The position numbers and the translations under genes were made by a program. The notes under the pieces were generated by a model. The model made no database searches and was not told the origin of the DNA. It saw only the letters and a program-made list of their open reading frames with translations. 64,000 nt of DNA, from positions 1 through 64,000 of the IMG/VR virus record IMGVR_UViG_3300029258_001308; one strand, given 5' to 3'. Shown here piece by piece: positions 1 through 64,000 of the stretch (position 1 is the first letter of the stretch; every line of letters begins with the position of its first letter). This stretch comes from a virus.

Positions 1-1430
1 CATCGCGTAGGCGCTCACGAACCCCTGGAAGATGCAGTCGGTGACCTCGGAATTGATCGAGGAGAGCATGAGCGCCACGCCCGTGCCCCTGCCCTCGAAT
101 GTACAGTTTCGCCAGACGCAGATCGTTCCGTTGTGCAGATAGTTTGACCCTGGCCAGTAGGCCACGTGGTCTACATTTGTGAAGCGGCAGGTATCTACAG
201 ACAAAGCCGCGTCATAGTTGTACGTGATCCCGCGGGCTCCAGAACCGTTGGGAGTATCGAAGGTACAGCGTTCGATCCTGTTCATCCGCGTACTGACCAG
301 ACTCAGGCAACCTGCTCCGCTCATCGCATCGTCAAAGGCGCAGTCGTGGATCCAAGTATGCCAAGCATACGCCAGCTTCACCTGTTCGGCAGGGCCGCCC
401 GAGAAATGGAGATCATCCAGCTCGACAACGTCATTAACCCCGCTCCACGTCTTCAGGAGCGTGGCGCTCGCGCTGCCCGTGACCTTGAGGTGACGCAGCA
501 CGAAGCCGTCGCAGTTGATGTAGAGCCCGTTGGTTCCGCCGGCCGCAGCGAGAATCATGTCGTCGCGGTCGTCATCGGGATCGCCCTCGATGACGAGCTG
601 GTAGCACTTGCCGGCGGCGGGGTTCAGGGAGGCGTTCGGGGTGATGTCGTTCTCGGTGTGGGTGCCCGCGAAGATGCGGATGTACTGCGAGGCGGCGAAC
701 TCCGTGGAGCCCTGGTCGGTCCAGAGCTGATCCAAGGCGCCCTGGACCGTGGTCCAGGCGTCGTAGATGTCGAGGTCGTCGGTGTCGAGCCAGTTGGCGA
801 GGCTGCCCTCGAGGGTGACTGTGGTGTTGTCGTGGCTGACGATTGCCCGCGTCTCGGCGCGCGTGGCGTTCGTGACGTAGCCGCCCTTGAAGGCGTCGGC
901 CGTGCCGAGGCCGCCGGTGGTGAGCGTGACCACCTGCCCGGCCGGGGCTCCAGACTGAGTGTCGTTGTTGTGAGTCGGGGCGGCCTTGACAGCGTAGTAG
1001 CCGGTGCCGGTGTGGGCGATGTTGACCGGCAGCGCCTTCTTCAGCAGCCGCATTCGGAGAGAGGCCATCTCGATCTTGAAGCGCGCGGCCTCTGCCGCCT
1101 CCTCGTTCGGCTGCTCGGTCGGGTCGAGCTCCAGGTCGGCGAGGGTGGTGGTGCCTTCGAGCGAGGGCCAGAGCGCGCCCCACTCGTCTTCGTCGGTGAC
1201 CGGGACCAGCGCGCCCCGCTCCACCTTGACCCGGCGCTTTCGGACGAGCTGGAGCATGGCCGCACTGAGGGCGAACCGCTTGCAGCGCCAGAAGCCCCGG
1301 CGATGAGCTGCGCCCGGTCGGGGGCCTCCAGGACGCGCGTCTCGCCGTCCTCGCCGACCTGCCACGAGGGCGCGGACTGGTAGGTGACGTAGACGTTTGT
1401 CTTCTCGATGGGTTCGGCTACTATCGGCAT
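1..1430 (-). CDS. Putative virion protein with right-handed beta-helix repeats (partial, runs off window; apparent frameshift near 1295-1298)
   Basis: AGGAG RBS before ATG at 1430. The coding-like frame switches at a GGGG run (~1297) into a frame open to position 1, which has pectin-lyase-like repeats (HDCAFD, ERCTFD, DTCRFTN, RNCTFEG, TDCIFQG). Confidence 0.6.
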
Positions 1431-1494
1431 CTACAAACTCCTGTCCTCGAAGTCAGTCAGCTCGACCACGGTCTGCCCCGGAGCCGCGAGGCCC

Positions 1495-1749
1495 TCAGCG
1501 ATCTTGCTTCGAGTAGTCCTTGACAACGGTCGGCACCCCGGTCTCGGGGTCCGGCTCGCCGAGATGCTGACCTGATTCGTACATCTCCCTCAGGTCCAGA
1601 TCGTCGGCGATGTCGTTGAGACGCACCGGCACGAAGGTCGGCGGTCTCTCCCGTCGCCCCCAGTTGTGCGAGACCGGCCGCTGGTCAATGACCTCGCCTC
1701 GCCTATCGCCCTCTCTTGCGAGGACAAGAAGCTTCACGTCTTTCGCCAT
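1495..1749 (-). CDS. Hypothetical protein (may continue in another frame to TAG at 1431-1433)
   Basis: ORF with GC3-rich codons, tightly coupled to the upstream gene. Confidence 0.6.
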   Translation of the reverse strand: MAKDVKLLVLAREGDRRGEVIDQRPVSHNWGRRERPPTFVPVRLNDIADDLDLREMYESGQHLGEPDPETGVPTVVKDYSKQDR

Positions 1750-1751
1750 GA

Positions 1752-2138
1752 CTACGGTCCTCCGTTGTCAGGTAGCGCCCGGAGTATCTCGTCTAGCTTC
1801 TCGTCTTGAGTCTGCTGGACGGTGCGGATACTGTCGACGTCCTTCTCGATGTCAGAGACGTCATCGCTCACGCCATTGATCGAGCCCTTGATCTCGATCA
1901 CGGCCTTCTCGTTCCCGGTGATGCGTTCGTCCTGGCGTGACTGCTGAGAGTGGAACCAGATCATCACAGCCGCCGTAGTAGCGATCGCGAAGAACAGCCA
2001 TCCCGCTATCTTGACCAGGGTGTCAGCCGTGAACCCGTTGCGTCGAGGCGACTCGACTATGGACGAGCTCACCGGCTCATGAGCCATGGCTGGAGTTACG
2101 TCCCCTGCCATGTCAGCGGTAGTATCCAGGTCGGGCAT
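1752..2138 (-). CDS. Membrane protein, holin/XhlA-like (one TM helix plus coiled coil)
   Basis: Hydrophobic segment IAGWLFFAIATTAAVMIWF followed by a heptad-like stretch. Confidence 0.5.
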   Translation of the reverse strand: MPDLDTTADMAGDVTPAMAHEPVSSSIVESPRRNGFTADTLVKIAGWLFFAIATTAAVMIWFHSQQSRQDERITGNEKAVIEIKGSINGVSDDVSDIEKDVDSIRTVQQTQDEKLDEILRALPDNGGP

Positions 2139-2141
2139 CGA

Positions 2142-2447
2142 TTAGAGCTCGAGCCTGACCGTCGGCGTACCCGCAGCTGCGATCAGGGTGAGGACCCGAA
2201 CGCCGCTCTCACCGGGCTTCCGGTTCTCGTAGACGTAGTCCTCTCCCTCATCGGCCGACGGATACTTGTCCGCATCGGCCACGACCTCGCGATCCTTCGA
2301 GATGAAGACCTCGCCACCCGAGCTCGCGGGGTTCTTGATCCGGAAGAAATCCACCGGTCTCCCGAGGTCCACTACCTGTGGAGAAGTCGAGAGCGCGATG
2401 TCTCGGCCGTTCCACCCGTCGTCTCTTGCCAGCACTATATCAGCCAA
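2142..2447 (-). CDS. Hypothetical protein
   Basis: AAGGAGG RBS upstream of a TTG start; beta-rich small ORF. Confidence 0.65.
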   Translation of the reverse strand: MADIVLARDDGWNGRDIALSTSPQVVDLGRPVDFFRIKNPASSGGEVFISKDREVVADADKYPSADEGEDYVYENRKPGESGVRVLTLIAAAGTPTVRLEL

Positions 2448-2539
2448 GGGTTACCTCCTTCTATCATCAGCCCAGCTCTGATACATCAGCGACGTCTCGG
2501 ACTTACAGGTCCCTGGTCGGTCCCCGGCCGCTTCCCCAG

Positions 2540-2818
2540 TTAGGTCTCGGCTGGAGGCACGTACTCGTTCGGCTCCTCGTCGGGCCTTCTCCAGTAGTTG
2601 CCGTGAACCTTGGCGGACTCCTTGTGCATGATAGAAGTCAGTCTCTCGATCTGCCTACCGTACTCATCGGTGCTACCCTCGTTCGGGTCCACGATGACTA
2701 GGTTGATGCAGTGAGTGCAGCCTCCATGTACACAAGTCACCAACGCGTTCTGCGGCTTGCCCTTCGAGTCGTGGAACACTACGTGCTCGCCAACTCTGAC
2801 CTTCCTGTCGTCGCCCAT
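2540..2818 (-). CDS. Hypothetical protein
   Basis: GGAGGTG RBS; clean ORF. Confidence 0.7.
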   Translation of the reverse strand: MGDDRKVRVGEHVVFHDSKGKPQNALVTCVHGGCTHCINLVIVDPNEGSTDEYGRQIERLTSIMHKESAKVHGNYWRRPDEEPNEYVPPAET

Positions 2819-2859
2819 GTATCATCACCTCCCTTCGGGCTTAGACCTTGTCTCGTACT

Positions 2860-3309
2860 CTACTTCGCCCCGAGCTCGAGGATGAAGTGATCCTCGGCTC
2901 CCTCTGTCTCGTTGAGTTCCACGCCGGGGAAGACCGCGTACTCGGCCTGCCAGCGGGTCTTCGCCGAGACGTAGGCGCGGACGGTCGTGGCTGTGACCCC
3001 GTCATCGTCCACGCACTCCGTGTCAGGACCGACATGCTGCCGGGCCACCCCGATGACCTTGTCGTCGAGATGGAGGATCAGGCAGCGATCGTCCGCGTGG
3101 AGTATCTGCTTGTTCTCGTACTCCTCGGCCAGGAGACGGCAGCCCACGCATCCCGGGAGACTGGGGCCCGTGGGAGCAGCCGCCAGCTCGGCATCCGTGG
3201 TCACGTCTTTCCTCGCCACCGACTTCTTCTCCTTCTTGGTGGCCTTCTTCTTCCCGGTCTTCTTTTTCTTGCTACTCTTCTTCGCCGGGGCCTTCTTTTT
3301 CTTGGCCAT
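2860..3309 (-). CDS. Hypothetical protein with Lys-rich N-terminus
   Basis: GAGGAGG RBS; starts MAKKKKAPAKKSSKKKK; contains CxxC. Confidence 0.7.
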   Translation of the reverse strand: MAKKKKAPAKKSSKKKKTGKKKATKKEKKSVARKDVTTDAELAAAPTGPSLPGCVGCRLLAEEYENKQILHADDRCLILHLDDKVIGVARQHVGPDTECVDDDGVTATTVRAYVSAKTRWQAEYAVFPGVELNETEGAEDHFILELGAK

Positions 3310-3477
3310 CGGACTTCCTCCTCTCAACTTGGAACTGACAGCCAATGATCTTGGCCGCCAGCCACATGAACCAGACCCCGAGTCTCAGCCGGAGTCGAAG
3401 CTTCCACAAAGAACGAAAGACGAAGGGAACAATGACCGTAATCTTGGCCTCTGTAGTTCGTCTTCCATTCATCAGTC

Positions 3478-4893
3478 TCATACCGAGAACACTTCCAGGT
3501 CTATTTCCTCGTCCTCGGGAGACGCGTTCTCGTCCACGGCGAAGGTCAAAGCCAGCGCGTCTCCTCGGTCTGGCGACCTGCCGAGCTTCTCCTTGATGTC
3601 CTCTTTCTTCTCGATCTTGATCTGGCCGCGAGAGGTGTGACCGTACTCGGTGACGATGAGATCAGCGATCAGTCTCTCGTCGTCCGGGATGGCAATGCCG
3701 ATCCCCTCTGGACCGAAAGCCTCTCGGCATCTCCAGTAACACTCGGCTCTCTTGTTCAGGAACTCGCCTGGGTCGTCGGCTGCTTCACCGAAGTTCACGG
3801 GCACGATATCGAAGCCGTGTTCACGGAGGCCATCAGAGACACCGTGTCCGATGCCTATGTCGTCGATGAATACGAATCTAGGGTTAGCGCCCGTCTCTTC
3901 TATGAGGCGCTTGGTACGGCCGACTGTTTCGGTAGTAGTCAGCTGGCGGGAGTTGTACGTCACTCCTATGAGTTCCTCGACTAGGCGGCCACGCCTGACG
4001 CACCACGTTGTCTCGTCACCGGAGAACTTGGCGACGTCAACCCCGATGCGAACTTCGTTGGTGGGGTTCTGGGACTCGTATCTCTCGATGGCATCCTTGA
4101 TCCACCCTCGAGGAACAAGGCCGAACTCGGAGATGTTGGGGAACTCGCCCATGACTCGAGACATGAAGAGCGGAGACGTCGCGCCCCACGCTGCCTTCTT
4201 CTCGTCGCACCACTCCTTAGTGGCGAGAGCCATGTTACCTGACTCCGCGGCTTCGTAGGAGGAGATCGCGATCTTCTGCCAGAGGGGAGAGTTGAAGCAG
4301 TCGTGAAACTGACCGACGGGGGCGAGAGGATTGCCGATGGCAACCCACCGAGTGTGCGGACCTGACATGGAACCTTCGGCCGCTTCCCAGATCTTCCTCT
4401 CGACACCGAAGGCCTCGTCGAACACGAACAAGACGTGCTCCTGGTGCACGCCCTGGAAGTTCACGGCCTTGTTGGTAGAGACGCCGATCGCGTACCACCC
4501 GGGCTTGACGTGGAGCCGAGTGGTAAGGAGTTCACCCCCGAGATAGACGTTATGGTCCTGAGCCTTGTCGTAGGCGATGGCTATCTCGTCCCAGAGAATG
4601 TCTCGGACCTGCCGGAGGGTTGGCGCGGTCGTGACGATCTTGGACGGCCGGAATGAGAATAGGAACCATAGCACTAAGCGCGCGACGGTCCAAGACTTCC
4701 CTACTTTATGGCCGGAGCGTACGGCGACCCGGGGGTGGTCGCGTACCGCGTTCATCACTTCGACTTGACGAGGCCATGGCTTCTCGCCAAGGACTTGCTC
4801 ACACCACCAGGCGGGGTTCTTTTGGAACCGGAGGAAGAGACGAGCTAGCTTCTGCTCGTCAGTCTCAGGTCTTGTCTTCGTCGCCGTCAGCAT
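3478..4893 (-). CDS. terL: Terminase large subunit
   Basis: Walker A (SGHKVGKS), Walker B (FVFDEA), coupling motif IGNP, nuclease motifs IGVDVA...D and SPDRGDALAL. Confidence 0.95.
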   Translation of the reverse strand: MLTATKTRPETDEQKLARLFLRFQKNPAWWCEQVLGEKPWPRQVEVMNAVRDHPRVAVRSGHKVGKSWTVARLVLWFLFSFRPSKIVTTAPTLRQVRDILWDEIAIAYDKAQDHNVYLGGELLTTRLHVKPGWYAIGVSTNKAVNFQGVHQEHVLFVFDEAFGVERKIWEAAEGSMSGPHTRWVAIGNPLAPVGQFHDCFNSPLWQKIAISSYEAAESGNMALATKEWCDEKKAAWGATSPLFMSRVMGEFPNISEFGLVPRGWIKDAIERYESQNPTNEVRIGVDVAKFSGDETTWCVRRGRLVEELIGVTYNSRQLTTTETVGRTKRLIEETGANPRFVFIDDIGIGHGVSDGLREHGFDIVPVNFGEAADDPGEFLNKRAECYWRCREAFGPEGIGIAIPDDERLIADLIVTEYGHTSRGQIKIEKKEDIKEKLGRSPDRGDALALTFAVDENASPEDEEIDLEVFSV

Positions 4894-5488
4894 CGGCCGA
4901 CTTGTCCGCCATCTCGAGTAGACTAGCGAGTGTTACCTCGCCCGAGTGCTCGACCTTAGTCGGCTGTCCAACGTTCTGGGCCTTGATGAGGTTTGCCTGC
5001 ATTCCCCCAAGGGCCTTCATCACGTTATCGAGTCGACCGTCGAACATGAGGAGCAGCTCCTTGAGATCGGCTGTTTCGAACTCTACCTCAGCCTTCTCCA
5101 GAATCTTGTTGACGAAGTTGGAGAACTTCCGGGTGAGCTGGAGCACGGTGTACGACGCAATCTCGAGGTCCACGTTGGGCCCCCTGATCTCCTCGAGGAG
5201 GATGTCGTCCACGCGCTTACGGTTGGCCCAGTTCAGGTCCTTTCGCCACTCGCCGATGGTAGCAGCAGCGACACCGATCAGCTCACCGACCTCCTGATCC
5301 GTCTTGCCCCTCTTGAACAAACGATAGGCACCTTCCCGAACCTCGGGAGGGTACCCCCTCTGACCATGTGGCTTGTTCTCAGGCGCAGCCTTCTTGCGCT
5401 TGGGCTTCTTGACCGAGAGCTTCTTGCTCTTGGTCTTCGCCTTGCGCTTGGGCTTCGCCTTCTTGGGTTTGTTCTTACTCTTCGCCAT
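4865..5488 (-). CDS. terS: Terminase small subunit (HTH) with Lys-rich N-terminus
   Basis: Directly upstream of terL; HTH (DQEVGELIGVAAATIGEW); C-terminal KVEHSGEV motif typical of TerS. Confidence 0.8.
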   Translation of the reverse strand: MAKSKNKPKKAKPKRKAKTKSKKLSVKKPKRKKAAPENKPHGQRGYPPEVREGAYRLFKRGKTDQEVGELIGVAAATIGEWRKDLNWANRKRVDDILLEEIRGPNVDLEIASYTVLQLTRKFSNFVNKILEKAEVEFETADLKELLLMFDGRLDNVMKALGGMQANLIKAQNVGQPTKVEHSGEVTLASLLEMADKSADADGDEDKT

Positions 5489-5510
5489 AGCTGCGTCTTC
5501 CAAGCCCCTA

Positions 5511-5539
5511 ATTATATAAGGGGAACGCAGGTTTGTCCA
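5511..5539 (-). promoter_or_regulatory. Sigma70-like promoter TGGACA-N17-TATAAT upstream of terS
   Basis: Direct reading of the minus strand; the same consensus occurs at several other sites. Confidence 0.75.
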
Positions 5540-5577
5540 CAACTTTTATATGCACGGTTTTCGCGGCGAGCTGCGTT

Positions 5578-6459
5578 CTACGAAGGCCTTACGATGTCGC
5601 CCGTGGGACACAGAAACGCCTGGAGCTGGTCAGTCTGGTACCCGGCTGCTCCCTTGTGACCACCCCCGCCGTTGTCCTTGGCGATGAGAGACACGTCGAC
5701 ACTGGCCGAGTACAGCGAGATGGTCCACTGCTTGCCGTCCCAGTAGAAGGGGCAGAGAATGTCGTAGCCTTCCCGCAGAGCCCCGGTCAACGATCCTGGG
5801 CCCCCGAATCCTTCCGATCCGCAGAAGGCCAGGTTCATGGCCAGGACCTTGTAACCCGCGAGCTCGGTCTCGAACGCGATCTTCCTGTAGTTCTCGAAGT
5901 ACTTGGTCCTGTAGCCCACGATCGTGCGTCCCATCTCGAGCACGGTCGAGACCATGGAAGAGTCCGTCCACCCGATGAGCTCGTCCCATATCCGCGCCTC
6001 AGGAGCGTGCTCCCACATCTCGAGGCCGGCATGGAAGAAGGCGGACTCGTCCCCATGCTTCCACGTCCAGGTGTCCCGGTCCGAGATCAGAGCCAAGGCT
6101 CGCGGGACCTCCAGCGTCTTCTCGAAGAAGCGGTAGGCCAAGACGCAGCCAGCGTCCCCGTCGCTAGCACGGATGCCGTCCAGCTTCTCCCAGGGAGTCC
6201 CGATGGCCCGGTCGTACGAGGTCTTGTGATGGTCGATCCAGATGATGTCCTTCGTTCTCTTCATCAGAGCGATACGATCATCGTCCTTCTGAAACGAGAA
6301 GTCCACGATGAACACCTTCTCACCCAGAGCCACCTGGTGATGAGGGACCGGGTCAGCATATCGCATCGGGATGCACTTGATGTCCTCGCTCCCCGAGAAC
6401 CTCCGCACCACGGCAGCAGCAGCTCGACCATCCTGGTCATCGTGATAGAAGCAGATCAT
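5578..6459 (-). CDS. DHH/DHHA1 family phosphoesterase
   Basis: HxDxDG, VDFS, IDHH and GGGGHKGAAG motifs. Confidence 0.9.
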   Translation of the reverse strand: MICFYHDDQDGRAAAAVVRRFSGSEDIKCIPMRYADPVPHHQVALGEKVFIVDFSFQKDDDRIALMKRTKDIIWIDHHKTSYDRAIGTPWEKLDGIRASDGDAGCVLAYRFFEKTLEVPRALALISDRDTWTWKHGDESAFFHAGLEMWEHAPEARIWDELIGWTDSSMVSTVLEMGRTIVGYRTKYFENYRKIAFETELAGYKVLAMNLAFCGSEGFGGPGSLTGALREGYDILCPFYWDGKQWTISLYSASVDVSLIAKDNGGGGHKGAAGYQTDQLQAFLCPTGDIVRPS

Positions 6460-6463
6460 TGGA

Positions 6464-7147
6464 TCACCCTCCTGGTCTCTGAGACCACAAGTACTCCCCG
6501 ATCCCACCCTTCCATCTGTCTTCTAACGGGGGCAGGACTTCTTCGAAAGAAACCGAGCGAGCCTTGAGCTCCTCGGGATTATCCCAGACGAACTGGATAT
6601 AGAACTGCTCGGCACACGAGGCTTCTCTGACCCAGTAGTCCTGACGGATCAAGGTCTCGTCCATGGCCCACGCCAGGTACCCGACAAAGTCCTCGAGCAT
6701 GGTGAGAGGATGGCCGGAGACCCGGGGTGAGAAGCCGATCTCGGTAGGACCCAGCTCGAAGCATCGCCACAGATGGTCCGAGTGCGGTTCGAAGAGTTCG
6801 TGGATCGCGGCAGGGACGTCGATGTATCCTGCTTTCCCGACACGAGCCATCTCGTTCACGACGGCTACAGGGTCCTGACAGTGATTCAAGGTCTCGGAGC
6901 AGAAGACGAAGTCGAAGTGCTGATCAGGGAAGGGCATCGCCTCTCCGCGACCCTCAACGATCTTTACGCCAGGAAGCCTGATGAACGGACGGCCTCCTCT
7001 CTGCATCATGCCCTCGGGACTCTCGTTGATGTAAGGATCGAGGACATGTGTGGCCAGCTTGAAAGGATCACCCCCTCCCCCGACATCGAGTATCCTCCCA
7101 CGACCAGGAACAAGTGGGGCGCAGAGAGTGTAGGCATTGGGTCGCAC
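6464..7147 (-). CDS. Class I SAM-dependent methyltransferase
   Basis: ILDVGGG motif I; MPFPDQHFDFVFC; EMARV. Confidence 0.85.
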   Translation of the reverse strand: MRPNAYTLCAPLVPGRGRILDVGGGGDPFKLATHVLDPYINESPEGMMQRGGRPFIRLPGVKIVEGRGEAMPFPDQHFDFVFCSETLNHCQDPVAVVNEMARVGKAGYIDVPAAIHELFEPHSDHLWRCFELGPTEIGFSPRVSGHPLTMLEDFVGYLAWAMDETLIRQDYWVREASCAEQFYIQFVWDNPEELKARSVSFEEVLPPLEDRWKGGIGEYLWSQRPGG

Positions 7148-7150
7148 AGA

Positions 7151-7663
7151 TCACATCCTTTCCACATGGACCTCGATAGAGTTCGACACGTTCGGCCTCA
7201 CCACCAGTCTCCCCTCAAGCGACCTGATCTGCAGGCCCTTCTTGTCGGGAGAGAGCGAGACCTCGATACAGTTCGAGGCAAACTTCTTCCGCTTGCCGAG
7301 AGGCTCCCCGATATGGAAGTGGATGGTGGGGTTCTTGGGAAGCAGGGCCACGGTCTTCCAGTCTGGAGTCACGACCCTCGCTACTCGGATCGTATTGGGC
7401 GGGACCTTCCTCGATACTTTCTTGGGGCGTCGTATCCTAAGCTTCTTCTTCTGCTTCCCCGCCATGGTCCGCCTCCCTCCGGTCCCAGGGTCAATACCCA
7501 GGGCACGCAGCTTCCTACGAAGCCCACGAGTCGCTTCCCTCTCCTCGTAGTATCCACAGCCCTCCTCCTTGCACAGATCGTTCCCGGTCTGCTTGTACGG
7601 ACAAGACTTCGGCTCCGAGTATACGAGCCACCGCCTGGAGTTGGTGCAGAAGGGGTGCTTCAC
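7151..7663 (-). CDS. Hypothetical protein(s); Cys-rich N-part in frame with a second start at 7465
   Basis: GTG at 7663 and an internal GGAGG-preceded ATG at 7465 in the same frame. Confidence 0.5.
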   Translation of the reverse strand: MKHPFCTNSRRWLVYSEPKSCPYKQTGNDLCKEEGCGYYEEREATRGLRRKLRALGIDPGTGGRRTMAGKQKKKLRIRRPKKVSRKVPPNTIRVARVVTPDWKTVALLPKNPTIHFHIGEPLGKRKKFASNCIEVSLSPDKKGLQIRSLEGRLVVRPNVSNSIEVHVERM

Positions 7664-8019
7664 CTCCCCGTTCTCCTGTGCATCTCCTTCAGCTTCTCCT
7701 CGGCCCACTCCCTGATCCGACATGACTCGCAGGTCTGACGCTCGAGATCATGGAAACAGTCGACCTGGGATATCCCCAGCCTGATCCAGTCGCACCTCAG
7801 GGTCGTGAACTCGAAGAGACAGTGCTCAGGAACCTTGGTCCTCCCGTCCCTGTCCAGCTTCATGTAGTCGAGGGCTACGCCTCGTTTCCTAGACGCCGCT
7901 GTCGCTTCCTCCATCTTCTTGTTCTGGGTGCTTCTGATCCTCCAGCTCAGGACCAGGCCCAGCAGCACTCCCGCTGCTATCGCCCCCAGCAGAATGTACA
8001 TCACCGTGTTCGGGTCCAT
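7660..8019 (-). CDS. Membrane-anchored hypothetical protein
   Basis: AAGGAG RBS; N-terminal TM helix YILLGAIAAGVLLGLVL. Confidence 0.65.
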   Translation of the reverse strand: MDPNTVMYILLGAIAAGVLLGLVLSWRIRSTQNKKMEEATAASRKRGVALDYMKLDRDGRTKVPEHCLFEFTTLRCDWIRLGISQVDCFHDLERQTCESCRIREWAEEKLKEMHRRTGR

Positions 8020-8497
8020 CGGGCTTCTCCTTTCTAGATGGCTCGGCCACCTCATCGGGATTATTTCTAGATGGGTCGTCCCCCTCATCTAGCTTTTTCC
8101 TAGATGGGTGCCGGACCCCATCTAGAACCTGCTTCTTGCTGAGCTTCCTGGGCTGAGGCAGCTCGACCCCCGACATGGCCGTGATAGCTGCGAGAGCAGC
8201 AGCAGCCCTCGGGCTAAGTGGCTTCTCGGCCCGCTCCTTGGCTGCTGCTTCCTTCAAGGACTTCTCAGCCTCGAGCTTGGCCTTCAGCTTGGGGCCGCAG
8301 CAGTGCTTCCACTTCTTGCCTGAACCGCACCCGCACCGTTCATTCGGTCGGGGCTTCCCCCGGCTCCTCATCGTCCCCGTGTAGGTGAACTCCTTCAGAC
8401 CCGCTTCCCGCATCTGTCTCTGCATCCTGATCTTCCGGAGGCGCTTCTCCTTCGGCTTCTTCTTGGGCTTCCTCGGCTTCTTCGCTTTCTTCTCCAT
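7889..8497 (-). CDS. SEC-C motif (Zn-binding) protein
   Basis: RPNERCGCGSGKKWKHCC matches the SEC-C motif. Confidence 0.75.
   Translation of the reverse strand: MEKKAKKPRKPKKKPKEKRLRKIRMQRQMREAGLKEFTYTGTMRSRGKPRPNERCGCGSGKKWKHCCGPKLKAKLEAEKSLKEAAAKERAEKPLSPRAAAALAAITAMSGVELPQPRKLSKKQVLDGVRHPSRKKLDEGDDPSRNNPDEVAEPSRKEKPDGPEHGDVHSAGGDSSGSAAGPGPELEDQKHPEQEDGGSDSGV
8034..8125. repeat. Three 33-bp tandem units, each CTAGATG-N12-CATCTAG (first right arm degenerate)
   Basis: CTAGATG at 8034, 8067 and 8100; CATCTAG at 8086 and 8119; CATCGGG at 8053. Confidence 0.85.
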
Positions 8498-8729
8498 CCG
8501 CCCTCTCCCTTGCCGCTTCGACCTCAGCGTGCCTGGCCGCAGCTCTCTTCTTCTGCTCCACGACCTGAGCCACCAGGATGGCCTCGCTCCTGCTTATGTT
8601 CCTGACCAGGACCAGGCTCATGTCCGAGACCAGGCGGTTCAGCTCCAGCCACGCCGGCCTCAGGTTGTCATCGAAGTCCTTGTCCAGCGCATCCGCCACC
8701 TTCCTCAGCGTGTCACTGTACTTCTCCAT
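8340..8729 (-). CDS. Hypothetical protein
   Basis: AAGGAG RBS; helical ORF. Confidence 0.6.
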   Translation of the reverse strand: MEKYSDTLRKVADALDKDFDDNLRPAWLELNRLVSDMSLVLVRNISRSEAILVAQVVEQKKRAAARHAEVEAARERADGEESEEAEEAQEEAEGEAPPEDQDAETDAGSGSEGVHLHGDDEEPGEAPTE

Positions 8730-8751
8730 CGTCTCTTCTCCTTATGACTTC

Positions 8752-9267
8752 CTAGCTCTCGGTATGTATGGACGGGGGTGACCGCGGTGGGACTCGATGC
8801 CCGCCTCGTTCTTTCTCACCACGCCCTTCTTCTTGGCCTTCTTTTTCCTGGCCTTCCGCTTGTGGCTCTTCATCGTTCACCTCTTCGTTGATTGGGGGCC
8901 AACACTTGTCCAGCTTCCTCGCCATCTCGTAGCTTGAGGCCACGAACAGCTCTCGACCGTCGCCCAAGATTATAGACCCCGGGCGACGCCCGTGTCCACA
9001 ACAAGATGCAATGGTGGCTACGCCTCCTTCGTTCAAGGCCAGCACGATCCCAGCGATACAAGCGTCAACCCCCACCCACTTGAGCCGAGCCTTCCCGGTG
9101 TGCGAGAGATGAGCGGGAACAGTGAGCTCGAGCACGGCTCTAGCGAACCCGCACTCGCGACAGGGACGAGGTCGATCCACGCGGACGCTGTGGCGACTGT
9201 CGTCGTAGACCCAGTGTCCCCCGATGTAACTGATCGGGTGTCCGTTCGCCTCGCTGTGTGCGGTCAT
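8752..9267 (-). CDS. Hypothetical protein with D..I...V..LN..G..T..SCCGH motif
   Basis: VDACIAGIVLALNEGGVATIASCCGHG, a motif seen in phage hypotheticals and reminiscent of the TYW3-like N-terminus. Confidence 0.6.
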   Translation of the reverse strand: MTAHSEANGHPISYIGGHWVYDDSRHSVRVDRPRPCRECGFARAVLELTVPAHLSHTGKARLKWVGVDACIAGIVLALNEGGVATIASCCGHGRRPGSIILGDGRELFVASSYEMARKLDKCWPPINEEVNDEEPQAEGQEKEGQEEGRGEKERGGHRVPPRSPPSIHTES

Positions 9268-9269
9268 GG

Positions 9270-9557
9270 CTACAACCCCGTGGCAGTGATCACGTCGTGA
9301 AGAAGAGAAGCAGCTAGGTCGGGGTCATCACCGCAGTAACCCAGAACCTGCCGCAGAATCAGGAACCCGTTTACCAGGTCCGCATCCGCCGTGTCAGGAA
9401 GCGTCACCCCCCTGGCCTCGAAGCATTCACGTATCCTCTTGACCTGGACCTTGATCTGCTCCAAGCACGGGGGGCAGAACAGCCGGCCCTTGTACCTGAA
9501 GAAGTTCACGACCGTGTCACCACGTCTGAAGCATGTACTCCAGGCCCCGATGCTCAT
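9270..9557 (-). CDS. Hypothetical protein
   Basis: Overlap-coupled ORF in an operon. Confidence 0.55.
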   Translation of the reverse strand: MSIGAWSTCFRRGDTVVNFFRYKGRLFCPPCLEQIKVQVKRIRECFEARGVTLPDTADADLVNGFLILRQVLGYCGDDPDLAASLLHDVITATGL

Positions 9558-9850
9558 ACGTCGATCTCCCTTCCGAACTTCTTCGCGTTCCTGCGACGCA
9601 GCTTGATAACCTTCTTCCCTGTGAGGGGTGGCGGGTTATCCCCCTGCCGGTCGATCCAAGCCTTGACCTCGGACCACAGCCAGCGGTACTTGTTCCTCGC
9701 GAGTCTCTTGGGCTGGGGGAAGTCGTTCCTTCTCTCCCTTGCCTTGACACGCACCTGCCTCTGGCTTATCCCCAATATACGCCCTAGTTCTGAGGCGGAC
9801 AGGAGCTGGTCGGGAGGGGGGAGCCCGGAGTCCCTATGAACCCTAGCCAC
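9554..9850 (-). CDS. AlpA/excisionase-like HTH DNA-binding protein
   Basis: LLSASELGRILGISQRQV...FPQP...RWLWSEVKAWI. Confidence 0.8.
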   Translation of the reverse strand: MARVHRDSGLPPPDQLLSASELGRILGISQRQVRVKARERRNDFPQPKRLARNKYRWLWSEVKAWIDRQGDNPPPLTGKKVIKLRRRNAKKFGREIDV

Positions 9851-10643
9851 GGGGGTGTAGCTCCTTGATCCAGTAGTATCTGCCTATCCCGATAGCATCC
9901 GTCACGTCGTTAGAGTCGGACGTTATTCCGAAGTCCTCCTTGACTCGCTTTGCCGTTACTTCCTTGGACACCTGGCCTTTCCACTTAGCTGGCGTTAGCA
10001 TCGTGGCCGTGAAGCCCATTCCCTGGGCCTGTCCTACTATGGCACCTGTCACCATGGCCAGTTTCAGGAGGTCGCCTGAGAGAGCTGCCCGTCGACTTCG
10101 CTTCGATCCCGCCCATACTTCGGGGGCCTCTACTACGACGCGTGTGACACCAGCTATACGCTTCCCTGAGAACAGACGCGAGACTATCTTAGGTATGCGC
10201 GCATAGGCCTTGTCGTCGTCTCCTTTGACGCCATCGACTGTACCATACATCTGCGGCTTCGGTATACGGCCCATGTGTGTCTCGATCCGCTCTCGCGGGT
10301 CCCACTTGCAGAAGGCGAGCTTATGCGCACGAGAGCTCGGGTCCACGGACAGAAGCGAGCCGTACCGAGGACCCCCTAGCCGTTCGATCGCGTAGAGTAC
10401 GACTTCGTCCCAGGAGTACAGGGCCTCCTGCGCACGAGGTCCTGGACGTCCGCGTACCTTCATCTTGGGAGCTCGCTTGTCGCCCCCTTTCGATAGGTAC
10501 CTTAGCTGCCGTACATCCAGGCCTAGGTACTCGGCCGCTACGCTAGCTGGCACTAGCTTCCCGCTGGCCATGCCCTTCTCTCGAGCCCGCCTTTTCCCGG
10601 CCTTCTCTGTGGTCGCCCTCTTCCCTGATCGCTTGATCTTCAT
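9843..10643 (-). CDS. RuvC-like Holliday junction resolvase with N-terminal HTH
   Basis: LSVDP, VVVE, PAKWKG.VSK and DVTDAIGIG catalytic pattern; N-terminal AAEYLGLDVRQL HTH. Confidence 0.8.
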   Translation of the reverse strand: MKIKRSGKRATTEKAGKRRAREKGMASGKLVPASVAAEYLGLDVRQLRYLSKGGDKRAPKMKVRGRPGPRAQEALYSWDEVVLYAIERLGGPRYGSLLSVDPSSRAHKLAFCKWDPRERIETHMGRIPKPQMYGTVDGVKGDDDKAYARIPKIVSRLFSGKRIAGVTRVVVEAPEVWAGSKRSRRAALSGDLLKLAMVTGAIVGQAQGMGFTATMLTPAKWKGQVSKEVTAKRVKEDFGITSDSNDVTDAIGIGRYYWIKELHPRG

Positions 10644-10684
10644 GATCCTCTCCCTGTGCGTATCCGAACGAATCGACGCGCGCC

Positions 10685-11283
10685 ATTATAACCGTGTGTA
10701 GCTGTCCCGGCCATGTCAATGTTAGCGAGATACCAATCACCAGAAAGCAATAAGTAAAAAGTAGCCGTACCCGGAAGGACGTAGTAACTAAAGGTCCGTT
10801 TCTCGTATCTCGTGGTAACCCTCGGATAGTTACCAATAATAATCACCACATATTACTACTACTACTACTACTAACTAATAAACTGTTTCTTCTTCTATTT
10901 ATTACTTCTTGCAATCTGGTAATTGGTAACTCCCCGTCCATAGACCCGTTCTGCTAAGACCCCGGAGACCCCCCGCTCGTAAGTCTAAGCAGGAATCTCA
11001 GCGACAGTCGGCACAAGTTACTCCCGGAGGATTCTGGGACCCCCCACATCCCCCTCTCCCGTCCTCTCTCACGGGGGACTCGCTATCCTGGCCGTACATA
11101 CCCCCGAGGACCCGAGTCCGAGACTTTCCTCCACAGTACACTGTGTCCCGTGCGTCTAGTCCCTCGAATCTCGCTACGTCCCCCGCTTCCTATATATGAT
11201 ACCTTATTATACCGCCAGACCGCCGAGTGCAGAGCCCCTCGTGGAATCGGCCATGGACAAGGACCATACACAGGTCCTATAAT
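10685..11283. promoter_or_regulatory. Divergent AT-rich control region with promoters on both strands and a (TAC)n tract
   Basis: Strand switch point; TATAAT at 10685-10690 (-); CCATGGACAA...TATAAT at 11251-11283 (+); TAC repeat at 10854-10873; inverted repeat TGGTAAC/GTTACCA at 10813-10835. Confidence 0.7.
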
Positions 11284-11325
11284 ACAGGCCGTACCCGCTA
11301 CAGGCCAGAACATGGGAGGTGTGAC

Positions 11326-11589
11326 ATGGCAGGCGAGACAGGCAGAGAGCCCACTCCGTGGGAGCAGCTACTCGAGCAGGTCAAGGAGATCGAGGGTGAG
11401 TCCAACTCGATGCTGGGTGACACGGCAGCCCTCAGGAATCATCTGATGGGACCCGTACCCGAGGCAGCAGACGACGGGACGGAGCCTTCCTCAGACGGTC
11501 TCCTCGACGACATGCGGATCAGGCTCAGGAACACCATGTCCCGAATCACCGAGTCGAGGGAGATCATACGCAAGCTGAGGAACGGGTAG
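11326..11589 (+). CDS. Hypothetical helical protein (paralog of next gene)
   Basis: GGAGGT RBS; shares W..L, LR.H.MGP and R.LR motifs with 11637..11915. Confidence 0.75.
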   Translation: MAGETGREPTPWEQLLEQVKEIEGESNSMLGDTAALRNHLMGPVPEAADDGTEPSSDGLLDDMRIRLRNTMSRITESREIIRKLRNG

Positions 11590-11636
11590 CTCCGTCCCCC
11601 GTCCCACGTCCATCTACCCTAGCTAAGGAGACAGTC

Positions 11637-11915
11637 ATGCCCAAGGGAAACGAGGAGAAGAAGGACGCCGTTTCCAAGTGGGACTCGCTGGTGAGGCTGA
11701 GCCACGAGCTTCGCGTCGAGGCCGTCAACCTCAGAGACCTGACCCTCGAACTCCGCACCCACATCATGGGCCCGCTTGACACCTCCGCCAAAGACGAGAA
11801 GTGCAAAGTGGCTGAGACCCCCGCCTCCCTCTACGAGGAGATTCGTGCCACGCTCCACGAGGCCATGAGCCTGATGACCGATGCCAAGGACCGTGTCAGA
11901 GAGCTCAGGTCCTAG
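11637..11915 (+). CDS. Hypothetical helical protein (paralog of previous gene)
   Basis: AAGGAG RBS; similarity to previous ORF. Confidence 0.75.
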   Translation: MPKGNEEKKDAVSKWDSLVRLSHELRVEAVNLRDLTLELRTHIMGPLDTSAKDEKCKVAETPASLYEEIRATLHEAMSLMTDAKDRVRELRS

Positions 11916-11916
11916 C

Positions 11917-12303
11917 ATGCCGGGAGGAAAGATACCAGGGGCATTGCCCCCCACTCGCACCAGCCCGGTCTGCCGGGAGTGTCCACTCGACCGGTCGTGC
12001 TGCGACCCGGTGTGCATGTCCACCATGAAGCGGGACTGGGACGAGCGCATCCCTGACCACATCCTAATGAAGGCTATCTTCCTCAGGGTGGCTCGTCCCT
12101 CCCGCATACCCTCGACCCATCCCTGGCGATACGCCTATCGCTGCCTGTGGTACGATCCGAACCGCAAGGCCTGTCGTAACTACGAGAGGCGCCCGTATAT
12201 CTGTCGCTCATATCTGTGTGATAAAGCTATCCCGAAGGAGGTTCACGATGTCGACCAGCGGAAACATACCAGTCCTGGTGTCGAGAGGACGGTGCCTGCC
12301 TGA
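11917..12303 (+). CDS. YkgJ-family (CxxCxxCC) Fe/Zn-cluster protein
   Basis: CRECPLDRSCC...RCLWYD...CRNYERRPYICRSYLC. Confidence 0.75.
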   Translation: MPGGKIPGALPPTRTSPVCRECPLDRSCCDPVCMSTMKRDWDERIPDHILMKAIFLRVARPSRIPSTHPWRYAYRCLWYDPNRKACRNYERRPYICRSYLCDKAIPKEVHDVDQRKHTSPGVERTVPA

Positions 12304-13159
12304 GGCGTGGGAACGCTCGCTCATCGAGCTCTACAGAAACGGGTGCAACGTCAGCACCCAGTACGACAAGCCGGGTGACCCGCCGTCCAAGGACGCCACC
12401 CACATCACCGTGGTCGACGACCCTCTGTGCGATCCGTGCATCCATCGTGCCTTCCCGGGCGGATTAGAAGACCTGGAGGAGTACCGCCTCGAGGTCGTTG
12501 AGGGTATCAAGGACCACTGGGTCCGTGACCCGAACAACCCCGAGGACACTCGCTGGGAGTACACGTACCACGGCAGGCTGACCGCCTACGACATGTATGC
12601 ACTGATCGAGAGGAAGGTCGGCGTGGAGAGCACTCGACACTTGAGCGTCCAGGCCGTCAAGGTCGATCAGCTCGAGGACATGGTCCAGGCTCTCGCCTCC
12701 TGTACCTATACAAGGCGCGCCACGGTCTCGACCTGGAATCCTTATCACGACGTCGGCATCAGCGACCCGCCGTGTCTCCAGTCCATCTGGTGCCGCATCC
12801 TTCCCGACGGCACTGGCCGACTCCAGCTGAACATGAATGTCCGCTTCCGGTCAAGAGATGCGTACGACGCGGCGTTCATGAACATGTGGGCCTTCATCGA
12901 TCTACAGGCCCACATCGCCGAGCGTGTCTCCATTCTGATCGACCAGCCGGTCTACGTCGGGCGGTACTGCGACTTCTCCGATTCGTATCACATCTACGGC
13001 TCCCGCTTGGCCCACTTCGAGGAGTCGTTCATGAAGATGATACGCGACCGGAAGTTCGAGGACCGCACCTGGACCCGCGAGTTCGCGCAGCCGTTCTTCG
13101 ACGAGGCCCGCCCGAAGATCATGGCTAAGGTCGCCGAGTACGACGGAAGGAAGAAGTAG
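12248..13159 (+). CDS. thyA: Thymidylate synthase (ThyA fold, Asn-type, divergent/archaeal-like)
   Basis: TRRA, PPCLQ catalytic Cys, FRSRD.....MN, SYHIY. Confidence 0.85.
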   Translation: MSTSGNIPVLVSRGRCLPEAWERSLIELYRNGCNVSTQYDKPGDPPSKDATHITVVDDPLCDPCIHRAFPGGLEDLEEYRLEVVEGIKDHWVRDPNNPEDTRWEYTYHGRLTAYDMYALIERKVGVESTRHLSVQAVKVDQLEDMVQALASCTYTRRATVSTWNPYHDVGISDPPCLQSIWCRILPDGTGRLQLNMNVRFRSRDAYDAAFMNMWAFIDLQAHIAERVSILIDQPVYVGRYCDFSDSYHIYGSRLAHFEESFMKMIRDRKFEDRTWTREFAQPFFDEARPKIMAKVAEYDGRKK

Positions 13160-13735
13160 CATGGCAAAGACATTCGGCCACAGCACAGGCGCGTGCTCGG
13201 TCTTCGGCCTTGTCCACAGGTTCAACAAGGTCACTCTTGGCCTTGCCGACCCTCAGCTCGAAGTTACATGCTGTGCATGCGGAGTCGTCCGTGTCAAGAC
13301 TCCGAAGAGCTGGGTCCACATCTACACCGATGGAACGGTGAAGCAGAAACCGAGGAAGGCCAAGTCATGAGCTGGGTGACCGCCTTCCTACTCGGACTCA
13401 TAGCCGGGGTACTCTGGGGCCAGGCCTCGGTCTTCTCCTGGCTCAAGCGCAAGCGTCGCATCAAGTCCGGCGGCTGGTGGTACACAGCCGAGGAGGACCC
13501 CGATGTGTGAGCGATGCCAGTACGACGAGATCGCCCATTGCTTCGACGCCACGGCTGCTGGAGCCAAGCGCATGGCCGAGTACATGAGGCTCTGCGGTAC
13601 TACCATGGAGCAGGCTACTAAGAACTTCCAGAACGCGGGCTTCGGCCGTCGGACCCCGACCACGAAGCGCCGTGACTACGTGCCTCACTACGACCGTGGC
13701 GGCCTAGACCGTGCACGTGCGAGAGGAACAGACTG

Positions 13736-14095
13736 ATGCCTAAGACCACCGTCGTCAACAAGCGCAAGGAGAAGTTCGACGTCTACATCGGTCGTCCTTC
13801 CAAGTGGGGCAACCCGTACCAGATCGGGCCCGATGGCTCACGTGCCGAGGTCATCGAGGCTTTCCACCGCTTCATCCTCAAGCGGCCCAAGCTTCTCTAC
13901 GCGCTGAAGGACCTAAGAGGCAAGAAGCTCGGATGCTACTGTGCCCCGAAGCCGTGCCATGGTGATGTGCTCGCCCGCTTAGCTGACCTACCGTGTGTAC
14001 CGTGCGACTGCTCGGGGATATGTCCACTGGCCTTCGATCTCGAGGTCGTGGACCCGAACTGTAACATGGATTTCGAGGATGACGACATTGGCTAA
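13736..14095 (+). CDS. DUF4326 family protein
   Basis: VYIGRPSKWGNPY...LRGKKLGCYCAPKPCHGDVL. Confidence 0.85.
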   Translation: MPKTTVVNKRKEKFDVYIGRPSKWGNPYQIGPDGSRAEVIEAFHRFILKRPKLLYALKDLRGKKLGCYCAPKPCHGDVLARLADLPCVPCDCSGICPLAFDLEVVDPNCNMDFEDDDIG

Positions 14096-14549
14096 GTCGG
14101 GTACCTACCATCCCGCCGTCTGTCCCAAGTGCCGACACAAGTGGGACGAGTACTTCGAGTACGGGTGCTACTGGAAGAAGGTCCGCTGCCCCGAGTGCAA
14201 CAACGTGTTCGGCACCGGCCTTCGTCGGCGAGGCTGTCGTCATCCGCGCTGGCAGTTCGCTGGTGGCATCCGCGGAGGCAGAGCCGAGTGGTGCCCGAAC
14301 TGTGGAGCCCTGGCCTACAAGAGGAAAGGCAAGCGGCGTGTCATCACGTACCCCAAGCGACGCTCGGTGTAGGAACTGCTGGCTGTCCAGGTTCCCCACC
14401 GGTAAGGAAGACCCCGATGTCATCCGTCAGTTCGACAACCCACGGCTGTGCGACGCCCGGACCCAGATCGTCGAGGCCGATAACGATGCGACGCACTGTC
14501 GTCACTATATCTCGGAGATCGAAGCGCTGAAGCGCGTGAGGAGAGGGAT

Positions 14550-15380
14550 ATGAAAGCCGAACATGATGGCATCTGGCTGACGGTATCGAGAGAGGACGAC
14601 ATCAAGAGCGGGTGGACTCTAGACATTCGCGGCATGCGCCCAGAGTCCGTGGCCTTTCTGGTCAGAAAGATCGAAGAGTACGAGTCTCGCCTCGAGCATC
14701 AGTTGACCTACTGCGTGTACTGCGGGAAGGCCTTTCCAGTCGATACTCATGCCGGCGAAGCTATCTCGCATCATATCCGGTCGTGTCCCAAGCACCCGCT
14801 CAAGGAGGCCATGGACCTGCTCTCGGGCATCCGCATCCACCAGGGAGACACGGGCTACTCTCTCAGGTTCTCGAACCCTGAAGACCCCGCAGCCTTCTGG
14901 GAGATCAACCTCACTGCCGACTTCAAGCCCGGCTCTATCCTCGTCATGGATCAGTGGAGGCAGAGGCACAAGAACTTCCTGTACAAGGAGCTGTACTCGC
15001 AGGGCACCGATCTCCTAACCGAGATTGACGAGGCCATCGAGAAAGTTTCTGAGGTCCCGACAGTCAGCTGCCTCTCCAGGGGATGCGGCTGGGAAGGACC
15101 TGCCTCCGAGTGCAAGCCCAGCATGTCGATCTACTCGGACATGCGGTGCCCGAAGTGCGGCACCTCTAACCTCGACACGTCAGACTGCTTGGCCAAGGAC
15201 CCGAACTATGGGTACGGCGAAGACAACTCGCTACACATCGAGACCAAGCCCAGACCCGACGACATGTGTCAGACGTGTAAGAAGCGAGAGGGCTCTGCCC
15301 GTACGCATCACGGTCTCCCGTCCGGGACTCACTGTGATCCGTGCTGGGCCGAGCTACTGGACGACTATCGGAAGGGATAG
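14550..15380 (+). CDS. Multi-zinc-finger hypothetical protein
   Basis: CVYC...H...C..H; C...GCGW.G...CPKC; C..C...C..C. Confidence 0.65.
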   Translation: MKAEHDGIWLTVSREDDIKSGWTLDIRGMRPESVAFLVRKIEEYESRLEHQLTYCVYCGKAFPVDTHAGEAISHHIRSCPKHPLKEAMDLLSGIRIHQGDTGYSLRFSNPEDPAAFWEINLTADFKPGSILVMDQWRQRHKNFLYKELYSQGTDLLTEIDEAIEKVSEVPTVSCLSRGCGWEGPASECKPSMSIYSDMRCPKCGTSNLDTSDCLAKDPNYGYGEDNSLHIETKPRPDDMCQTCKKREGSARTHHGLPSGTHCDPCWAELLDDYRKG

Positions 15381-15382
15381 CC

Positions 15383-15862
15383 ATGCCGAAGAAGAAGAAG
15401 GATCACATGATCGTTGGCTTCACTGGCACCCAGATCGGGATGACCCCGTTCCAGCTCAAGTGGGTCAGAAAGATTCTGACTGATCTGGCTCCTAAGGCTC
15501 TCCATCACGGAGACTGCGTCGGGGCTGATGCCGAGGCCCACGAGATCGCTCTAAGCCTCGACATCCCGATCATCGGTCACCCACCCCTGAAGTCCTCGAA
15601 GCAGGCATTCTGCCGAGGCTTCGAGGAGCTCCGCGATCCCAAGCCTTACCTCGAGAGGAATCACGACATAGTAGACGAGTGTCACGTCCTTATAGCCGCG
15701 CCAGCTACCCCACATCAGCGCCGTAGGTCCGGGACCTGGGCAACGTATCGTTACGCTCACAAGACCTGGAAGCCGACGTACCTGGTGTATCCCATCCCTC
15801 AGGAGGTCTGCGTGGTTCAGACCCTCTACGGGGAGGACGGAGCGGAGGTGTCGTGGCGGTGA
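15383..15862 (+). CDS. SLOG-superfamily (YspA/DprA-like) nucleotide-binding protein
   Basis: VGFTG, LHHGDCVGADAEAH, ERNHDIV, RSGTWAT.RYA. Confidence 0.75.
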   Translation: MPKKKKDHMIVGFTGTQIGMTPFQLKWVRKILTDLAPKALHHGDCVGADAEAHEIALSLDIPIIGHPPLKSSKQAFCRGFEELRDPKPYLERNHDIVDECHVLIAAPATPHQRRRSGTWATYRYAHKTWKPTYLVYPIPQEVCVVQTLYGEDGAEVSWR

Positions 15863-16071
15863 GCCTGAGCAACCTACACTGCGGTCGTTGCCACGCTCGG
15901 TTCTGCATCAAGTGCGACGGCACCGGAATCGCTGGACCTGTCGGCGCTTTCGGCCGCTGTAAGGCCTGCGACGGGAAGGGCTTTCAGAAGGACAAGACGG
16001 AGATGGGCCCCGACGATATAGCACCAGAGGACATTCTCTGTAAGGACTGTCGGAAGGAGCTCCACCCATGA
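15859..16071 (+). CDS. Small Zn-finger protein (CxxCxGxG repeats)
   Basis: CIKCDGTG...CKACDGKG. Confidence 0.6.
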   Translation: MSLSNLHCGRCHARFCIKCDGTGIAGPVGAFGRCKACDGKGFQKDKTEMGPDDIAPEDILCKDCRKELHP

Positions 16072-16382
16072 AGAAGGCGAAGGAATATGCGGCAGACTTC
16101 GTAGCACGTGTTGGCCGCGGTGAAGACCCCGTGAAGTGCGCAGGAGACGTAGCTCGAGCCATGACCCTGGAGATCGAGGACATAGGCAAGATGCGACACG
16201 CGAAATCCTCCGAGGCTCTTACGGCAATAGTGCTAGAGCAGTCCAGGAAGTGGAAGGCCTTCGTGGCCAGGGTCCCGGAAAAGTTTAGCCTCAGTCCCTC
16301 TGGCTTCGCGCTTTACTTCAAGACTCACATGGAGGCGACGGCGAAAGAGATGCCTGTGGACGTTCTGAATCAGATGCTCTAG
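16068..16382 (+). CDS. Hypothetical protein
   Basis: AAGGAG RBS; ATGA coupling. Confidence 0.65.
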   Translation: MKKAKEYAADFVARVGRGEDPVKCAGDVARAMTLEIEDIGKMRHAKSSEALTAIVLEQSRKWKAFVARVPEKFSLSPSGFALYFKTHMEATAKEMPVDVLNQML

Positions 16383-16412
16383 GGAGGAAGCGACGAGGGG
16401 CAAGGGGGGGGA

Positions 16413-16478
16413 CTGTTGAACAAGCCAACAGTCATCAACAGAAGTCAACAGTTCTCAACAGTCGGCAACAGTCAACAG
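16413..16478 (+). repeat. CAACAG iteron-like array at 10-bp spacing
   Basis: CAACAG at 16426, 16436, 16446, 16456, 16466 and 16473; inverted copy CTGTTG at 16413; intergenic. Confidence 0.85.
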
Positions 16479-16499
16479 TCGCTGGCGAGGGGAGAAGCC

Positions 16500-16925
16500 A
16501 TGGCAAGCCCGATACCGAATCACAAGGATGAGGAATGGCACATCTGGGCCAGCCCGGATTGGAACGATGGATACATGGCCGACTTCTCAGCGCTGGCCAC
16601 GGAGCCACGACCGACCGAGCTAACCGAAGACTCGCCGCGTCGAGACACTCTTCTCGGTCCCAAGGCGGAGGTCCTCGGTTCGAGCGAGTGGATGCGAGTG
16701 GACTTAGGCGATCTCGCTCTCATGGCCGCCGCCCCTATCGGGTACCGCATGGCTCGCGCCATCCTGCATCACAAGGGGTCGATCGGGGTCCCCGACCTTG
16801 TAGCTGATGCAGAGGCGTTCATGAAAAAGATTGTGGAGTCCATGGACAAACTGGGCACCACGGTATATAATGATGTCGACCCGCTAGGCCCCGAGGCAGA
16901 CGAGTTCGCGGAGATGGAGAAGTGA
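16500..16925 (+). CDS. Hypothetical protein
   Basis: GGGGAG RBS. Confidence 0.6.
   Translation: MASPIPNHKDEEWHIWASPDWNDGYMADFSALATEPRPTELTEDSPRRDTLLGPKAEVLGSSEWMRVDLGDLALMAAAPIGYRMARAILHHKGSIGVPDLVADAEAFMKKIVESMDKLGTTVYNDVDPLGPEADEFAEMEK
16843..16871 (+). promoter_or_regulatory. Promoter TGGACA-N17-TATAAT
   Basis: CCATGGACAA...TATAAT, same as the 11251 and 37641 sites. Confidence 0.7.
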
Positions 16926-17571
16926 GTACTCAGACCGAGTCAGGTTTCTGCGGCATCATCTTCGGGGTGCTGATCATCATGGGCGTGCTCTGCTATCTGG
17001 GCTGCTCGCTCAAGGCAGCGGCCTGGACGACCGGAATCTTTCTAGCACTAGGCTTAGTAGCTACCATCGTCCACAAGCTCAGTCACGAGGAAGAGGGATG
17101 ACCGAACCTCTCAAGCTCATCATGGGTCACTGGTGGAAGCGGGTCATCTGCTGGGTGCGCGGTCATCGCTGGTTCGACCTGAACGTGATGACAAGGACGC
17201 CGATACTCGATATGCTGGGGATCAAGGACGAGACGAAGATATGTCTGCGGTGCGGAAAGGTGAAGAGATGACTGACTCGATAGTAGGCCAGAAGAGACTG
17301 GTCATCGTCATCCAGGCATCGGGTACGTACCCCGTTACCCGTGTCTTCTTCCAGAGGCCGACCGATACAGTGGACGAGATGCACGGCGACAAGTTCTGTG
17401 TCAAGCACCCGTCCCGTATGGCCGAGGCCCAGAAGATCACGCCTCTTCGTCCGCAGTGGACTGAGGGCATCTGTCAGAACCCGCACTGCTGGAAGGTCAA
17501 GAACGAAGAGCCGTGTCATCGCTATCGCGGAAGAGTGGAGTTCGACGACGTTCTCTAGAAAGGAGATCGCC

Positions 17572-17997
17572 ATGAGAAGTGTCTCGAAGTTCGCAGTGCT
17601 GTTCCTTGTGTTGGTCCTGGTAGCCGGGTGCGCTTCGATGAATGTCCAGAGGTCGGGCATTCGGGGAGCGGCGGACGTCATCACAACCGTCCGGCTCGAC
17701 AAGGTCGACGTGGACAAGGTGGATGACGAGCTGGCATCCATCAGAACCGTGACCGAGAAGATACTCGCCTACCTGGAAGAGGCGAGCATCATCGATCTCT
17801 CGGCGCTTGAGGACATACTCAAGCAACAGCTCGACGCCAAGTTCCATCCCTTCATCGAAGAGGGCGTCGAGGAGCTGAGACGGTTTGTCAAGAACGTGAA
17901 CATCAAGCCCTCCAATAAGAAGCGGGGCATCGCGTTCTGTCGCGGCATCCTCAAGTCATGCGACTTGTACGACAAGACGGACCGCGACGATGACTGA
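17572..17997 (+). CDS. Lipoprotein
   Basis: AAGGAG RBS; signal peptide with lipobox LVAG-C. Confidence 0.75.
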   Translation: MRSVSKFAVLFLVLVLVAGCASMNVQRSGIRGAADVITTVRLDKVDVDKVDDELASIRTVTEKILAYLEEASIIDLSALEDILKQQLDAKFHPFIEEGVEELRRFVKNVNIKPSNKKRGIAFCRGILKSCDLYDKTDRDDD

Positions 17998-18164
17998 CGA
18001 GTGCGAGCACGACTTCGAGGTTCGTCGCGAGACAGACGAGAAGGTCATCCGCATCTGTGCATGGTGCGGGGAGATTCAGTTCTGTTGGAAGAAGATAGAG
18101 GGTCTCGAGGACGGTAGTTCCCAGGAGACCCTCCAAGTTTACCGCCGGATACCGGGGAGGAAGC

Positions 18165-18791
18165 ATGGAGCCGAACGAGACTGAGGGAGAGTTGAAGTTC
18201 GGGGACGAGAGCGAGATGGCAGCTCGCCTCAGAAAGGTCCTCGGTGTCGGACCGTACGAGCAAGTCCACGTCCGGATGCCGCAGTTCGGACGTATCGACG
18301 GCCGAGAGATCGTGCACTACCCCGAGACCGAGGAGGACTGGAAGCAGCTGCCGACCTTGCCTCGCATAGCACTGGTCGAGCTGGGTCTCCAGCAGTGGGA
18401 CCCCGGTCATTGGCTCTATCCGGGCGAGTGGTACGAGCACATTCCGACGGGCCATCCCATCGTCGACATCTGTGGCGACAAGGAGCTCTTCGTTCCCGGT
18501 CAGACCGACGACGACCGTCGCTTCGGGGCACTGGCCTACGGCTTCAAGCGCGAAGAGCAGGAGGATGAGCTGGCGTGGTTCTGTCAGTCTCGGTCCATCA
18601 ACGTCCCCGACGACTACTGTGGCAAGCCAGCCGTGGACCGAGGCAAGTTCTGCAAAGCACACACGTGTGTCTTCGGTACGTGTCGAGATGAAGCCACTGC
18701 TATCTACCCGCTTCTCCCCGGAGAACCGGGCTTCTGCGCCACGCACCACGTGCCGCAGTACACAAGGAACTGGGGAGTCGATCAGAGCTAG
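18165..18791 (+). CDS. Hypothetical protein with C-terminal Cys/His cluster
   Basis: GGAGG RBS; coding-like codon use. Confidence 0.65.
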   Translation: MEPNETEGELKFGDESEMAARLRKVLGVGPYEQVHVRMPQFGRIDGREIVHYPETEEDWKQLPTLPRIALVELGLQQWDPGHWLYPGEWYEHIPTGHPIVDICGDKELFVPGQTDDDRRFGALAYGFKREEQEDELAWFCQSRSINVPDDYCGKPAVDRGKFCKAHTCVFGTCRDEATAIYPLLPGEPGFCATHHVPQYTRNWGVDQS

Positions 18792-18803
18792 GAGAGAGGT
18801 ACC

Positions 18804-19223
18804 ATGCAGGACGCAGTCTTAGGTTTCGCGTTCGACCCCAGCTCGGGCAAGGTGGCTCTGATCAAGAAGATCAAGCCGGCCTGGCAGTGCGGCCGTATCA
18901 ACGGCGTCGGTGGAAAGGTGGAGCCGTCGGAGACACCCGCACAAGCAATCGTGCGAGAGTTCAGAGAAGAGACGAGCCTCCAGATCGATGGTGACAAGTG
19001 GGAGCATGTGTTCACCTTCTTCGAGAACGGGTGGGGAGTCTGGGTCTACCGGGCTCGCGTTGACCTCTCGCACATCAGGTCACCTGAAGAGGAGAAGGTA
19101 GAACTGTACGACCCCACTGATCTGCCGGTGTCGGTGATGTCTAACCTCCGTTGGATCGTGCCGCTCCTGGCCTTCGAGGAAGTACAACATCCGTTCGCAA
19201 TCTGGACAGGGAGACCGAAATGA
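18804..19223 (+). CDS. Nudix hydrolase
   Basis: Nudix box GGKVEPSETPAQAIVREFREETSL. Confidence 0.9.
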   Translation: MQDAVLGFAFDPSSGKVALIKKIKPAWQCGRINGVGGKVEPSETPAQAIVREFREETSLQIDGDKWEHVFTFFENGWGVWVYRARVDLSHIRSPEEEKVELYDPTDLPVSVMSNLRWIVPLLAFEEVQHPFAIWTGRPK

Positions 19224-20047
19224 AGTCAGTCCTACTAACGCTGCTGCTACTCCTGGCTTCGGTCCCAGCATGGGCCGAGTACGAGAACATCCGCGTCACC
19301 GTCACGGCGTACTGTCCGTGTCAGAAGTGTTGCGGGAGATGGGCGGACGGGAGGTACGCTACGGGTAGACGGATACGCAAATCAGACTACGCTTTCGCGG
19401 TATCACGTGACCTCAAGCAGTACCTCCCGCTCGACCGCTCGCAGATGCATATCCCCGGATACAACAAGTACCCTGAGCAGAGATCAGTCTGTCGAGACTT
19501 GATGGGTCGACAGGCTTGGCGTCAGATCGACGTGCTCATGACCGTTTGGAAGAACGGCAAGTCCCCGCACCAGCGAGCCTTGGCGTGGGGGAAGAAGACC
19601 CTGACGATACGGGTCAGAAAGGGAGGCATGGCATGGGGAAGTACTGGTTCTTCCACCTCAGAATCCATCGCGGGGGTAGAGTGTTACCTCGTGGCGGCAT
19701 CACCGTCTGTGCTCGAGAGATCGACGGTGGTATGCTTCGAATGGGAGCCGCCCTCTGCTCCGGGTTCGACACCTTCTGCAAGAAGACCGGACGAGAGATC
19801 GCACAGCGAAGAGCAGATGCCGACACCGCCCTCTATGACATCCGTTACACCACCGAGGTCCCGTTCAGCTTCGATCGACACCGGCCTCTCTCGCTCACGG
19901 GGCAGGTTCAGAACGAAGCAGAAATCTGGGCCACCGATCTCTTCGTCGAGAACTCTCGCAAGTCCATCGACATGGCCAAGGCCAACGACATCAAGCGGCC
20001 GAAAGTCCGCTATCGAACTAAGGTCAGGCACGAACTGCGAGATGTGA
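19220..20047 (+). CDS. Secreted 3D (MltA-like) domain protein; domain ends ~19630 and the ORF runs on over the next gene
   Basis: Signal peptide (AWA-E); VTAYCPCQKCCG..ADG; D.MG; IDV; AWG.K.L.I.V. Confidence 0.7.
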   Translation: MKSVLLTLLLLLASVPAWAEYENIRVTVTAYCPCQKCCGRWADGRYATGRRIRKSDYAFAVSRDLKQYLPLDRSQMHIPGYNKYPEQRSVCRDLMGRQAWRQIDVLMTVWKNGKSPHQRALAWGKKTLTIRVRKGGMAWGSTGSSTSESIAGVECYLVAASPSVLERSTVVCFEWEPPSAPGSTPSARRPDERSHSEEQMPTPPSMTSVTPPRSRSASIDTGLSRSRGRFRTKQKSGPPISSSRTLASPSTWPRPTTSSGRKSAIELRSGTNCEM

Positions 20048-20160
20048 GGCGCCAGATCGCCGAGCGTCGTGACGTGACACATGCTGAGCTCCTCGATCGG
20101 ATGCGTGTACTCGAGGACATGCTTGTCCATCGGAAGGGAACGAAGAAGCCGTGCTCCTAG
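19633..20160 (+). CDS. Hypothetical protein
   Basis: GGAGG RBS; GGITV...A.CS..D.FCKK.GR.IA motif seen in phage hypotheticals. Confidence 0.65.
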   Translation: MGKYWFFHLRIHRGGRVLPRGGITVCAREIDGGMLRMGAALCSGFDTFCKKTGREIAQRRADADTALYDIRYTTEVPFSFDRHRPLSLTGQVQNEAEIWATDLFVENSRKSIDMAKANDIKRPKVRYRTKVRHELRDVRRQIAERRDVTHAELLDRMRVLEDMLVHRKGTKKPCS

Positions 20161-20533
20161 TATTCACATCTAAGCGAGGCTCCGTCTACTGCGGGGCACA
20201 GACCGTCGAGCTTTTCGAAGCTCTCCATACCCTGGGCATCGTGTGCCAGGAGGTGGAGAACCTCACTCCGTTCCCGGTATCCGAGGAGCTTCTTGTGGAG
20301 GCAGTGAGTGCGGCATGTCTCCATGACCTAGACTGGAAAGAGTTTCCGTGGCTGTACGACACCGAGACTCGCAAGACAGGAAGAACACTCCATGATCTTG
20401 AGATGGCTATCTGCACCTCGACTGTTTCTAACTCATCTGAAGACGATGCGGAAGGCGAGAGGTCTAACGCGCTTCGGCGCGATCAGGGTAGCACTGAGGC
20501 TGACCCTGAAGTTCATTAGGAGGGGGGATAGAG

Positions 20534-20788
20534 ATGGACAGTAAGCAGCTACTTGTGGAGCGTACGAACGGCCAGCAGATCGAGAAGGCCATCGGCCTTA
20601 CGGTCAGCAAGGAACGTGAGCGGCAGAACCTCACGACAACCGAGCTGGCCAAGAAGGTGGGCATCAGCCAGGCACAGATCAGCCGGCTGGAGAACGGGAA
20701 GCAGGGCTTCCGTTCGTCCACACTGGAGCGGGTAGCACACGCGCTCGGCGTCCAGCTGCTGGTACCGTACGGCCTGGCCACGAGCTAG
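20534..20788 (+). CDS. XRE-family HTH transcriptional regulator
   Basis: LTTTELAKKVGISQAQISRLENGK...LERVAHALGV. Confidence 0.9.
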   Translation: MDSKQLLVERTNGQQIEKAIGLTVSKERERQNLTTTELAKKVGISQAQISRLENGKQGFRSSTLERVAHALGVQLLVPYGLATS

Positions 20789-20892
20789 AGGAGAAGGGGC
20801 GGCGAGAACGAACGGCAGTCGGGAGAGGACGCTTGTCCCGTGACTGATACCGGCCGAATAAGGCGAGGCCGGCTCGCCCCCTAATCCAGGAG

Positions 20893-21267
20893 ATGATCAT
20901 GGCGAAGCGGACCGACGAGTGGAGACCCCGGCACGAGCTGGACGACCAGCCGCCCGATCAGGAGATCATCCACGAGGAGAAGACCTTCTCGAGAGGGCAG
21001 CAGTTCATTCGACAGCTCAACCCTCTGACAGGTGGAGTCGTCAAGTTTGAGGTGCCCGTAAAGATACAGCTTCCATCCGAGACCCATCCCGGTTCGGGGT
21101 ACGTCTACTCCCGGCTGGCCTACATCAAGGCGTCATCCGTGCGGGAGGCGTTCAAGCTTCTCCCTCAGTTCATGGCGAAGGAGGAAGTCATAGCCAAGAA
21201 CGCTCAGAAGAAGGCGGACCACAAGATCATCGATCCAGGGTTCGGCCTGTTCGGGCCGACGCCCTAG
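20893..21267 (+). CDS. Hypothetical protein
   Basis: AGGAG RBS. Confidence 0.6.
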   Translation: MIMAKRTDEWRPRHELDDQPPDQEIIHEEKTFSRGQQFIRQLNPLTGGVVKFEVPVKIQLPSETHPGSGYVYSRLAYIKASSVREAFKLLPQFMAKEEVIAKNAQKKADHKIIDPGFGLFGPTP

Positions 21268-21621
21268 CGGAGTGAACATGGACTACGTACTCGTCGCCCT
21301 ACTAACGGGCCTTCTCTCCTATCTGCTTCACCGCCGGACGGTACGGCTGGAGCGGGAGCAGGCAGCAGAGGAGAAGAAGTGGAGAGCGCTAGGCACGCCT
21401 CTTCGATTCGAGCGGCTTCTCCTGGAGGAGAACCGCATACTCAAGCAGCTGGTAAAGGCATATCAGTCATGGGCTATCTTAGATTCGCGGCGGTGCGATG
21501 GCTGGCGGTAGCAGGCTTAGCCTGCCAGGGTTTGCCATGCCCTGCTCCCTTTCCTCCGGGGACTTCGTCTTCTTCGCCCTGGAGTTTGGACCGTCAGCCT
21601 CGCACCACGCTGGAGAGTAGG

Positions 21622-23046
21622 ATGCGCTGTCACACTCGGCCTCGCGATCATCAACGTGATGCTCTTCGGTTCTGTAAGGGCCGGGACTTCGTCGGTCTTC
21701 TCATGGAGGTAGGAGCCGGGAAGACTTGGGTCGCAGAGAACTGGCTGGTCAACGACGACGACATGCTGCCCGCTCTGGTCCTCTGTCGGAAGGACGACAT
21801 CTGGACGTGGCTCGATCAGGTGAAGGAGCATGCGCCTAACACCCTGGGCAAACCGTTCGTAGCTACCCCACGAAGGCCGCGTCAGCGAGGGAAGCGCAAC
21901 GTCCTGATGCGGCAGCAACTACGGGACAATCCTAACACCCCACTCTGGCTGGCCAATCACGATGCAGCCAAGACACACTACGCTCAGTTCGCTCGAGGCC
22001 CGTGGAAGACCCTCATCATAGACGAGTCGACGGATTGCATCAAGAAGCACAACACCGATCGCACCCGCAAGATCACCAACCTTGGCAAGCGAGTATCCAA
22101 GCGAATGATCATGACGGGGACGCCCATCACCAACAAGCCGGACGACATCTTCTCGCAGCTGAGGTTCCTAAGCCCCACTCTGCTGGGCTCGAACTTCTAC
22201 AAGTTCCGCGAGAGATTCTATTGGCCGGAGCCGTCGGGATACGCCTGGCATCTGCTGAAGCGCAACGAACACAAGCTCACGGAGATCATCAACTCCTGCT
22301 GCTTCCGAGTCCTGCTTGACGAGTGCAGCGATCTACCGAAGCCCATCTACAAGGTCATCCGAGTTCCACAGTCTCCCGAGCAGGCCCGGCTACTGAAGCA
22401 AGTTCGTCTCGAGTATCGCGCACAGTTCGAGGAGCAGGGTGTTCTCCAGACCATCGAGTTGAACTACTCGCTGTCGCAACTTCAGAAGGCGCTGCAGATA
22501 ACCGGCGGCTTCATGTACGTTGATCGACAGCACTCGGTCCACGAGGTCAAGACCTACAAGCCAGACGCACTGGCCGCTCTGCTTCGATCAGAGCTAGCCC
22601 CGGTACCGAAGATCGTGATCTGGTGTTCGTTCGTTCACGAGGTCAGGATCATCTCACGCCTGCTGGACGAGATGGGCATCAAGCACGTCAGACTCTGGAA
22701 GAAGACGAAGGATAGATACAAGCCTCGTCGCCAATTCAGAGACGACCCGAGAGCTCGAATCTTCTTATCACAGGTGGGGTACGGTACGGGGATGAACGAA
22801 CTCATCTGTGCTAACACGGCCGTCTACTATTCCAACTCGCTGAAGCTGAAGGACAGGATTCAATCTCAGGGCCGGACCCGGAGGACCGGTTCGGAGATTC
22901 ACAAGCACATCCTGTACTACGATCTATTGACCCAGGGGGGTTCGGACTTGACGTTGTATCGGCGGCTTCGACAGCATCACAACGTGGCGTCCCGAATCGT
23001 GGACCCCGCCTATGCGTCGGAGATCATTTTCGGTGTGGACATCTAG
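21622..23046 (+). CDS. SNF2-family (SF2) helicase
   Basis: EVGAGKT, IIDES, MTGTPITN, KIVIWC, G.GMN, QSQGRTRR. Confidence 0.9.
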   Translation: MRCHTRPRDHQRDALRFCKGRDFVGLLMEVGAGKTWVAENWLVNDDDMLPALVLCRKDDIWTWLDQVKEHAPNTLGKPFVATPRRPRQRGKRNVLMRQQLRDNPNTPLWLANHDAAKTHYAQFARGPWKTLIIDESTDCIKKHNTDRTRKITNLGKRVSKRMIMTGTPITNKPDDIFSQLRFLSPTLLGSNFYKFRERFYWPEPSGYAWHLLKRNEHKLTEIINSCCFRVLLDECSDLPKPIYKVIRVPQSPEQARLLKQVRLEYRAQFEEQGVLQTIELNYSLSQLQKALQITGGFMYVDRQHSVHEVKTYKPDALAALLRSELAPVPKIVIWCSFVHEVRIISRLLDEMGIKHVRLWKKTKDRYKPRRQFRDDPRARIFLSQVGYGTGMNELICANTAVYYSNSLKLKDRIQSQGRTRRTGSEIHKHILYYDLLTQGGSDLTLYRRLRQHHNVASRIVDPAYASEIIFGVDI

Positions 23047-23064
23047 AGCACAGAGGCATATAAT
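23036..23064 (+). promoter_or_regulatory. Promoter TGGACA-N17-TATAAT
   Basis: Exact match to the recurring consensus. Confidence 0.65.
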
Positions 23065-23946
23065 ATGGCCAGTCGTCGCGGTCTCAGGTTCACCATTTCA
23101 GACCCTGCAACCGGACAGGAATTCGAAGTTGTCGACAAGTATGTGGGAGCCGAGCTTCTTGGGTTCAGTGTCAACTACTTTCTTCACACGGTCGCTCGAG
23201 CCCTGCCAGCCTACGAGGTTCAGGGTCAGCGGAGGAACTTCTGGAAGCTCGAGGCCATCAAGACTTGGAAAGCTGCTCGAGACTCATGGAAGAAACTGAG
23301 ATGCGAGATATGCAAAAGAGAAGAACGCGGCGAGAGCCGAGACTTGTACTACTCGTATCAGCGGCGATCGGACAACTCGTGGTACTCGCTCTGCAAGAAG
23401 TGCCACAAGAGATTCGTCCGACTGTGCACACCCTGGGGCCATCACGAGCTGCCAGGAGAAACGATCGAGGAGAAGCAGACCTGGGGATGGATGCTGCTGG
23501 CCCACTCGATGTCAATGCTCCGTCGCAATCTCGACTTGCTGGAGAGCGGCGAGTGGAAGATGAACTGGAAGAAGAAGCGAGTCCTCATCGTCGAAGAAGA
23601 CAAGCTGCTGCGAGAACTATTGGAAGAGACACTGCGGAGAGAAGGCTGCGTCGTCAACACCAAGGCGTCGTTGACCGCGGGCATCAAGAGGTGGCGACAC
23701 TACAAATGGGATGGGCTCTACACTTCGTATCAACTCGGCAACCGCACAGCCAAGAAGTTGATTCGTCGGGCCCGAAAAGACGGGAGTCTTCCGATCATCA
23801 CCTCGTTGTCAGAGCCGCTTCAGAACGGAGACGTCGAAGAGTTGATCGACCTGGAGGTGAAGGGGATAGACAAGCCCTTCTCATTCGACCAGGTTATTCG
23901 GTACTTCAGGAAAGCATGGCGAGAAGAAGAAGTTAGGAGGCCGTGA
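23065..23946 (+). CDS. HTH/Zn-finger protein with C-terminal atypical receiver (REC) domain
   Basis: N-terminal excisionase-like HTH; CEIC...CKKC; RVLIVEED.LLRELL...DGLYTS...IDKPFSF. Confidence 0.65.
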   Translation: MASRRGLRFTISDPATGQEFEVVDKYVGAELLGFSVNYFLHTVARALPAYEVQGQRRNFWKLEAIKTWKAARDSWKKLRCEICKREERGESRDLYYSYQRRSDNSWYSLCKKCHKRFVRLCTPWGHHELPGETIEEKQTWGWMLLAHSMSMLRRNLDLLESGEWKMNWKKKRVLIVEEDKLLRELLEETLRREGCVVNTKASLTAGIKRWRHYKWDGLYTSYQLGNRTAKKLIRRARKDGSLPIITSLSEPLQNGDVEELIDLEVKGIDKPFSFDQVIRYFRKAWREEEVRRP

Positions 23947-24152
23947 TGTCCCGGGAGCGAGGATTCCTTTCCATCTACTTCAAGGACGAGGGTGTCCTGA
24001 AGGATCTGGACCAGGTCATGAAGGAGAGGCTGCCCGGCCAGTCTGTCAGTTCATTCGTCTGCGGGGTTATGGGTCAGGTGCTTGATCAGATCAAGAGCGC
24101 GCCTGCCAAACGAAAGACGCTCAAGGCTACGGTCCTGATCAAACTGGACTGA
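23943..24152 (+). CDS. Small RHH-like DNA-binding protein
   Basis: Beta-strand FLSIYF, then helix and SVSSFVC helix. Confidence 0.45.
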   Translation: MMSRERGFLSIYFKDEGVLKDLDQVMKERLPGQSVSSFVCGVMGQVLDQIKSAPAKRKTLKATVLIKLD

Positions 24153-24162
24153 AGGAGGAGAG

Positions 24163-25224
24163 ATGGCCAAGCTCAAGGTCAAGAAGCGGAAGAAGAGGGG
24201 CAAGAAGCGGGCGGGTAAGACCAAGCTCATCAGGCTGCCGGAGATCAAGATACCGGATGAGTTCACCCTCTCGCACTCCTCGAAGAAGTGCTTGGGAGGA
24301 TGCCGCAGGAAGTTCCTTCTGCGCTACCTGATGAGGCTTCGCCCGACTCGGGTACAGATTCCGCTCTATATCGGCAGCATCTTCCACGACTGGATAGTCA
24401 AGTTCTACCGAGGCATCGACTACGAGAAGCCGCTCCGGAAGTTCATGAAGGCTGAGGAGAAGAAGGCGTTGGCACAACCTGGTCTCTCGCCTGAGGGCGA
24501 GGAGAAGCTGGTCGTCGGGCTCGCCAACATGGAGGCCATCCTTCTCAACTACCGCGAATACTACGCCAAGGACCTCAAGCATTACAAGGTCATAGGAGGC
24601 GAGGAGGACTTGCAGTTCGAGTTCCCGCTGACCGACCGTGTCAAGATGGGAGGCAAGCCGGACCTCCTTGTCGAGTCCAGAAAGAAGAAGGAGAAGGGCC
24701 GCAAGATTCTCTGGGAGCACAAGACCTCGAGCAAGCTGGACAAGAACTACATCGCTCGACTCCCGCTGGATTCACAGGTCACTACCTACTGCGTGGGCTG
24801 TGAACACTCGGTAGGAATCTCGCCGACCGACGTGATGTACAACGTGGCAAAGAAGACCAAGCTTCGCCGCAGAAAGAAAGAGACCTTCCACGGTTTCGTC
24901 AAGCGGGTGATGGAGGACTACGCGCTCCGACCTGAGTTCTACTACTATCGGGAGCCACTCATCCGCGACCTCTCGAGTCAGGCCGAGTTGATGGCCGAGC
25001 TGCGGGTCATTGCAGCCCAGCTCGAGAGAGACTTCGAACTGAAAGGACAGGAATTGATCCTCGCGTTCTGGAAGAACGACGGGGCCTGTGCTACCTGGTC
25101 GGGTTGCGAATACCTGCCGATCTGTCTGAGAGGCGGGCTCTTCCCGGATATGAAGAGGGACTTCCATGTATCCAAGCATCGCAACCCCGAACTGGCCGGA
25201 GACGAAGAGGGCGAGGACGACTGA
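24163..25224 (+). CDS. PD-(D/E)XK exonuclease (Cas4/RecB-like)
   Basis: LSHS...C.RK, GSIFH, GKPDLL, WEHKT, Q...Y, C-terminal C....CEYLPIC. Confidence 0.85.
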   Translation: MAKLKVKKRKKRGKKRAGKTKLIRLPEIKIPDEFTLSHSSKKCLGGCRRKFLLRYLMRLRPTRVQIPLYIGSIFHDWIVKFYRGIDYEKPLRKFMKAEEKKALAQPGLSPEGEEKLVVGLANMEAILLNYREYYAKDLKHYKVIGGEEDLQFEFPLTDRVKMGGKPDLLVESRKKKEKGRKILWEHKTSSKLDKNYIARLPLDSQVTTYCVGCEHSVGISPTDVMYNVAKKTKLRRRKKETFHGFVKRVMEDYALRPEFYYYREPLIRDLSSQAELMAELRVIAAQLERDFELKGQELILAFWKNDGACATWSGCEYLPICLRGGLFPDMKRDFHVSKHRNPELAGDEEGEDD

Positions 25225-25255
25225 TCCCGCTCCCTAACGATTGGAGGTGAGGAGC

Positions 25256-26047
25256 ATGTCTGTGGAGCATCTGCCGAAGAAGAAGAGGAAGGTTAGCTTC
25301 AACCTGTCGGACCATATCATCCTCGTCTATGGTCCGCCGGGGGTGGGCAAGACAACGTGGGCGTCGAGATTCCCCGACGCTTTGTTCCTGGCGACTGAGG
25401 ACGGGCAGCGCGCGGTCGAGTGCTACCATGTCGAGGTCAACGACTGGAAGGACTTTGTCGCCGCGACTAAGCTGATAAGAGGAAAGGAGGGCAAGCGGTT
25501 CCGCACCATCATCATCGACATCGTGGACAACCTCTACAAGTTTGCTCAGGACGCGGCCTGTGCAAAGCTTGGCATCGAGCACCCGGCTGACGAGGACTGG
25601 GGCAAGGGCTGGGAGGCAACGCGCGATCTGTTCAAGAAGGGAATCTCCGCGCTCACCTCGACAGGCAAGGGCCTGATACTGATCTCGCACTCGATGGAAC
25701 GCGAGGTCAAGACCCGCGCACTCTCGATCACCAAGACCATGCCGTCCTTCTCGCGAGGAGCGGCCAAGGTCATCGAGCCCATGGCCGGCATCATCGTCTA
25801 TGCCGGGTTCAAGTGGGTGAAGAACAAGAAGACGGACGAGAAGGAGGAGAAGCGTTACGCGATCGTCAAGCCACAGGAATCGCTAGAGGCCAAGGACAGA
25901 ACGGGCCGGCTGCCCACTGCCCTGCCTCTGGACGGAGATCTCTTTCAGGAAGTGTTCGAGAAAGGAGGTACCGGGAAGAAAAAGAAAGGCTCGAAGTCGC
26001 GAGCCAAGAAGAAGAAGAAGAGTGGCGGTCTGCGTATTGGCCGCTAG
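25256..26047 (+). CDS. AAA_24 / Sak4-like NTPase (recombination)
   Basis: YGPPGVGKTT, TIIID, LISH, AKDR. Confidence 0.85.
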   Translation: MSVEHLPKKKRKVSFNLSDHIILVYGPPGVGKTTWASRFPDALFLATEDGQRAVECYHVEVNDWKDFVAATKLIRGKEGKRFRTIIIDIVDNLYKFAQDAACAKLGIEHPADEDWGKGWEATRDLFKKGISALTSTGKGLILISHSMEREVKTRALSITKTMPSFSRGAAKVIEPMAGIIVYAGFKWVKNKKTDEKEEKRYAIVKPQESLEAKDRTGRLPTALPLDGDLFQEVFEKGGTGKKKKGSKSRAKKKKKSGGLRIGR

Positions 26048-26080
26048 GGTTCGAGGTCAACTGGGAAGGAGTTAGTAGCA

Positions 26081-27115
26081 ATGGCTAAGAAGAAAGCCAA
26101 GAAGAAGGGCAGCAAGAAGTCGGCCAAGAAGAGCAGCAAGAAGGCGCCGACTTCCAAGAAAAAGAAGAAGGGCAAGAAGAAGGGCAGCAAGAAGTCGAGC
26201 GGCGGGGACATCGAGGACGAACTCGCCGAACTCGAGGACCAGTGGGACGATGCCGAGGAGATGGAGTTCGGCGACGTCCCCGACGGGCGCTACCAGGCCT
26301 CGGTTACCGGGGTCGAGGTCGCGCACTCCAAGTCGTCCGGCCGTCTCCAGATCAACGTCGAGTTCACCATTCTCTCTGGCGAGTTCCGCAACCGGAAGCT
26401 CTTCGAGCACTGGGGACTCGACACTCCGGAGGGCATCTCCTGGGCCAAGACGTATCTCGCCAGGATGGGCCTGACGTGCTCGATGAAGGAGCTGGCCGAC
26501 AAGCTCGAGGAGCTGAAGGGTACGGCTGTCGAGGTCAACGTCAAGACCAAGGGCGATTTCCAGAACGTCCGTCCCACCAAGGAGATCGAGGCGCCCGAGG
26601 AAGGTGCCGCGGCTCCGGACGTCTCTGACTTCGATCCGGATGACGGGGACGACGACGGAGACGAGGACGGAGACGAGGACGTCGAGCTCAAGAAGGGCAT
26701 GATGGTCAAGTTCGACGACGACGGTGAGGAAGTCGTCGGCAAGATCACCAAGCTCAACGAGAAGGACGAGACGGTCAACATCGAGACGGACGACGCGAAG
26801 TACAAGGACGTCGATGTCTCCGAGCTCTCGCTCGCCGAGGATGAGGATGGCGACGAGGACGGGGACGACGACGATGACGGAGACGGCGACGACGACGGAG
26901 ATGACGACGACGGCGACGATGACAGCGACGGAGATGACGACGACGATGACGCCGGCTTCGAGAAGGGTGACGAGGTCACCTGGGGCAAGGGCAAGAAGAA
27001 GAAGACCGGCAAGATCGTGTCAGTCGACGAGGAGGAAGAGGAAGCCGTCGTCAAGGTGGGTAAGAAGAAGCACACGGTTTCCTTCGACAAGCTCGACTAC
27101 GTCGAGGAAGACTAG
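26081..27115 (+). CDS. DUF669-family ssDNA-binding protein with acidic linkers and two SH3/Tudor-like C-terminal domains
   Basis: VPDGRYQASV...SKSSG...EF.I..GEF.NRKLF; follows Sak4-like gene. Confidence 0.75.
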   Translation: MAKKKAKKKGSKKSAKKSSKKAPTSKKKKKGKKKGSKKSSGGDIEDELAELEDQWDDAEEMEFGDVPDGRYQASVTGVEVAHSKSSGRLQINVEFTILSGEFRNRKLFEHWGLDTPEGISWAKTYLARMGLTCSMKELADKLEELKGTAVEVNVKTKGDFQNVRPTKEIEAPEEGAAAPDVSDFDPDDGDDDGDEDGDEDVELKKGMMVKFDDDGEEVVGKITKLNEKDETVNIETDDAKYKDVDVSELSLAEDEDGDEDGDDDDDGDGDDDGDDDDGDDDSDGDDDDDDAGFEKGDEVTWGKGKKKKTGKIVSVDEEEEEAVVKVGKKKHTVSFDKLDYVEED

Positions 27116-27128
27116 CAGCCAGACCATC

Positions 27129-27168
27129 GTGAAGGCGGGGAGCTCATCCCTCCCCGCCTTCACTTCTA
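27129..27168 (+). terminator. Hairpin, probable intrinsic terminator or attenuator
   Basis: 14-bp stem GTGAAGGCGGGGAG/CTCCCCGCCTTCAC followed by TTCTA. Confidence 0.7.
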
Positions 27169-27174
27169 TATAGA

Positions 27175-30105
27175 TTGGGCTACGACGTGGAACGTATTCC
27201 CGAACTCAAAGAGCTGCTTATCAAGCGGATCGACTTCGAGCAGTTCTTGCTTGACACTCTCGAGCTCGATGAACTGAAGTGGTCGCACGACGAAGTCCAG
27301 CTCTACTGCCCATTCCACAACCCAAGGTGGCGGGAGAAGAAGGGTAAGTCCCCAAGTCTGGGCATCAACCGGTCGGGAAAGTTCAACTGCTTCTCAGCAG
27401 CCTGTGGCGCTAGAGGCTCGAACGCCGTCAACTTCTACGAGCAGTACCACGACGTCGAGTACGAGGAAGCTCTGCGCGATCTCTACGACAAGTACGTTCA
27501 TCCGCTGGTCCCTGACGAAGAGGTGGCCGAGAATCACCGCGTTCTCTTGGACACCCCGTCCGTTCTGCATTACATCCACGGCAGGGGAATCTCGACGGAG
27601 ACCTTGAAGCGATTCCAGATTGGATGGGACGGACTTCGTATCACCTTCCCAATCCGCAATCGCTTCGGCCTCTGCGAGAATCTTCGCAGATACAACCCGT
27701 CTCGGAAGGCCGAGAGGAAGATACTATCGTACGGTGAAGGGTATGGCGGCCTCAAGCTCTACCCCATCAACGTCCTGCTTGACCCGAGGAACAAGGACAT
27801 CATTCTGTGCGAGGGCGAATGGGACGCGCTGCTCTCGATACAGAAAGGATTCAACGCCGTCACGATAACCGGCGGAGCCGGGAGCTGGGCGGACTATCTG
27901 ACGCCTCCCTTTGACGACAAGAACGTGGCCATAGTCTACGACGTAAACGATGCAGATGAGGCCGGTCAGATCGGTGCGATGAAGGTGGCCGACTACCTGA
28001 AGGGTACCGCTTCCTCGATCAGAGTGGTCGAGCTCCCACTCTCAAAGAGGGGCGGAGACCTGACCGACTTCTTCAAGGATCGAGAGAACAAGCCGAAGGA
28101 CCTGCGTGACCTGGTCCGAGCAACTGACCCCATCCGCAGCAAGAGGACCAAGACCAAGAAGAAGAAGGAAGAGACGGGTGAGTTCAAGGGGGCTGCTCCG
28201 TTCAGCTTCAACGCAAAGGAAGCCAAGCTAGTCTCGTTGGCCGAGGCTTCTGGGTCCAAGTACTACTTCACCCCCATCTGCATGGATTGCCTCATCTCCG
28301 GCAAGAACCTGTCTCCGTATCTACTACCGCTAGAAGTAGAGGTATCCTGCGAGGGCGGAAAGAAGTCGTGCAACACTTGCCCTCACGGTCTGAACGGCGG
28401 GACCCGGATGTTCAAGGTACCGCTGAAGTCCAAGGAGACGCTTCAGTTAGTCGGCTCTACAGAACGATCGATCCGCAAAGTACTGGCCGACATGTTTGAT
28501 CTTCCGGCCGGATGCAAGTACCGCTTCGAGGTCAAGTCCACCTTCAACATCGAAGAGCTCAGGCTGATACCAGCCGTTGACTTCTCGGACGAGACGGGAT
28601 CGTACGTGGTGCGCCGAGGATTCTTCGTAGGGCACGGCATCGAATCGAACTCTACTTATCGCCTCTACGGTTACACAGTGCCTGATCCTCGGACGCAGCA
28701 CGCGGTCCACGTTCTTCTCAAGGCTCACCCGGTTCAGGACTCGTTGGATAACTTCAAGCTGACGAAGAGAGAGGCCAAACGAATCGCCAGGATGCTTCGA
28801 CCCGACGACGACGAATCCGTCCGCGAGAAGATGGACGACATAGTAGAATGGGAGGCAGAGCACGTCACGTCGATCAAGCAACGGCCTGATCTGCACATGG
28901 GCGTGGACCTGGTCTTCCACTCCCCGCTTCAGTTCTACTTCAACAAGGAGTTCGTCCAGAAGGGTTGGCTCGAACTCTTAGTACTGGGTGACACCAGGTG
29001 CGGGAAGGGCTATGTGGCTGAGGGCATGGTCAAGTTCTATCGTCTAGGCGAGGTAGCTTCGGGCGAGAACTGTTCGTTCTCGGGGCTGGTCGGTGGTCTC
29101 CAGCAGAGCGATAAGTACTGGATGATCACGTGGGGAAAGATACCGCTCAACGATCGACGCCTTGTCGTACTAGACGAGGTCAACGCTATCGCTCAGGAAG
29201 ACATCGGTCGCATGTCTCGAGTGAGGTCTGAGGGCATAGCCGAGATCGTGAAGATTCAGAGCGAGAGAACTAGAGCACGGACTCGTCTGATCTGGCTAGC
29301 CAATCCTCGATCGGGCCGCACGCTCTCCACTTACAACTCGGGAGTGGAGGCGGTTCGTGAACTGATCGGGGCGTCCGAGGATATCTCTCGATTCGACTTC
29401 GCTCTCACCGTGGCTTCGTCTGAGGTTCCGTCCGACGTCATCAACGCGCTTCGCACCAAGAACAAGACGGCCGAAGACAAGTACGACCAGGAGCTGATGC
29501 AGAAGCTGGTGCTCTGGATATGGAGTCGGAAGTCGAGGCAGGTCAGATTCACTAAGGCTGCTACTCGCCGAATCCTCAAGCTGGCCATCCGATTAGGCAA
29601 GCGCTACAGCCCCAGCATCCCGCTGGTCCAGGGAGAGAACGCTCGCATCAAGCTGGCCAAGCTTTCTGCTGCCGTTGCATCAAGGCTCTTCTCCACTGAC
29701 GACGAGTACAACAGTATCGTGGTACGGAAGGAACACGTGAACTTCGTCGAGGAGTTCATGCACGAGATATATGCCAAGGGCTCCATGGCCTACGACGTCT
29801 ATTCGAAGGTGGACACAGCGAGAGAGACCTTGGACGACCCGCAGGCTCTGCGAGATGTGATCGATACACTCGGAGCTCAGGTGGCTACGTTCGTGGAGGG
29901 AATGCTCGAGCACAGGAGGATCACGATCGATGGTCTGTCCGACTACATCGGTCGAGATAGATACGCCGCCAAGGAACTGGTCGGGCAGCTTGTCAGAATG
30001 AAGTGCGTCTCCAAGGACAACACCTTCTATGTCAAGCGGCCTGCCTTCATCCAGTTCCTTCGGACGCTGCGGGATGAACTGAAGAGAAAGGAGCGGAGGA
30101 GATGA
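27175..30105 (+). CDS. DnaG-type primase fused to MCM-like AAA+ helicase
   Basis: CHC2 Zn finger (CPFH...C...C), TOPRIM (CEGEWD, YDVND, GDLTDF), Walker A GDTRCGKG, Walker B VVLDE, ISRFD arginine finger. Confidence 0.85.
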   Translation: MGYDVERIPELKELLIKRIDFEQFLLDTLELDELKWSHDEVQLYCPFHNPRWREKKGKSPSLGINRSGKFNCFSAACGARGSNAVNFYEQYHDVEYEEALRDLYDKYVHPLVPDEEVAENHRVLLDTPSVLHYIHGRGISTETLKRFQIGWDGLRITFPIRNRFGLCENLRRYNPSRKAERKILSYGEGYGGLKLYPINVLLDPRNKDIILCEGEWDALLSIQKGFNAVTITGGAGSWADYLTPPFDDKNVAIVYDVNDADEAGQIGAMKVADYLKGTASSIRVVELPLSKRGGDLTDFFKDRENKPKDLRDLVRATDPIRSKRTKTKKKKEETGEFKGAAPFSFNAKEAKLVSLAEASGSKYYFTPICMDCLISGKNLSPYLLPLEVEVSCEGGKKSCNTCPHGLNGGTRMFKVPLKSKETLQLVGSTERSIRKVLADMFDLPAGCKYRFEVKSTFNIEELRLIPAVDFSDETGSYVVRRGFFVGHGIESNSTYRLYGYTVPDPRTQHAVHVLLKAHPVQDSLDNFKLTKREAKRIARMLRPDDDESVREKMDDIVEWEAEHVTSIKQRPDLHMGVDLVFHSPLQFYFNKEFVQKGWLELLVLGDTRCGKGYVAEGMVKFYRLGEVASGENCSFSGLVGGLQQSDKYWMITWGKIPLNDRRLVVLDEVNAIAQEDIGRMSRVRSEGIAEIVKIQSERTRARTRLIWLANPRSGRTLSTYNSGVEAVRELIGASEDISRFDFALTVASSEVPSDVINALRTKNKTAEDKYDQELMQKLVLWIWSRKSRQVRFTKAATRRILKLAIRLGKRYSPSIPLVQGENARIKLAKLSAAVASRLFSTDDEYNSIVVRKEHVNFVEEFMHEIYAKGSMAYDVYSKVDTARETLDDPQALRDVIDTLGAQVATFVEGMLEHRRITIDGLSDYIGRDRYAAKELVGQLVRMKCVSKDNTFYVKRPAFIQFLRTLRDELKRKERRR

Positions 30106-30665
30106 CGCACAACGAGCTGCTTGACGAGAAGTACAAGATGATCATAGCCGACGAGGCCTGGGAGAAGGGCGGTCGTCCCATGGGCTTCCCGACCGGGTCG
30201 GTCTCGACCGACAAGGTCATCGACTTCCTGCATGAGCTGATGGAGTCCCTGAGGCAGGTGGCCGAGATGGAAGTGCAGCGACCCAAGCCACGTGACGAGA
30301 TCATCCAGCCGCTGATCACAGAGCAAGCTCTTAGGATAGCCATCAGCGCAATCAATGGCTGGGACATCTATCTGGCCGTGATCTCTCTCCGCTTTCAGTG
30401 GAGTCCCGAGGGGCTCCTCAAGGAGGTCATCAACAAGCTCAAGCAGAAGCACGAGGACTACGGCAACGCCTCGCTCATCCGCTACGGGGTCTTTGGATTC
30501 CTGGTCAAGATACATCAGAAGATCGACAGGCTGCAGAACCTGATCGGGTCCAAGGGTCCGGTCGACTACAGAGAGACGCAGAACGAGCCGGTTGAGGATA
30601 CCTGGCTCGACATCGCTGGCTATGGTATTCTCCTGCTCATGTACGGGCGGGGAGAACTAGACTAG
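30102..30665 (+). CDS. DUF1599 / nucleotide-modification-associated all-alpha domain protein
   Basis: KHEDYGN...K..RL.NL...EPVEDTWLDIAGYGIL. Confidence 0.75.
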   Translation: MTHNELLDEKYKMIIADEAWEKGGRPMGFPTGSVSTDKVIDFLHELMESLRQVAEMEVQRPKPRDEIIQPLITEQALRIAISAINGWDIYLAVISLRFQWSPEGLLKEVINKLKQKHEDYGNASLIRYGVFGFLVKIHQKIDRLQNLIGSKGPVDYRETQNEPVEDTWLDIAGYGILLLMYGRGELD

Positions 30666-30679
30666 GAAGGAGCAGGAGG

Positions 30680-31327
30680 ATGAACATCCACGACGTGACG
30701 GACGTGGAGATACCCACGGACGAGTGCTGGCTTGCCAAGATGTTCGAGCGGCAGAAAGAACTGATGGACAAGTACCACCACATCGAGCGAGATAGCGGGC
30801 TTCTTCAGACCGAGCAGGAGCCGCCGCTCGACCATCACTGCAAGTTCGCACAGGCTCGGTTCAAGGACTTCTCGTGGCGTGTGACCGAGGAACTCGCCGA
30901 AGCCATGGAGGCGAAGGACGACGAAGTCCACATGGTCGAGGAGATTATCGACGGTCTCCACTTCCTGCTCGAGCTGACCATCCTCGTCGGGGTCACCCAC
31001 GAAGAACTTGTTGTGGAGGAGGTAGTGAACGGGCCTAGCTCCCGGTTGCAGAACCTTCTCGACTATCACGACCAGGCCGACTCCATCGAGGGTCAGTGCT
31101 GGCGAGTTGTCTACGAACTCGGCCTCGCCGCCAACTGTCTGAAGAACAAGCCCTGGAAGCAGGCTCACATGATGACTGACTCCAACAAGTTCAAGGCCCA
31201 GATCATCAAGGCCTGGAGCGAGTTCGGAGCTCTGCTAAGAACGGCGAAACTCTCGGCCGAGGAGGTCTTCGTCTTCTACTTCAAGAAGAGCGAGGTGAAC
31301 AAGTTCCGCCAGAGGAGCAAGTACTAA
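30680..31327 (+). CDS. All-alpha (dimeric dUTPase/dCTPase, MazG-like) dNTP pyrophosphatase
   Basis: EELAEAME, EEIIDGLHF, KNKPWKQ, K.EVNKFRQRSKY. Confidence 0.85.
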   Translation: MNIHDVTDVEIPTDECWLAKMFERQKELMDKYHHIERDSGLLQTEQEPPLDHHCKFAQARFKDFSWRVTEELAEAMEAKDDEVHMVEEIIDGLHFLLELTILVGVTHEELVVEEVVNGPSSRLQNLLDYHDQADSIEGQCWRVVYELGLAANCLKNKPWKQAHMMTDSNKFKAQIIKAWSEFGALLRTAKLSAEEVFVFYFKKSEVNKFRQRSKY

Positions 31328-32157
31328 TGGCCTCGAACATCTGGATCACCGATCCACGCCCGCTGTGGCAGGTCTACGCTAACCTGAATGCCGGGATGTG
31401 GTCAAGACCGCACGCTGAAGCCCGCACCTCGCTGAGGAAGGTGCGCTTCGACGGGTACGCCATCGTAAGGGGATGGGAGTTGTTCGGATACTGGGCCTAC
31501 TCTGGGTACACGTCGAGGAAATTGAAGGCTCTGATCCGCGACTATCTTCCGCCACACTCACTCGACCTGGCCAAGGCTCGCATCGAACGTCGGCTCAAGG
31601 AGCGGGTCTTCCAGTCCATAGGAGTACCGATTGGGACAGGCAAGAAGGACAAGCCGGAGAAGACGGGGCAGTGCATCACGGGAATGGAGATCAAGTGGAT
31701 ACCGAAGGGACGAGGTCGCGAGTTCCGTGTGCACGCCTCGGTATCGTTCCGAGTGTCCGAGATAACACGTCGCTTGCTTGGCGACTTCCTCTTCATCGAG
31801 TATATACTGAACGACATCCTCAACGAGTTCGACTGGAGGGACAAGCTCGAGACGGTCTCTCTGTACTTCGGTTCCTACTACGTGACCCTGGATAACCTGC
31901 CGGTCTGGAAAGGCATGTGGCCGGGGCAGCGCCGAGACCGAGGCGATATCTATACAGGTAAGGAGTGGGAGAAGTATCTCCAGCAAGGACGGACCGGGAA
32001 GTCCACGGTGTCCGGGAAGAAGCTGAAGCACGGGGCCAAGGTCCGGGCTCATCAGATATATGTCAAGGCTCAGGACCTCGGACCGCTCTTCCTATATCGT
32101 GACGGGAAGCTGGTGCTGAAGAACAGCAGGAAGGAATGGGATGGACCGGACGTTTGA
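31327..32157 (+). CDS. Divergent thymidylate-synthase-fold protein (paralog A)
   Basis: TGQCIT, FRVSE...LLGDF; aligns end to end with the next ORF. Confidence 0.55.
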   Translation: MASNIWITDPRPLWQVYANLNAGMWSRPHAEARTSLRKVRFDGYAIVRGWELFGYWAYSGYTSRKLKALIRDYLPPHSLDLAKARIERRLKERVFQSIGVPIGTGKKDKPEKTGQCITGMEIKWIPKGRGREFRVHASVSFRVSEITRRLLGDFLFIEYILNDILNEFDWRDKLETVSLYFGSYYVTLDNLPVWKGMWPGQRRDRGDIYTGKEWEKYLQQGRTGKSTVSGKKLKHGAKVRAHQIYVKAQDLGPLFLYRDGKLVLKNSRKEWDGPDV

Positions 32158-33040
32158 CATCATAGCAAGTTCGGCGGGACTAGCCTACTGGCAGATGAAC
32201 GCCATGGGGTTCTGCCCTGGTGACGACGACAAGATCGGGTCGAGGTCGTTTGTCTCGGACCTGTTCTACGACTGCGAGTGGACTAGCTTCCGCTCCGAGG
32301 TCATGGCCATCTGGGCTCGACTCGGGTACAGCAAGTACAAGATGACTCAGCTCAAGCGAGTCTATCTTGACACCGACCGTTTCTTTCTTCTGTCTCAGCG
32401 GTTCAAGAAGCGTCTCTCCGAACGGAAGTTCTTCACCATCGGGATGAACTTCGGTACCGACTCCAAGAAGGCCGAGGATCAGACCGGGGAATGCATGACA
32501 GGCATCGGTCTCTACGGCTTCCAACGCAGAGACCTGGATGGAAAGAAAGGGATTGGTGTCAAGGTCAAGGTCTTCTGGCGAGCAACCGAAGGAACTCGTC
32601 GATTCCCGGCCGATCTCAAGTTCATACTCTGGATGCTGGACGAACTGAAGGATTGGGTCAAGACGGATACGATCTGGTGGTTCGAAGGGATACAACTGTT
32701 CGTCGGGTTCGCGTACTTCAACATCTGGGCCTACCCCCTCTGGGCCCAGATGTTCCCGGCGATGAAGAAGTACATCGACAAGCGGACAGGGTGGGGAAAG
32801 GGATTGACCGATGCGCTTGAAAAGGCGAAGGCGTTCACTGCTGGACGAGATAGAGAGACTATCAAGTACAAGCCTCGCCGCCGACTATTCCAAGCGTATC
32901 GCGAGAATCAAGAATCGAAACTGCCGACGTTGTTCACTGCATCGAACAGCGCAGTCCGTGTGCACACTGGGAGAAGGAAACCCGCTAAGCCCGCTGGTGC
33001 TGGTGGGAGAGGCCCCGGGAAAAAGAGAGGACGATCTTGA
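32141..33040 (+). CDS. Divergent thymidylate-synthase-fold protein (paralog B)
   Basis: TGECMT, WRATE...FPADL; aligns with the previous ORF. Confidence 0.55.
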   Translation: MDRTFDIIASSAGLAYWQMNAMGFCPGDDDKIGSRSFVSDLFYDCEWTSFRSEVMAIWARLGYSKYKMTQLKRVYLDTDRFFLLSQRFKKRLSERKFFTIGMNFGTDSKKAEDQTGECMTGIGLYGFQRRDLDGKKGIGVKVKVFWRATEGTRRFPADLKFILWMLDELKDWVKTDTIWWFEGIQLFVGFAYFNIWAYPLWAQMFPAMKKYIDKRTGWGKGLTDALEKAKAFTAGRDRETIKYKPRRRLFQAYRENQESKLPTLFTASNSAVRVHTGRRKPAKPAGAGGRGPGKKRGRS

Positions 33041-33515
33041 GAAGCCATTCCAGGGCAAGGCCGGTCAGCTGCTCGACAAGATTCTCAAGGTACATGGCAT
33101 GACCAGGAGGCATGTCTACATCACGAACGTCTGTCGCTGTCGTCCTAAGGACAACAGGAAGCCAGACCAAGAGGAGGCGAGGGCGTGCGAGAAGTACCTG
33201 ATCAAGGAGCTCTCGATCATTCAGCCTCGAGTAGTAGTGACGTTGGGAGGCACAGCAACGCTATCCATGACAGGGTTCGGGAAGATATCAATGGTGAGAG
33301 GTCGGCCAGTCTTCCCGAAGTCGTGGGGCTTGATGATCATCCCCACCTGGCACCCGTCCTACTGTGTAAGGAATGGGGGCGAGAGCAGGCTCGCCAAATA
33401 CTTGGAGACCGGAGAGCGGAAGGCAGACTGGTCCGTCTTCCAGCTCATGGACGATATAGGCCTGGCCGTGAAAGCCCTAGGGACTAAGATTCCCTGGAAC
33501 GTTAGGAGGAAGTGA
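32811..33515 (+). CDS. Uracil-DNA glycosylase family 4 ([4Fe-4S])
   Basis: CRRCSLH, LVGEAPG, PFQGKAG, TNVCRCRP..NR.P, C, HPS. Confidence 0.9.
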   Translation: MRLKRRRRSLLDEIERLSSTSLAADYSKRIARIKNRNCRRCSLHRTAQSVCTLGEGNPLSPLVLVGEAPGKREDDLEKPFQGKAGQLLDKILKVHGMTRRHVYITNVCRCRPKDNRKPDQEEARACEKYLIKELSIIQPRVVVTLGGTATLSMTGFGKISMVRGRPVFPKSWGLMIIPTWHPSYCVRNGGESRLAKYLETGERKADWSVFQLMDDIGLAVKALGTKIPWNVRRK

Positions 33516-34264
33516 TGCGAATCTTCAAGGACTGTTTCGAAGCAACGCGGGAAGCCGAGCGAGATCTGTGGGAGATGGGCGTCGAGGTCTGGCCGGAGAC
33601 GATGCAGGACAAGGACGTCCGCGGTGACGAAGGGTTCAAGACCAAGGAGGTCTCGTCCTACTCCTTCATGATCACGAACCCGTTGGCTATGCGGGAGGAG
33701 GCCGTTCTCTACTTCGTCGACACCGATCCGACTCTCGAGGGCGAGGAGAAGGAGAGGGCCAAGCGAAGGCTCATGGGGTACTGCCGTCAGGAGATCGAAG
33801 GCCGAACCTCCTTCAAGATCATGAACCCCGGTACTTCGTGGAAGAACCGCCCGGAAATCTGGGAGGAGTTCATCCACGAAGGGAAGTTCGCCTACTCGTA
33901 CTACGAGCGCATCTCTCCGCAGTTGCCTCGCATCATCGACGAACTGGGCCGCCGTCCCAACACTCGGCAGGCCATCATCAACATCCACTCGAACTTCTAC
34001 GGCGACATACAAGGGATGGGCGGACACGGTCGAGTTCCTTGCTCCATGTACTACCAGGTCATGCGGAGAGAGGGCAAGCTGAACCTCATCTACTGCATGC
34101 GGTCCTGCGACCTGCTCATCCACTTCCCCGTCGACGTGTACCTCGCCATCGGGATGCAGAAGTTCATAGCCAAGCAATTGAAGATTCCGGTGGGACAGTA
34201 CTCCATGTTCATGGGTTCGTTCCACGCGTACTACAAGGACATCGAGCCGAGAGGGATATTCTAA
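33512..34264 (+). CDS. Thymidylate-synthase-family protein, Asp-type (predicted dCMP methyl/hydroxymethyltransferase)
   Basis: TRQA, VPCS, MRSCD.......D (Asp at the E. coli ThyA Asn177 position), SFHAY. Confidence 0.8.
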   Translation: MMRIFKDCFEATREAERDLWEMGVEVWPETMQDKDVRGDEGFKTKEVSSYSFMITNPLAMREEAVLYFVDTDPTLEGEEKERAKRRLMGYCRQEIEGRTSFKIMNPGTSWKNRPEIWEEFIHEGKFAYSYYERISPQLPRIIDELGRRPNTRQAIINIHSNFYGDIQGMGGHGRVPCSMYYQVMRREGKLNLIYCMRSCDLLIHFPVDVYLAIGMQKFIAKQLKIPVGQYSMFMGSFHAYYKDIEPRGIF

Positions 34265-34728
34265 TGGCCTTGAGTCGACCCACGATGGTGTCGGTGTATC
34301 TTCGTTTCGCTCGGATAGTGAGTGAACGCTCTACCTGTGCTCGTCTCAAGGTGGGTGCAGTGATCACTACTTCCGACATGGAACAAGTTCTTGCACTGGG
34401 ATATAATGGGAATGCGAAAGGCTTCCCGAACGAATGCGATTCAGACGAGCCAGGCAAGTGCGGGTGTATCCACGCCGAGGTCAACGCGCTGATCAAGTGT
34501 GGGAAGAAGGACCGCAAGAAGGTGATGTTCGTAACGAACGCCCCATGCGCCCACTGCGCCAAGCTCATCGTGAACTCAGGGTTCTCCCTGGTCCACTACT
34601 TGGACGACTATCGAAGTTCAGCAGGGCTTCTCATTCTCAAGCAGGCGGGGATCACGGTCAGAAGGTTCGAAGAGGGAATAGTCGAAGATGATAGCTCCGG
34701 ACCTGATAACGGTCGGCCACAAGACTAA
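34264..34728 (+). CDS. dCMP deaminase
   Basis: RSTC.R.KVGAVI, GYNG, HAEVNAL, PCAHCAK. Confidence 0.9.
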   Translation: MALSRPTMVSVYLRFARIVSERSTCARLKVGAVITTSDMEQVLALGYNGNAKGFPNECDSDEPGKCGCIHAEVNALIKCGKKDRKKVMFVTNAPCAHCAKLIVNSGFSLVHYLDDYRSSAGLLILKQAGITVRRFEEGIVEDDSSGPDNGRPQD

Positions 34729-36640
34729 GCGGCTGATCAGCAAACAGGGCAAGCCGCCCAAGCTGAAGGGCAAGGTCGTGGCTCTCGACACAGAGACGAC
34801 CGGGCTCCAAGGATGGAAAGGCGCCCGGATATTCATGGTCTCGTACGCCACCGAGAAAGGCGAGAAGGGATATCTCTACGCAACGAAGGCCGTGATCGAG
34901 TGGTTCATCAACATCCTCAAAGACCCGAACATGACCGTCATCTTCCAGAACGGAAAGTTCGACTTCAAGATGCTGGCCTACGAGGGCCTGTCGGTCTGGG
35001 ATATCAAGTGCGAGTTGCACGACACGTTGATCATGAGCGTCCTCCTCCACGAGTTAGGCAAGCATAACCTCGCTGCTCTGGTCCGACGTTACCTCAAGAA
35101 GCCGGCCGACGAGAAGTCGGCGGTGGACGAATGGATAAGCGCGCACAAGAAGAAGAACGGTGAGTGGGTCAAGAAGCACGGGCGTCAGCCGAACTTCTCG
35201 GACGCTCCACCCAAGATAGTCCAGAAGCGGGCGATCTGGGACGTGGTCCATACCCTCAAGCTCTACTACTTATTCAAGAAGCCCATCCGCAAAGACTTCT
35301 GGGACCTGTATCGGCAGGAGGTCGAACTGTTTCTCTGCACCGTGGAGATGGAAGACCGCGGAGTCCTTGTTGACCTTGACCGGATAGCCAAGCTGAAGAA
35401 GCAGGCCAAGTCCGACCTCAAGTGGCTTGAGAAGAAGATGCGGAAGATAGTAGGCCGAGACTTCGTTATCAAAGGGACCGGTTCGAAGAAGGATTTCTAC
35501 CAGGTCATCACCGAGGACTTTGGGTGGAAGATCAAGTCAAGGACCGAGAAGGGCAACCCACAGTTCGACGAGTTCGCGATGCTCAAGTACCTGGACGAGT
35601 CTCTCCACCAGTATGTCCGAGCGAACTCCGAGGAGACGCCCACCCGAGAGTACATCAAAGGATTACTCTCAGAGCTGAGGAAGAAGAAGCTGCCGAAGAA
35701 ACAGAGCTTCGGGCCGATGATCACGAAGTGGCGCGAGCTCGACAAGATGGTGGGCACCTACTACGAGAACTTCGAAGAGATGGCCATCCCGATCAAGAGC
35801 AAGCGCAACGTCGGGGTCATCCACTGCAAGTTCAACTCAACGGCGGCGATCACCGGTCGGTTCTCCAGCTCGGAGCCGAACCTACAGAACGTGCCGAGAG
35901 TCCTCGGTCCCCGCGAATGCTTCACCACTCGACGTGGCTACGTCAACTATCACTTCGACTATTCGCAGATCGAGATCAGGCTCTTTGTTCACTACGCTCA
36001 GGACGAGGAATTGCGAGAGGCGCTGCTCAACGGGGCGGACATGCACATGCTGACCGCTCTGGCTATCCACCACAAGAAGGACCCGAAGAACGTCACCAAG
36101 GAACAGAGGAAGGTTGCGAAGACCGTGAACTTCGGCATCATCTACGGTGCCGGGGCTAAGACCCTAGCCCACAGCCTCACCGTCAAGACGGGTATCCCGC
36201 ACACTCGTGCCATGGCCAAGTCGTTCCTCGACGCCTATCACTCTCAGTACCCTTCGGTCCGGCGGATCATGGGCAAGCTGAAGGCCGAGATACTTCGGAG
36301 AGGGTTCGTTCAGAACGAGTTCGGCCGTCGCCACCGGGTCCCGGTCAAGGCGAACTACAAGGCACTCAACGCTTTGATCCAAGGATGCGCAGCCGACATC
36401 ATGAAGCGGGCCATGCTCCGCGTCTGGCACTTCCTCCACGAGCATGGCTGTCGCTCCCGGTTGATCATGACGATACACGACGAGATCGTCCTCGAGATAT
36501 GGCACGAGGAAGAGGCGTGGCTCGTACCCAAGGTCAAGGAACTGATGGAGATGGACAGCCCGAAGTTCTTCCTCCCGGTACCGACCGACATCGAGAAGAC
36601 CGCTACCTACTGGAGCGAGAAGAAGGACGTGGCGGCATGA
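34688..36640 (+). CDS. polA: DNA polymerase family A (3'-5' exonuclease plus polymerase)
   Basis: ALDTETTG, NGKFD, TGRFSSSEPNLQN, FDYSQIEIR, KTVNFGIIYG, TIHDEI. Confidence 0.95.
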   Translation: MIAPDLITVGHKTKRLISKQGKPPKLKGKVVALDTETTGLQGWKGARIFMVSYATEKGEKGYLYATKAVIEWFINILKDPNMTVIFQNGKFDFKMLAYEGLSVWDIKCELHDTLIMSVLLHELGKHNLAALVRRYLKKPADEKSAVDEWISAHKKKNGEWVKKHGRQPNFSDAPPKIVQKRAIWDVVHTLKLYYLFKKPIRKDFWDLYRQEVELFLCTVEMEDRGVLVDLDRIAKLKKQAKSDLKWLEKKMRKIVGRDFVIKGTGSKKDFYQVITEDFGWKIKSRTEKGNPQFDEFAMLKYLDESLHQYVRANSEETPTREYIKGLLSELRKKKLPKKQSFGPMITKWRELDKMVGTYYENFEEMAIPIKSKRNVGVIHCKFNSTAAITGRFSSSEPNLQNVPRVLGPRECFTTRRGYVNYHFDYSQIEIRLFVHYAQDEELREALLNGADMHMLTALAIHHKKDPKNVTKEQRKVAKTVNFGIIYGAGAKTLAHSLTVKTGIPHTRAMAKSFLDAYHSQYPSVRRIMGKLKAEILRRGFVQNEFGRRHRVPVKANYKALNALIQGCAADIMKRAMLRVWHFLHEHGCRSRLIMTIHDEIVLEIWHEEEAWLVPKVKELMEMDSPKFFLPVPTDIEKTATYWSEKKDVAA

Positions 36641-37092
36641 GACTGAAGAAGAGAGAGAAGACTATTCCGTTCGGGATCGAGGGCCACCACTCGGCCAGCT
36701 TCTTCCTGGACTATGACATGCTGAGGGCCATGAAGTCCAAGGTCTATCAGATAGCTCGGACCATCAGCGCCCACAACCCGAAGGCCGGGAAGAAGTTTGA
36801 TGCCGAGTGGGAGAAGGAACGAAACCGTCAGAGGGATAGGTCGATGGAGTTGGCGGGGGAAAGGAAAGCCGCCATCGACAAGATCATGTCCGAGTGTGCT
36901 AAGAAGGGGAACAAGATCGGCCGCACCGGATACCAGCGCATGATTGACGTGGGGATAGAAGTACTGAAGGGACTGGGCTTCAGTTCTAGCGAGATTCAAC
37001 GTGGACTAACTGAGGACTCTGGGATAGAATCAGCACCTCAAGTCGGAGGGGCGAGACGTAGGGGAAGAAAAAAGAGAAGGAGGATTCTTACC
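36637..37092 (+). CDS. Hypothetical protein (no stop; reads in frame into the following Lys-rich gene)
   Basis: ATGA overlap with the polymerase stop. Confidence 0.55.
37002..37030 (+). promoter_or_regulatory. Promoter variant TGGACT-N17-TAGAAT
   Basis: Near match to the consensus, upstream of a strong RBS before 37093. Confidence 0.5.
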
Positions 37093-37347
37093 ATGGCCAA
37101 GAAAAAGAAGGCCAAGAAAAAGAAGACCAAGAAGGGCGCCGGCGGCAAGTCGGTGAAGGAGCTCATGGCCGAGCTCGAGAAGTGCAAGGACCCGTCCAAG
37201 GCCAGGAAGTTGCGCAAGCAGCTCCGGGACGCGGGCCACTCGGGCGGACTCGGGAAGCCCAAGGGCGAGAACCTGTCCAAGGCCCGGGCCGCGAAGGGCA
37301 AGAAGAAGAAGGTCAAGAAGACCAAGAAGAGCAAGAAGTCCAAGTAA
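37093..37347 (+). CDS. Small Lys-rich (histone H1-like) protein with LR.LGH.GGL module
   Basis: AAGGAGG RBS; very Lys-rich. Confidence 0.8.
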   Translation: MAKKKKAKKKKTKKGAGGKSVKELMAELEKCKDPSKARKLRKQLRDAGHSGGLGKPKGENLSKARAAKGKKKKVKKTKKSKKSK

Positions 37348-37390
37348 CTCCCCTGACCCAAGCCCTCTCAGACGTCCCTCTGAGTCCAAG

Positions 37391-37420
37391 CCCCTCCTCG
37401 GTTTCAACGCCGAGGAGGGG
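37391..37420 (+). terminator. Hairpin, probable terminator
   Basis: 11-bp stem CCCCTCCTCGG/CCGAGGAGGGG after the stop. Confidence 0.65.
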
Positions 37421-37640
37421 TCCGTTCTGACCCCTCGAAACCTGTAACTAGGTAGAACCCCCGGATAGTTGTCCCGGAGTAAACCCGAGGCCTTCGGCAC
37501 CCCTCGAAAGCCGACTGTGGTGTGTGATTCGTGGAATATAGGGGTGGGGGATTATCGGGAAACGGCGTCCCCCACAGCCCTAGGACGGCGTATAACGCAG
37601 TATACTGAATAGGGCTAATCCTATAATATAGTCAAAATTC

Positions 37641-37671
37641 CCATGGACAAACGTCGAACGGGGGGTATAAT
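37641..37671 (+). promoter_or_regulatory. Promoter CCATGGACAA...TATAAT (16-nt spacer) heading the early gene block
   Basis: Consensus match in an AT-rich intergenic region with extra -10-like hexamers. Confidence 0.75.
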
Positions 37672-37783
37672 ATACATGGTCCACGAGCAGGAGCGACATA
37701 TATGGACACGCGCGGGCAATCCATATACAGCGCCACAGGGGTGGCGACCCCGGGGACCCCCGGACCCGCAGGAGGAGGCGAGC

Positions 37784-37924
37784 ATGGCGAGCACGAGGAA
37801 GCGGCCGAAGCGAAGGAGAGCGAAGGAGTGCGAGGGATGCGGAGCTCGGTACTACAAGCGAACGAAGTACACCGGGTACTGCAAGCACTGCTGCGCCGCC
37901 CACGACGAAGACATGAGGAGCTAG
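37784..37924 (+). CDS. Small Zn-finger protein
   Basis: AGGAGGAGG RBS; CEGC...CKHC. Confidence 0.6.
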   Translation: MASTRKRPKRRRAKECEGCGARYYKRTKYTGYCKHCCAAHDEDMRS

Positions 37925-37957
37925 GGGACATGCGAGCCCCGGAAGGAGGAGCGAACG

Positions 37958-38149
37958 ATGGCAAGGAACGTAGCAGCAGACGCGTACGAGTCGAGACAGC
38001 GAAGGATCAAGGAACTCATCGAGCAGATCGGAGCGAGCCTCAGCTCCCACGAGAAGAGGCATCTCGAGGACTCGAAGAACTGGGGGCTTGTCGGGGACCT
38101 CGCTCACGTCGAGGCCCAGCTTCAGGAAGTAGCCGACTTCATCGAATAG
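37958..38149 (+). CDS. Hypothetical protein
   Basis: AAGGAGG RBS; NWG.VGDL.H motif. Confidence 0.75.
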   Translation: MARNVAADAYESRQRRIKELIEQIGASLSSHEKRHLEDSKNWGLVGDLAHVEAQLQEVADFIE

Positions 38150-38181
38150 GGGACGAGCGAGCCCCGGAGAGGAGAGCAGGG

Positions 38182-38394
38182 ATGTCCGAGTTCATTCTCA
38201 ACGCCGAACTGGTCGGGGTCGAGAAGGACGGGATGCAGCAGTGGCGGGTTGAGGACCCGCCCTCCGATCATCTCGACACATTGTTCATTCGGCCCGCTCA
38301 GTCGAAGCGGGGAGTCAAGGTTGGAGACAAGGGAGTACTCGAGTTCCGGAGCTCGGCAAGCTTCGGGCTCTGGTACGTCCGGGAACTTCTCTAG
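38182..38394 (+). CDS. Hypothetical protein
   Basis: AGGAG RBS. Confidence 0.65.
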   Translation: MSEFILNAELVGVEKDGMQQWRVEDPPSDHLDTLFIRPAQSKRGVKVGDKGVLEFRSSASFGLWYVRELL

Positions 38395-38411
38395 AAAGGG
38401 AGGAGACGAAG

Positions 38412-38954
38412 ATGGCAGAGAAGAAAAAGAAGCAGAAGCTATCGGCCCAGGTCCGGGCAAGGATCGAGGCCAAGGTGGACAAGATCATCAGGATGAAGAA
38501 GGGAGCGGACAGGAAGACCGGCATGCTCGAGCTGGCCGTAACATACGAGACGCCCGAGCTGGTCGAGTACCTCGAGCGAATCCTCGAGGCCGAGAAGGAG
38601 CGCAAGGGATTCGGGAAGAACAAGGAAGTGATCAGCATCACCCGCAACAAGATCAAGGCCCTCAGCAAACTCGGCAAGAAGAAGAAGAAGAAGTCCAAGA
38701 AGCTCAAGCTCAAGCGCAAGCGGATGAAGGACTTCGAGACTCCAGGCGACTACTACGCCTACCAGGTCGAGCACTGGCAGAAGAAGCTCGACAGCTGGAA
38801 CCGGGGGAAGAAGGCGAGGAGAAGCAAGAAGCTGACGAAGGCCGAGAAGGTCAGAGCCGCACTGGTCGAGTACAAGAACGACCCGGACGTGCGGGACATC
38901 TTCGACGACATCACGATCAAGAACCCGGGCAAGGTTGCCGACGGAGAGGAGTAG
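38412..38954 (+). CDS. Basic hypothetical protein
   Basis: GGAGG RBS; Lys-rich. Confidence 0.75.
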   Translation: MAEKKKKQKLSAQVRARIEAKVDKIIRMKKGADRKTGMLELAVTYETPELVEYLERILEAEKERKGFGKNKEVISITRNKIKALSKLGKKKKKKSKKLKLKRKRMKDFETPGDYYAYQVEHWQKKLDSWNRGKKARRSKKLTKAEKVRAALVEYKNDPDVRDIFDDITIKNPGKVADGEE

Positions 38955-38958
38955 GAAG

Positions 38959-39375
38959 ATGGCACGAGACCCAATAGCCAGACGGCGCATCTGCAAATCG
39001 AAGAAGCGCAAGAAGAGAAAGGACCCGGAGGCGGAGAAGCAGAAGAGGGCCGCCAAGAAACTCGACAAGGGTCGAAAGGACACTGCGCGCGAGGAGCGGA
39101 TGGAGCGGAGTCTCGCCAAGATCAAGGAGGCGAAGGACGGGCTACTCGACGTTCGGAAGCTGCTCGTCCTCACCGACAAGCTTCTGACGAAGAAGATCGC
39201 AAGGTACAACGAACTTGGCGTCGAGATCGATGAGCACGAGGAAACGCTCAAGAAACTTCCCGACAGGATCAGAGAAAGGAGGGACGAGTACCGCCAGACA
39301 ATCTACGAGTTCATCGACGATTTCCCGGAGCACGTCGAGATACTAGGTCTCGACGACGAAGAGGGAGACAAGTAG
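38959..39375 (+). CDS. Basic coiled-coil hypothetical protein
   Basis: AGGAG RBS. Confidence 0.7.
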   Translation: MARDPIARRRICKSKKRKKRKDPEAEKQKRAAKKLDKGRKDTAREERMERSLAKIKEAKDGLLDVRKLLVLTDKLLTKKIARYNELGVEIDEHEETLKKLPDRIRERRDEYRQTIYEFIDDFPEHVEILGLDDEEGDK

Positions 39376-39634
39376 GATGCCCGGATATACGGTGGCCAAG
39401 TGGGTTGGACTCAAGCCCGAGATACTCGGATACCTATATGCCGGGACTAGGAAGGCTGCAGTCAGGAAGGCGGGTCGCCTGACGGGTCTCAGCACATCAT
39501 CTCTCGACGACCCGCATGTTTCTCTCACCCCCTTCGGGGCGAGAGGAGGACCACGAGGATACGTAGTTCGCCACGCAATGGCGCGTGGCAACTTGGATGA
39601 CGAGGCCTCAGAGGCCCGAAGAAAGGTGGACGAG

Positions 39635-39928
39635 ATGAAGATGAAGAAGACGAAGAAGACGGAGAAGAAGGGCAAGGAGAAGAAGGCCACGAAGAAGGCG
39701 GCGAAGAAGACAGCGAAGAAACCCGCCGCCAAGAAGACCGCGGCCAAGAAGCCGGCGGCGAAGAAGCCCGCCAAGAAGGCCGCGAAGAAGACAACGGCCA
39801 AGGGCGACAAGGCCCAGATCGCCGACCTGGTCAAGCAGCTCGGGAAGTGCAAGGACGACCAGAAGGCGAAGAACATCCGCCGCAAGCTCCGCAAGCTGGG
39901 GCACAAGGGCGGCCTCCGGAAGAAGTAG
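39635..39928 (+). CDS. Histone H1-like (KKPAA/KKAA repeat) protein with LR.LGH.GGL module
   Basis: KKAAKKTAKKPAAKK repeats. Confidence 0.8.
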   Translation: MKMKKTKKTEKKGKEKKATKKAAKKTAKKPAAKKTAAKKPAAKKPAKKAAKKTTAKGDKAQIADLVKQLGKCKDDQKAKNIRRKLRKLGHKGGLRKK

Positions 39929-39947
39929 CCGCGGGCCTTCCACGGTC

Positions 39948-39969
39948 GGGCCTTCCTTCGGGAGGGCCC
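39948..39969 (+). terminator. UUCG-tetraloop hairpin
   Basis: GGGCCTTCC-TTCG-GGAGGGCCC after the stop. Confidence 0.6.
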
Positions 39970-40023
39970 CTCCGTGGCGAGTCCGGGTAGTCCGGGCCAA
40001 GCCTAGAGAAAGGGAGGACGAAC

Positions 40024-40518
40024 ATGGCATTCGAAAGAGGGGAGCTCACTGCCGAGGAATTCAAGAAATTCATCCTCGCGGGTCGAGCTATCGTCACCAT
40101 CGAGAACGAGGAGAGCCGTGGTCGCTTCACCTATCGAGTGAAGCACAAGAAAGGAGCCGGGGAACACGGGCCGTACTTCGTTGCGGTCCTTGCAGGGCCT
40201 GACAACAATCACCACTATATGTACATCGGGACCCTCTGGTATGGAAGAGGAGGGCACTACGACTACAAGCACGAGGGCGGGTTCGTCCCGGACCTATACT
40301 TCAGGCACTCGCCCAAGAGCCGGGTGGGCAAAGAGACGGCAACCTTCCAGAGCTTCCTCTGGGTTACCAAGAGGCTGAACGCCACGAGCCCTGATCGTCC
40401 GTGGCCTCCACATATCAAGCTCTACCACGAAGGACGGTGCGGAAGATGCGGGAGACGGCTAACCGTCCCCGAGTCAATCAAGGCGGGCTACGGCCCGGAG
40501 TGTATCCAGTTCGTATAG
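40024..40518 (+). CDS. DUF6011-like protein
   Basis: FILAG.A..T...RFTY.V, L.GPDN, HEGRCGRCGRRLTVPESI..GYGPEC. Confidence 0.8.
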   Translation: MAFERGELTAEEFKKFILAGRAIVTIENEESRGRFTYRVKHKKGAGEHGPYFVAVLAGPDNNHHYMYIGTLWYGRGGHYDYKHEGGFVPDLYFRHSPKSRVGKETATFQSFLWVTKRLNATSPDRPWPPHIKLYHEGRCGRCGRRLTVPESIKAGYGPECIQFV

Positions 40519-40530
40519 GAGAGAGGGACC

Positions 40531-40869
40531 ATGGCCAAGAAGAAGACGAAGAAGAAGAAGGCGAGCGACAAGGATAAGCGGGTGAAGATCCTGGGGGAGG
40601 CGCTGAGCTTGAGCCCGGTGGATTTCCGCTGGCTACTGGACGAGCTCATCAGTACATCGAAGAGTCGCCGCAGAGCCAACAACATGATGGCCGCAGCGGA
40701 CCTCTACCCTGGAGCCAAGGTCAAGTGGACGGGTCCGGAGAAGCGGGGATTCAAGGTCGGGATGAAGGGCATGGTAACGAAGGTGGGCCGCACGCGGGTC
40801 CACGTTGACTTCGGCGGCACGAAGGGCATCTGGAAGGTCGGTGCCAATTTCCTGGAGAAGGACGAGTAG
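40531..40869 (+). CDS. Hypothetical protein with C-terminal SH3-like barrel
   Basis: GAKVKW...GMVTKVGRTRVHVDF...WKV. Confidence 0.7.
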   Translation: MAKKKTKKKKASDKDKRVKILGEALSLSPVDFRWLLDELISTSKSRRRANNMMAAADLYPGAKVKWTGPEKRGFKVGMKGMVTKVGRTRVHVDFGGTKGIWKVGANFLEKDE

Positions 40870-40904
40870 GACTTGAGCCACAGGCTCAGAAAGGGAGGAC
40901 AGTC

Positions 40905-41234
40905 ATGGCAGGATTCGATGCGGACAAGATGAAGAAGATCAAGGAGGTGGACCTGGACGGGATCGTCATCTCGGTCTCGACCTACGACAACGGTCCCGCT
41001 AAGGTCGGGATCAATCGTTACTACGCGAAGCAGGGAGACGACGGGAAGGAGGAGATCAGGTTCAGGAAGCTTGGGCGCCTCTCGACCGAGGAGGCCAAGG
41101 GTATCGTGGAGTTCTTGCCGGAGTTGATCGAGGTCGCTGAGGCGGCGAACGCCAAGGGCGGCGGCAAGAAGGGCAGCAAGAAGAAGGCGAAGAAGAAGGG
41201 CGGCAAGAAGAAGAGCCGCGGAAAGGACAAGTAA
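40905..41234 (+). CDS. PC4/YdbC-like ssDNA-binding protein with Lys-rich tail
   Basis: ISVSTYDNGPAKVGINR...FRKLGRLS.EE. Confidence 0.65.
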   Translation: MAGFDADKMKKIKEVDLDGIVISVSTYDNGPAKVGINRYYAKQGDDGKEEIRFRKLGRLSTEEAKGIVEFLPELIEVAEAANAKGGGKKGSKKKAKKKGGKKKSRGKDK

Positions 41235-41236
41235 CA

Positions 41237-41542
41237 ATGCCCTCTAACGGGAAGCCAATCTACTCCGGCAGCGACGACGAGTTGCTAGCCATAGCCCACA
41301 AGTCGACTCCAGCGGAGATCGACCTTGGGCTGGGGCGCCCGGACAAAGAGGTCAGAATGGGGGCGCTGGTCAACGCTAAGTTGATGGTAGCGCACCTCGT
41401 GGCTTCGGCTCTCCAAGCCTTCTCCAACGGGGACGAAGACATGGAGGTCCGAGTACAGGCCGAGGATGTCTTGGACGACATGCTCGAAATCGTCGAGCAG
41501 TCCCAGGAGGCAATGAGCCGCCGCGGGATTTCTCACAAGTAA
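41237..41542 (+). CDS. Hypothetical protein
   Basis: Coupled ORF. Confidence 0.6.
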   Translation: MPSNGKPIYSGSDDELLAIAHKSTPAEIDLGLGRPDKEVRMGALVNAKLMVAHLVASALQAFSNGDEDMEVRVQAEDVLDDMLEIVEQSQEAMSRRGISHK

Positions 41543-41552
41543 GGGGAGGGTC

Positions 41553-41807
41553 ATGGCAACGAACGGGACGATTGAACACGTCGGGGTTGTGGAGCGGGCC
41601 AACGAGGCGGCCCGGAACAAAAGGATCACAAGGAAGGAGGCGATCAAAGTACTGCAGCGTCTGATGCCCGGGTGCTACAAGCAGAGCGACTTCCGCTCGG
41701 CGGACATGGTCAGGCGGGAGCTGAGGCTCCTGCTCAAGCTCTCGCCACTCCAGCTTCGCCGCCGGAGGAGGAGAGCCATGGCGAGGAAGGGAGGGAGCCG
41801 TGGCTAA
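41553..41807 (+). CDS. Basic hypothetical protein
   Basis: GGAGG RBS. Confidence 0.6.
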   Translation: MATNGTIEHVGVVERANEAARNKRITRKEAIKVLQRLMPGCYKQSDFRSADMVRRELRLLLKLSPLQLRRRRRRAMARKGGSRG

Positions 41808-42747
41808 GCGGAGACGCAAGCCGCTATCAGAGGCCGAGAAGCAGAAGAGGAAGGACCGTCGACGTGCTAGCAAAGAGAGGAGGGCCGAACGAGACGAGAT
41901 CGCCAGGCAGCACAAGGTAGCTCAGCGACAGAAGAGCCTGGAGCGAAAGACGAACTACAAGCTCCAGGTTCTCAGCAAGCTGCCGGCCCAACGAATCCGT
42001 GATCTCATCCAACGGTGCGATGTCTGGACAGCACCGTACGGGTTGGCCTCGAAGATCATAGCTCGAGCCTTCCCGAAGTTGTACAAGATGGGTCTCCGGT
42101 TCACGTCAGGACATGGTCTGGTCACCGAGCTCAGAGCGATCGGGGCATGTCGACCCACCAGGCTATCCATCGCGACCGAGCGGTACGACAAGGAGACCAA
42201 GAAACTTTCAACAGTCATCGCTCGGGAGGGTGAGATACCGCTGAGCGGACTCACCATCTATCGAGAACTCTACGACGAAGACCCTCCCGTCAACAAGCCC
42301 GAGTTCATCGGGATGAAGGCGGTCTACAAGTATCAACTCCTAATCTGGATCACTCAGAAGACCACGCCCAGTGGACTCATGTACACGTCGTTCGATCGAG
42401 CCAACAAGGTTCTTCATGCCCAGAGCCAGGCCCAGTTAGACGAGGCGTTGGAAGGAAGGGGCTTCTGGAAGACCTGGCTGTCATCGGCTGCTGGAGCCGA
42501 GGCAGGTGTTCGAGTATCTGGCGGGAAGGTGAAGCGGGCTCGATCCAAGGGCGGGGCCATAGCCAAGGATGGCACGAACCTCGAGATGTTGACAGTCGAG
42601 GAACTCCTCAAGCGAAAGGAGAAGGTGGGCAAGACCGAGCAACGAAAGATACGGCGGCTTCTCCGGGCTCGAGGACACTCGATCAGGAACACGGAGAAGG
42701 GGGGCGGCAAGAAGAAGAAGACAGGGGGAAGGAAGGAGAAGAAGTAA
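41800..42747 (+). CDS. Basic hypothetical protein with C-terminal LR.xGH module
   Basis: GGAGG RBS; long ORF. Confidence 0.7.
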   Translation: MAKRRRKPLSEAEKQKRKDRRRASKERRAERDEIARQHKVAQRQKSLERKTNYKLQVLSKLPAQRIRDLIQRCDVWTAPYGLASKIIARAFPKLYKMGLRFTSGHGLVTELRAIGACRPTRLSIATERYDKETKKLSTVIAREGEIPLSGLTIYRELYDEDPPVNKPEFIGMKAVYKYQLLIWITQKTTPSGLMYTSFDRANKVLHAQSQAQLDEALEGRGFWKTWLSSAAGAEAGVRVSGGKVKRARSKGGAIAKDGTNLEMLTVEELLKRKEKVGKTEQRKIRRLLRARGHSIRNTEKGGGKKKKTGGRKEKK

Positions 42748-43280
42748 TGCCCTACGGTCCTCCGCCATTCGAGATCATTACACATCAAGCATATCAGATG
42801 ATCGCTGAGTGTATGGCTAAGCAGGAGATGGGCTACTCCTTTCTCAGCGACGTCCCCCACATACTCGGGAAGGAGATGGAAAAGCGTGGGGTCTCGGAGA
42901 CCCAGGCCCGACGCATCTGGGAACTGGAAGTGGTCAACTGGCGGCTAGAGTTACGTCAGAAGCCCATGATCACATGGCGATACACGGAAGAGATATTCGT
43001 CTGGGTCAAGAGCAGACTGAAGGGGAACAAGAAGGTTCACTTCGTGATGCGTCGGAGAAGGAAGAACCCATTCTTCAGCGAGGTTGAGATCGGCCGAGAC
43101 CTCGCACTTCTCAAGCGCCTCAAGAAACACAAGCCCAAGAAGCAGAAGTCCAAGACCCCGAAGAAGGACAAGGTCAAGAGACTTCGAGCAGAACTCGAGG
43201 CCGCTACCTCGCAGAAAGACAAGCGAGCACTCCGCCGCAAGTTGCGGAGGCTCGGGCACAAGGGGGGTCTGGGGTCCTAG
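42747..43280 (+). CDS. Hypothetical protein with C-terminal LR.LGH.GGL module
   Basis: TAATG coupling; last gene of the plus-strand arm. Confidence 0.7.
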   Translation: MPYGPPPFEIITHQAYQMIAECMAKQEMGYSFLSDVPHILGKEMEKRGVSETQARRIWELEVVNWRLELRQKPMITWRYTEEIFVWVKSRLKGNKKVHFVMRRRRKNPFFSEVEIGRDLALLKRLKKHKPKKQKSKTPKKDKVKRLRAELEAATSQKDKRALRRKLRRLGHKGGLGS

Positions 43281-43347
43281 CCCCAGGCCCCTCGCGGGCT
43301 TCCCCTCGAACATCACTAATACAGTATATATCCCAAGTAGGAATCAA

Positions 43348-43464
43348 GCCGTATACGGCCGTATAAGGCCTGCGTTTTTTCCTCCCGTCAAATCACACCG
43401 GGACCTGGAAGAACGGCCGTACGCTACGCCGTACGGCTAGCCCGTAACGGCCCTGCTACGCCGT
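43348..43464. repeat. Palindromic GCCGTA-containing repeats in the convergence region (possible bidirectional terminator or binding sites)
   Basis: GCCGTATACGGC at 43348-43359; T6 at 43375-43380; GCCGTACGGC at 43428-43437. Confidence 0.55.
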
Positions 43465-43527
43465 CCACGAGGACCGTTCCGGGGTCCGGTATCCGAGGGG
43501 TCTATATACCGGTAAGGTTATACCTAT

Positions 43528-44406
43528 TTAGTCGAGGGGTCCCAGGTCCTTCCCCAGGTCCTGGACCTCGTCGAGGGTTGCAGCCACGGTCCCGTGATGT
43601 CGGACAACAGCGGCCGCTGCGAGGTTGGCGAACTTCACGGCCTCGGGTAGAATGACCCCGCGCTCAAGCTGAACAGCCAGAGCAGCGATCACGGTATCTC
43701 CCGCGCCCGTTACGTCGAACACTTCTACCTGATGACCGGGACAGTGGCCACTCGAGCCCTGGTCATACCAGAAGATGCCGTTGGAGCCGTCGGTCACGAT
43801 GGCTCGTGTCTCCCATAACTTGGCCAGAGCCTCGGCGCACTCGTCAGCCCGGGCCATCCGGTAGCGGTGACCGAGCATGACGCGTGCTTCGTGCTTGTTG
43901 GGCTTCAGGTAGGTCAAGCCCTTCAGAGCGGGGGTGATTCGCTTAGGATCAACGATCGTTGGAATCCCTCGGCTCTTTAGGGACTCGATCAGCTCGTCTG
44001 TAACTATCCCGTGCTGGTAGTCCTGAAGGATCACGAACCTTGTATCTTCGATCAGGTCCTCAGGTATCTCAGTGATGCCCGTGTTCTCTCTGGCCCTGTC
44101 GATACGACACACTACTTGACGGTCGGCTACTATCCTCTGCTTGACCGTAGTCTGACCGGGGATTCGAGTGAAGTCGCACTTGAGTAAGGACTCGAGTCGG
44201 AGCCCGTCCTCGTCGAGGTCCCAGGCTCCAAGGAGACGTGACTTGCCTCCGAGAGTCCGGACATTCTGAGCCACGTTGGCCGCACCGCCAGCCATGTACT
44301 CGTGGTGCTTTGGATAGAGGACGGGTACGGGAGCCGTGGGCTCCAGCCTTCCCGCCATGTGGTGAGAGAAGATGTCCAGGATAGCATCGCCGATTGTCAG
44401 GATCAT
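43528..44406 (-). CDS. HldE/RfaE domain I-like heptose-7-phosphate kinase (PfkB family)
   Basis: IGD.ILD, APVPV, GGAANVA.N, TTVKQR, LQDY.HG, VDPK, KPN..EA, VFDVTGAGDTV. Confidence 0.9.
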   Translation of the reverse strand: MILTIGDAILDIFSHHMAGRLEPTAPVPVLYPKHHEYMAGGAANVAQNVRTLGGKSRLLGAWDLDEDGLRLESLLKCDFTRIPGQTTVKQRIVADRQVVCRIDRARENTGITEIPEDLIEDTRFVILQDYQHGIVTDELIESLKSRGIPTIVDPKRITPALKGLTYLKPNKHEARVMLGHRYRMARADECAEALAKLWETRAIVTDGSNGIFWYDQGSSGHCPGHQVEVFDVTGAGDTVIAALAVQLERGVILPEAVKFANLAAAAVVRHHGTVAATLDEVQDLGKDLGPLD

Positions 44407-45359
44407 GAGTACGCCCTCAGCATCTGAATGGCCATAAGGAAAACCTGCTCTGGCTCGATCGCGTTGAGAATCGAGCACCCAGACTGACGACACTTGCCAG
44501 AAATCTCTTTGGGAGGAAGCAGCTGACACGGAGGCTTGCAGCCTTCACGATGCTCGGTGATCGGGAAGATGGGATGCGTCTTTCGATACGGGTGACAGGT
44601 AACCCATCCGTTAGTGGACCCGAATAGAGATAGAGTCGGGACATCCAAGAAAGATGCAAAGTGAAGAAGCCCCGAGTCGGGTGTGATCATGAGCGAGCAG
44701 CGTTGAATAAGAGAGGCCACCTTCGTGAAGGAGAGCCGCATGGCCAACGCTCCGGGGAAGTTCCTTAGACGACGTGGTACATGGTCGAACGAGATGATGT
44801 TGAGGCCGGCCTTGTCGAGAAGCTCGGCCAGCTTCCTCCACTTCTCCGGCGGCCAATTCCTGAGAGGATCGGTTGAGTACGGTTCGAGCCCTACGACGAT
44901 GCCGTGCGTGTTGACCCAGTTACCGTCGAGCCAGCCTTGAGCCCAGTTCTTCTCGGCCTCGGTTACCCGATAGCAGTCGACCACAAGGGGAACGTCGTAG
45001 ATGTCCGAGGCCTCACAGAAACATCTGATCCTTGACTTGTGTCGTTTCTCTCGGAACTCCTTCTCATGTGCCCAGCCGGGACAGTACAGGGAATAGGTGG
45101 CGTCGGCATCATCGGTCTCTTTGAGGTATGGGTATCGCTCGGAGTCGAACGGTCCGTCCTGGGGGCGGCGACGATGGATCGAGGTCTCTGACCAACGATC
45201 TACGTACGGGCAGTGCTCGACGAGTTCTCGGTAGGTCCGGATGCCGACGTACGTGATCTCGACATCAGGCTGTCTAAGCTTCCAGCCCTTGGCCACCGGG
45301 AGTGTGCAGAGAACGTCGCCTAACCCGCCGGCTTCTCTGAGGAGTCGCACCTTGTACAA
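44403..45359 (-). CDS. GT9 (ADP-heptose:LPS heptosyltransferase-like) glycosyltransferase
   Basis: GGLGDVL, RNWP.EKW, ITPDSGLLHFA, TLSLFGST, C-terminal Cys cluster. Confidence 0.9.
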   Translation of the reverse strand: MYKVRLLREAGGLGDVLCTLPVAKGWKLRQPDVEITYVGIRTYRELVEHCPYVDRWSETSIHRRRPQDGPFDSERYPYLKETDDADATYSLYCPGWAHEKEFREKRHKSRIRCFCEASDIYDVPLVVDCYRVTEAEKNWAQGWLDGNWVNTHGIVVGLEPYSTDPLRNWPPEKWRKLAELLDKAGLNIISFDHVPRRLRNFPGALAMRLSFTKVASLIQRCSLMITPDSGLLHFASFLDVPTLSLFGSTNGWVTCHPYRKTHPIFPITEHREGCKPPCQLLPPKEISGKCRQSGCSILNAIEPEQVFLMAIQMLRAYS

Positions 45360-46756
45360 GACTGTTCTCCAGCTCTCTCTGTCTGAGCCTGAGCATGGCG
45401 TGGCTCAGCGTTGATCCAATCGCTCTGGGTGGTCTCGCTAAGAATCCAAGCACATTCCTTGAGCCAGACCTTCTTGAACATACAGAGTGCAGGGTCGGAG
45501 TTGTGGATGTCTCCGGTGTGTTGCTTCGAGACTACTCGACACCCTCCACCACAGTAGTTCCGTGCCCAGCACGATGGACACTTCGTTCGACAGTACCACC
45601 TGTTGTCCTTCCACTCTTCTCGAGCTTGCTCGCTGATTCCATAGGCTAGACTTCCGATGGGGTCCACGCCCTCACGGTGACACGGCAGGATATCACCGCT
45701 AGGATTCACGGCGTAGAATCCCCAGGCAGCTCCACACTCGGAAGGCTGTGGCATTCTCCGAGCCAGCCGTCTCAGCGTGGCTTCGAAGTGGAAGAACCGA
45801 GGATTGTAGCTGGTCTTCCTACGAGACACGAACCACTCGGCGGCCTCGTAGTACTGTCTATTGACAAGCTCTCGATGTTCGTCCGAGGTCCCGAAGATCA
45901 TCTGCTTCTCGCCGATATTGTGGCAGGAGGTCTCGGATAGATTCAGAGGCTCGACGGATACTGATCCCGCCATCCCCTTCCTCACCAACTCGTTGAGGAA
46001 CTCTAACCTCGAGACCAGCTGAACGTCGTCGGCCCCGAATGTTGCTCGAAGCGTGGTCCTCTTAGCCAAGCCAGGATAGTCAAGCATCTTTTCGAGGGCC
46101 TGCATCGTGCTCTCCCAGGAATTGAAGGTGTCTCTCCTGGCCGGGCGATTCTTGTTGTGGATGTCCTCAGGTCCATCTATCGAAATGATCATGGAGAAAT
46201 TCTGCTGACTGAGGAAGTCGAGCTTTTCCTTATCGAGACATGTCCCGTTAGTGGTGATATGAAGATTCAGGTACGACTGCCTCATCTCGGCTAATGATCG
46301 TGCGTACAGGGCTCCTTCCTTGACAAGCTTCCACGACTTGGGAAGAGTGGGCTCCCCACCGAAGAAAGAAATCCCGAAGCGGCCCCTCTTACCAAGCTGA
46401 GGAATACCGTTGAAGTAGTGATCGATCGCCTGTTGAAGAACAGTGGGTGTCATGTACTTGAGTTCCTTCGTCGCGGAGTAGTGACGAACGAAGCAGTAAC
46501 GACATCCGAGATTGCAGTCATGGCAGACGTTCAGACAGAGCTGTACCGGGAACGGCCTGACGAAGTAAGGAAAGTTGGGGGCGTCGAAAGAAGCAGCCGG
46601 CTCGGTATCCCACTCCTCTAATTCGAAGAGCTCCATCGAGTTGGGATCGTAAGCTAACCTCTTCCCATGGGTGCGAAGAACGTGTATCCTAGCGTTCTCG
46701 GCGGGGTATCGTTTGAGGCGGGGGGACTTCTCCACCGCAGGGTTCAAGGACTGCAT
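45320..46756 (-). CDS. Radical SAM/SPASM peptide maturase (CteB/SCIFF-like thioether-forming)
   Basis: CHDCNLGCRYC, FFGGEP, ITTNG, ISIDG, SPASM CGA...V.P.GDILPCH...CPSCWARNYCGGGC...C. Confidence 0.9.
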   Translation of the reverse strand: MQSLNPAVEKSPRLKRYPAENARIHVLRTHGKRLAYDPNSMELFELEEWDTEPAASFDAPNFPYFVRPFPVQLCLNVCHDCNLGCRYCFVRHYSATKELKYMTPTVLQQAIDHYFNGIPQLGKRGRFGISFFGGEPTLPKSWKLVKEGALYARSLAEMRQSYLNLHITTNGTCLDKEKLDFLSQQNFSMIISIDGPEDIHNKNRPARRDTFNSWESTMQALEKMLDYPGLAKRTTLRATFGADDVQLVSRLEFLNELVRKGMAGSVSVEPLNLSETSCHNIGEKQMIFGTSDEHRELVNRQYYEAAEWFVSRRKTSYNPRFFHFEATLRRLARRMPQPSECGAAWGFYAVNPSGDILPCHREGVDPIGSLAYGISEQAREEWKDNRWYCRTKCPSCWARNYCGGGCRVVSKQHTGDIHNSDPALCMFKKVWLKECAWILSETTQSDWINAEPRHAQAQTERAGEQSCTRCDSSEKPAG

Positions 46757-46792
46757 TGTTCTACTCTCCTTTCTTTCTCAACGCCTCTTTAG

Positions 46793-49700
46793 TTAGGGCG
46801 AGGAGATTGAGTCAACCTTGGCATTGTCAGTGTAGCCAGGTCCTTGTACATTCAGACCGAGAGAGTGGCTCGAGTACTCTCCAGCGACGGCCACGCTTCG
46901 AACAGCCGAGTGTCCGTCGAACTCGGCCTTGACCTGAGTTGGTGTGATGATGAGCTTCAGCGTCCCCGATTTTGAGAAGAGATCAGTCGTCCAGCTTCCT
47001 GCCCACACGGTCACGTCGGCGTAACCCGAGACCGAGATTCTAGCACCCGTGCGTCCCTCGAAGTACCATTCAGGTTCCTCTCCTTGCCACCGGCCCTGAA
47101 TCAACGCCCACGCGGTCAAACCCTTCCCGCCTTTGACCGAGCCCCAAGCAATATCTGCACTGTAGATCGGGTCGTAGGGATAACCAGAGTATTGTGCGAT
47201 ATAGCACGGGAGTGTGAAGGTGGCTGATTGATCGGGGTTCCTTCTCTGATCCGCCCAACTAAGGCTGCCACTCGAATTCCCCGCCTTGAGCTTTACCTCC
47301 CCGCCGACGATTTCGAAGACGGGTGTCTCGGCGTCAATCCAGAGTGAGAGGTCACCGCTGAATCCATCGTTCGGCCACGTCCCGTACTCGTAAGGCTCGG
47401 TCGAGACACCCTGAGTCTCAGCTGATCCGGAGGTACAGTCGTGATCACAGGTCGTCTCGCATCCGGTGGACTCGCACTGCGACTCGCAGTACATCTCGCA
47501 GCAGGTCTCTTGACCAATGGCTCCGCCCGGGAGCATGATCATGCAGAAGACCATGCAAGCCTGGAGTGCGCAAGGAGGCCCGCCCTGATCTGCGGCCGCG
47601 GCGCAGAGTAGTTCGCACACGTTGACGCAGGACCCTTCACACGCATACTCGCATGTGAACTCGCAGCCGGTCTGAGTCCATATCTCGCAGACCGACTCGC
47701 ATCCCGTCTGACACTCGGTCTCACAGGCGGTAAGACATCCGGCCCAGACAGGAAGACGAAGCTCGAACTCGATCTCGTCCATCTTGGCGTCAGCGCCTGC
47801 ACCGGGACTGTGCCTCAATCCTACTACGTCGCCTTTCTGACCAGAAAGGAAGTAGTCGGTTAGATCGAGAGAGACCCAGTCTCCACGCTGAAGGTCGAGC
47901 TCGGTTAGATAGGTCTTGAAACTTACTCGTCGACGAAGACGCCTCCGCATAGCCAGCCAGAACGACGCGATGCTAGAGACGTACTGCTTCTGGCCGTAGG
48001 CCCAGAAGTCGTATCGCTCGGCCCTTCTACCATAGGCTGCTTCAGCCGCGGTGTCCCGAACCGTCAGCTCCTTCTCTTCACCACGCTCGTTCCATACTGC
48101 CACGATCTCCGAAAGGACGTAATCGAAGTCGTCCCACGAGAGCTTCACTGAATCAACCGTGATCTCGTCGTCACCCGTGATAGTAGCGGCGACAGACCCA
48201 GCGCCGTTCCTGAGGAAGCCGATAGTAGCGAGACCGTCTTCCCACTTGAACTCGGACCGAGCCTGGAAGCCCATGTCAGCACAGAGGTCCATGAGGTTTC
48301 TTTGACTGCCGAGCGCGAAGCCGAACCGCAGCCAGCCAGTCGCGGACTCAACCGATGAGAATGCAGACGTGTCTATCTCCGAGGCGCCCACTCCTCCCCA
48401 GGTCTCGAGGAACTTCTTGATAACGGCGGCGGGATTCTCGATGACAGTTCCCGACCCGTCTCCCACGCTGTCGAGTCCCTCGATGTCAACCTTGATGTCG
48501 TTGGTGGAAATCTGGTAGCCCGGGATGAACTTCGGTGGATTGTAGAACGTGATGGTGGTACAGTTGTGGCCGAGAATCCCGACGAACTGCGAGTCATTGA
48601 GGTTCACATCGTAGTGTTCAGGGTGGATTACGATGTCGCGGTCTTCCTCGGAATCAGCAACCTGACCGATGAGATACGCGTCTTCCCAGTTCGGATTCGG
48701 GATTCCGGGTACTCCACCGCCAAGGCCGATTCGATTGAGAACCGTCTCGGTGTCGGTCTGGAGCGATAGTAGCTTCTTCCCGTGAACATAGACGTTGTTG
48801 ACCCGGGCCGACGGGTACTCGTTCACTATCCAGGTGTACTGATCGAGCAGCCGATAGCACTCAGAGCCCGCGTCATGAGCCGTAGGAATCCCGACGATCG
48901 AGTACCCATGTCCGTAGGGAAGAGTATAGACATGACCGACACATGTAAAAGTATCGCCTTCGATGAACGTCGGCCCTTCAAGCATGAACTCGGGCATGTA
49001 GTAGATGGTCTTCGAAGTGCCGTCGTATCTCCAGATCTTTCTCCACTGCCACCCCGCTGCAGAGTAATCGGGTCTCGGAGTATTGGAGACCGAGATGGGA
49101 ACTTCTCTGAAGGCGGGATTGATGTACCCGGGGACCCAGGTCTTCACGTAGAACCCGGTGTACGCGTTGTCCCCGTCAGCGGGAAGGTCACCGTCTATGA
49201 AGGCGCCGTTGTACTCCGGGTGAGAGCCCTTGACCGTACCAGTGTAGATCGCTTCGCCTCTAGCTAGAACCGTGAAGGTTCGGCCGTCGATGGTACCTCG
49301 AACTACTTCCTCATTGATCCGAAGAGTAAGCTCGGTCCCGGGGGCCATATCCTCGAAACCTTCGATGAACCAGTTATCGATCTGAGATGCCGATACCGGG
49401 TTCATCAATCGCCCAATCTTACCCATTGTGACGTTCACAGGCTCGACCATCTGCGGCTTCCCAACGCAGATGGGAATCATTCGACCCTCGTGATTCTCGG
49501 CGATGTCGGGGAAGTCATCGATCGTGGCCAGCACTCCTACTGTACGATTGTAGTGCACAGCCTTGGAGACGAGGTCAAGCGTGATCTTCCTATTGTTCTC
49601 GTCCCAGTCGAATGGCCCGGAGACGAACCCGTCGATCAGTGTGACAAGGTCAGTCTCGAGAAGCCCGGCCTCGGTCCAGAACTGATACATCGCGACAGGC

Positions 49701-50707
49701 TTGTCCTGGACTTCGATGTCGTCGAAGTAGGAGAGGAGTGAGCGATCGTGGTCCTGGAGTTGGACCTTCATGTCCGTGACCGGGAGCTGTTGATTTCCAC
49801 GGACAATGGCTCGGTCCATGAGACCCCAGTTCACGACTCGTGCGTCCATTCTTCCAACGGCCGCCTTGACTTGGTAGTCGTCGAACGCCTCTCCTATAGC
49901 GAGGAAGGTCTGGCTGATGTTGCCGTCGAACTCGGTCAACCACGGACCGCCGCCATTGTAGTTGCCGACTGCGAGGTTCTTCGTTCCAGTCTGTCGGATG
50001 TGCGTCCCGAGGGAACCCTGCCAAGTTATTGTCTGAGCTACGCCATCGACGTAGATCACGACCTGTTCGTCGGGGGTGGCCTGAGTGAGGTCAACAACAA
50101 TAGCGATGGAGTGCCACGCGTTCAGGGAAGGAGCGGGGAAAGATGCACCCGCCGTGTGGATAGTTGTGCCGACTTTCGTGTCGAGGTTGAACCGGAGGAC
50201 AGTTGGCGTGAGGAAGAAGAGGAGCCAGCCGGTCCCGTTCCCCATCTCCGCGAAACATCCAGCGTCGTTCTCTCCATCGGATAGCGCCTTGGCGTTGATG
50301 ATGAAGGTGAACTTCTGCTCGTTGTCGAGATCGAACCACGCGTCCGTCTTGTCGGTATGGTAGTTGCTTGTACCTCCCGTGAACTTCAGACTGGTCGTAC
50401 CGCCGAATGGATCAGGTGTCGAGGTGTCCCAGATACCGCTGGCTGACAGAGTTAGATCACGAGCGGCCGTACCTTCCTCGTTGTCGGCTGTGACGCCGGA
50501 ACCTTCGTCGAATTTCCACATAGCCCCATCGAGTGAGGCATAGTCTGGAAGGTCAGCCCAGTCGAAGTTCCACGGTACAGTGAACTCGGAATCCGAGAAC
50601 CACCGTGTCCCCAAGGCACCGCCGGCCATGAGCTTGACAAGATTACGAGGCTTAGCCCCAGACGACAGCGCTTCAGCCTGGGCCCCAGATGAAAGTGTCC
50701 GGACCAC
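46793..50707 (-). CDS. Large tail tip/hub protein with LamG-like domain and internal CxxxC-repeat segment
   Basis: Follows the tape measure and distal tail genes; WKFDEGSG...WHSIAIV...FDGNI LamG-like; ENPA..I, AAYGRR, LQRGD tail-hub motifs. Confidence 0.8.
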   Translation of the reverse strand: MVRTLSSGAQAEALSSGAKPRNLVKLMAGGALGTRWFSDSEFTVPWNFDWADLPDYASLDGAMWKFDEGSGVTADNEEGTAARDLTLSASGIWDTSTPDPFGGTTSLKFTGGTSNYHTDKTDAWFDLDNEQKFTFIINAKALSDGENDAGCFAEMGNGTGWLLFFLTPTVLRFNLDTKVGTTIHTAGASFPAPSLNAWHSIAIVVDLTQATPDEQVVIYVDGVAQTITWQGSLGTHIRQTGTKNLAVGNYNGGGPWLTEFDGNISQTFLAIGEAFDDYQVKAAVGRMDARVVNWGLMDRAIVRGNQQLPVTDMKVQLQDHDRSLLSYFDDIEVQDKPVAMYQFWTEAGLLETDLVTLIDGFVSGPFDWDENNRKITLDLVSKAVHYNRTVGVLATIDDFPDIAENHEGRMIPICVGKPQMVEPVNVTMGKIGRLMNPVSASQIDNWFIEGFEDMAPGTELTLRINEEVVRGTIDGRTFTVLARGEAIYTGTVKGSHPEYNGAFIDGDLPADGDNAYTGFYVKTWVPGYINPAFREVPISVSNTPRPDYSAAGWQWRKIWRYDGTSKTIYYMPEFMLEGPTFIEGDTFTCVGHVYTLPYGHGYSIVGIPTAHDAGSECYRLLDQYTWIVNEYPSARVNNVYVHGKKLLSLQTDTETVLNRIGLGGGVPGIPNPNWEDAYLIGQVADSEEDRDIVIHPEHYDVNLNDSQFVGILGHNCTTITFYNPPKFIPGYQISTNDIKVDIEGLDSVGDGSGTVIENPAAVIKKFLETWGGVGASEIDTSAFSSVESATGWLRFGFALGSQRNLMDLCADMGFQARSEFKWEDGLATIGFLRNGAGSVAATITGDDEITVDSVKLSWDDFDYVLSEIVAVWNERGEEKELTVRDTAAEAAYGRRAERYDFWAYGQKQYVSSIASFWLAMRRRLRRRVSFKTYLTELDLQRGDWVSLDLTDYFLSGQKGDVVGLRHSPGAGADAKMDEIEFELRLPVWAGCLTACETECQTGCESVCEIWTQTGCEFTCEYACEGSCVNVCELLCAAAADQGGPPCALQACMVFCMIMLPGGAIGQETCCEMYCESQCESTGCETTCDHDCTSGSAETQGVSTEPYEYGTWPNDGFSGDLSLWIDAETPVFEIVGGEVKLKAGNSSGSLSWADQRRNPDQSATFTLPCYIAQYSGYPYDPIYSADIAWGSVKGGKGLTAWALIQGRWQGEEPEWYFEGRTGARISVSGYADVTVWAGSWTTDLFSKSGTLKLIITPTQVKAEFDGHSAVRSVAVAGEYSSHSLGLNVQGPGYTDNAKVDSISSP
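47435..47737 (-). repeat. CxxxC (Cys-every-fourth) repeat coding segment, 21 Cys in 101 aa
   Basis: CLTACETECQTGCESVCE...CEFTCEYACEGSCVNVCELLC...CCEMYCESQCESTGCETTCDHDC. Confidence 0.95.
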
Positions 50708-51072
50708 TAGCCCACTACCTCCAGTTGAAAGCGGATAGACCAGCCAGAGTCACGATCCTCGGTGAAGTCGAGAGTCGCATTGACGAACTTCACTGTCCAG
50801 TCAACATCGTTGTGATCTCTGAACGTGAACTCCTCCATGATGCCATCGGACGTATTCTCGAAGAAGTCCTCGATGTCATCCTTCTCGTCGTTGGTCAGAT
50901 AGGTCAGACGGATGTCAAGGTACTCGACCTTGATACCCTTGTCGTAGTTGAACCTGGTCCCGCCTCGAGTCCGGCCGAGCACTTGGAACATGGTATGCCT
51001 GTTCATGTTCCCGAACTCTGGAGAACGAGAGATGTCTTTGTCGACGGCACCTTTGATGAAATGGCATCCCAT
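50707..51072 (-). CDS. Distal tail-like protein
   Basis: Between TMP and tail hub; L..L...E...IEDFF...G....FTF.D pattern. Confidence 0.65.
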   Translation of the reverse strand: MGCHFIKGAVDKDISRSPEFGNMNRHTMFQVLGRTRGGTRFNYDKGIKVEYLDIRLTYLTNDEKDDIEDFFENTSDGIMEEFTFRDHNDVDWTVKFVNATLDFTEDRDSGWSIRFQLEVVG

Positions 51073-51075
51073 CGT

Positions 51076-53598
51076 TTATATCCTCCCCCGCTTCCGAGCC
51101 GTGGCAATCTCGGGGATGATGACTGAACGAGTCAGCTCTCTCCCGACAGGCTGGCCAAGCAGCGTGAGATTGATGTCACCTTCGTAGTGGGTCGTGATGT
51201 GAGTCGGAGAATGATGCTCCGTAGTACCACGACCCGGTCCTGCCTCGGCGCCAGGCTCCCGTGTAGTGGGGCTTCCGGCGATCGAGACGCCAAGTTCGCC
51301 AAGGCCTGCCAGCTCTTCCCTCATCTTCGCAATGAAGGCTCGCATCTGAGCCTCAGCTTCTGGTAGCCCAACAAGCTCGACGTTCCACTGAAGATGTCTC
51401 TCAGCAAACGTCTTCAGATCAGAGAGGTCCTTCCGGATATTCTCGAAGGTATGCTGTGCCTCTTCCAGCAGTCCCTTAGCGCCCTCCTCTTGCTCCTCCC
51501 AGGCGATCTCGCCCAGTTCCTGCAGGTCCTTCATTCCCTCGATGGCTGCCTCTCTGAAGTTCTCGACGATGCCGTACCCAGCCTCGCCTTCTGCTATCTG
51601 GACATCAGCAATGTTGCGATAGAGTTCGGCCGACTCCTGCTGAAGTCGAGCGAATTCATCGTAGTCGGATCGAGCCAGTGCAGCGGCAGCTTCTTGAGCA
51701 CGGGTTCTGGCCAGATAGTACTCAGAGACTGCTCGTGTTCCTTCGTCAAGGCCGCCCAACTGCAGGTCAAGGATGGAGCGATCGATGGAACGAGACCAGT
51801 CGGCGTGTCGTTCCTGGAGGTTCTGAAGTCTGTCCTGATGTCCCTTGACCTCGTCGAACTGTTCTTTCAGCGCGTCCCGAAGATAGCTTATCTGGTCGAT
51901 GTAGTTTTTCTTGAAGTCCTGCGTGGCTCTTTTCCAGTGATCTCTCTTCATGGCAAGAACCGCGGCAGCATGTCGCTTCTGTTCTGCGACGAGATTCGCC
52001 TCAGCGTCAGCTATCTTTCTGAGGTACTCCTTCGCAAGTTCTGCGTTCTTCTTTCGTGAAGCCATTCTCTTGATGAGCTCGATGTTGCCTTCCTTCATGG
52101 CCTTGTTGAGAATCTCTTCCTGACGGAGAGCCTCGGCTCGTGCAGCCGCCTGAATCTTGGCTACGTCCTCGTGAGCCTTCATCTCCTTCGGGGCCTTGGC
52201 TATCAGATCGGCGATCTTTTCGTCAAGCTGGGTGTACTTGGCGATGAGCGACCCGACAGCAAAGCCCGCTGCTCCTACCGCGATTCCCATAGCTGCCCAA
52301 GGATGGGCCTTCGCTAGGTTGACCAGGTGAGGCAGGCCGTCCATGGCTGTGAAGGTCAGGCGGAGCAGCTTGTCGGTGAGCCAGACGACCTTCCCACCGT
52401 ACTTGGCTATGAAGCTCACCCCTGTCGAGAGCGCGAAGGTCACGGCCGCGATGGACAAGGCTGTTGCACCCCAAGCCGCAATAGTCGCAGCGTTCTCCTT
52501 GACCCAGCTCATCCACTCGGCCTTGTTCTTCTCTACCCAGTCGGTGAATTCGATGAGCTTCGGTAGAAGAGCCTCGCCGAGTGTGATCATGACGTCCATG
52601 AAGAACGACTTGATCTTCTTCAGCGCACGGCCAGCGGTCTTGGCCATCTTTTCGTACGCCTCTGCCGATGCACCTTGGCTCTTGACGTTTGCTTCGATGA
52701 TACGACCGAACTCGTCAGCCTGCTTTCCAGCCAGGGATGACACGGCTGTGAACGCACGAACATTCGGGAAGAGGGCAGCCAGCGCTTCAACATTATCACC
52801 AGCTGCCTCTTCTATCTCACGAAGAGCGACGCCAAGACCCTTGGACTTGAGAGCTGTAGCCGAGAGCTCGACGCCGAGTTCTTGGGCAATCTCCTGGGCT
52901 TCTTTCGTCGGAGAGATGAAGGTAACGATGGCCTGCCTGACCGCAGTCACTGCTTCGTCGAATTGGATACCACCCTTGGTCAGGGTAGCAAGCGAGGCCG
53001 TCAGCTCTTCGAGTGGGATGCCGGCGGTAGCAGCGATACCCGTCACCCGACCCAACCCGGAAGCCAGCTGTGGGAAGGTCAGCACGCCCTCTTTGACCGT
53101 GGAGAAGAAGATGTCCGAGACCCGCTCAGCCTGATCAGTACCCATCCCGTAGGCGTTGAGTGTCTGGACGATCCCACGAAGAGACGTGTTCACGTCGGTG
53201 ACGCCCGCAATAGCCGCGCGGTTCGCGACGCTCAGGAGCTCGATGGACTCGGTCGCATCAACACCAGCTGACAAGGTGTTGTAGAGCGCGGTGGTCATCG
53301 TACTATGTGACTCGCCGAATTCGACCGACAGCGATCGGACGCCGTCCTCGAGATTCTGCATATCGACGAGTGTCGTGTCCACCAGTGTAGAGACCTCAGC
53401 CATCCCGGTCTCGAAGGAGGTAGCAAAGTAGAGCGCTGCACCTCCGGCTGCACTTAGGGCTAGGGCCATCTTCTTGGAGGCGCTAGCGACTTTGTCAGCC
53501 GTATTCTCGACGGTCTTGGCCACCTTGTCGAAGTTCTCGTAGAACTCCGAGGTGTCAGCGGTGACCTCGGCGACCAGCTTTTCCACGAACGTTGGCAC
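51076..53598 (-). CDS. Tail tape measure protein (TP901-like core)
   Basis: FETGMAEVSTL, LYNTLSAG, A.AG.TD, LNAYG, V.D.F..TV..G; long helical protein. Confidence 0.9.
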   Translation of the reverse strand: MPTFVEKLVAEVTADTSEFYENFDKVAKTVENTADKVASASKKMALALSAAGGAALYFATSFETGMAEVSTLVDTTLVDMQNLEDGVRSLSVEFGESHSTMTTALYNTLSAGVDATESIELLSVANRAAIAGVTDVNTSLRGIVQTLNAYGMGTDQAERVSDIFFSTVKEGVLTFPQLASGLGRVTGIAATAGIPLEELTASLATLTKGGIQFDEAVTAVRQAIVTFISPTKEAQEIAQELGVELSATALKSKGLGVALREIEEAAGDNVEALAALFPNVRAFTAVSSLAGKQADEFGRIIEANVKSQGASAEAYEKMAKTAGRALKKIKSFFMDVMITLGEALLPKLIEFTDWVEKNKAEWMSWVKENAATIAAWGATALSIAAVTFALSTGVSFIAKYGGKVVWLTDKLLRLTFTAMDGLPHLVNLAKAHPWAAMGIAVGAAGFAVGSLIAKYTQLDEKIADLIAKAPKEMKAHEDVAKIQAAARAEALRQEEILNKAMKEGNIELIKRMASRKKNAELAKEYLRKIADAEANLVAEQKRHAAAVLAMKRDHWKRATQDFKKNYIDQISYLRDALKEQFDEVKGHQDRLQNLQERHADWSRSIDRSILDLQLGGLDEGTRAVSEYYLARTRAQEAAAALARSDYDEFARLQQESAELYRNIADVQIAEGEAGYGIVENFREAAIEGMKDLQELGEIAWEEQEEGAKGLLEEAQHTFENIRKDLSDLKTFAERHLQWNVELVGLPEAEAQMRAFIAKMREELAGLGELGVSIAGSPTTREPGAEAGPGRGTTEHHSPTHITTHYEGDINLTLLGQPVGRELTRSVIIPEIATARKRGRI

Positions 53599-53767
53599 GC
53601 TTCTTCCTCTCCTTATCGTCCTCACGGTTGCGCAGGGAATGGTACGCAACCATGTACTGCTGGCTAGTCAACGGCAGCGAGTAGAATCTCTCGAGGTCTA
53701 TCTTGAACCGATCGCATGTCGCAAGAACAAGATAGAGCGTCGTCCTACCGCTGCCGTCTATTCCCCC
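53555..53767 (-). CDS. gpGT-like extension reached by -1 frameshift at GGGGGAA (53761-53767)
   Basis: The -1 frame is open to TGA at 53555 (…CDRFKIDLERFYSLPLTSQQYMVAYHSLRNRE…) and has no start codon of its own near its beginning. Confidence 0.7.
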   Translation of the reverse strand, partial: GGIDGSGRTTLYLVLATCDRFKIDLERFYSLPLTSQQYMVAYHSLRNREDDKERKKRANVRGKAGRRGHR

Positions 53768-54261
53768 TCTCCTACGAGGTCCTCCATCGCGTTCTCGATC
53801 TGGGCCTTCTGCAACCCGGAGACCTCCGAGATCGCCCGCTGCAGAAGGATGATCTCTCCCGTCGTGAGCGGGAAGTCCTTCAACTCCTGGAGGATGGATG
53901 TCGCGAACTGCTCTTTGTTCTTCTCGTCGTTCGGATCACCCTCCGACTCCCACTCGATCTCGGTGTCGGCCCGGAGCCCGTGGTAGATCATGAGAGCCGA
54001 CTCGAGCATGTTGACTCGGCGATTCTCCGTCTTGTACCCGGGGTCCTCTTCGTCGCGATGCTTGGCGACCTTCCCCTCCTTGTCACGGAGTATCTTGCCC
54101 TTTCGGTCACGGGCGAACTCCAGGGGAGGCGTGGGACGAGGAAGACCTCTGCCGAGTTCTTCCATCGCCCCGAACGCCAGCCCCTTGACTCGGAACGTGA
54201 ACTCACCTATTGGGACAGTCTTCTCGGGGAGACTGCCACGCTTCTTTCCACCGTGCTTCAT
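53758..54261 (-). CDS. Tail assembly chaperone (gpG-like)
   Basis: Between major tail and TMP; ends GAG GGG GAA TAG. Confidence 0.75.
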   Translation of the reverse strand: MKHGGKKRGSLPEKTVPIGEFTFRVKGLAFGAMEELGRGLPRPTPPLEFARDRKGKILRDKEGKVAKHRDEEDPGYKTENRRVNMLESALMIYHGLRADTEIEWESEGDPNDEKNKEQFATSILQELKDFPLTTGEIILLQRAISEVSGLQKAQIENAMEDLVGEGE

Positions 54262-54291
54262 CGCTCCTCTCCTCTCAGTGGTCGCGTCCTA

Positions 54292-54771
54292 TTACGCGAC
54301 CTTTTCGAGTGTCGGGCCCGTGACGAACGCGGTCCCGTCAACCGTAAGCGTGTTGTACTCGTCGCCCTCGGCGAACTCGATCGACTCGTAAGCGAAGTCG
54401 TCGAGCGTAACCTTCTCGTCGTCCCCACCGTCGGGGTTGTCGATCGTGAACTCGAGGTTGACTGCGTACACGTCGCTTGCTGAGGTGCTCTGCCAGGCGG
54501 CTGCGTTGCCGATCTGCTTCAGCGCCTCATATGGGGTAGCGGGCTGCCCTGAGCCTCCGATGTACTCCACGAACTTCAGCGTGAAGCTCACCGCAACAGG
54601 GTCCTCGTCTCCCGGTCTTCGATGGTCGAGTGCTCCGCGATCGAGGACGTTGATGAGGTTCTGAGTCTCGCCGACTGTGAGGTCTCCCTCATCCAGTGCG
54701 ACAGTGATCTCCTCAGACCCTCCGTCCTTGATCTTCAGCTCTCCATCTCGGAGATTTCTGGTCAATGACAC
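54292..54771 (-). CDS. Major tail tube protein
   Basis: Position in the operon; GAGGTGA RBS; acidic, beta-rich. Confidence 0.7.
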   Translation of the reverse strand: MSLTRNLRDGELKIKDGGSEEITVALDEGDLTVGETQNLINVLDRGALDHRRPGDEDPVAVSFTLKFVEYIGGSGQPATPYEALKQIGNAAAWQSTSASDVYAVNLEFTIDNPDGGDDEKVTLDDFAYESIEFAEGDEYNTLTVDGTAFVTGPTLEKVA

Positions 54772-54788
54772 TAGCTCTCACCTCCCCT

Positions 54789-55190
54789 CTATGTTCTCTC
54801 AAGAGTCCCTGAAATACGAACCGAGTGTTGCTGAAGGTCCAGCTCATTCGGCACATCGCTAACAGATGCCTCCCTCAGTCTGAGGAACCGTTCTGGAGTT
54901 CCTGCGACCGAGATGTTCTTGTGCTCCAGCATCGAGACCACCGCATCAGAGATGGTGTCGACGCGATATAGAGAAGTCCCGAACTTGCAGAAGACGTTGA
55001 TCTCTACATCGATGTCACGGAACTCGACCTCGGGGCTTCTCATCGCAGCCTGGTCGACATCGCTCATGCTGACCTGAATCCACTCAGAATGATCCTGAGT
55101 CTGGAACTTCGAGCCGGGCCAGTGCACCTCGGTCTCGGTCCAGTTGTCCTTGATATAGGTCCAGAGTGCTTTCTTCGCATCTTCAAGCAT
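54789..55190 (-). CDS. Tail terminator-like protein
   Basis: Synteny; V.WP...F, I.VF motifs. Confidence 0.6.
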   Translation of the reverse strand: MLEDAKKALWTYIKDNWTETEVHWPGSKFQTQDHSEWIQVSMSDVDQAAMRSPEVEFRDIDVEINVFCKFGTSLYRVDTISDAVVSMLEHKNISVAGTPERFLRLREASVSDVPNELDLQQHSVRISGTLERT

Positions 55191-55196
55191 GGCTCT

Positions 55197-55715
55197 CTAC
55201 CTGAACAGTTCCGCGAACTCTTGTCGAAGCTTCCGTCGCGTGATCTTCATTCCCGGCCTGAGCATCCCGCGAGGAGCTTGCTTACTCCATCCGAACTCGA
55301 GCCTGAGGATGTACGGTACGTGGCTAGCAACCTTGATCGTGAAAGCCCGTCCCGATTTAGACTCGTCCCAACTCCCCTCGTCCTCGCCTTCCTTCTCGGC
55401 AGCCCGTGAATAGTTGGCCGTAACCTTCCCCGCTCCTGGTACTGCTCCACCCACCTCTCGGAGATAGGGCATCCAAGAACCACGAGCGAACCCGGTCTTG
55501 ATCGGCGTCAGCTTGATGACCTCGCCCAGTAGAAAGAACATGACGTTCCGAAGGGTCGGCTCCTTCTTGACCTCGGCCTTCTTCAGCACCCGCTGAAGGT
55601 CCTTGTTGAAAGCCTCTGTGTGGAGCTCCACATTCATGATGCGAGACTTGGCCGACTTTCTGAAGGCCTTCGATCTCCTACCCGGCATCGTCAGTCTTCG
55701 ACCCTTGATCGCCAT
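55197..55715 (-). CDS. HK97 gp10-like neck/tail-completion protein
   Basis: TPIKTGFARGSW, VPYILRLEFGWSKQAPRGM. Confidence 0.8.
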   Translation of the reverse strand: MAIKGRRLTMPGRRSKAFRKSAKSRIMNVELHTEAFNKDLQRVLKKAEVKKEPTLRNVMFFLLGEVIKLTPIKTGFARGSWMPYLREVGGAVPGAGKVTANYSRAAEKEGEDEGSWDESKSGRAFTIKVASHVPYILRLEFGWSKQAPRGMLRPGMKITRRKLRQEFAELFR

Positions 55716-56089
55716 TACAGCTTCTCACAATGCAAACGATGGAGAACCTTCAGCCCGTCATGGTCCGCGTTGAATACGTTGTACTCTTGCGAGTCGTCAT
55801 CTACTACCGAGTCGATAGTAGAAGGATCGATCCCGGCAGACTCGATGTGAGCCTGCTGAATGTAGAAGAAGTACCGGCGGGTCTGAATAGCGTCCGTGCC
55901 CCGCTCGTCCTTCCTCTCCTTGTAAGCCGTCCTCACGGCGTAGAGCGTGACGTCCGTCGGGTCAGGCGCGACCTCTCCGGTCTCCACGTCCACGACAGGC
56001 GCCGCAGCATTCAACTTCAGCGTCACCTGCTTCCGCCAGTACGGCCAGGCCTGAACCAGCGCATCTTCGACTACGCTCTTGAATGACAT
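55715..56089 (-). CDS. Head-closure protein
   Basis: Synteny between adaptor and gp10-like genes. Confidence 0.6.
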   Translation of the reverse strand: MSFKSVVEDALVQAWPYWRKQVTLKLNAAAPVVDVETGEVAPDPTDVTLYAVRTAYKERKDERGTDAIQTRRYFFYIQQAHIESAGIDPSTIDSVVDDDSQEYNVFNADHDGLKVLHRLHCEKL

Positions 56090-56728
56090 CTATACAATCC
56101 CCAGTTGTGGGACGTCGTTGTGGTAGTTGGCGAGGAGACGGTCCACCGCTTTGTTCCCGGTCGTCCCCCCTGTTTCTGTCCCGCCAGATTCCTCGAGAGT
56201 GAACGAGAAGTCGCCAAGCTTCGCCGACTTGATGTCACCCTCGGTCGAGATACCCTCTGTGATGTCGTCCATCTTCTGAGCCGCCAAGATGGCGCAAGCC
56301 TTCGCGATGTTTCGGGGAGTCTTTTTCCATCCCCACTTCCCGGTGATCTGGACGTTCTGATTACCCTTGGGCCAGATCGGAGCATCGTCTCCCCACCGAG
56401 CACTTGCTCGCAGAGAGATGTCGTACTCGAGCGTGACCCTTCGTTCGTAGACCTTGTAGTCGCTAGAGTCTACGTCAGTGGTCGAGCCATCGGCCGGGTC
56501 CACGATCACGATGGATGTGATCTCGAGACACCTCAGCAGAGTGAGCTCCGGGAACAGAATGTCCGAGTGCCCAGTCCCATCGAAGTTGAAGGTCTTGTCG
56601 TCAGGCTCGAAGTGATCATCGCACTCTTCGTCGATCATCTCCATGGCCTCACGGATGGCTTGCTCGAACTCCTTGTTTGTCTCACCAGAGTCGTGAAACT
56701 TTCGTACGTCTGCTATTCGGCAGTACAT
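56090..56728 (-). CDS. Head-tail adaptor (connector) protein
   Basis: MYC...DV, A...ID..C, FDGTG, NVQITGKWGW...P..I..AC. Confidence 0.8.
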   Translation of the reverse strand: MYCRIADVRKFHDSGETNKEFEQAIREAMEMIDEECDDHFEPDDKTFNFDGTGHSDILFPELTLLRCLEITSIVIVDPADGSTTDVDSSDYKVYERRVTLEYDISLRASARWGDDAPIWPKGNQNVQITGKWGWKKTPRNIAKACAILAAQKMDDITEGISTEGDIKSAKLGDFSFTLEESGGTETGGTTGNKAVDRLLANYHNDVPQLGIV

Positions 56729-57765
56729 GGGACGCCCTCCATGATCTCCACTACCGCGTCAGCCACCTGCTCCGGAGTGATGAGCTCGTAGCAGGGGGTG
56801 TCCCGAAAGCACTTCTTCCTGTAGCATCCAAGGCAGTCAGAGTCGGGAACTAGCTTGACGCCTCGGCCATACATATCGATGTCGTCGGCTGGAGTAGAAC
56901 CGAAGATGGTCACGACTCTTCGTCTCAGAGCAATACCCAAGTGCATGCCGAACGAATCCATCGTGACCACGCAAGAGCATGAGGCCACCCAGCCAACGTA
57001 GTCCATGATCGATCGTCTCTGTTCTTGCATCTCCGGCTTGTAACCTCGCTCCTTCAGGAGCTCAGCTAACTTCTCCCAGCCTTTCCACTTCTTGAAGAAT
57101 CGATCTCCGGCCATGTAGTTCAGGCCGACCTTGCCAATTTCCTCCTTGGCCTTGAAGCCCGTGAAGAACGGGTAGTCGTCAGGCTCCTCTACTCCTATCA
57201 TCTTAGCACAGAGCTGCTGGTAGGTCAAGCAGCTCAGTCTCTTGGCTTCGTCGTCGATGCCGAGCTGGAAGGCCTCGCGAGCAGAGTCGGACATGGCGGC
57301 GGTGTTCCCGTACTGATCCATGCCGAACCCGTATCTCTCCTCGGCCTCGACAGCCACGGCTATGGCCGTACTCTCAGGCTCCTTATCCAAGCAGATCACG
57401 GCCTGGAACTTCATGACCATGATCGAGACCTGGCTCTTCCAGTTGTAGGGAATCAGCTTGTCAATCCCCTTGATTCTTCGCAGAATCTGAAACCCTTCGT
57501 CTGAGGTCAGCCATGTGATGTGGCAGTCGCTCCCGTACTTGGCCCTGATCGGACCAAGCAGAGAGGCGGTTCTGACCACATCCCCCATGGCGGCAAGCTT
57601 GATAAGCAGGACTCGAGTTCGAGTCGGCCTATAGTGCTTGCATCCTAGGCATCTCTGCCCGAACTTCTTGTGGGGCCAGCAAGGCTTGAACCCCTTGAAG
57701 TAGCGGCAGTCCGTGAGGATGCCCTCGAACTTGGCAACGTCTGCTAGTCGTCTACCGGTACCCAT
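56713..57765 (-). CDS. GT9 heptosyltransferase-like glycosyltransferase
   Basis: N-terminal Cys cluster, IKLAAMGDVVRT, VVTMDSFGMHLGIAL, IFGST, CLGCY...C...C. Confidence 0.9.
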   Translation of the reverse strand: MGTGRRLADVAKFEGILTDCRYFKGFKPCWPHKKFGQRCLGCKHYRPTRTRVLLIKLAAMGDVVRTASLLGPIRAKYGSDCHITWLTSDEGFQILRRIKGIDKLIPYNWKSQVSIMVMKFQAVICLDKEPESTAIAVAVEAEERYGFGMDQYGNTAAMSDSAREAFQLGIDDEAKRLSCLTYQQLCAKMIGVEEPDDYPFFTGFKAKEEIGKVGLNYMAGDRFFKKWKGWEKLAELLKERGYKPEMQEQRRSIMDYVGWVASCSCVVTMDSFGMHLGIALRRRVVTIFGSTPADDIDMYGRGVKLVPDSDCLGCYRKKCFRDTPCYELITPEQVADAVVEIMEGVPCTAE

Positions 57766-58583
57766 CTGTCTGGATTAGTCTCCATCCAAGCCCGAAGGCG
57801 CCCTTGGAACTTCTCCTCGTCCTGCAGCTGAAGCTGCCGACGCTGCTGGGAGTGCAGAGGATTAGCCGAGTCTCGAGACCCGCCACCCTCGGCCTCCATG
57901 TGCCACGACCTGACCCAAGGAAGATACAGACATTTGAACCCGGCGAAGTAGAGCCGGAGTGAAACGTCTGTCTCCTCCCGATGGCCCAGGTTTGTACACC
58001 ATGTAGCGAACCCGCCCACGTCTTGGAGAGCCTGCTTCCAGTAGATGAACCCGCCGTGCATGTGGCAAACTTCGATGGGCTCATTGTGGTCGATCCAGTG
58101 CTGCTGCATATCGTAGGGCTCGAGGATCATCCCCGTCTCGATCTTCTTCCGGGCAAACCCGTTCTGACTGGGACCCTGATTCAGTATTCTCCCACGATGC
58201 GCGTTGAGGAGACATCCTCCAGCCGCTGCCACCTCTGTCCTGTCCTGATCCACGATGAAGTCGTGCAGAAGCTGGATATAGTCGCGAGGAACAACTATAT
58301 CATCCTCGTGACGGATGCAGAGCTCGGCCTGGGCCGCCTCCATGGACTGCTGATAGGCGAAGGGTATTCCTTCGTTGGTACCACGAACCACGTTCACCCT
58401 GACCCCGTCATCCTCCAACATCCTGATCAGCAGTCTGATATGGTAGTGCGAGAGCACGTCGGGGTCCGAGTCGTCAACGATGACCAGCTCCCAGTCCTTG
58501 TGGGTCTGGAAGACAAGGCTAGCCAGAGCGGCGGACAAGTAGTTCGGCCGATTGCGAGTGATGATATGGAAGGACACTCTCAT
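57744..58583 (-). CDS. GT2 family glycosyltransferase
   Basis: SFHIITRNR, Q...DWELVIVDDS, HEDD, VGGF, REETD. Confidence 0.9.
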   Translation of the reverse strand: MRVSFHIITRNRPNYLSAALASLVFQTHKDWELVIVDDSDPDVLSHYHIRLLIRMLEDDGVRVNVVRGTNEGIPFAYQQSMEAAQAELCIRHEDDIVVPRDYIQLLHDFIVDQDRTEVAAAGGCLLNAHRGRILNQGPSQNGFARKKIETGMILEPYDMQQHWIDHNEPIEVCHMHGGFIYWKQALQDVGGFATWCTNLGHREETDVSLRLYFAGFKCLYLPWVRSWHMEAEGGGSRDSANPLHSQQRRQLQLQDEEKFQGRLRAWMETNPDRWVPVDD

Positions 58584-58585
58584 AG

Positions 58586-59185
58586 CTAGCTCCTTGTCAC
58601 TGCGATTAGGATGAAGTCCTTACCCTTGGTATACTTCACCCTGTTGACCTCGAAGTCGTTGGGAACTCCCTCGAAGAGTCTCTTCACGGACTCCTCTGTT
58701 ACATGCCATTCGTGCGAAGGGTTGTCAACCATGGCCGGATCGTACCCCTCCTTCGCGAATGGCATCGTGATGACAACCTTCTTAGAGGCTACCCGAATAG
58801 CCTCGAAGACAACCTGTCTAGCATCCTCGATCGAGATGTGCTCCAGCATCTCGGCGATGACCACGGTGTCGAACTCCTCGTGATGGAAGGGAAGCCCAAA
58901 GGTGACGTCCATACAGAAGTACTTGCAGTCAGGGTATCTGAGCTTGGCTGCTCTGAGTCTCTCTCGATCAATGTCAACACCGACCCGAACTCCCGCCAAC
59001 CTTCCTAAGATGTAGCCCTCTGCACAGCCGAGATCGAGTATCGACCCCTCTGCTTTTCGGATGATCCAGTTGACCCTTTCCCTCTGGGCCTCTGATATAT
59101 AGCCACCATCATCCGACGGAGGCTGACGAATCTCGTCCAGCCTGGCAACATCAAGGTGGACCCGATAGTCTTCCGCGTCACTCAC
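58586..59185 (-). CDS. Class I SAM-dependent methyltransferase
   Basis: ILDLGCAEG, GVDID, LPF....FDTV...EMLEH. Confidence 0.9.
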   Translation of the reverse strand: MSDAEDYRVHLDVARLDEIRQPPSDDGGYISEAQRERVNWIIRKAEGSILDLGCAEGYILGRLAGVRVGVDIDRERLRAAKLRYPDCKYFCMDVTFGLPFHHEEFDTVVIAEMLEHISIEDARQVVFEAIRVASKKVVITMPFAKEGYDPAMVDNPSHEWHVTEESVKRLFEGVPNDFEVNRVKYTKGKDFILIAVTRS

Positions 59186-60483
59186 TTGTGTCTTCCCTCA
59201 TCTCGCATATAGTCCATCAGCCTCTTGCGGGCCTGGACTAAGGCGGGGACGTCCATCTCGGGAGTCCTAGCCGCGAAGCCTTCGTTCGTATCCTCCCAAC
59301 CCAGAAGCCAGTATCGAGACCAGTCCCTTGAAAAGATCTCGATCTCGAACTCCTCGGGATGATCGTAGATGGGAGAGCCAGGATATGGCTGGAACGTCGA
59401 GAGCGTGCAGCGATCAGGCTGAACCCTCTCGATGAAGTCTACCGTATCCTGGACCGAGCTCGGAGATTCTCCCGGAAGCCCGATGATGAAGTAAGCTTTT
59501 GAGACCATGCCGACTTCCTTAGTCCATGCGATGGCCTGCTCAGCTTGCTCTATCGAGACACCCTTCCGGATATGATTGAGAATCCGCTGCGACCCGGACT
59601 CCACTCCGAACGCCACCTCCACGCAACCCGCATCACGGAGGGTGACGAGATTCGGTCGGGTGGTAAGATCGCATCTCAAATGCGTTCTGAACTTCAGCTC
59701 CGTCTTCCGGAACTGGTCGCAGATCGCCGTCAATCTCTCGGGCTTGAGTCCGATGATCTCGTCGACAAGTCGCACTTCTGTCACACCAAGTATCTTCTTC
59801 ATCAGCCGCAGCTCTTCGTATACCCACTCGGCAGAGTGGAGCCTGACCTTCCCCTCCCAGGTCGCATTGGAACAGAAGGCACAGCGATACGGACAGCCAC
59901 GAGATGTGGAGATACATGAGGCTCGCTCTCCTTCTTCTACGAGTTCATAGGAGACAGCCGAGTCTTCAGCGATGTCCTGCCAAGCGAGGTGCGGAAGTGA
60001 GTCAAGCTCCTTGATGCTCTCCCGCTTCGTGTTGACATAGATCGCTCCCCATCCATCCTTGTAAGCCAAGCCATCGATCACGTCCAATGGCTTCCCGGCT
60101 ACTATCTCGGACAAGGTCTTCTCGCCTTCTCCGAAGACGGCGTAGTCGAAGTCGGTCTTGAGGAGAGTATCCTTCGCAAGCACTGAGGCGTGCGCCCCTC
60201 CTATGATTCGATAAGCCGAGGAACGATGCTCCTTCAGCCAGGTGGCCACTCGGGCCGCGTAACCCATGTCCCCGGTGGTGGCCGAGACACCGAAGTAGTG
60301 AGCCTCGGGAATGACGTCACCCCACTGCTCCTCGGTGTATCTTCCTGACAGATCAACGATGCTGACTTCGCAGTCAACGGTCCGTCTGAGATACGCAGCT
60401 AGAGCGAGAAGACCTAGAGGAGCCTGGAGCCGCTCGTTCCAAAGCATCTTGTTGGGAAGCCTGATGAGAGCTACTTGATTCAT
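59182..60483 (-). CDS. Cobalamin-dependent radical SAM enzyme
   Basis: PLGLLALAAYL, IIGGAHAS, GEGE (B12 domain); TSRGCPYRCAFC; FGVESGS; PYPGS. Confidence 0.92.
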   Translation of the reverse strand: MNQVALIRLPNKMLWNERLQAPLGLLALAAYLRRTVDCEVSIVDLSGRYTEEQWGDVIPEAHYFGVSATTGDMGYAARVATWLKEHRSSAYRIIGGAHASVLAKDTLLKTDFDYAVFGEGEKTLSEIVAGKPLDVIDGLAYKDGWGAIYVNTKRESIKELDSLPHLAWQDIAEDSAVSYELVEEGERASCISTSRGCPYRCAFCSNATWEGKVRLHSAEWVYEELRLMKKILGVTEVRLVDEIIGLKPERLTAICDQFRKTELKFRTHLRCDLTTRPNLVTLRDAGCVEVAFGVESGSQRILNHIRKGVSIEQAEQAIAWTKEVGMVSKAYFIIGLPGESPSSVQDTVDFIERVQPDRCTLSTFQPYPGSPIYDHPEEFEIEIFSRDWSRYWLLGWEDTNEGFAARTPEMDVPALVQARKRLMDYMRDEGRHK

Positions 60484-62651
60484 CACGGTAGCTCTCCCCT
60501 CAGAGCCTCGATGACCCGCTCCGAAGTGATGGCCTTCATGCAAACCTTACCTTGCCCACGGATACATCGAGTCAGCCAGTCGCTGGCTTCCCACCAGCAG
60601 GGAGGACACACATGTGCATTGATGTTGATGTTGTCCAAGTACCCGAAGACTCGCTCGTCGGTGGGACCGAAAAGAACCAGGCTCCGGGTATGCACGGCCC
60701 TGGCCAAGTGGACCAGCCCACCCTCCGGGCCCATGTGAAGCCTAGCTCCCTCCAGTACTCCCGCCAACTCGTCGACTCTGAACTTGCCTAGCATCGGCTC
60801 AGCCAACGGAAGCTTAGACTCCCCAGACCGGCCGACCTGGACAACGTTGAAGCCTTGATCCTTGACGAACCCAATGACCTCGGCCCATCGCTCAGGCTCC
60901 CATACTTTTACTGTCTCCCCTTCGTTCGAGGAGTTGTTCACGGTGACATAGGGCTGAAGCTTCTCGAGTGGCTTCCTCTTCTTGCCTTGAACGTCCCCCA
61001 ACTTCCAGGACAGCCGAAGATCGTCGCCGCCTAGCGGGACACCCAACATTCTCGCGGCAAACTCGGTGATGTGAAGCCCAGAGAGGCCGATACAGTGATA
61101 CCGCATCGGACGACCTACAGACTCAAGCAACTTCCAGTATCCCTCATAGAAAGGAGAGAGGAAGGAGCCAAGCATCTCCACGGCCTTGTCGGAGAAGAGA
61201 ATCTCGGGAGTGCAGAGACAATCCATGTAGATGTCGTAATCGCGACCATACCTCTGCCGGGCTGCGCTGTTGTCGACAGCGATCTGACGAACAGAATCTA
61301 CAGTGTTGTCCTTGGCGAACAAGTCTCGATGCTGCCCGATGTTCAACTCAACGAAGGCCTGAGGGTAGGCTCGCTTAGCTGCTTTCGCAATCCCGAAAGA
61401 GATCAGCGTATCTCCCAATCCCGCTACCTCAGTGATCCCTATCTTGAGCCCGGTCCCCGTTCGATCACTGGCCTCAGCCACCGCGATGGGTCTTCGAGGT
61501 GGAGACTTGGACCGGGTCATAAGCTCGAGATTCGGGACCTCCATGATTCGAGGATCATCGAGAAGACGGAGAACAGACTGGAAGGCCAGGTGGGCCGAGA
61601 TCTTCCCGACACAGTCGTGGCCAAGCCGACAGTCGTCTCGATGCGTGAAGCAAGGAGCGCAAGGAAGGTCTGTTTCAAGAGCTATGAAGCCAGACTCATG
61701 AGTGACCCGAAGCCGAGCGGGAAAAGGACCGTACAGACCCACTGCGGGGACACCCAGTGCAGAGGCCACCTGTATGAACCCTGAGTCGGGGCCGACTAGA
61801 CAGCTAGACCTTTCGATGATCGCTGCGGCCTGAGCTGGGGTTGTCTTCCCCGTCAAGTTGATACAGTCGGGCACATCCTTGAGATGTTTCTCAAGAGCGA
61901 CGCACGTATAGCCCTTCTCGTTCAACTTCTTGATCAACTGCTTGCAATGCCTGAAGGGCCACGAACGAGCTGAAGACGATGCCGCAAGATGGACGGCGAT
62001 GATCTTCTCGCGAGGTACATCCACCAACTGCTTATCTGCCCAAGCCCTGGCCGACTCTGATACGAAGACATCAGGGTTCCGATCACTCGGGGCTTCTATC
62101 CCGAGCCAGTCGGCATAGCAGTCGACCATGTGAAGTTGGTCGGCGTTTGGGTTGTTCTCGACTGCGCCGGCCAGGTCGATGGTGAAGTCGAACTCGTCGG
62201 TGTGCGCTAGCGCTGTCCGTGAGGACAGAACCTTATTGACGTACCTGAATCGAAGGAACGAGTGCCACTCCTGGAATGCAGCCAAGCTGATCGAGAGAGT
62301 GGGAAACCTCTTCTTCAGATCCCTCATCAGTGGAGTTAGGAGAAGTATGTCCCCTATCCCACCATGGCGAATCAGGAGGAGAGCCTTCCCATTGAGATCA
62401 GCCGGGAGGACGTCTACGGGTGGACGGTCCTTGATTCGAATTCCACGACGCTCTAGCTGAAGAACGTCGTCGTGGGTCGCGTCAAGGAGAGTGAAGCTCG
62501 GCTTACCCTTACCGTCTTTCTGATTGAGTAGGTATTCCGAGTCGCGATCATCCGCTATCTGGCGGACCTCGCCCTTCTTCACGGAGAACTTGTTCCGTGA
62601 GAAGGGCAAGGTCGTTGCCAGCGAAAGACCATCATATCTGAGGGTCTTCAT
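60483..62651 (-). CDS. Tandem (double) GT9 glycosyltransferase with short N-terminal extra domain
   Basis: Two GT9 units: GGIGDILL...GPDSG...GLYGP...CAPC and GLGDTL...GPEGGLVH...VLFGPT...CPPC. Confidence 0.9.
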   Translation of the reverse strand: MKTLRYDGLSLATTLPFSRNKFSVKKGEVRQIADDRDSEYLLNQKDGKGKPSFTLLDATHDDVLQLERRGIRIKDRPPVDVLPADLNGKALLLIRHGGIGDILLLTPLMRDLKKRFPTLSISLAAFQEWHSFLRFRYVNKVLSSRTALAHTDEFDFTIDLAGAVENNPNADQLHMVDCYADWLGIEAPSDRNPDVFVSESARAWADKQLVDVPREKIIAVHLAASSSARSWPFRHCKQLIKKLNEKGYTCVALEKHLKDVPDCINLTGKTTPAQAAAIIERSSCLVGPDSGFIQVASALGVPAVGLYGPFPARLRVTHESGFIALETDLPCAPCFTHRDDCRLGHDCVGKISAHLAFQSVLRLLDDPRIMEVPNLELMTRSKSPPRRPIAVAEASDRTGTGLKIGITEVAGLGDTLISFGIAKAAKRAYPQAFVELNIGQHRDLFAKDNTVDSVRQIAVDNSAARQRYGRDYDIYMDCLCTPEILFSDKAVEMLGSFLSPFYEGYWKLLESVGRPMRYHCIGLSGLHITEFAARMLGVPLGGDDLRLSWKLGDVQGKKRKPLEKLQPYVTVNNSSNEGETVKVWEPERWAEVIGFVKDQGFNVVQVGRSGESKLPLAEPMLGKFRVDELAGVLEGARLHMGPEGGLVHLARAVHTRSLVLFGPTDERVFGYLDNININAHVCPPCWWEASDWLTRCIRGQGKVCMKAITSERVIEALRGELP

Positions 62652-62683
62652 CTTTCTTCGTTTCTTCCTTTTTGCTCACCGGC

Positions 62684-63670
62684 TTACGAGTAATCGGAGC
62701 CGGAGAGGCTGAGCTGTTTCGCGAGCACGATCGCGTCCGTGTTCTCGATGACGTAGTCGTTCTCGTGATAAGTGGTGCACTCCCACTTATCCGTCCTGGG
62801 CTTGAACTCCCAGTAGACGTCGAACTGCCTGAGCGGTACGTAGATGAACTGCATGGTGTTGCACAGCCAGACGAACGAGAGATCGGTGTACGCCGTGGTG
62901 CCGATGGTGGCCTCCAGATCCTCGGGGATCAGGGGAACCTCCACCAGCTCGATGCCGAACGGGCGCAGAGGCACTGACCTCTGGTGGGCTGCGTCGCCCA
63001 ACGCCGTCGCTCTCCCGGACACCGCGTTCGCGTAGTGCTGGTAGACCTTCGGTGAAGCAAGGAACTTCCAGTTTGCGCGATCCATGGAGTACTTGGAGGG
63101 CATGGCATCGATCATGTCCGAGAACAGCTTCTGCGAGACGTGAGCACCGGCGGCGTCGACCTCGTGAGCCACGCCCAGAGTCTGCTTGTACCAACCGTTG
63201 TTCCTCTTGAGCAGTCGGTCCAAGGCAGTGGTACCAGTTATGGTCTCATCGCCCTGGATGCCCAGAAGTTCAAGGTCAGTCGACATCCTCTTGGCGAATG
63301 ACTTGTAGAGGCTCTGCCTCCAGCCCTCTCGCTCTATGTTGCGCTCGAGAGCCTCCTTGGTCAGATCGAAAGCGGACCTCAGCTTCTTCACAACGAACTC
63401 GACCTTCGAAAGCGTCGGCTCGTAGAGGTTGCCGGAGTCTGCGTTCTCATCGGCCGACTCCGTTACCGGAGCGCCGATGTTCATCAGGTCGACTTCCCCC
63501 TTGTGAACGTCCATCTTCTCGGTTCTGACCATCTTCATGAGGCGGGTCTCATCGACCGTGAGATCGATGAACTTGTCGGCCTGATAGCCGAGAAGCTCAC
63601 CACCGGACGCCAGGTCCGTTGAGTCGATGGCCTTCATGATCTCTTCCTGAGTCTTAGGCAATTGTATCAC
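62684..63670 (-). CDS. Major capsid protein (HK97 fold)
   Basis: AAGGGAGG RBS; GG.L...QADKFID, LE.NIE, DLELLGIQGD, F..MI.AMP.KY. Confidence 0.9.
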   Translation of the reverse strand: MIQLPKTQEEIMKAIDSTDLASGGELLGYQADKFIDLTVDETRLMKMVRTEKMDVHKGEVDLMNIGAPVTESADENADSGNLYEPTLSKVEFVVKKLRSAFDLTKEALERNIEREGWRQSLYKSFAKRMSTDLELLGIQGDETITGTTALDRLLKRNNGWYKQTLGVAHEVDAAGAHVSQKLFSDMIDAMPSKYSMDRANWKFLASPKVYQHYANAVSGRATALGDAAHQRSVPLRPFGIELVEVPLIPEDLEATIGTTAYTDLSFVWLCNTMQFIYVPLRQFDVYWEFKPRTDKWECTTYHENDYVIENTDAIVLAKQLSLSGSDYS

Positions 63671-63735
63671 CTCCCTTCCTGTTTCCTGTAGACTCGGAAA
63701 TGTACTCTTGCTTCCCTATGTTAGGGAAGAGGTTC

Positions 63736-64000
63736 TTACGACTTCGGGGTGCCCGGGGGCATCGGGAAGCCTATGTCCTCTTCCTCCTTGGTCGCGTCCT
63801 CCAGAAGCTGGGAGCCGCCGGTCGCCTTGCAGATGACGTCGAGCTTCTTCTCTATGTCGCTCATCCTGTCGTCCGCGCTCTTCGTCTTCTCTTTGGCGTC
63901 GCCGTCGTCTTCCTTCTTCTCGGAGTCGTCGCCGTCCTCGGAGCCCTTCTCCTCGTCGGCCTCGTCCTTGTCGCCCTTGTCGGCGTCGTCGGACTTCTCG
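63736..64000 (-). CDS. C-terminus of prohead protease/scaffold protein (partial)
   Basis: Acidic, charged low-complexity frame ending TAA just upstream of the capsid gene. Confidence 0.6.
   Translation of the reverse strand, partial: EKSDDADKGDKDEADEEKGSEDGDDSEKKEDDGDAKEKTKSADDRMSDIEKKLDVICKATGGSQLLEDATKEEEDIGFPMPPGTPKS

Follow-up and report, generated by a model that had tools for sequence, protein, structure and literature searches.

The described systems closest to the locus analysed here are radical SAM/SPASM maturases that form thioethers. QhpC, a small subunit of quinohaemoprotein amine dehydrogenase, receives only a few links, and its enzyme QhpD (TIGR03906) works with partner maturation proteins. 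The protein subunit in which QhpD, a radical SAM/SPASM enzyme, installs Cys-Asp and Cys-Glu thioethers remains in a larger assembly, with no peptide being released (PMC8326336). Glu is an acceptor in this system. In PapA, the precursor of freyrasin (six Cys-Asp links, PMC8326336), many tandem thioethers from Cys to acidic side chains are made by one enzyme, PapB (NF047865), in a repeat substrate (PMC8326336, PMC12373016). Depending on the substrate, PapB makes C-alpha or C-beta links (PMC12373016). SCIFF peptides carry a link from Cys to the C-gamma of a Thr a few residues downstream, reported for CteA as Thr37 or Thr34, depending on the study (PMC8326336). The SCIFF maturases (ScfB, CteB, Tte1186; TIGR03974) act on peptides of about 45 aa with six Cys, which are placed at every fourth residue and followed by Q, K or T. 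The substrates of the CXXX-repeat system (enzyme TIGR04115) also have a Cys period of 4, and in the NxxcB/NxxcA system Cys is joined to a side-chain carbon three residues away. In viruses, covalent cross-links stabilise the HK97 particle, where the isopeptide chainmail of the capsid forms autocatalytically. We know of no described tail hub protein with a ladder of Cys or with an enzyme devoted to its modification.

The window (64,000 nt of the 76.8-kb virus record IMGVR_UViG_3300029258_001308) stems from an uncultured siphovirus-type phage, marine or sediment, whose tail operon probably ends in a cassette for the maturation of a virion protein. The tail-module context is set by the gene for a tail length tape measure protein (857 aa, 51076..53649, minus strand, as are all features given below; phrog_991, 1.1e-58, and 18 further tape-measure PHROGs). 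It is followed by the gene for a small tail protein (121 aa, 50707..51072) that matches no Pfam or PHROG family. Homologs of the latter, found by phmmer, are encoded just upstream of the hub ORF in related loci (L004, L008, L009, L011, L014, L025, L083, L085, L097, L101, L104, L106, L125 and others). Directly after these two genes, an ORF codes for P0001 (1304 aa as translated, 46793..50707). Its sequence similarity to known families is marginal, with a weak match to the TipJ model NF040662 (E 0.014; 13.9 vs. a cutoff of 140). Foldseek matches it to the hub proteins of T5 (pb3), lambda (gpJ), JBD30, Chi, T1 and GTA (E 6e-9 to 1e-4). We identify P0001 as a tail hub of the lambda gpJ/T5 pb3 type. 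It shares with gpJ and pb3 the gene position after the tape measure and a stalk region between hub and distal domain.

BLASTP alignments of P0001 to its homologs cover only residues 1-39 and 288-990. The insertion in between (residues about 40-287, 49847..50590) is absent from the aligned hub homologs and has no Pfam match. The conserved hub module (residues 288-990, 47738..49846) is 25-35% identical to the hub ORFs in L004, L009, L010, L014, L027 and L007, and 2439 relatives were found among 1.84 billion representatives. It ends in RLPxWxG, and right behind this motif a Cys ladder begins in every close homolog. The ladder thereby occupies the position of the central fibre in gpJ/pb3-type hubs. 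Among the 150 top representative hub clusters, about 70 have a ladder at the same place, with up to 166 Cys; more distant relatives are Cys-poor.

This Cys-rich island inside the tail protein had been singled out in a sequence-only reading, and its coordinates and counts (1304 aa, 21 Cys in 101 aa, 47435-47737, a 36-nt gap to the next gene) were all reproduced. P0001 has 28 Cys, at positions 151, 414, 589, 617, 716, 809 and 1168 and at 21 positions within residues 991-1091; such a concentration in 101 of 1304 residues has a hypergeometric P of 4.5e-19. The ladder (47435..47737) consists mostly of C-[E/Q]-x-x units in three blocks. Within it, fourteen Cys-Cys pairs have a spacing of exactly 4, and Glu follows Cys in 9 of 14 units. 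The ladder DNA has no tandem repeat at the nucleotide level, and the structure prediction of this region is too low in confidence for use. Behind the ladder lies a C-terminal domain (about 210 aa, 46796..47434), presumed to be the distal or receptor-binding part. It is predicted to be mostly beta (at a pLDDT below 40) and has no informative Atlas or Pfam match.

The adjacent gene codes for the radical SAM/SPASM enzyme P0002 (478 aa, 45320..46756), which is of the ranthipeptide-maturase type. The 36-nt spacer (46757..46792) has an AAGGAG ribosome-binding site and no terminator-like site. P0002 matches PF04055 (53.8 bits, cutoff 29.5) and the SPASM model TIGR04085 (46.1 bits, cutoff 27). It retains CxxxCxxC (C81/C85/C88) and all seven SPASM cysteines (C341, C359, C393, C396, C402, C406, C425), and shares with SCIFF maturases a full SPASM domain with two auxiliary-cluster motifs. 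Near full-length HMM matches were obtained to the SCIFF maturase model TIGR03974 (2.5e-55), PapB (9e-50), a nif11-type model (4.5e-47) and QhpD (9e-39). TIGR04115 of the CXXX-repeat system matches only the radical SAM core (45.7 vs. a cutoff of 350). The nearest solved structure is CteB (5WGG, E 8e-38). The proposal that the enzyme is a CteB/SCIFF-like maturase thus holds for its best HMM and structure matches, but not for membership: P0002 is below the curated cutoff of each named family (SCIFF 188 vs. 425, PapB 170 vs. 340, QhpD 133 vs. 453). It may work like these enzymes but, being under every cutoff, is placed by its sequence in a separate clade, for which the thioether-forming maturases SCIFF/CteB, PapB and QhpD are the nearest relatives. 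No full RiPP recognition element was detected in P0002. Only 30 residues at its N-terminus could be aligned to maturases of the SCIFF type (hhalign probability 72%).

With scores so far under these cutoffs, the reaction could differ and is not fixed by homology. We consider it rather unlikely that P0002 modifies the ladder by chemistry other than a C-beta/C-gamma thioether, such as C-alpha (sactionine) thioethers, oxidation of Cys to formylglycine as in anSME, epimerisation or carbon-carbon links, or that the links join three fibre chains instead of being intrachain. This would agree with the missed equivalog cutoffs, with the placement of anSME in the same SPASM group and with a nearly invariant extra Cys of the clade (C278) that CteB lacks; moreover, PapB itself switches between C-alpha and C-beta links by substrate (PMC12373016). 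Yet the four best families are side-chain thioether formers, matching 30-35 orders of magnitude better than anSME (1e-21). The residues behind the ladder cysteines and the asymmetry of the ladder ends (see below) also fit a donor-acceptor pair, not a Cys-only modification.

Among 1171 CxxxC units across the family, the residue at +1 is E in 46%, Q in 27% and T in 14%, and +2 and +3 are constrained merely to small residues. Each repeat unit thus has two constrained positions, Cys and +1. At spacings of 3, 4, 5 and 6, E/Q/T keeps to +1 of the preceding Cys. Where one Cys is missing (spacings 8 and 9), E/Q/T is retained at +5. The last Cys of a run has E/Q/T at +1 in 88% of cases, the first in 49% (Fisher 5e-8). 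These statistics are as expected if the partner of Cys(i) is the acceptor that directly follows the next Cys, and they therefore favour a link from i to i+5. The earlier proposal of a Cys(i)-Glu(i+5) register is backed in its spacing and has to be widened in its acceptor, which would be E, Q or T across the family and not Glu alone. In the literature checked, Gln has no precedent as a thioether acceptor. An ExxC register, as in the NxxcB/NxxcA system, is disfavoured: at spacing 5, E/Q/T is at +1 of the preceding Cys in 86% and at -3 of the next Cys in 12%. The pattern also differs from freyrasin, where C-x3-D units form six non-overlapping rings, whereas here the acidic or amide residue is directly behind each Cys and the i to i+5 register would produce overlapping rings.

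The ladder and the enzyme occur together in viral contigs, metagenome contigs and MAGs. Every ladder-bearing hub homolog with enough flanking DNA has the enzyme, in at least 19 distinct loci; the sole apparent exception (L111) is a ladder hub on DNA that stops short of where synteny would place the enzyme. In five hub loci without a ladder (L198-L202, L091), a span of 4-10 kb contains no enzyme gene and no GT9 gene (see below). Conversely, of 26 distinct enzyme loci that extend 3 kb or more upstream, 23 have a C-[E/Q/T]-x-x ladder ORF on the same strand. Upstream of two close homologs of the enzyme (L018, L026), about 8 kb of DNA lack a ladder. As the loci are phylogenetically related, these covariation counts are non-independent events. 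The search for ladders without enzyme, or the reverse, which had been named as evidence against the pairing, thus returned ladder hubs with the enzyme and ladder-less hubs without it. Enzyme-linked ladders are carried by hub proteins, by proteins whose N-terminal domain is Tail_P2_I, or by unknown proteins with 131-192 Cys, so that the ladder goes with the enzyme and not with the carrier protein.

A separate small precursor peptide is the usual arrangement in this enzyme superfamily, and CheckV puts the completeness at 71%, which leaves about 29% of the genome outside the record. That such a peptide is the true substrate and the tail ladder coincidental is nevertheless extremely improbable. 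In none of the frames of the 76.8-kb record is there a second ladder of this kind or a credible short ORF rich in Cys, near the enzyme or elsewhere, and in related loci the ladder in large ORFs is the only recurrent Cys-rich partner. There being no alternative substrate in the record supports the ladder as substrate. The ladder might also be a RiPP core that is cut off and released as a cross-linked peptide, with the hub as a giant leader or carrier. Many hub homologs (L009, L010, L027, L007) indeed lack the C-terminal domain and terminate in the ladder, as in leader-core precursors, and the short N-terminal stretch common to SCIFF-type maturases would fit. We regard this as very improbable, because the cassette has no protease or exporter, the ladder of this phage is internal with a domain of ~210 aa behind it, the ladders are carried by domains that anchor in the tail (gpJ-like hub, P2 gpI-like), and 100-190 Cys on proteins of 650-2000 aa are far beyond RiPP sizes.

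The best explanation, which homology, gene neighbourhood and residue statistics make moderately likely, is that P0002 cross-links the hub ladder by Cys thioethers and that the GT9 enzyme encoded downstream probably glycosylates the hub protein. The substrate would be the C-[E/Q/T]-x-x tract that the tail hub contains immediately behind its hub module. P0002 would work along this tract and form a thioether of the ranthipeptide or QhpD type between the sulfur of each Cys and a carbon in the side chain of the Glu, Gln or Thr behind the next Cys (i to i+5). Overlapping macrocycles would then make up a chain, and thereby a rod from hub to distal domain that is insensitive to redox conditions and resistant to proteases. 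The GT9 enzyme would probably attach a sugar, plausibly heptose, to the hub protein, with an RfaE-like kinase helping to supply the sugar donor in this phage. Compared with SCIFF, the system is phage-encoded and has a GT9 partner, the tract resides within a 1304-aa virion protein, the Cys number is 21 to about 190, and the ladder matches no NCBIfam precursor model. The QhpD system, in turn, has no periodic ladder and no viral context, and its partner maturation proteins are absent here. As in HK97, covalent links would stabilise the virion, but here by a separate radical enzyme and on the tail. A literature search returned no publication on a Cys-ladder tail fibre with a radical SAM enzyme. 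Many wild phages have the set of ladder hub, enzyme and GT9. This recurrence suggests chemical cross-linking, and perhaps glycosylation, of the host-contacting fibre in these phages.

The GT9-family glycosyltransferase (318 aa, 44403..45359; PF01075, 62.2 bits, cutoff 22) is encoded just downstream of the enzyme. Of 27 evaluable loci, 19 encode a homolog no more than 3 kb behind the enzyme gene, and the other 8 have none nearby. It is a conserved third component of the cassette, which the sequence-only reading had overlooked; this adjacency and a natural fusion protein (P0114, see below) tie it to the enzyme. The autotransporter heptosyltransferases TibC and AAH, which heptosylate repeat-rich adhesive proteins, are also GT9-like; the GT9 of this phage is, however, only distantly related to LPS heptosyltransferases. 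The last gene of the operon codes for a PfkB-family sugar kinase (43528..44529; PF00294, 1.8e-33) that resembles RfaE domain I (heptose-7-phosphate kinase; TIGR02198, 210 bits, under the cutoff of 345). In the search of related loci it matched only itself. A second cassette, in the head module, is a large glycosylation cassette with three GT9 genes, a GT2, a B12 radical SAM enzyme and a methyltransferase, and in view of it the enzyme and GT9 may have a sugar-directed role. One could hence suppose that the ladder is a metal-binding or disulfide motif and that enzyme, GT9 and kinase, which form a single operon tail, act on a sugar, a glycan or another target. Some SPASM or twitch enzymes (BtrN) use sugars as substrate, and tail-tip proteins of the lambda gpL type carry a bound Fe-S cluster. 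Phage GT-B enzymes can place unusual sugars on DNA (bioRxiv 10.1101/2023.12.21.572611). This supposition is nonetheless improbable: the enzyme tracks the ladder over unrelated carriers and is absent beside ladder-less hub homologs, maturases of peptides and proteins come out on top in the HMM search, the kinase occurs in this phage alone, and 6 of the 8 enzyme loci without a nearby GT9 still have a ladder. To our knowledge, Cys strictly at every fourth residue, each followed by E/Q/T, is also no pattern known from metal sites. In one natural fusion of enzyme and GT9 (P0114), residues 451-765 align with the whole 318-aa GT9 (E 2e-19).

The sequence belongs to a linear record of 76.8 kb (CheckV completeness 71%), and the same sequence is present in seawater and sediment metagenome runs; none of the listed runs that contain it is an RNA run. 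The late operon extends on the minus strand from ~63.7 kb down to 43.5 kb. Its first genes code for a virion protein, a glycosylation cassette, a head-tail adaptor, Hc1 and Neck1. These are followed by the tape measure protein (51076-53649), a 121-aa protein, the 1304-aa protein P0001 (46793-50707), the radical SAM enzyme P0002 (45320-46756), a glycosyltransferase of family GT9 (44403-45359) and a sugar kinase.

P0001 carries a Cys ladder, a tract of the form C-[E/Q/T]-x-x. As the sequence-only reading had described, 21 of its 28 Cys are confined to residues 991-1091 (47435-47737; hypergeometric P = 4.5e-19). Of the Cys-Cys spacings in this tract, fourteen measure exactly 4 residues, and 9 of these 14 units have Glu after the Cys. 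The enzyme gene starts 36 nt past the P0001 stop codon, which also agrees with that reading; an AAGGAG site precedes its start, and there is no terminator-like element between the P0001 stop and the enzyme gene.

Residues 288-990 of P0001 show 25-35% identity to large ORFs of related viral contigs, and with a profile of this hub module, 2439 of 1.84 billion representative clusters are retrieved (E up to 0.001). AlphaFold2 gives a poor model of the module (pLDDT 53, with TM scores of about 0.2 in the Foldseek matches), which was used for its consistent Foldseek family signal alone, not for geometry. The matches of this low-pLDDT model are all tail-tip hubs (T5 pb3, lambda gpJ, JBD30, Chi, T1, DT57C and the GTA hub; E 6e-9 to 1e-4). 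Because of these matches, and because the gene lies directly after those for the tape measure and a conserved small tail protein, P0001 is identified as a predicted hub of the gpJ/pb3 type. It scores 13.9 against NF040662 (TipJ-related; cutoff 140). The hub profile has no match among PDB sequences, no relative of the protein was found in the 'phages' collection, and single-protein searches of IMG/VR returned the identical contig as their sole match. Residues about 40-287 (49847-50590) are an insertion of ~250 aa near the N-terminus, which is absent from the aligned hub homologs and has no family match.

In P0001, as in all its close homologs, the ladder begins directly behind the conserved motif that closes the hub module (RLPxWxG-C). 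In hubs of the gpJ/pb3 type, this is the place of the central fibre. Ladder length on hubs ranges from 5 Cys (the group of locus L107) through more than 70 (L004, L014) to 166 (the database homolog P0132). About half of the best 150 of the 2439 hub representative clusters carry ladders, roughly 70 against some 80 without one. In several hub homologs the ladder is the C-terminal end; in this phage, a domain of ~210 aa comes after it, for which a search of the ESM Atlas returned unnamed clusters only and no family. The AlphaFold2 prediction of ladder plus C-terminal domain (pLDDT 38) is unusable, and the helices drawn for the ladder are no evidence. At L009:7701-7860, the ladder is encoded by a near-perfect 24-bp DNA tandem repeat (6.7 copies, 94% matches), which suggests recent expansion and easy variation in length. 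The ladder of P0001 has no DNA-level repeat.

P0002 is a member of the radical SAM family (PF04055, 53.8 bits against a gathering cutoff of 29.5) and has a SPASM domain (TIGR04085, 46.1 bits against 27). Its CxxxCxxC motif (C81-x3-C85-x2-C88) is invariant across 30 homologs. The same holds for the seven SPASM Cys (C341, C359, C393, C396, C402, C406 and C425), which align with those of CteB. The seven-Cys SPASM motif provides for two auxiliary 4Fe-4S clusters. CteB (5WGG) is the nearest solved structure (E 8e-38, residues 71-440 aligned). Kinship with the SCIFF maturases had been proposed from these motifs, and they are indeed the best family (ScfB/CteB, TIGR03974; E 2.5e-55), but the equivalog cutoff is missed widely (188.2 against 425). 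This is also the case for PapB (NF047865; E 9e-50, 169.8 against 340), an ScfB-related orphan family (E 2e-49, 169 against 855), the nif11-type maturases (E 4.5e-47, 161 against 519), QhpD (TIGR03906; E 9e-39, 133.3 against 453), anSME (E 1e-21, 77 against 349) and the CXXX-repeat maturase (TIGR04115; E 6e-12, 45.7 against 350, matching in the radical SAM core only). Judged by its sequence, P0002 is predicted to belong to the thioether-forming branch of SPASM enzymes, yet to a separate clade. A Pfam search up to E 0.1 finds no PqqD/RRE domain in P0002. Its residues 22-51 can be aligned with the N-terminal ends of SCIFF-type maturases of Firmicutes MAGs (hhalign probability 72%, E 3e-5), with templates picked by a shared motif, which favours the match; this likeness is suggestive only. 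One database enzyme (P0006) is 70% identical, and relatives in the 'phages' collection are all at 30% identity or less.

The enzyme and the ladder occur together. A scan for enzyme homologs by alignment retrieved 263 viral stretches, of which 80 were kept. The close enzyme clade comprises 30 distinct loci, 26 of them with at least 3 kb upstream. A ladder ORF of the C-[E/Q/T] type is found upstream on the same strand in 23 of these 26 (24 by a looser criterion). L018 and L026 stand apart as exceptions: no Cys ladder was found within about 8 kb upstream of their enzymes, which are close homologs with scores of 416 and 477 bits in the clade model. Their substrates may be elsewhere or different, and L026 still has the GT9 gene. 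In the reverse direction, viral, metagenome and MAG scans yielded at least 19 distinct ladder-bearing hub loci with enough DNA, and in all of them the enzyme lies downstream at a distance of 0-6.6 kb. Neither the enzyme nor GT9 is present within 4-10 kb at five distinct hub loci that lack a ladder (L198, L199, L200, L201/L202 and L091). The sequence-only reading had named a ladder without the enzyme, or the reverse, as what would speak against it; searched in both directions, the loci show the opposite pattern. The loci share descent, and the counts therefore do not represent independent events. L111 was considered as a ladder without an enzyme and dismissed, as synteny with L107 and L108 places the enzyme past the contig end.

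Ladders are not restricted to hubs. In L006 and L019, the carrier has the N-terminal domain of a P2 gpI-type baseplate protein, and other carriers are unassigned proteins that are nearly all ladder: L003 (131 Cys in 648 aa), L023 (151 Cys) and L117 (192 Cys; from a MAG of Acidobacteriota type, labelled Acidiferrales). Further MAG contigs among the relatives are L118, L120 and L125, two of which are binned with Planctomycetes. The motifs ahead of the ladder are carrier-specific (RLPxWxG on hubs, KSARVD on another group), and there is no universal leader-like motif across carriers. None of the NCBIfam models, those of SCIFF and CXXX precursors included, matches a ladder tract at E up to 1. Release of the ladder as a RiPP we regard as very improbable. 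Even less credible is a separate hidden precursor as the true substrate, a possibility that had been raised at the outset: in the 76.8-kb record, neither a second ladder nor a small Cys-rich ORF of any plausibility is present, and an adjacent precursor in the style of SCIFF (about 45 aa, six Cys) is likewise not found. We retain the ladder itself as the probable substrate of P0002.

Repeat statistics cover 1171 CxxxC units from 32 ORFs. Only two positions of the unit are constrained, the Cys and the next residue (Glu in 46%, Gln in 27%, Thr in 14%). At positions +2 and +3 there are just small residues, and Asp is rare at +1. Glu, Gln or Thr is held at +1 of the preceding Cys for spacings of 3, 4, 5 or 6, and at spacings of 8 or 9, which skip a Cys, it is retained at +1 as well as +5 relative to the preceding Cys. 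In 84 ladder runs, one of the three residues follows the last Cys in 88% and the first Cys in 49% (Fisher 5e-8); three residues before the first Cys, one is found in 30% of 84 runs. This asymmetry is predicted exactly by a donor Cys(i) and an acceptor that is the residue after the next Cys (i+5). An ExxC register (NxxC-like) and pairing of a Cys with the adjacent Glu are disfavoured by the spacing and run-end statistics. For the Cys(i)-Glu(i+5) link that had been proposed, the register is thus supported, but the putative acceptors are not Glu alone and extend to Gln and Thr.

In a ranthipeptide-type thioether, Cys is joined by an S-C-beta or S-C-gamma bond to the side chain of the acceptor, with a loss of 2 Da per link. 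Precedents differ in the acceptor: SCIFF peptides have a link to Thr C-gamma (with some disagreement over which Thr), freyrasin has links to Asp C-beta, NxxcA has a link to Asn C-beta, and QhpD makes links to Asp or Glu within a protein (PMC8326336, review). The substrate of PapB is a C-x3-D repeat, in contrast to the C-[E/Q/T]-x-x of the phage ladder. That P0002 acts on the same ladder by a different chemistry is a minority possibility, for which the missed equivalog cutoffs leave room and against which the run-end register can be set.

The 318-aa gene behind the enzyme codes for a GT9 glycosyltransferase (PF01075, 62.2 bits against a cutoff of 22), which is only distantly related to LPS heptosyltransferases and misses all of their equivalog cutoffs. 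Of 27 evaluable loci, 19 have a GT9 homolog no more than 3 kb downstream of the enzyme, among them hub-type and gpI-type contexts alike. In the database protein P0114 (780 aa), the enzyme and GT9 are fused, with residues 451-765 aligning to the whole GT9 (E 2e-19). From this adjacency and this fusion it follows that the conserved unit consists of the ladder protein, the radical SAM enzyme and GT9. The last gene of the operon (43528-44529) resembles the RfaE/HldE heptose-7-phosphate kinase domain (210 bits against a cutoff of 345); among the loci compared, it was found in this phage only. These sugar-related genes would suit an explanation in which the enzymes serve a glycan pathway and the ladder is a metal or disulfide motif. 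Facing it is the paired occurrence of ladder and enzyme, and we hold this explanation to be improbable. Candidate targets of GT9 are Ser/Thr of the ladder, Cys itself or the Thr/Pro-rich linkers that follow the ladder in some homologs (L104, L107 group). In L104:1859-4846 (P0004), L107:9417-12404 and L098:997-4050, a short ladder is followed by long mucin-like tracts rich in Thr, Ser and Pro, and these tracts are possible targets as well. DNA glycosylation is also possible for phage GT-B enzymes (bioRxiv 10.1101/2023.12.21.572611), and modification by GT9 is therefore the least certain step.

Taken as thioether maturation, the process could proceed as follows. The enzyme would bind the ladder while it is nascent or unfolded and would take a side-chain hydrogen from the acceptor residue. 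On the model proposed for CteB, this residue would then be joined to the upstream Cys, with that Cys bound to an auxiliary cluster. By travelling along the tract, the enzyme would generate overlapping six-residue macrocycles. The cross-linked ladder would be decorated by GT9, and the matured rod would join the distal domain to the hub. We consider it reasonably probable that the enzyme cross-links the ladder by thioethers, that GT9 decorates it and that the rod connects hub and distal domain. More tentatively, and with slightly more doubt than confidence, we propose that many uncultured phages have central or side fibres that are partly an enzyme-made polymer, in which a genetically encoded C-[E/Q/T]-x-x tract, free to vary in length from 5 to about 190 units, is converted by one dedicated radical SAM enzyme into continuous overlapping thioether macrocycles and then glycosylated by GT9.

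Radical SAM thioether chemistry is known for small peptides with antimicrobial or signalling roles and for a single subunit of a bacterial enzyme. The closest logic is that of QhpD, where radical SAM thioether maturation acts on a protein; the setting and scale of the proposed ladder maturation have no known precedent. In the openly accessible full-text literature, neither phage tail proteins modified by radical SAM enzymes nor this ladder were found to be described. To our knowledge, phage particles have hardly been explored for post-translational chemistry. Should the proposal be true, the ladder would be the longest tandem array of enzymatic cross-links in any protein that we know of, and RiPP chemistry would serve as construction material of a virus particle. 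Radical SAM thioethers would then be a structural tool for the host-recognition organelles of a large environmental phage group, with one enzyme handling between tens and hundreds of sites on a protein that is folded or still folding. The ladders would constitute a natural substrate series of graded length, accompanied by a natural enzyme-glycosyltransferase fusion. Such a many-site enzyme, its graded substrates and the fusion are attractive for peptide and protein stapling. The proposal also accounts for a class of extremely Cys-rich 'hypothetical' phage proteins.

Several additional observations concern the enzymes. Cys278 of P0002 (45923-45925) is nearly invariant in the phage enzyme clade, and CteB has a residue other than Cys there; a role of Cys278 as additional cluster ligand or in catalysis is possible. 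Some enzyme homologs are 700-1490 aa long (P0087, P0094, P0108, L040:7971-12434, L026:7752-10394, L041:7959-10511 and L021:6711-9146). They bear precomputed Hint, intein-splicing or LAGLIDADG Pfam domains and therefore probably contain inteins. A more distant enzyme clade (L043-L081, 24-28% identity) has the reversed gene order: a Cys-rich ORF of 200-720 aa, mostly of the C-Q-x-x type, begins at or overlaps the enzyme stop codon (for example L065:9094-10038, L070:2055-4223 and L047:3266-4390). Between two and four radical SAM genes are present in several loci of this clade.

The head module contains a second modification cassette (56713-62651, minus strand), assigned by Pfam domains. It codes for a double GT9 of 722 aa, a B12-binding radical SAM enzyme (59182-60543), a SAM methyltransferase, a GT2 and another GT9. 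Several parts of the virion, or the phage DNA, seem to be glycosylated or methylated.
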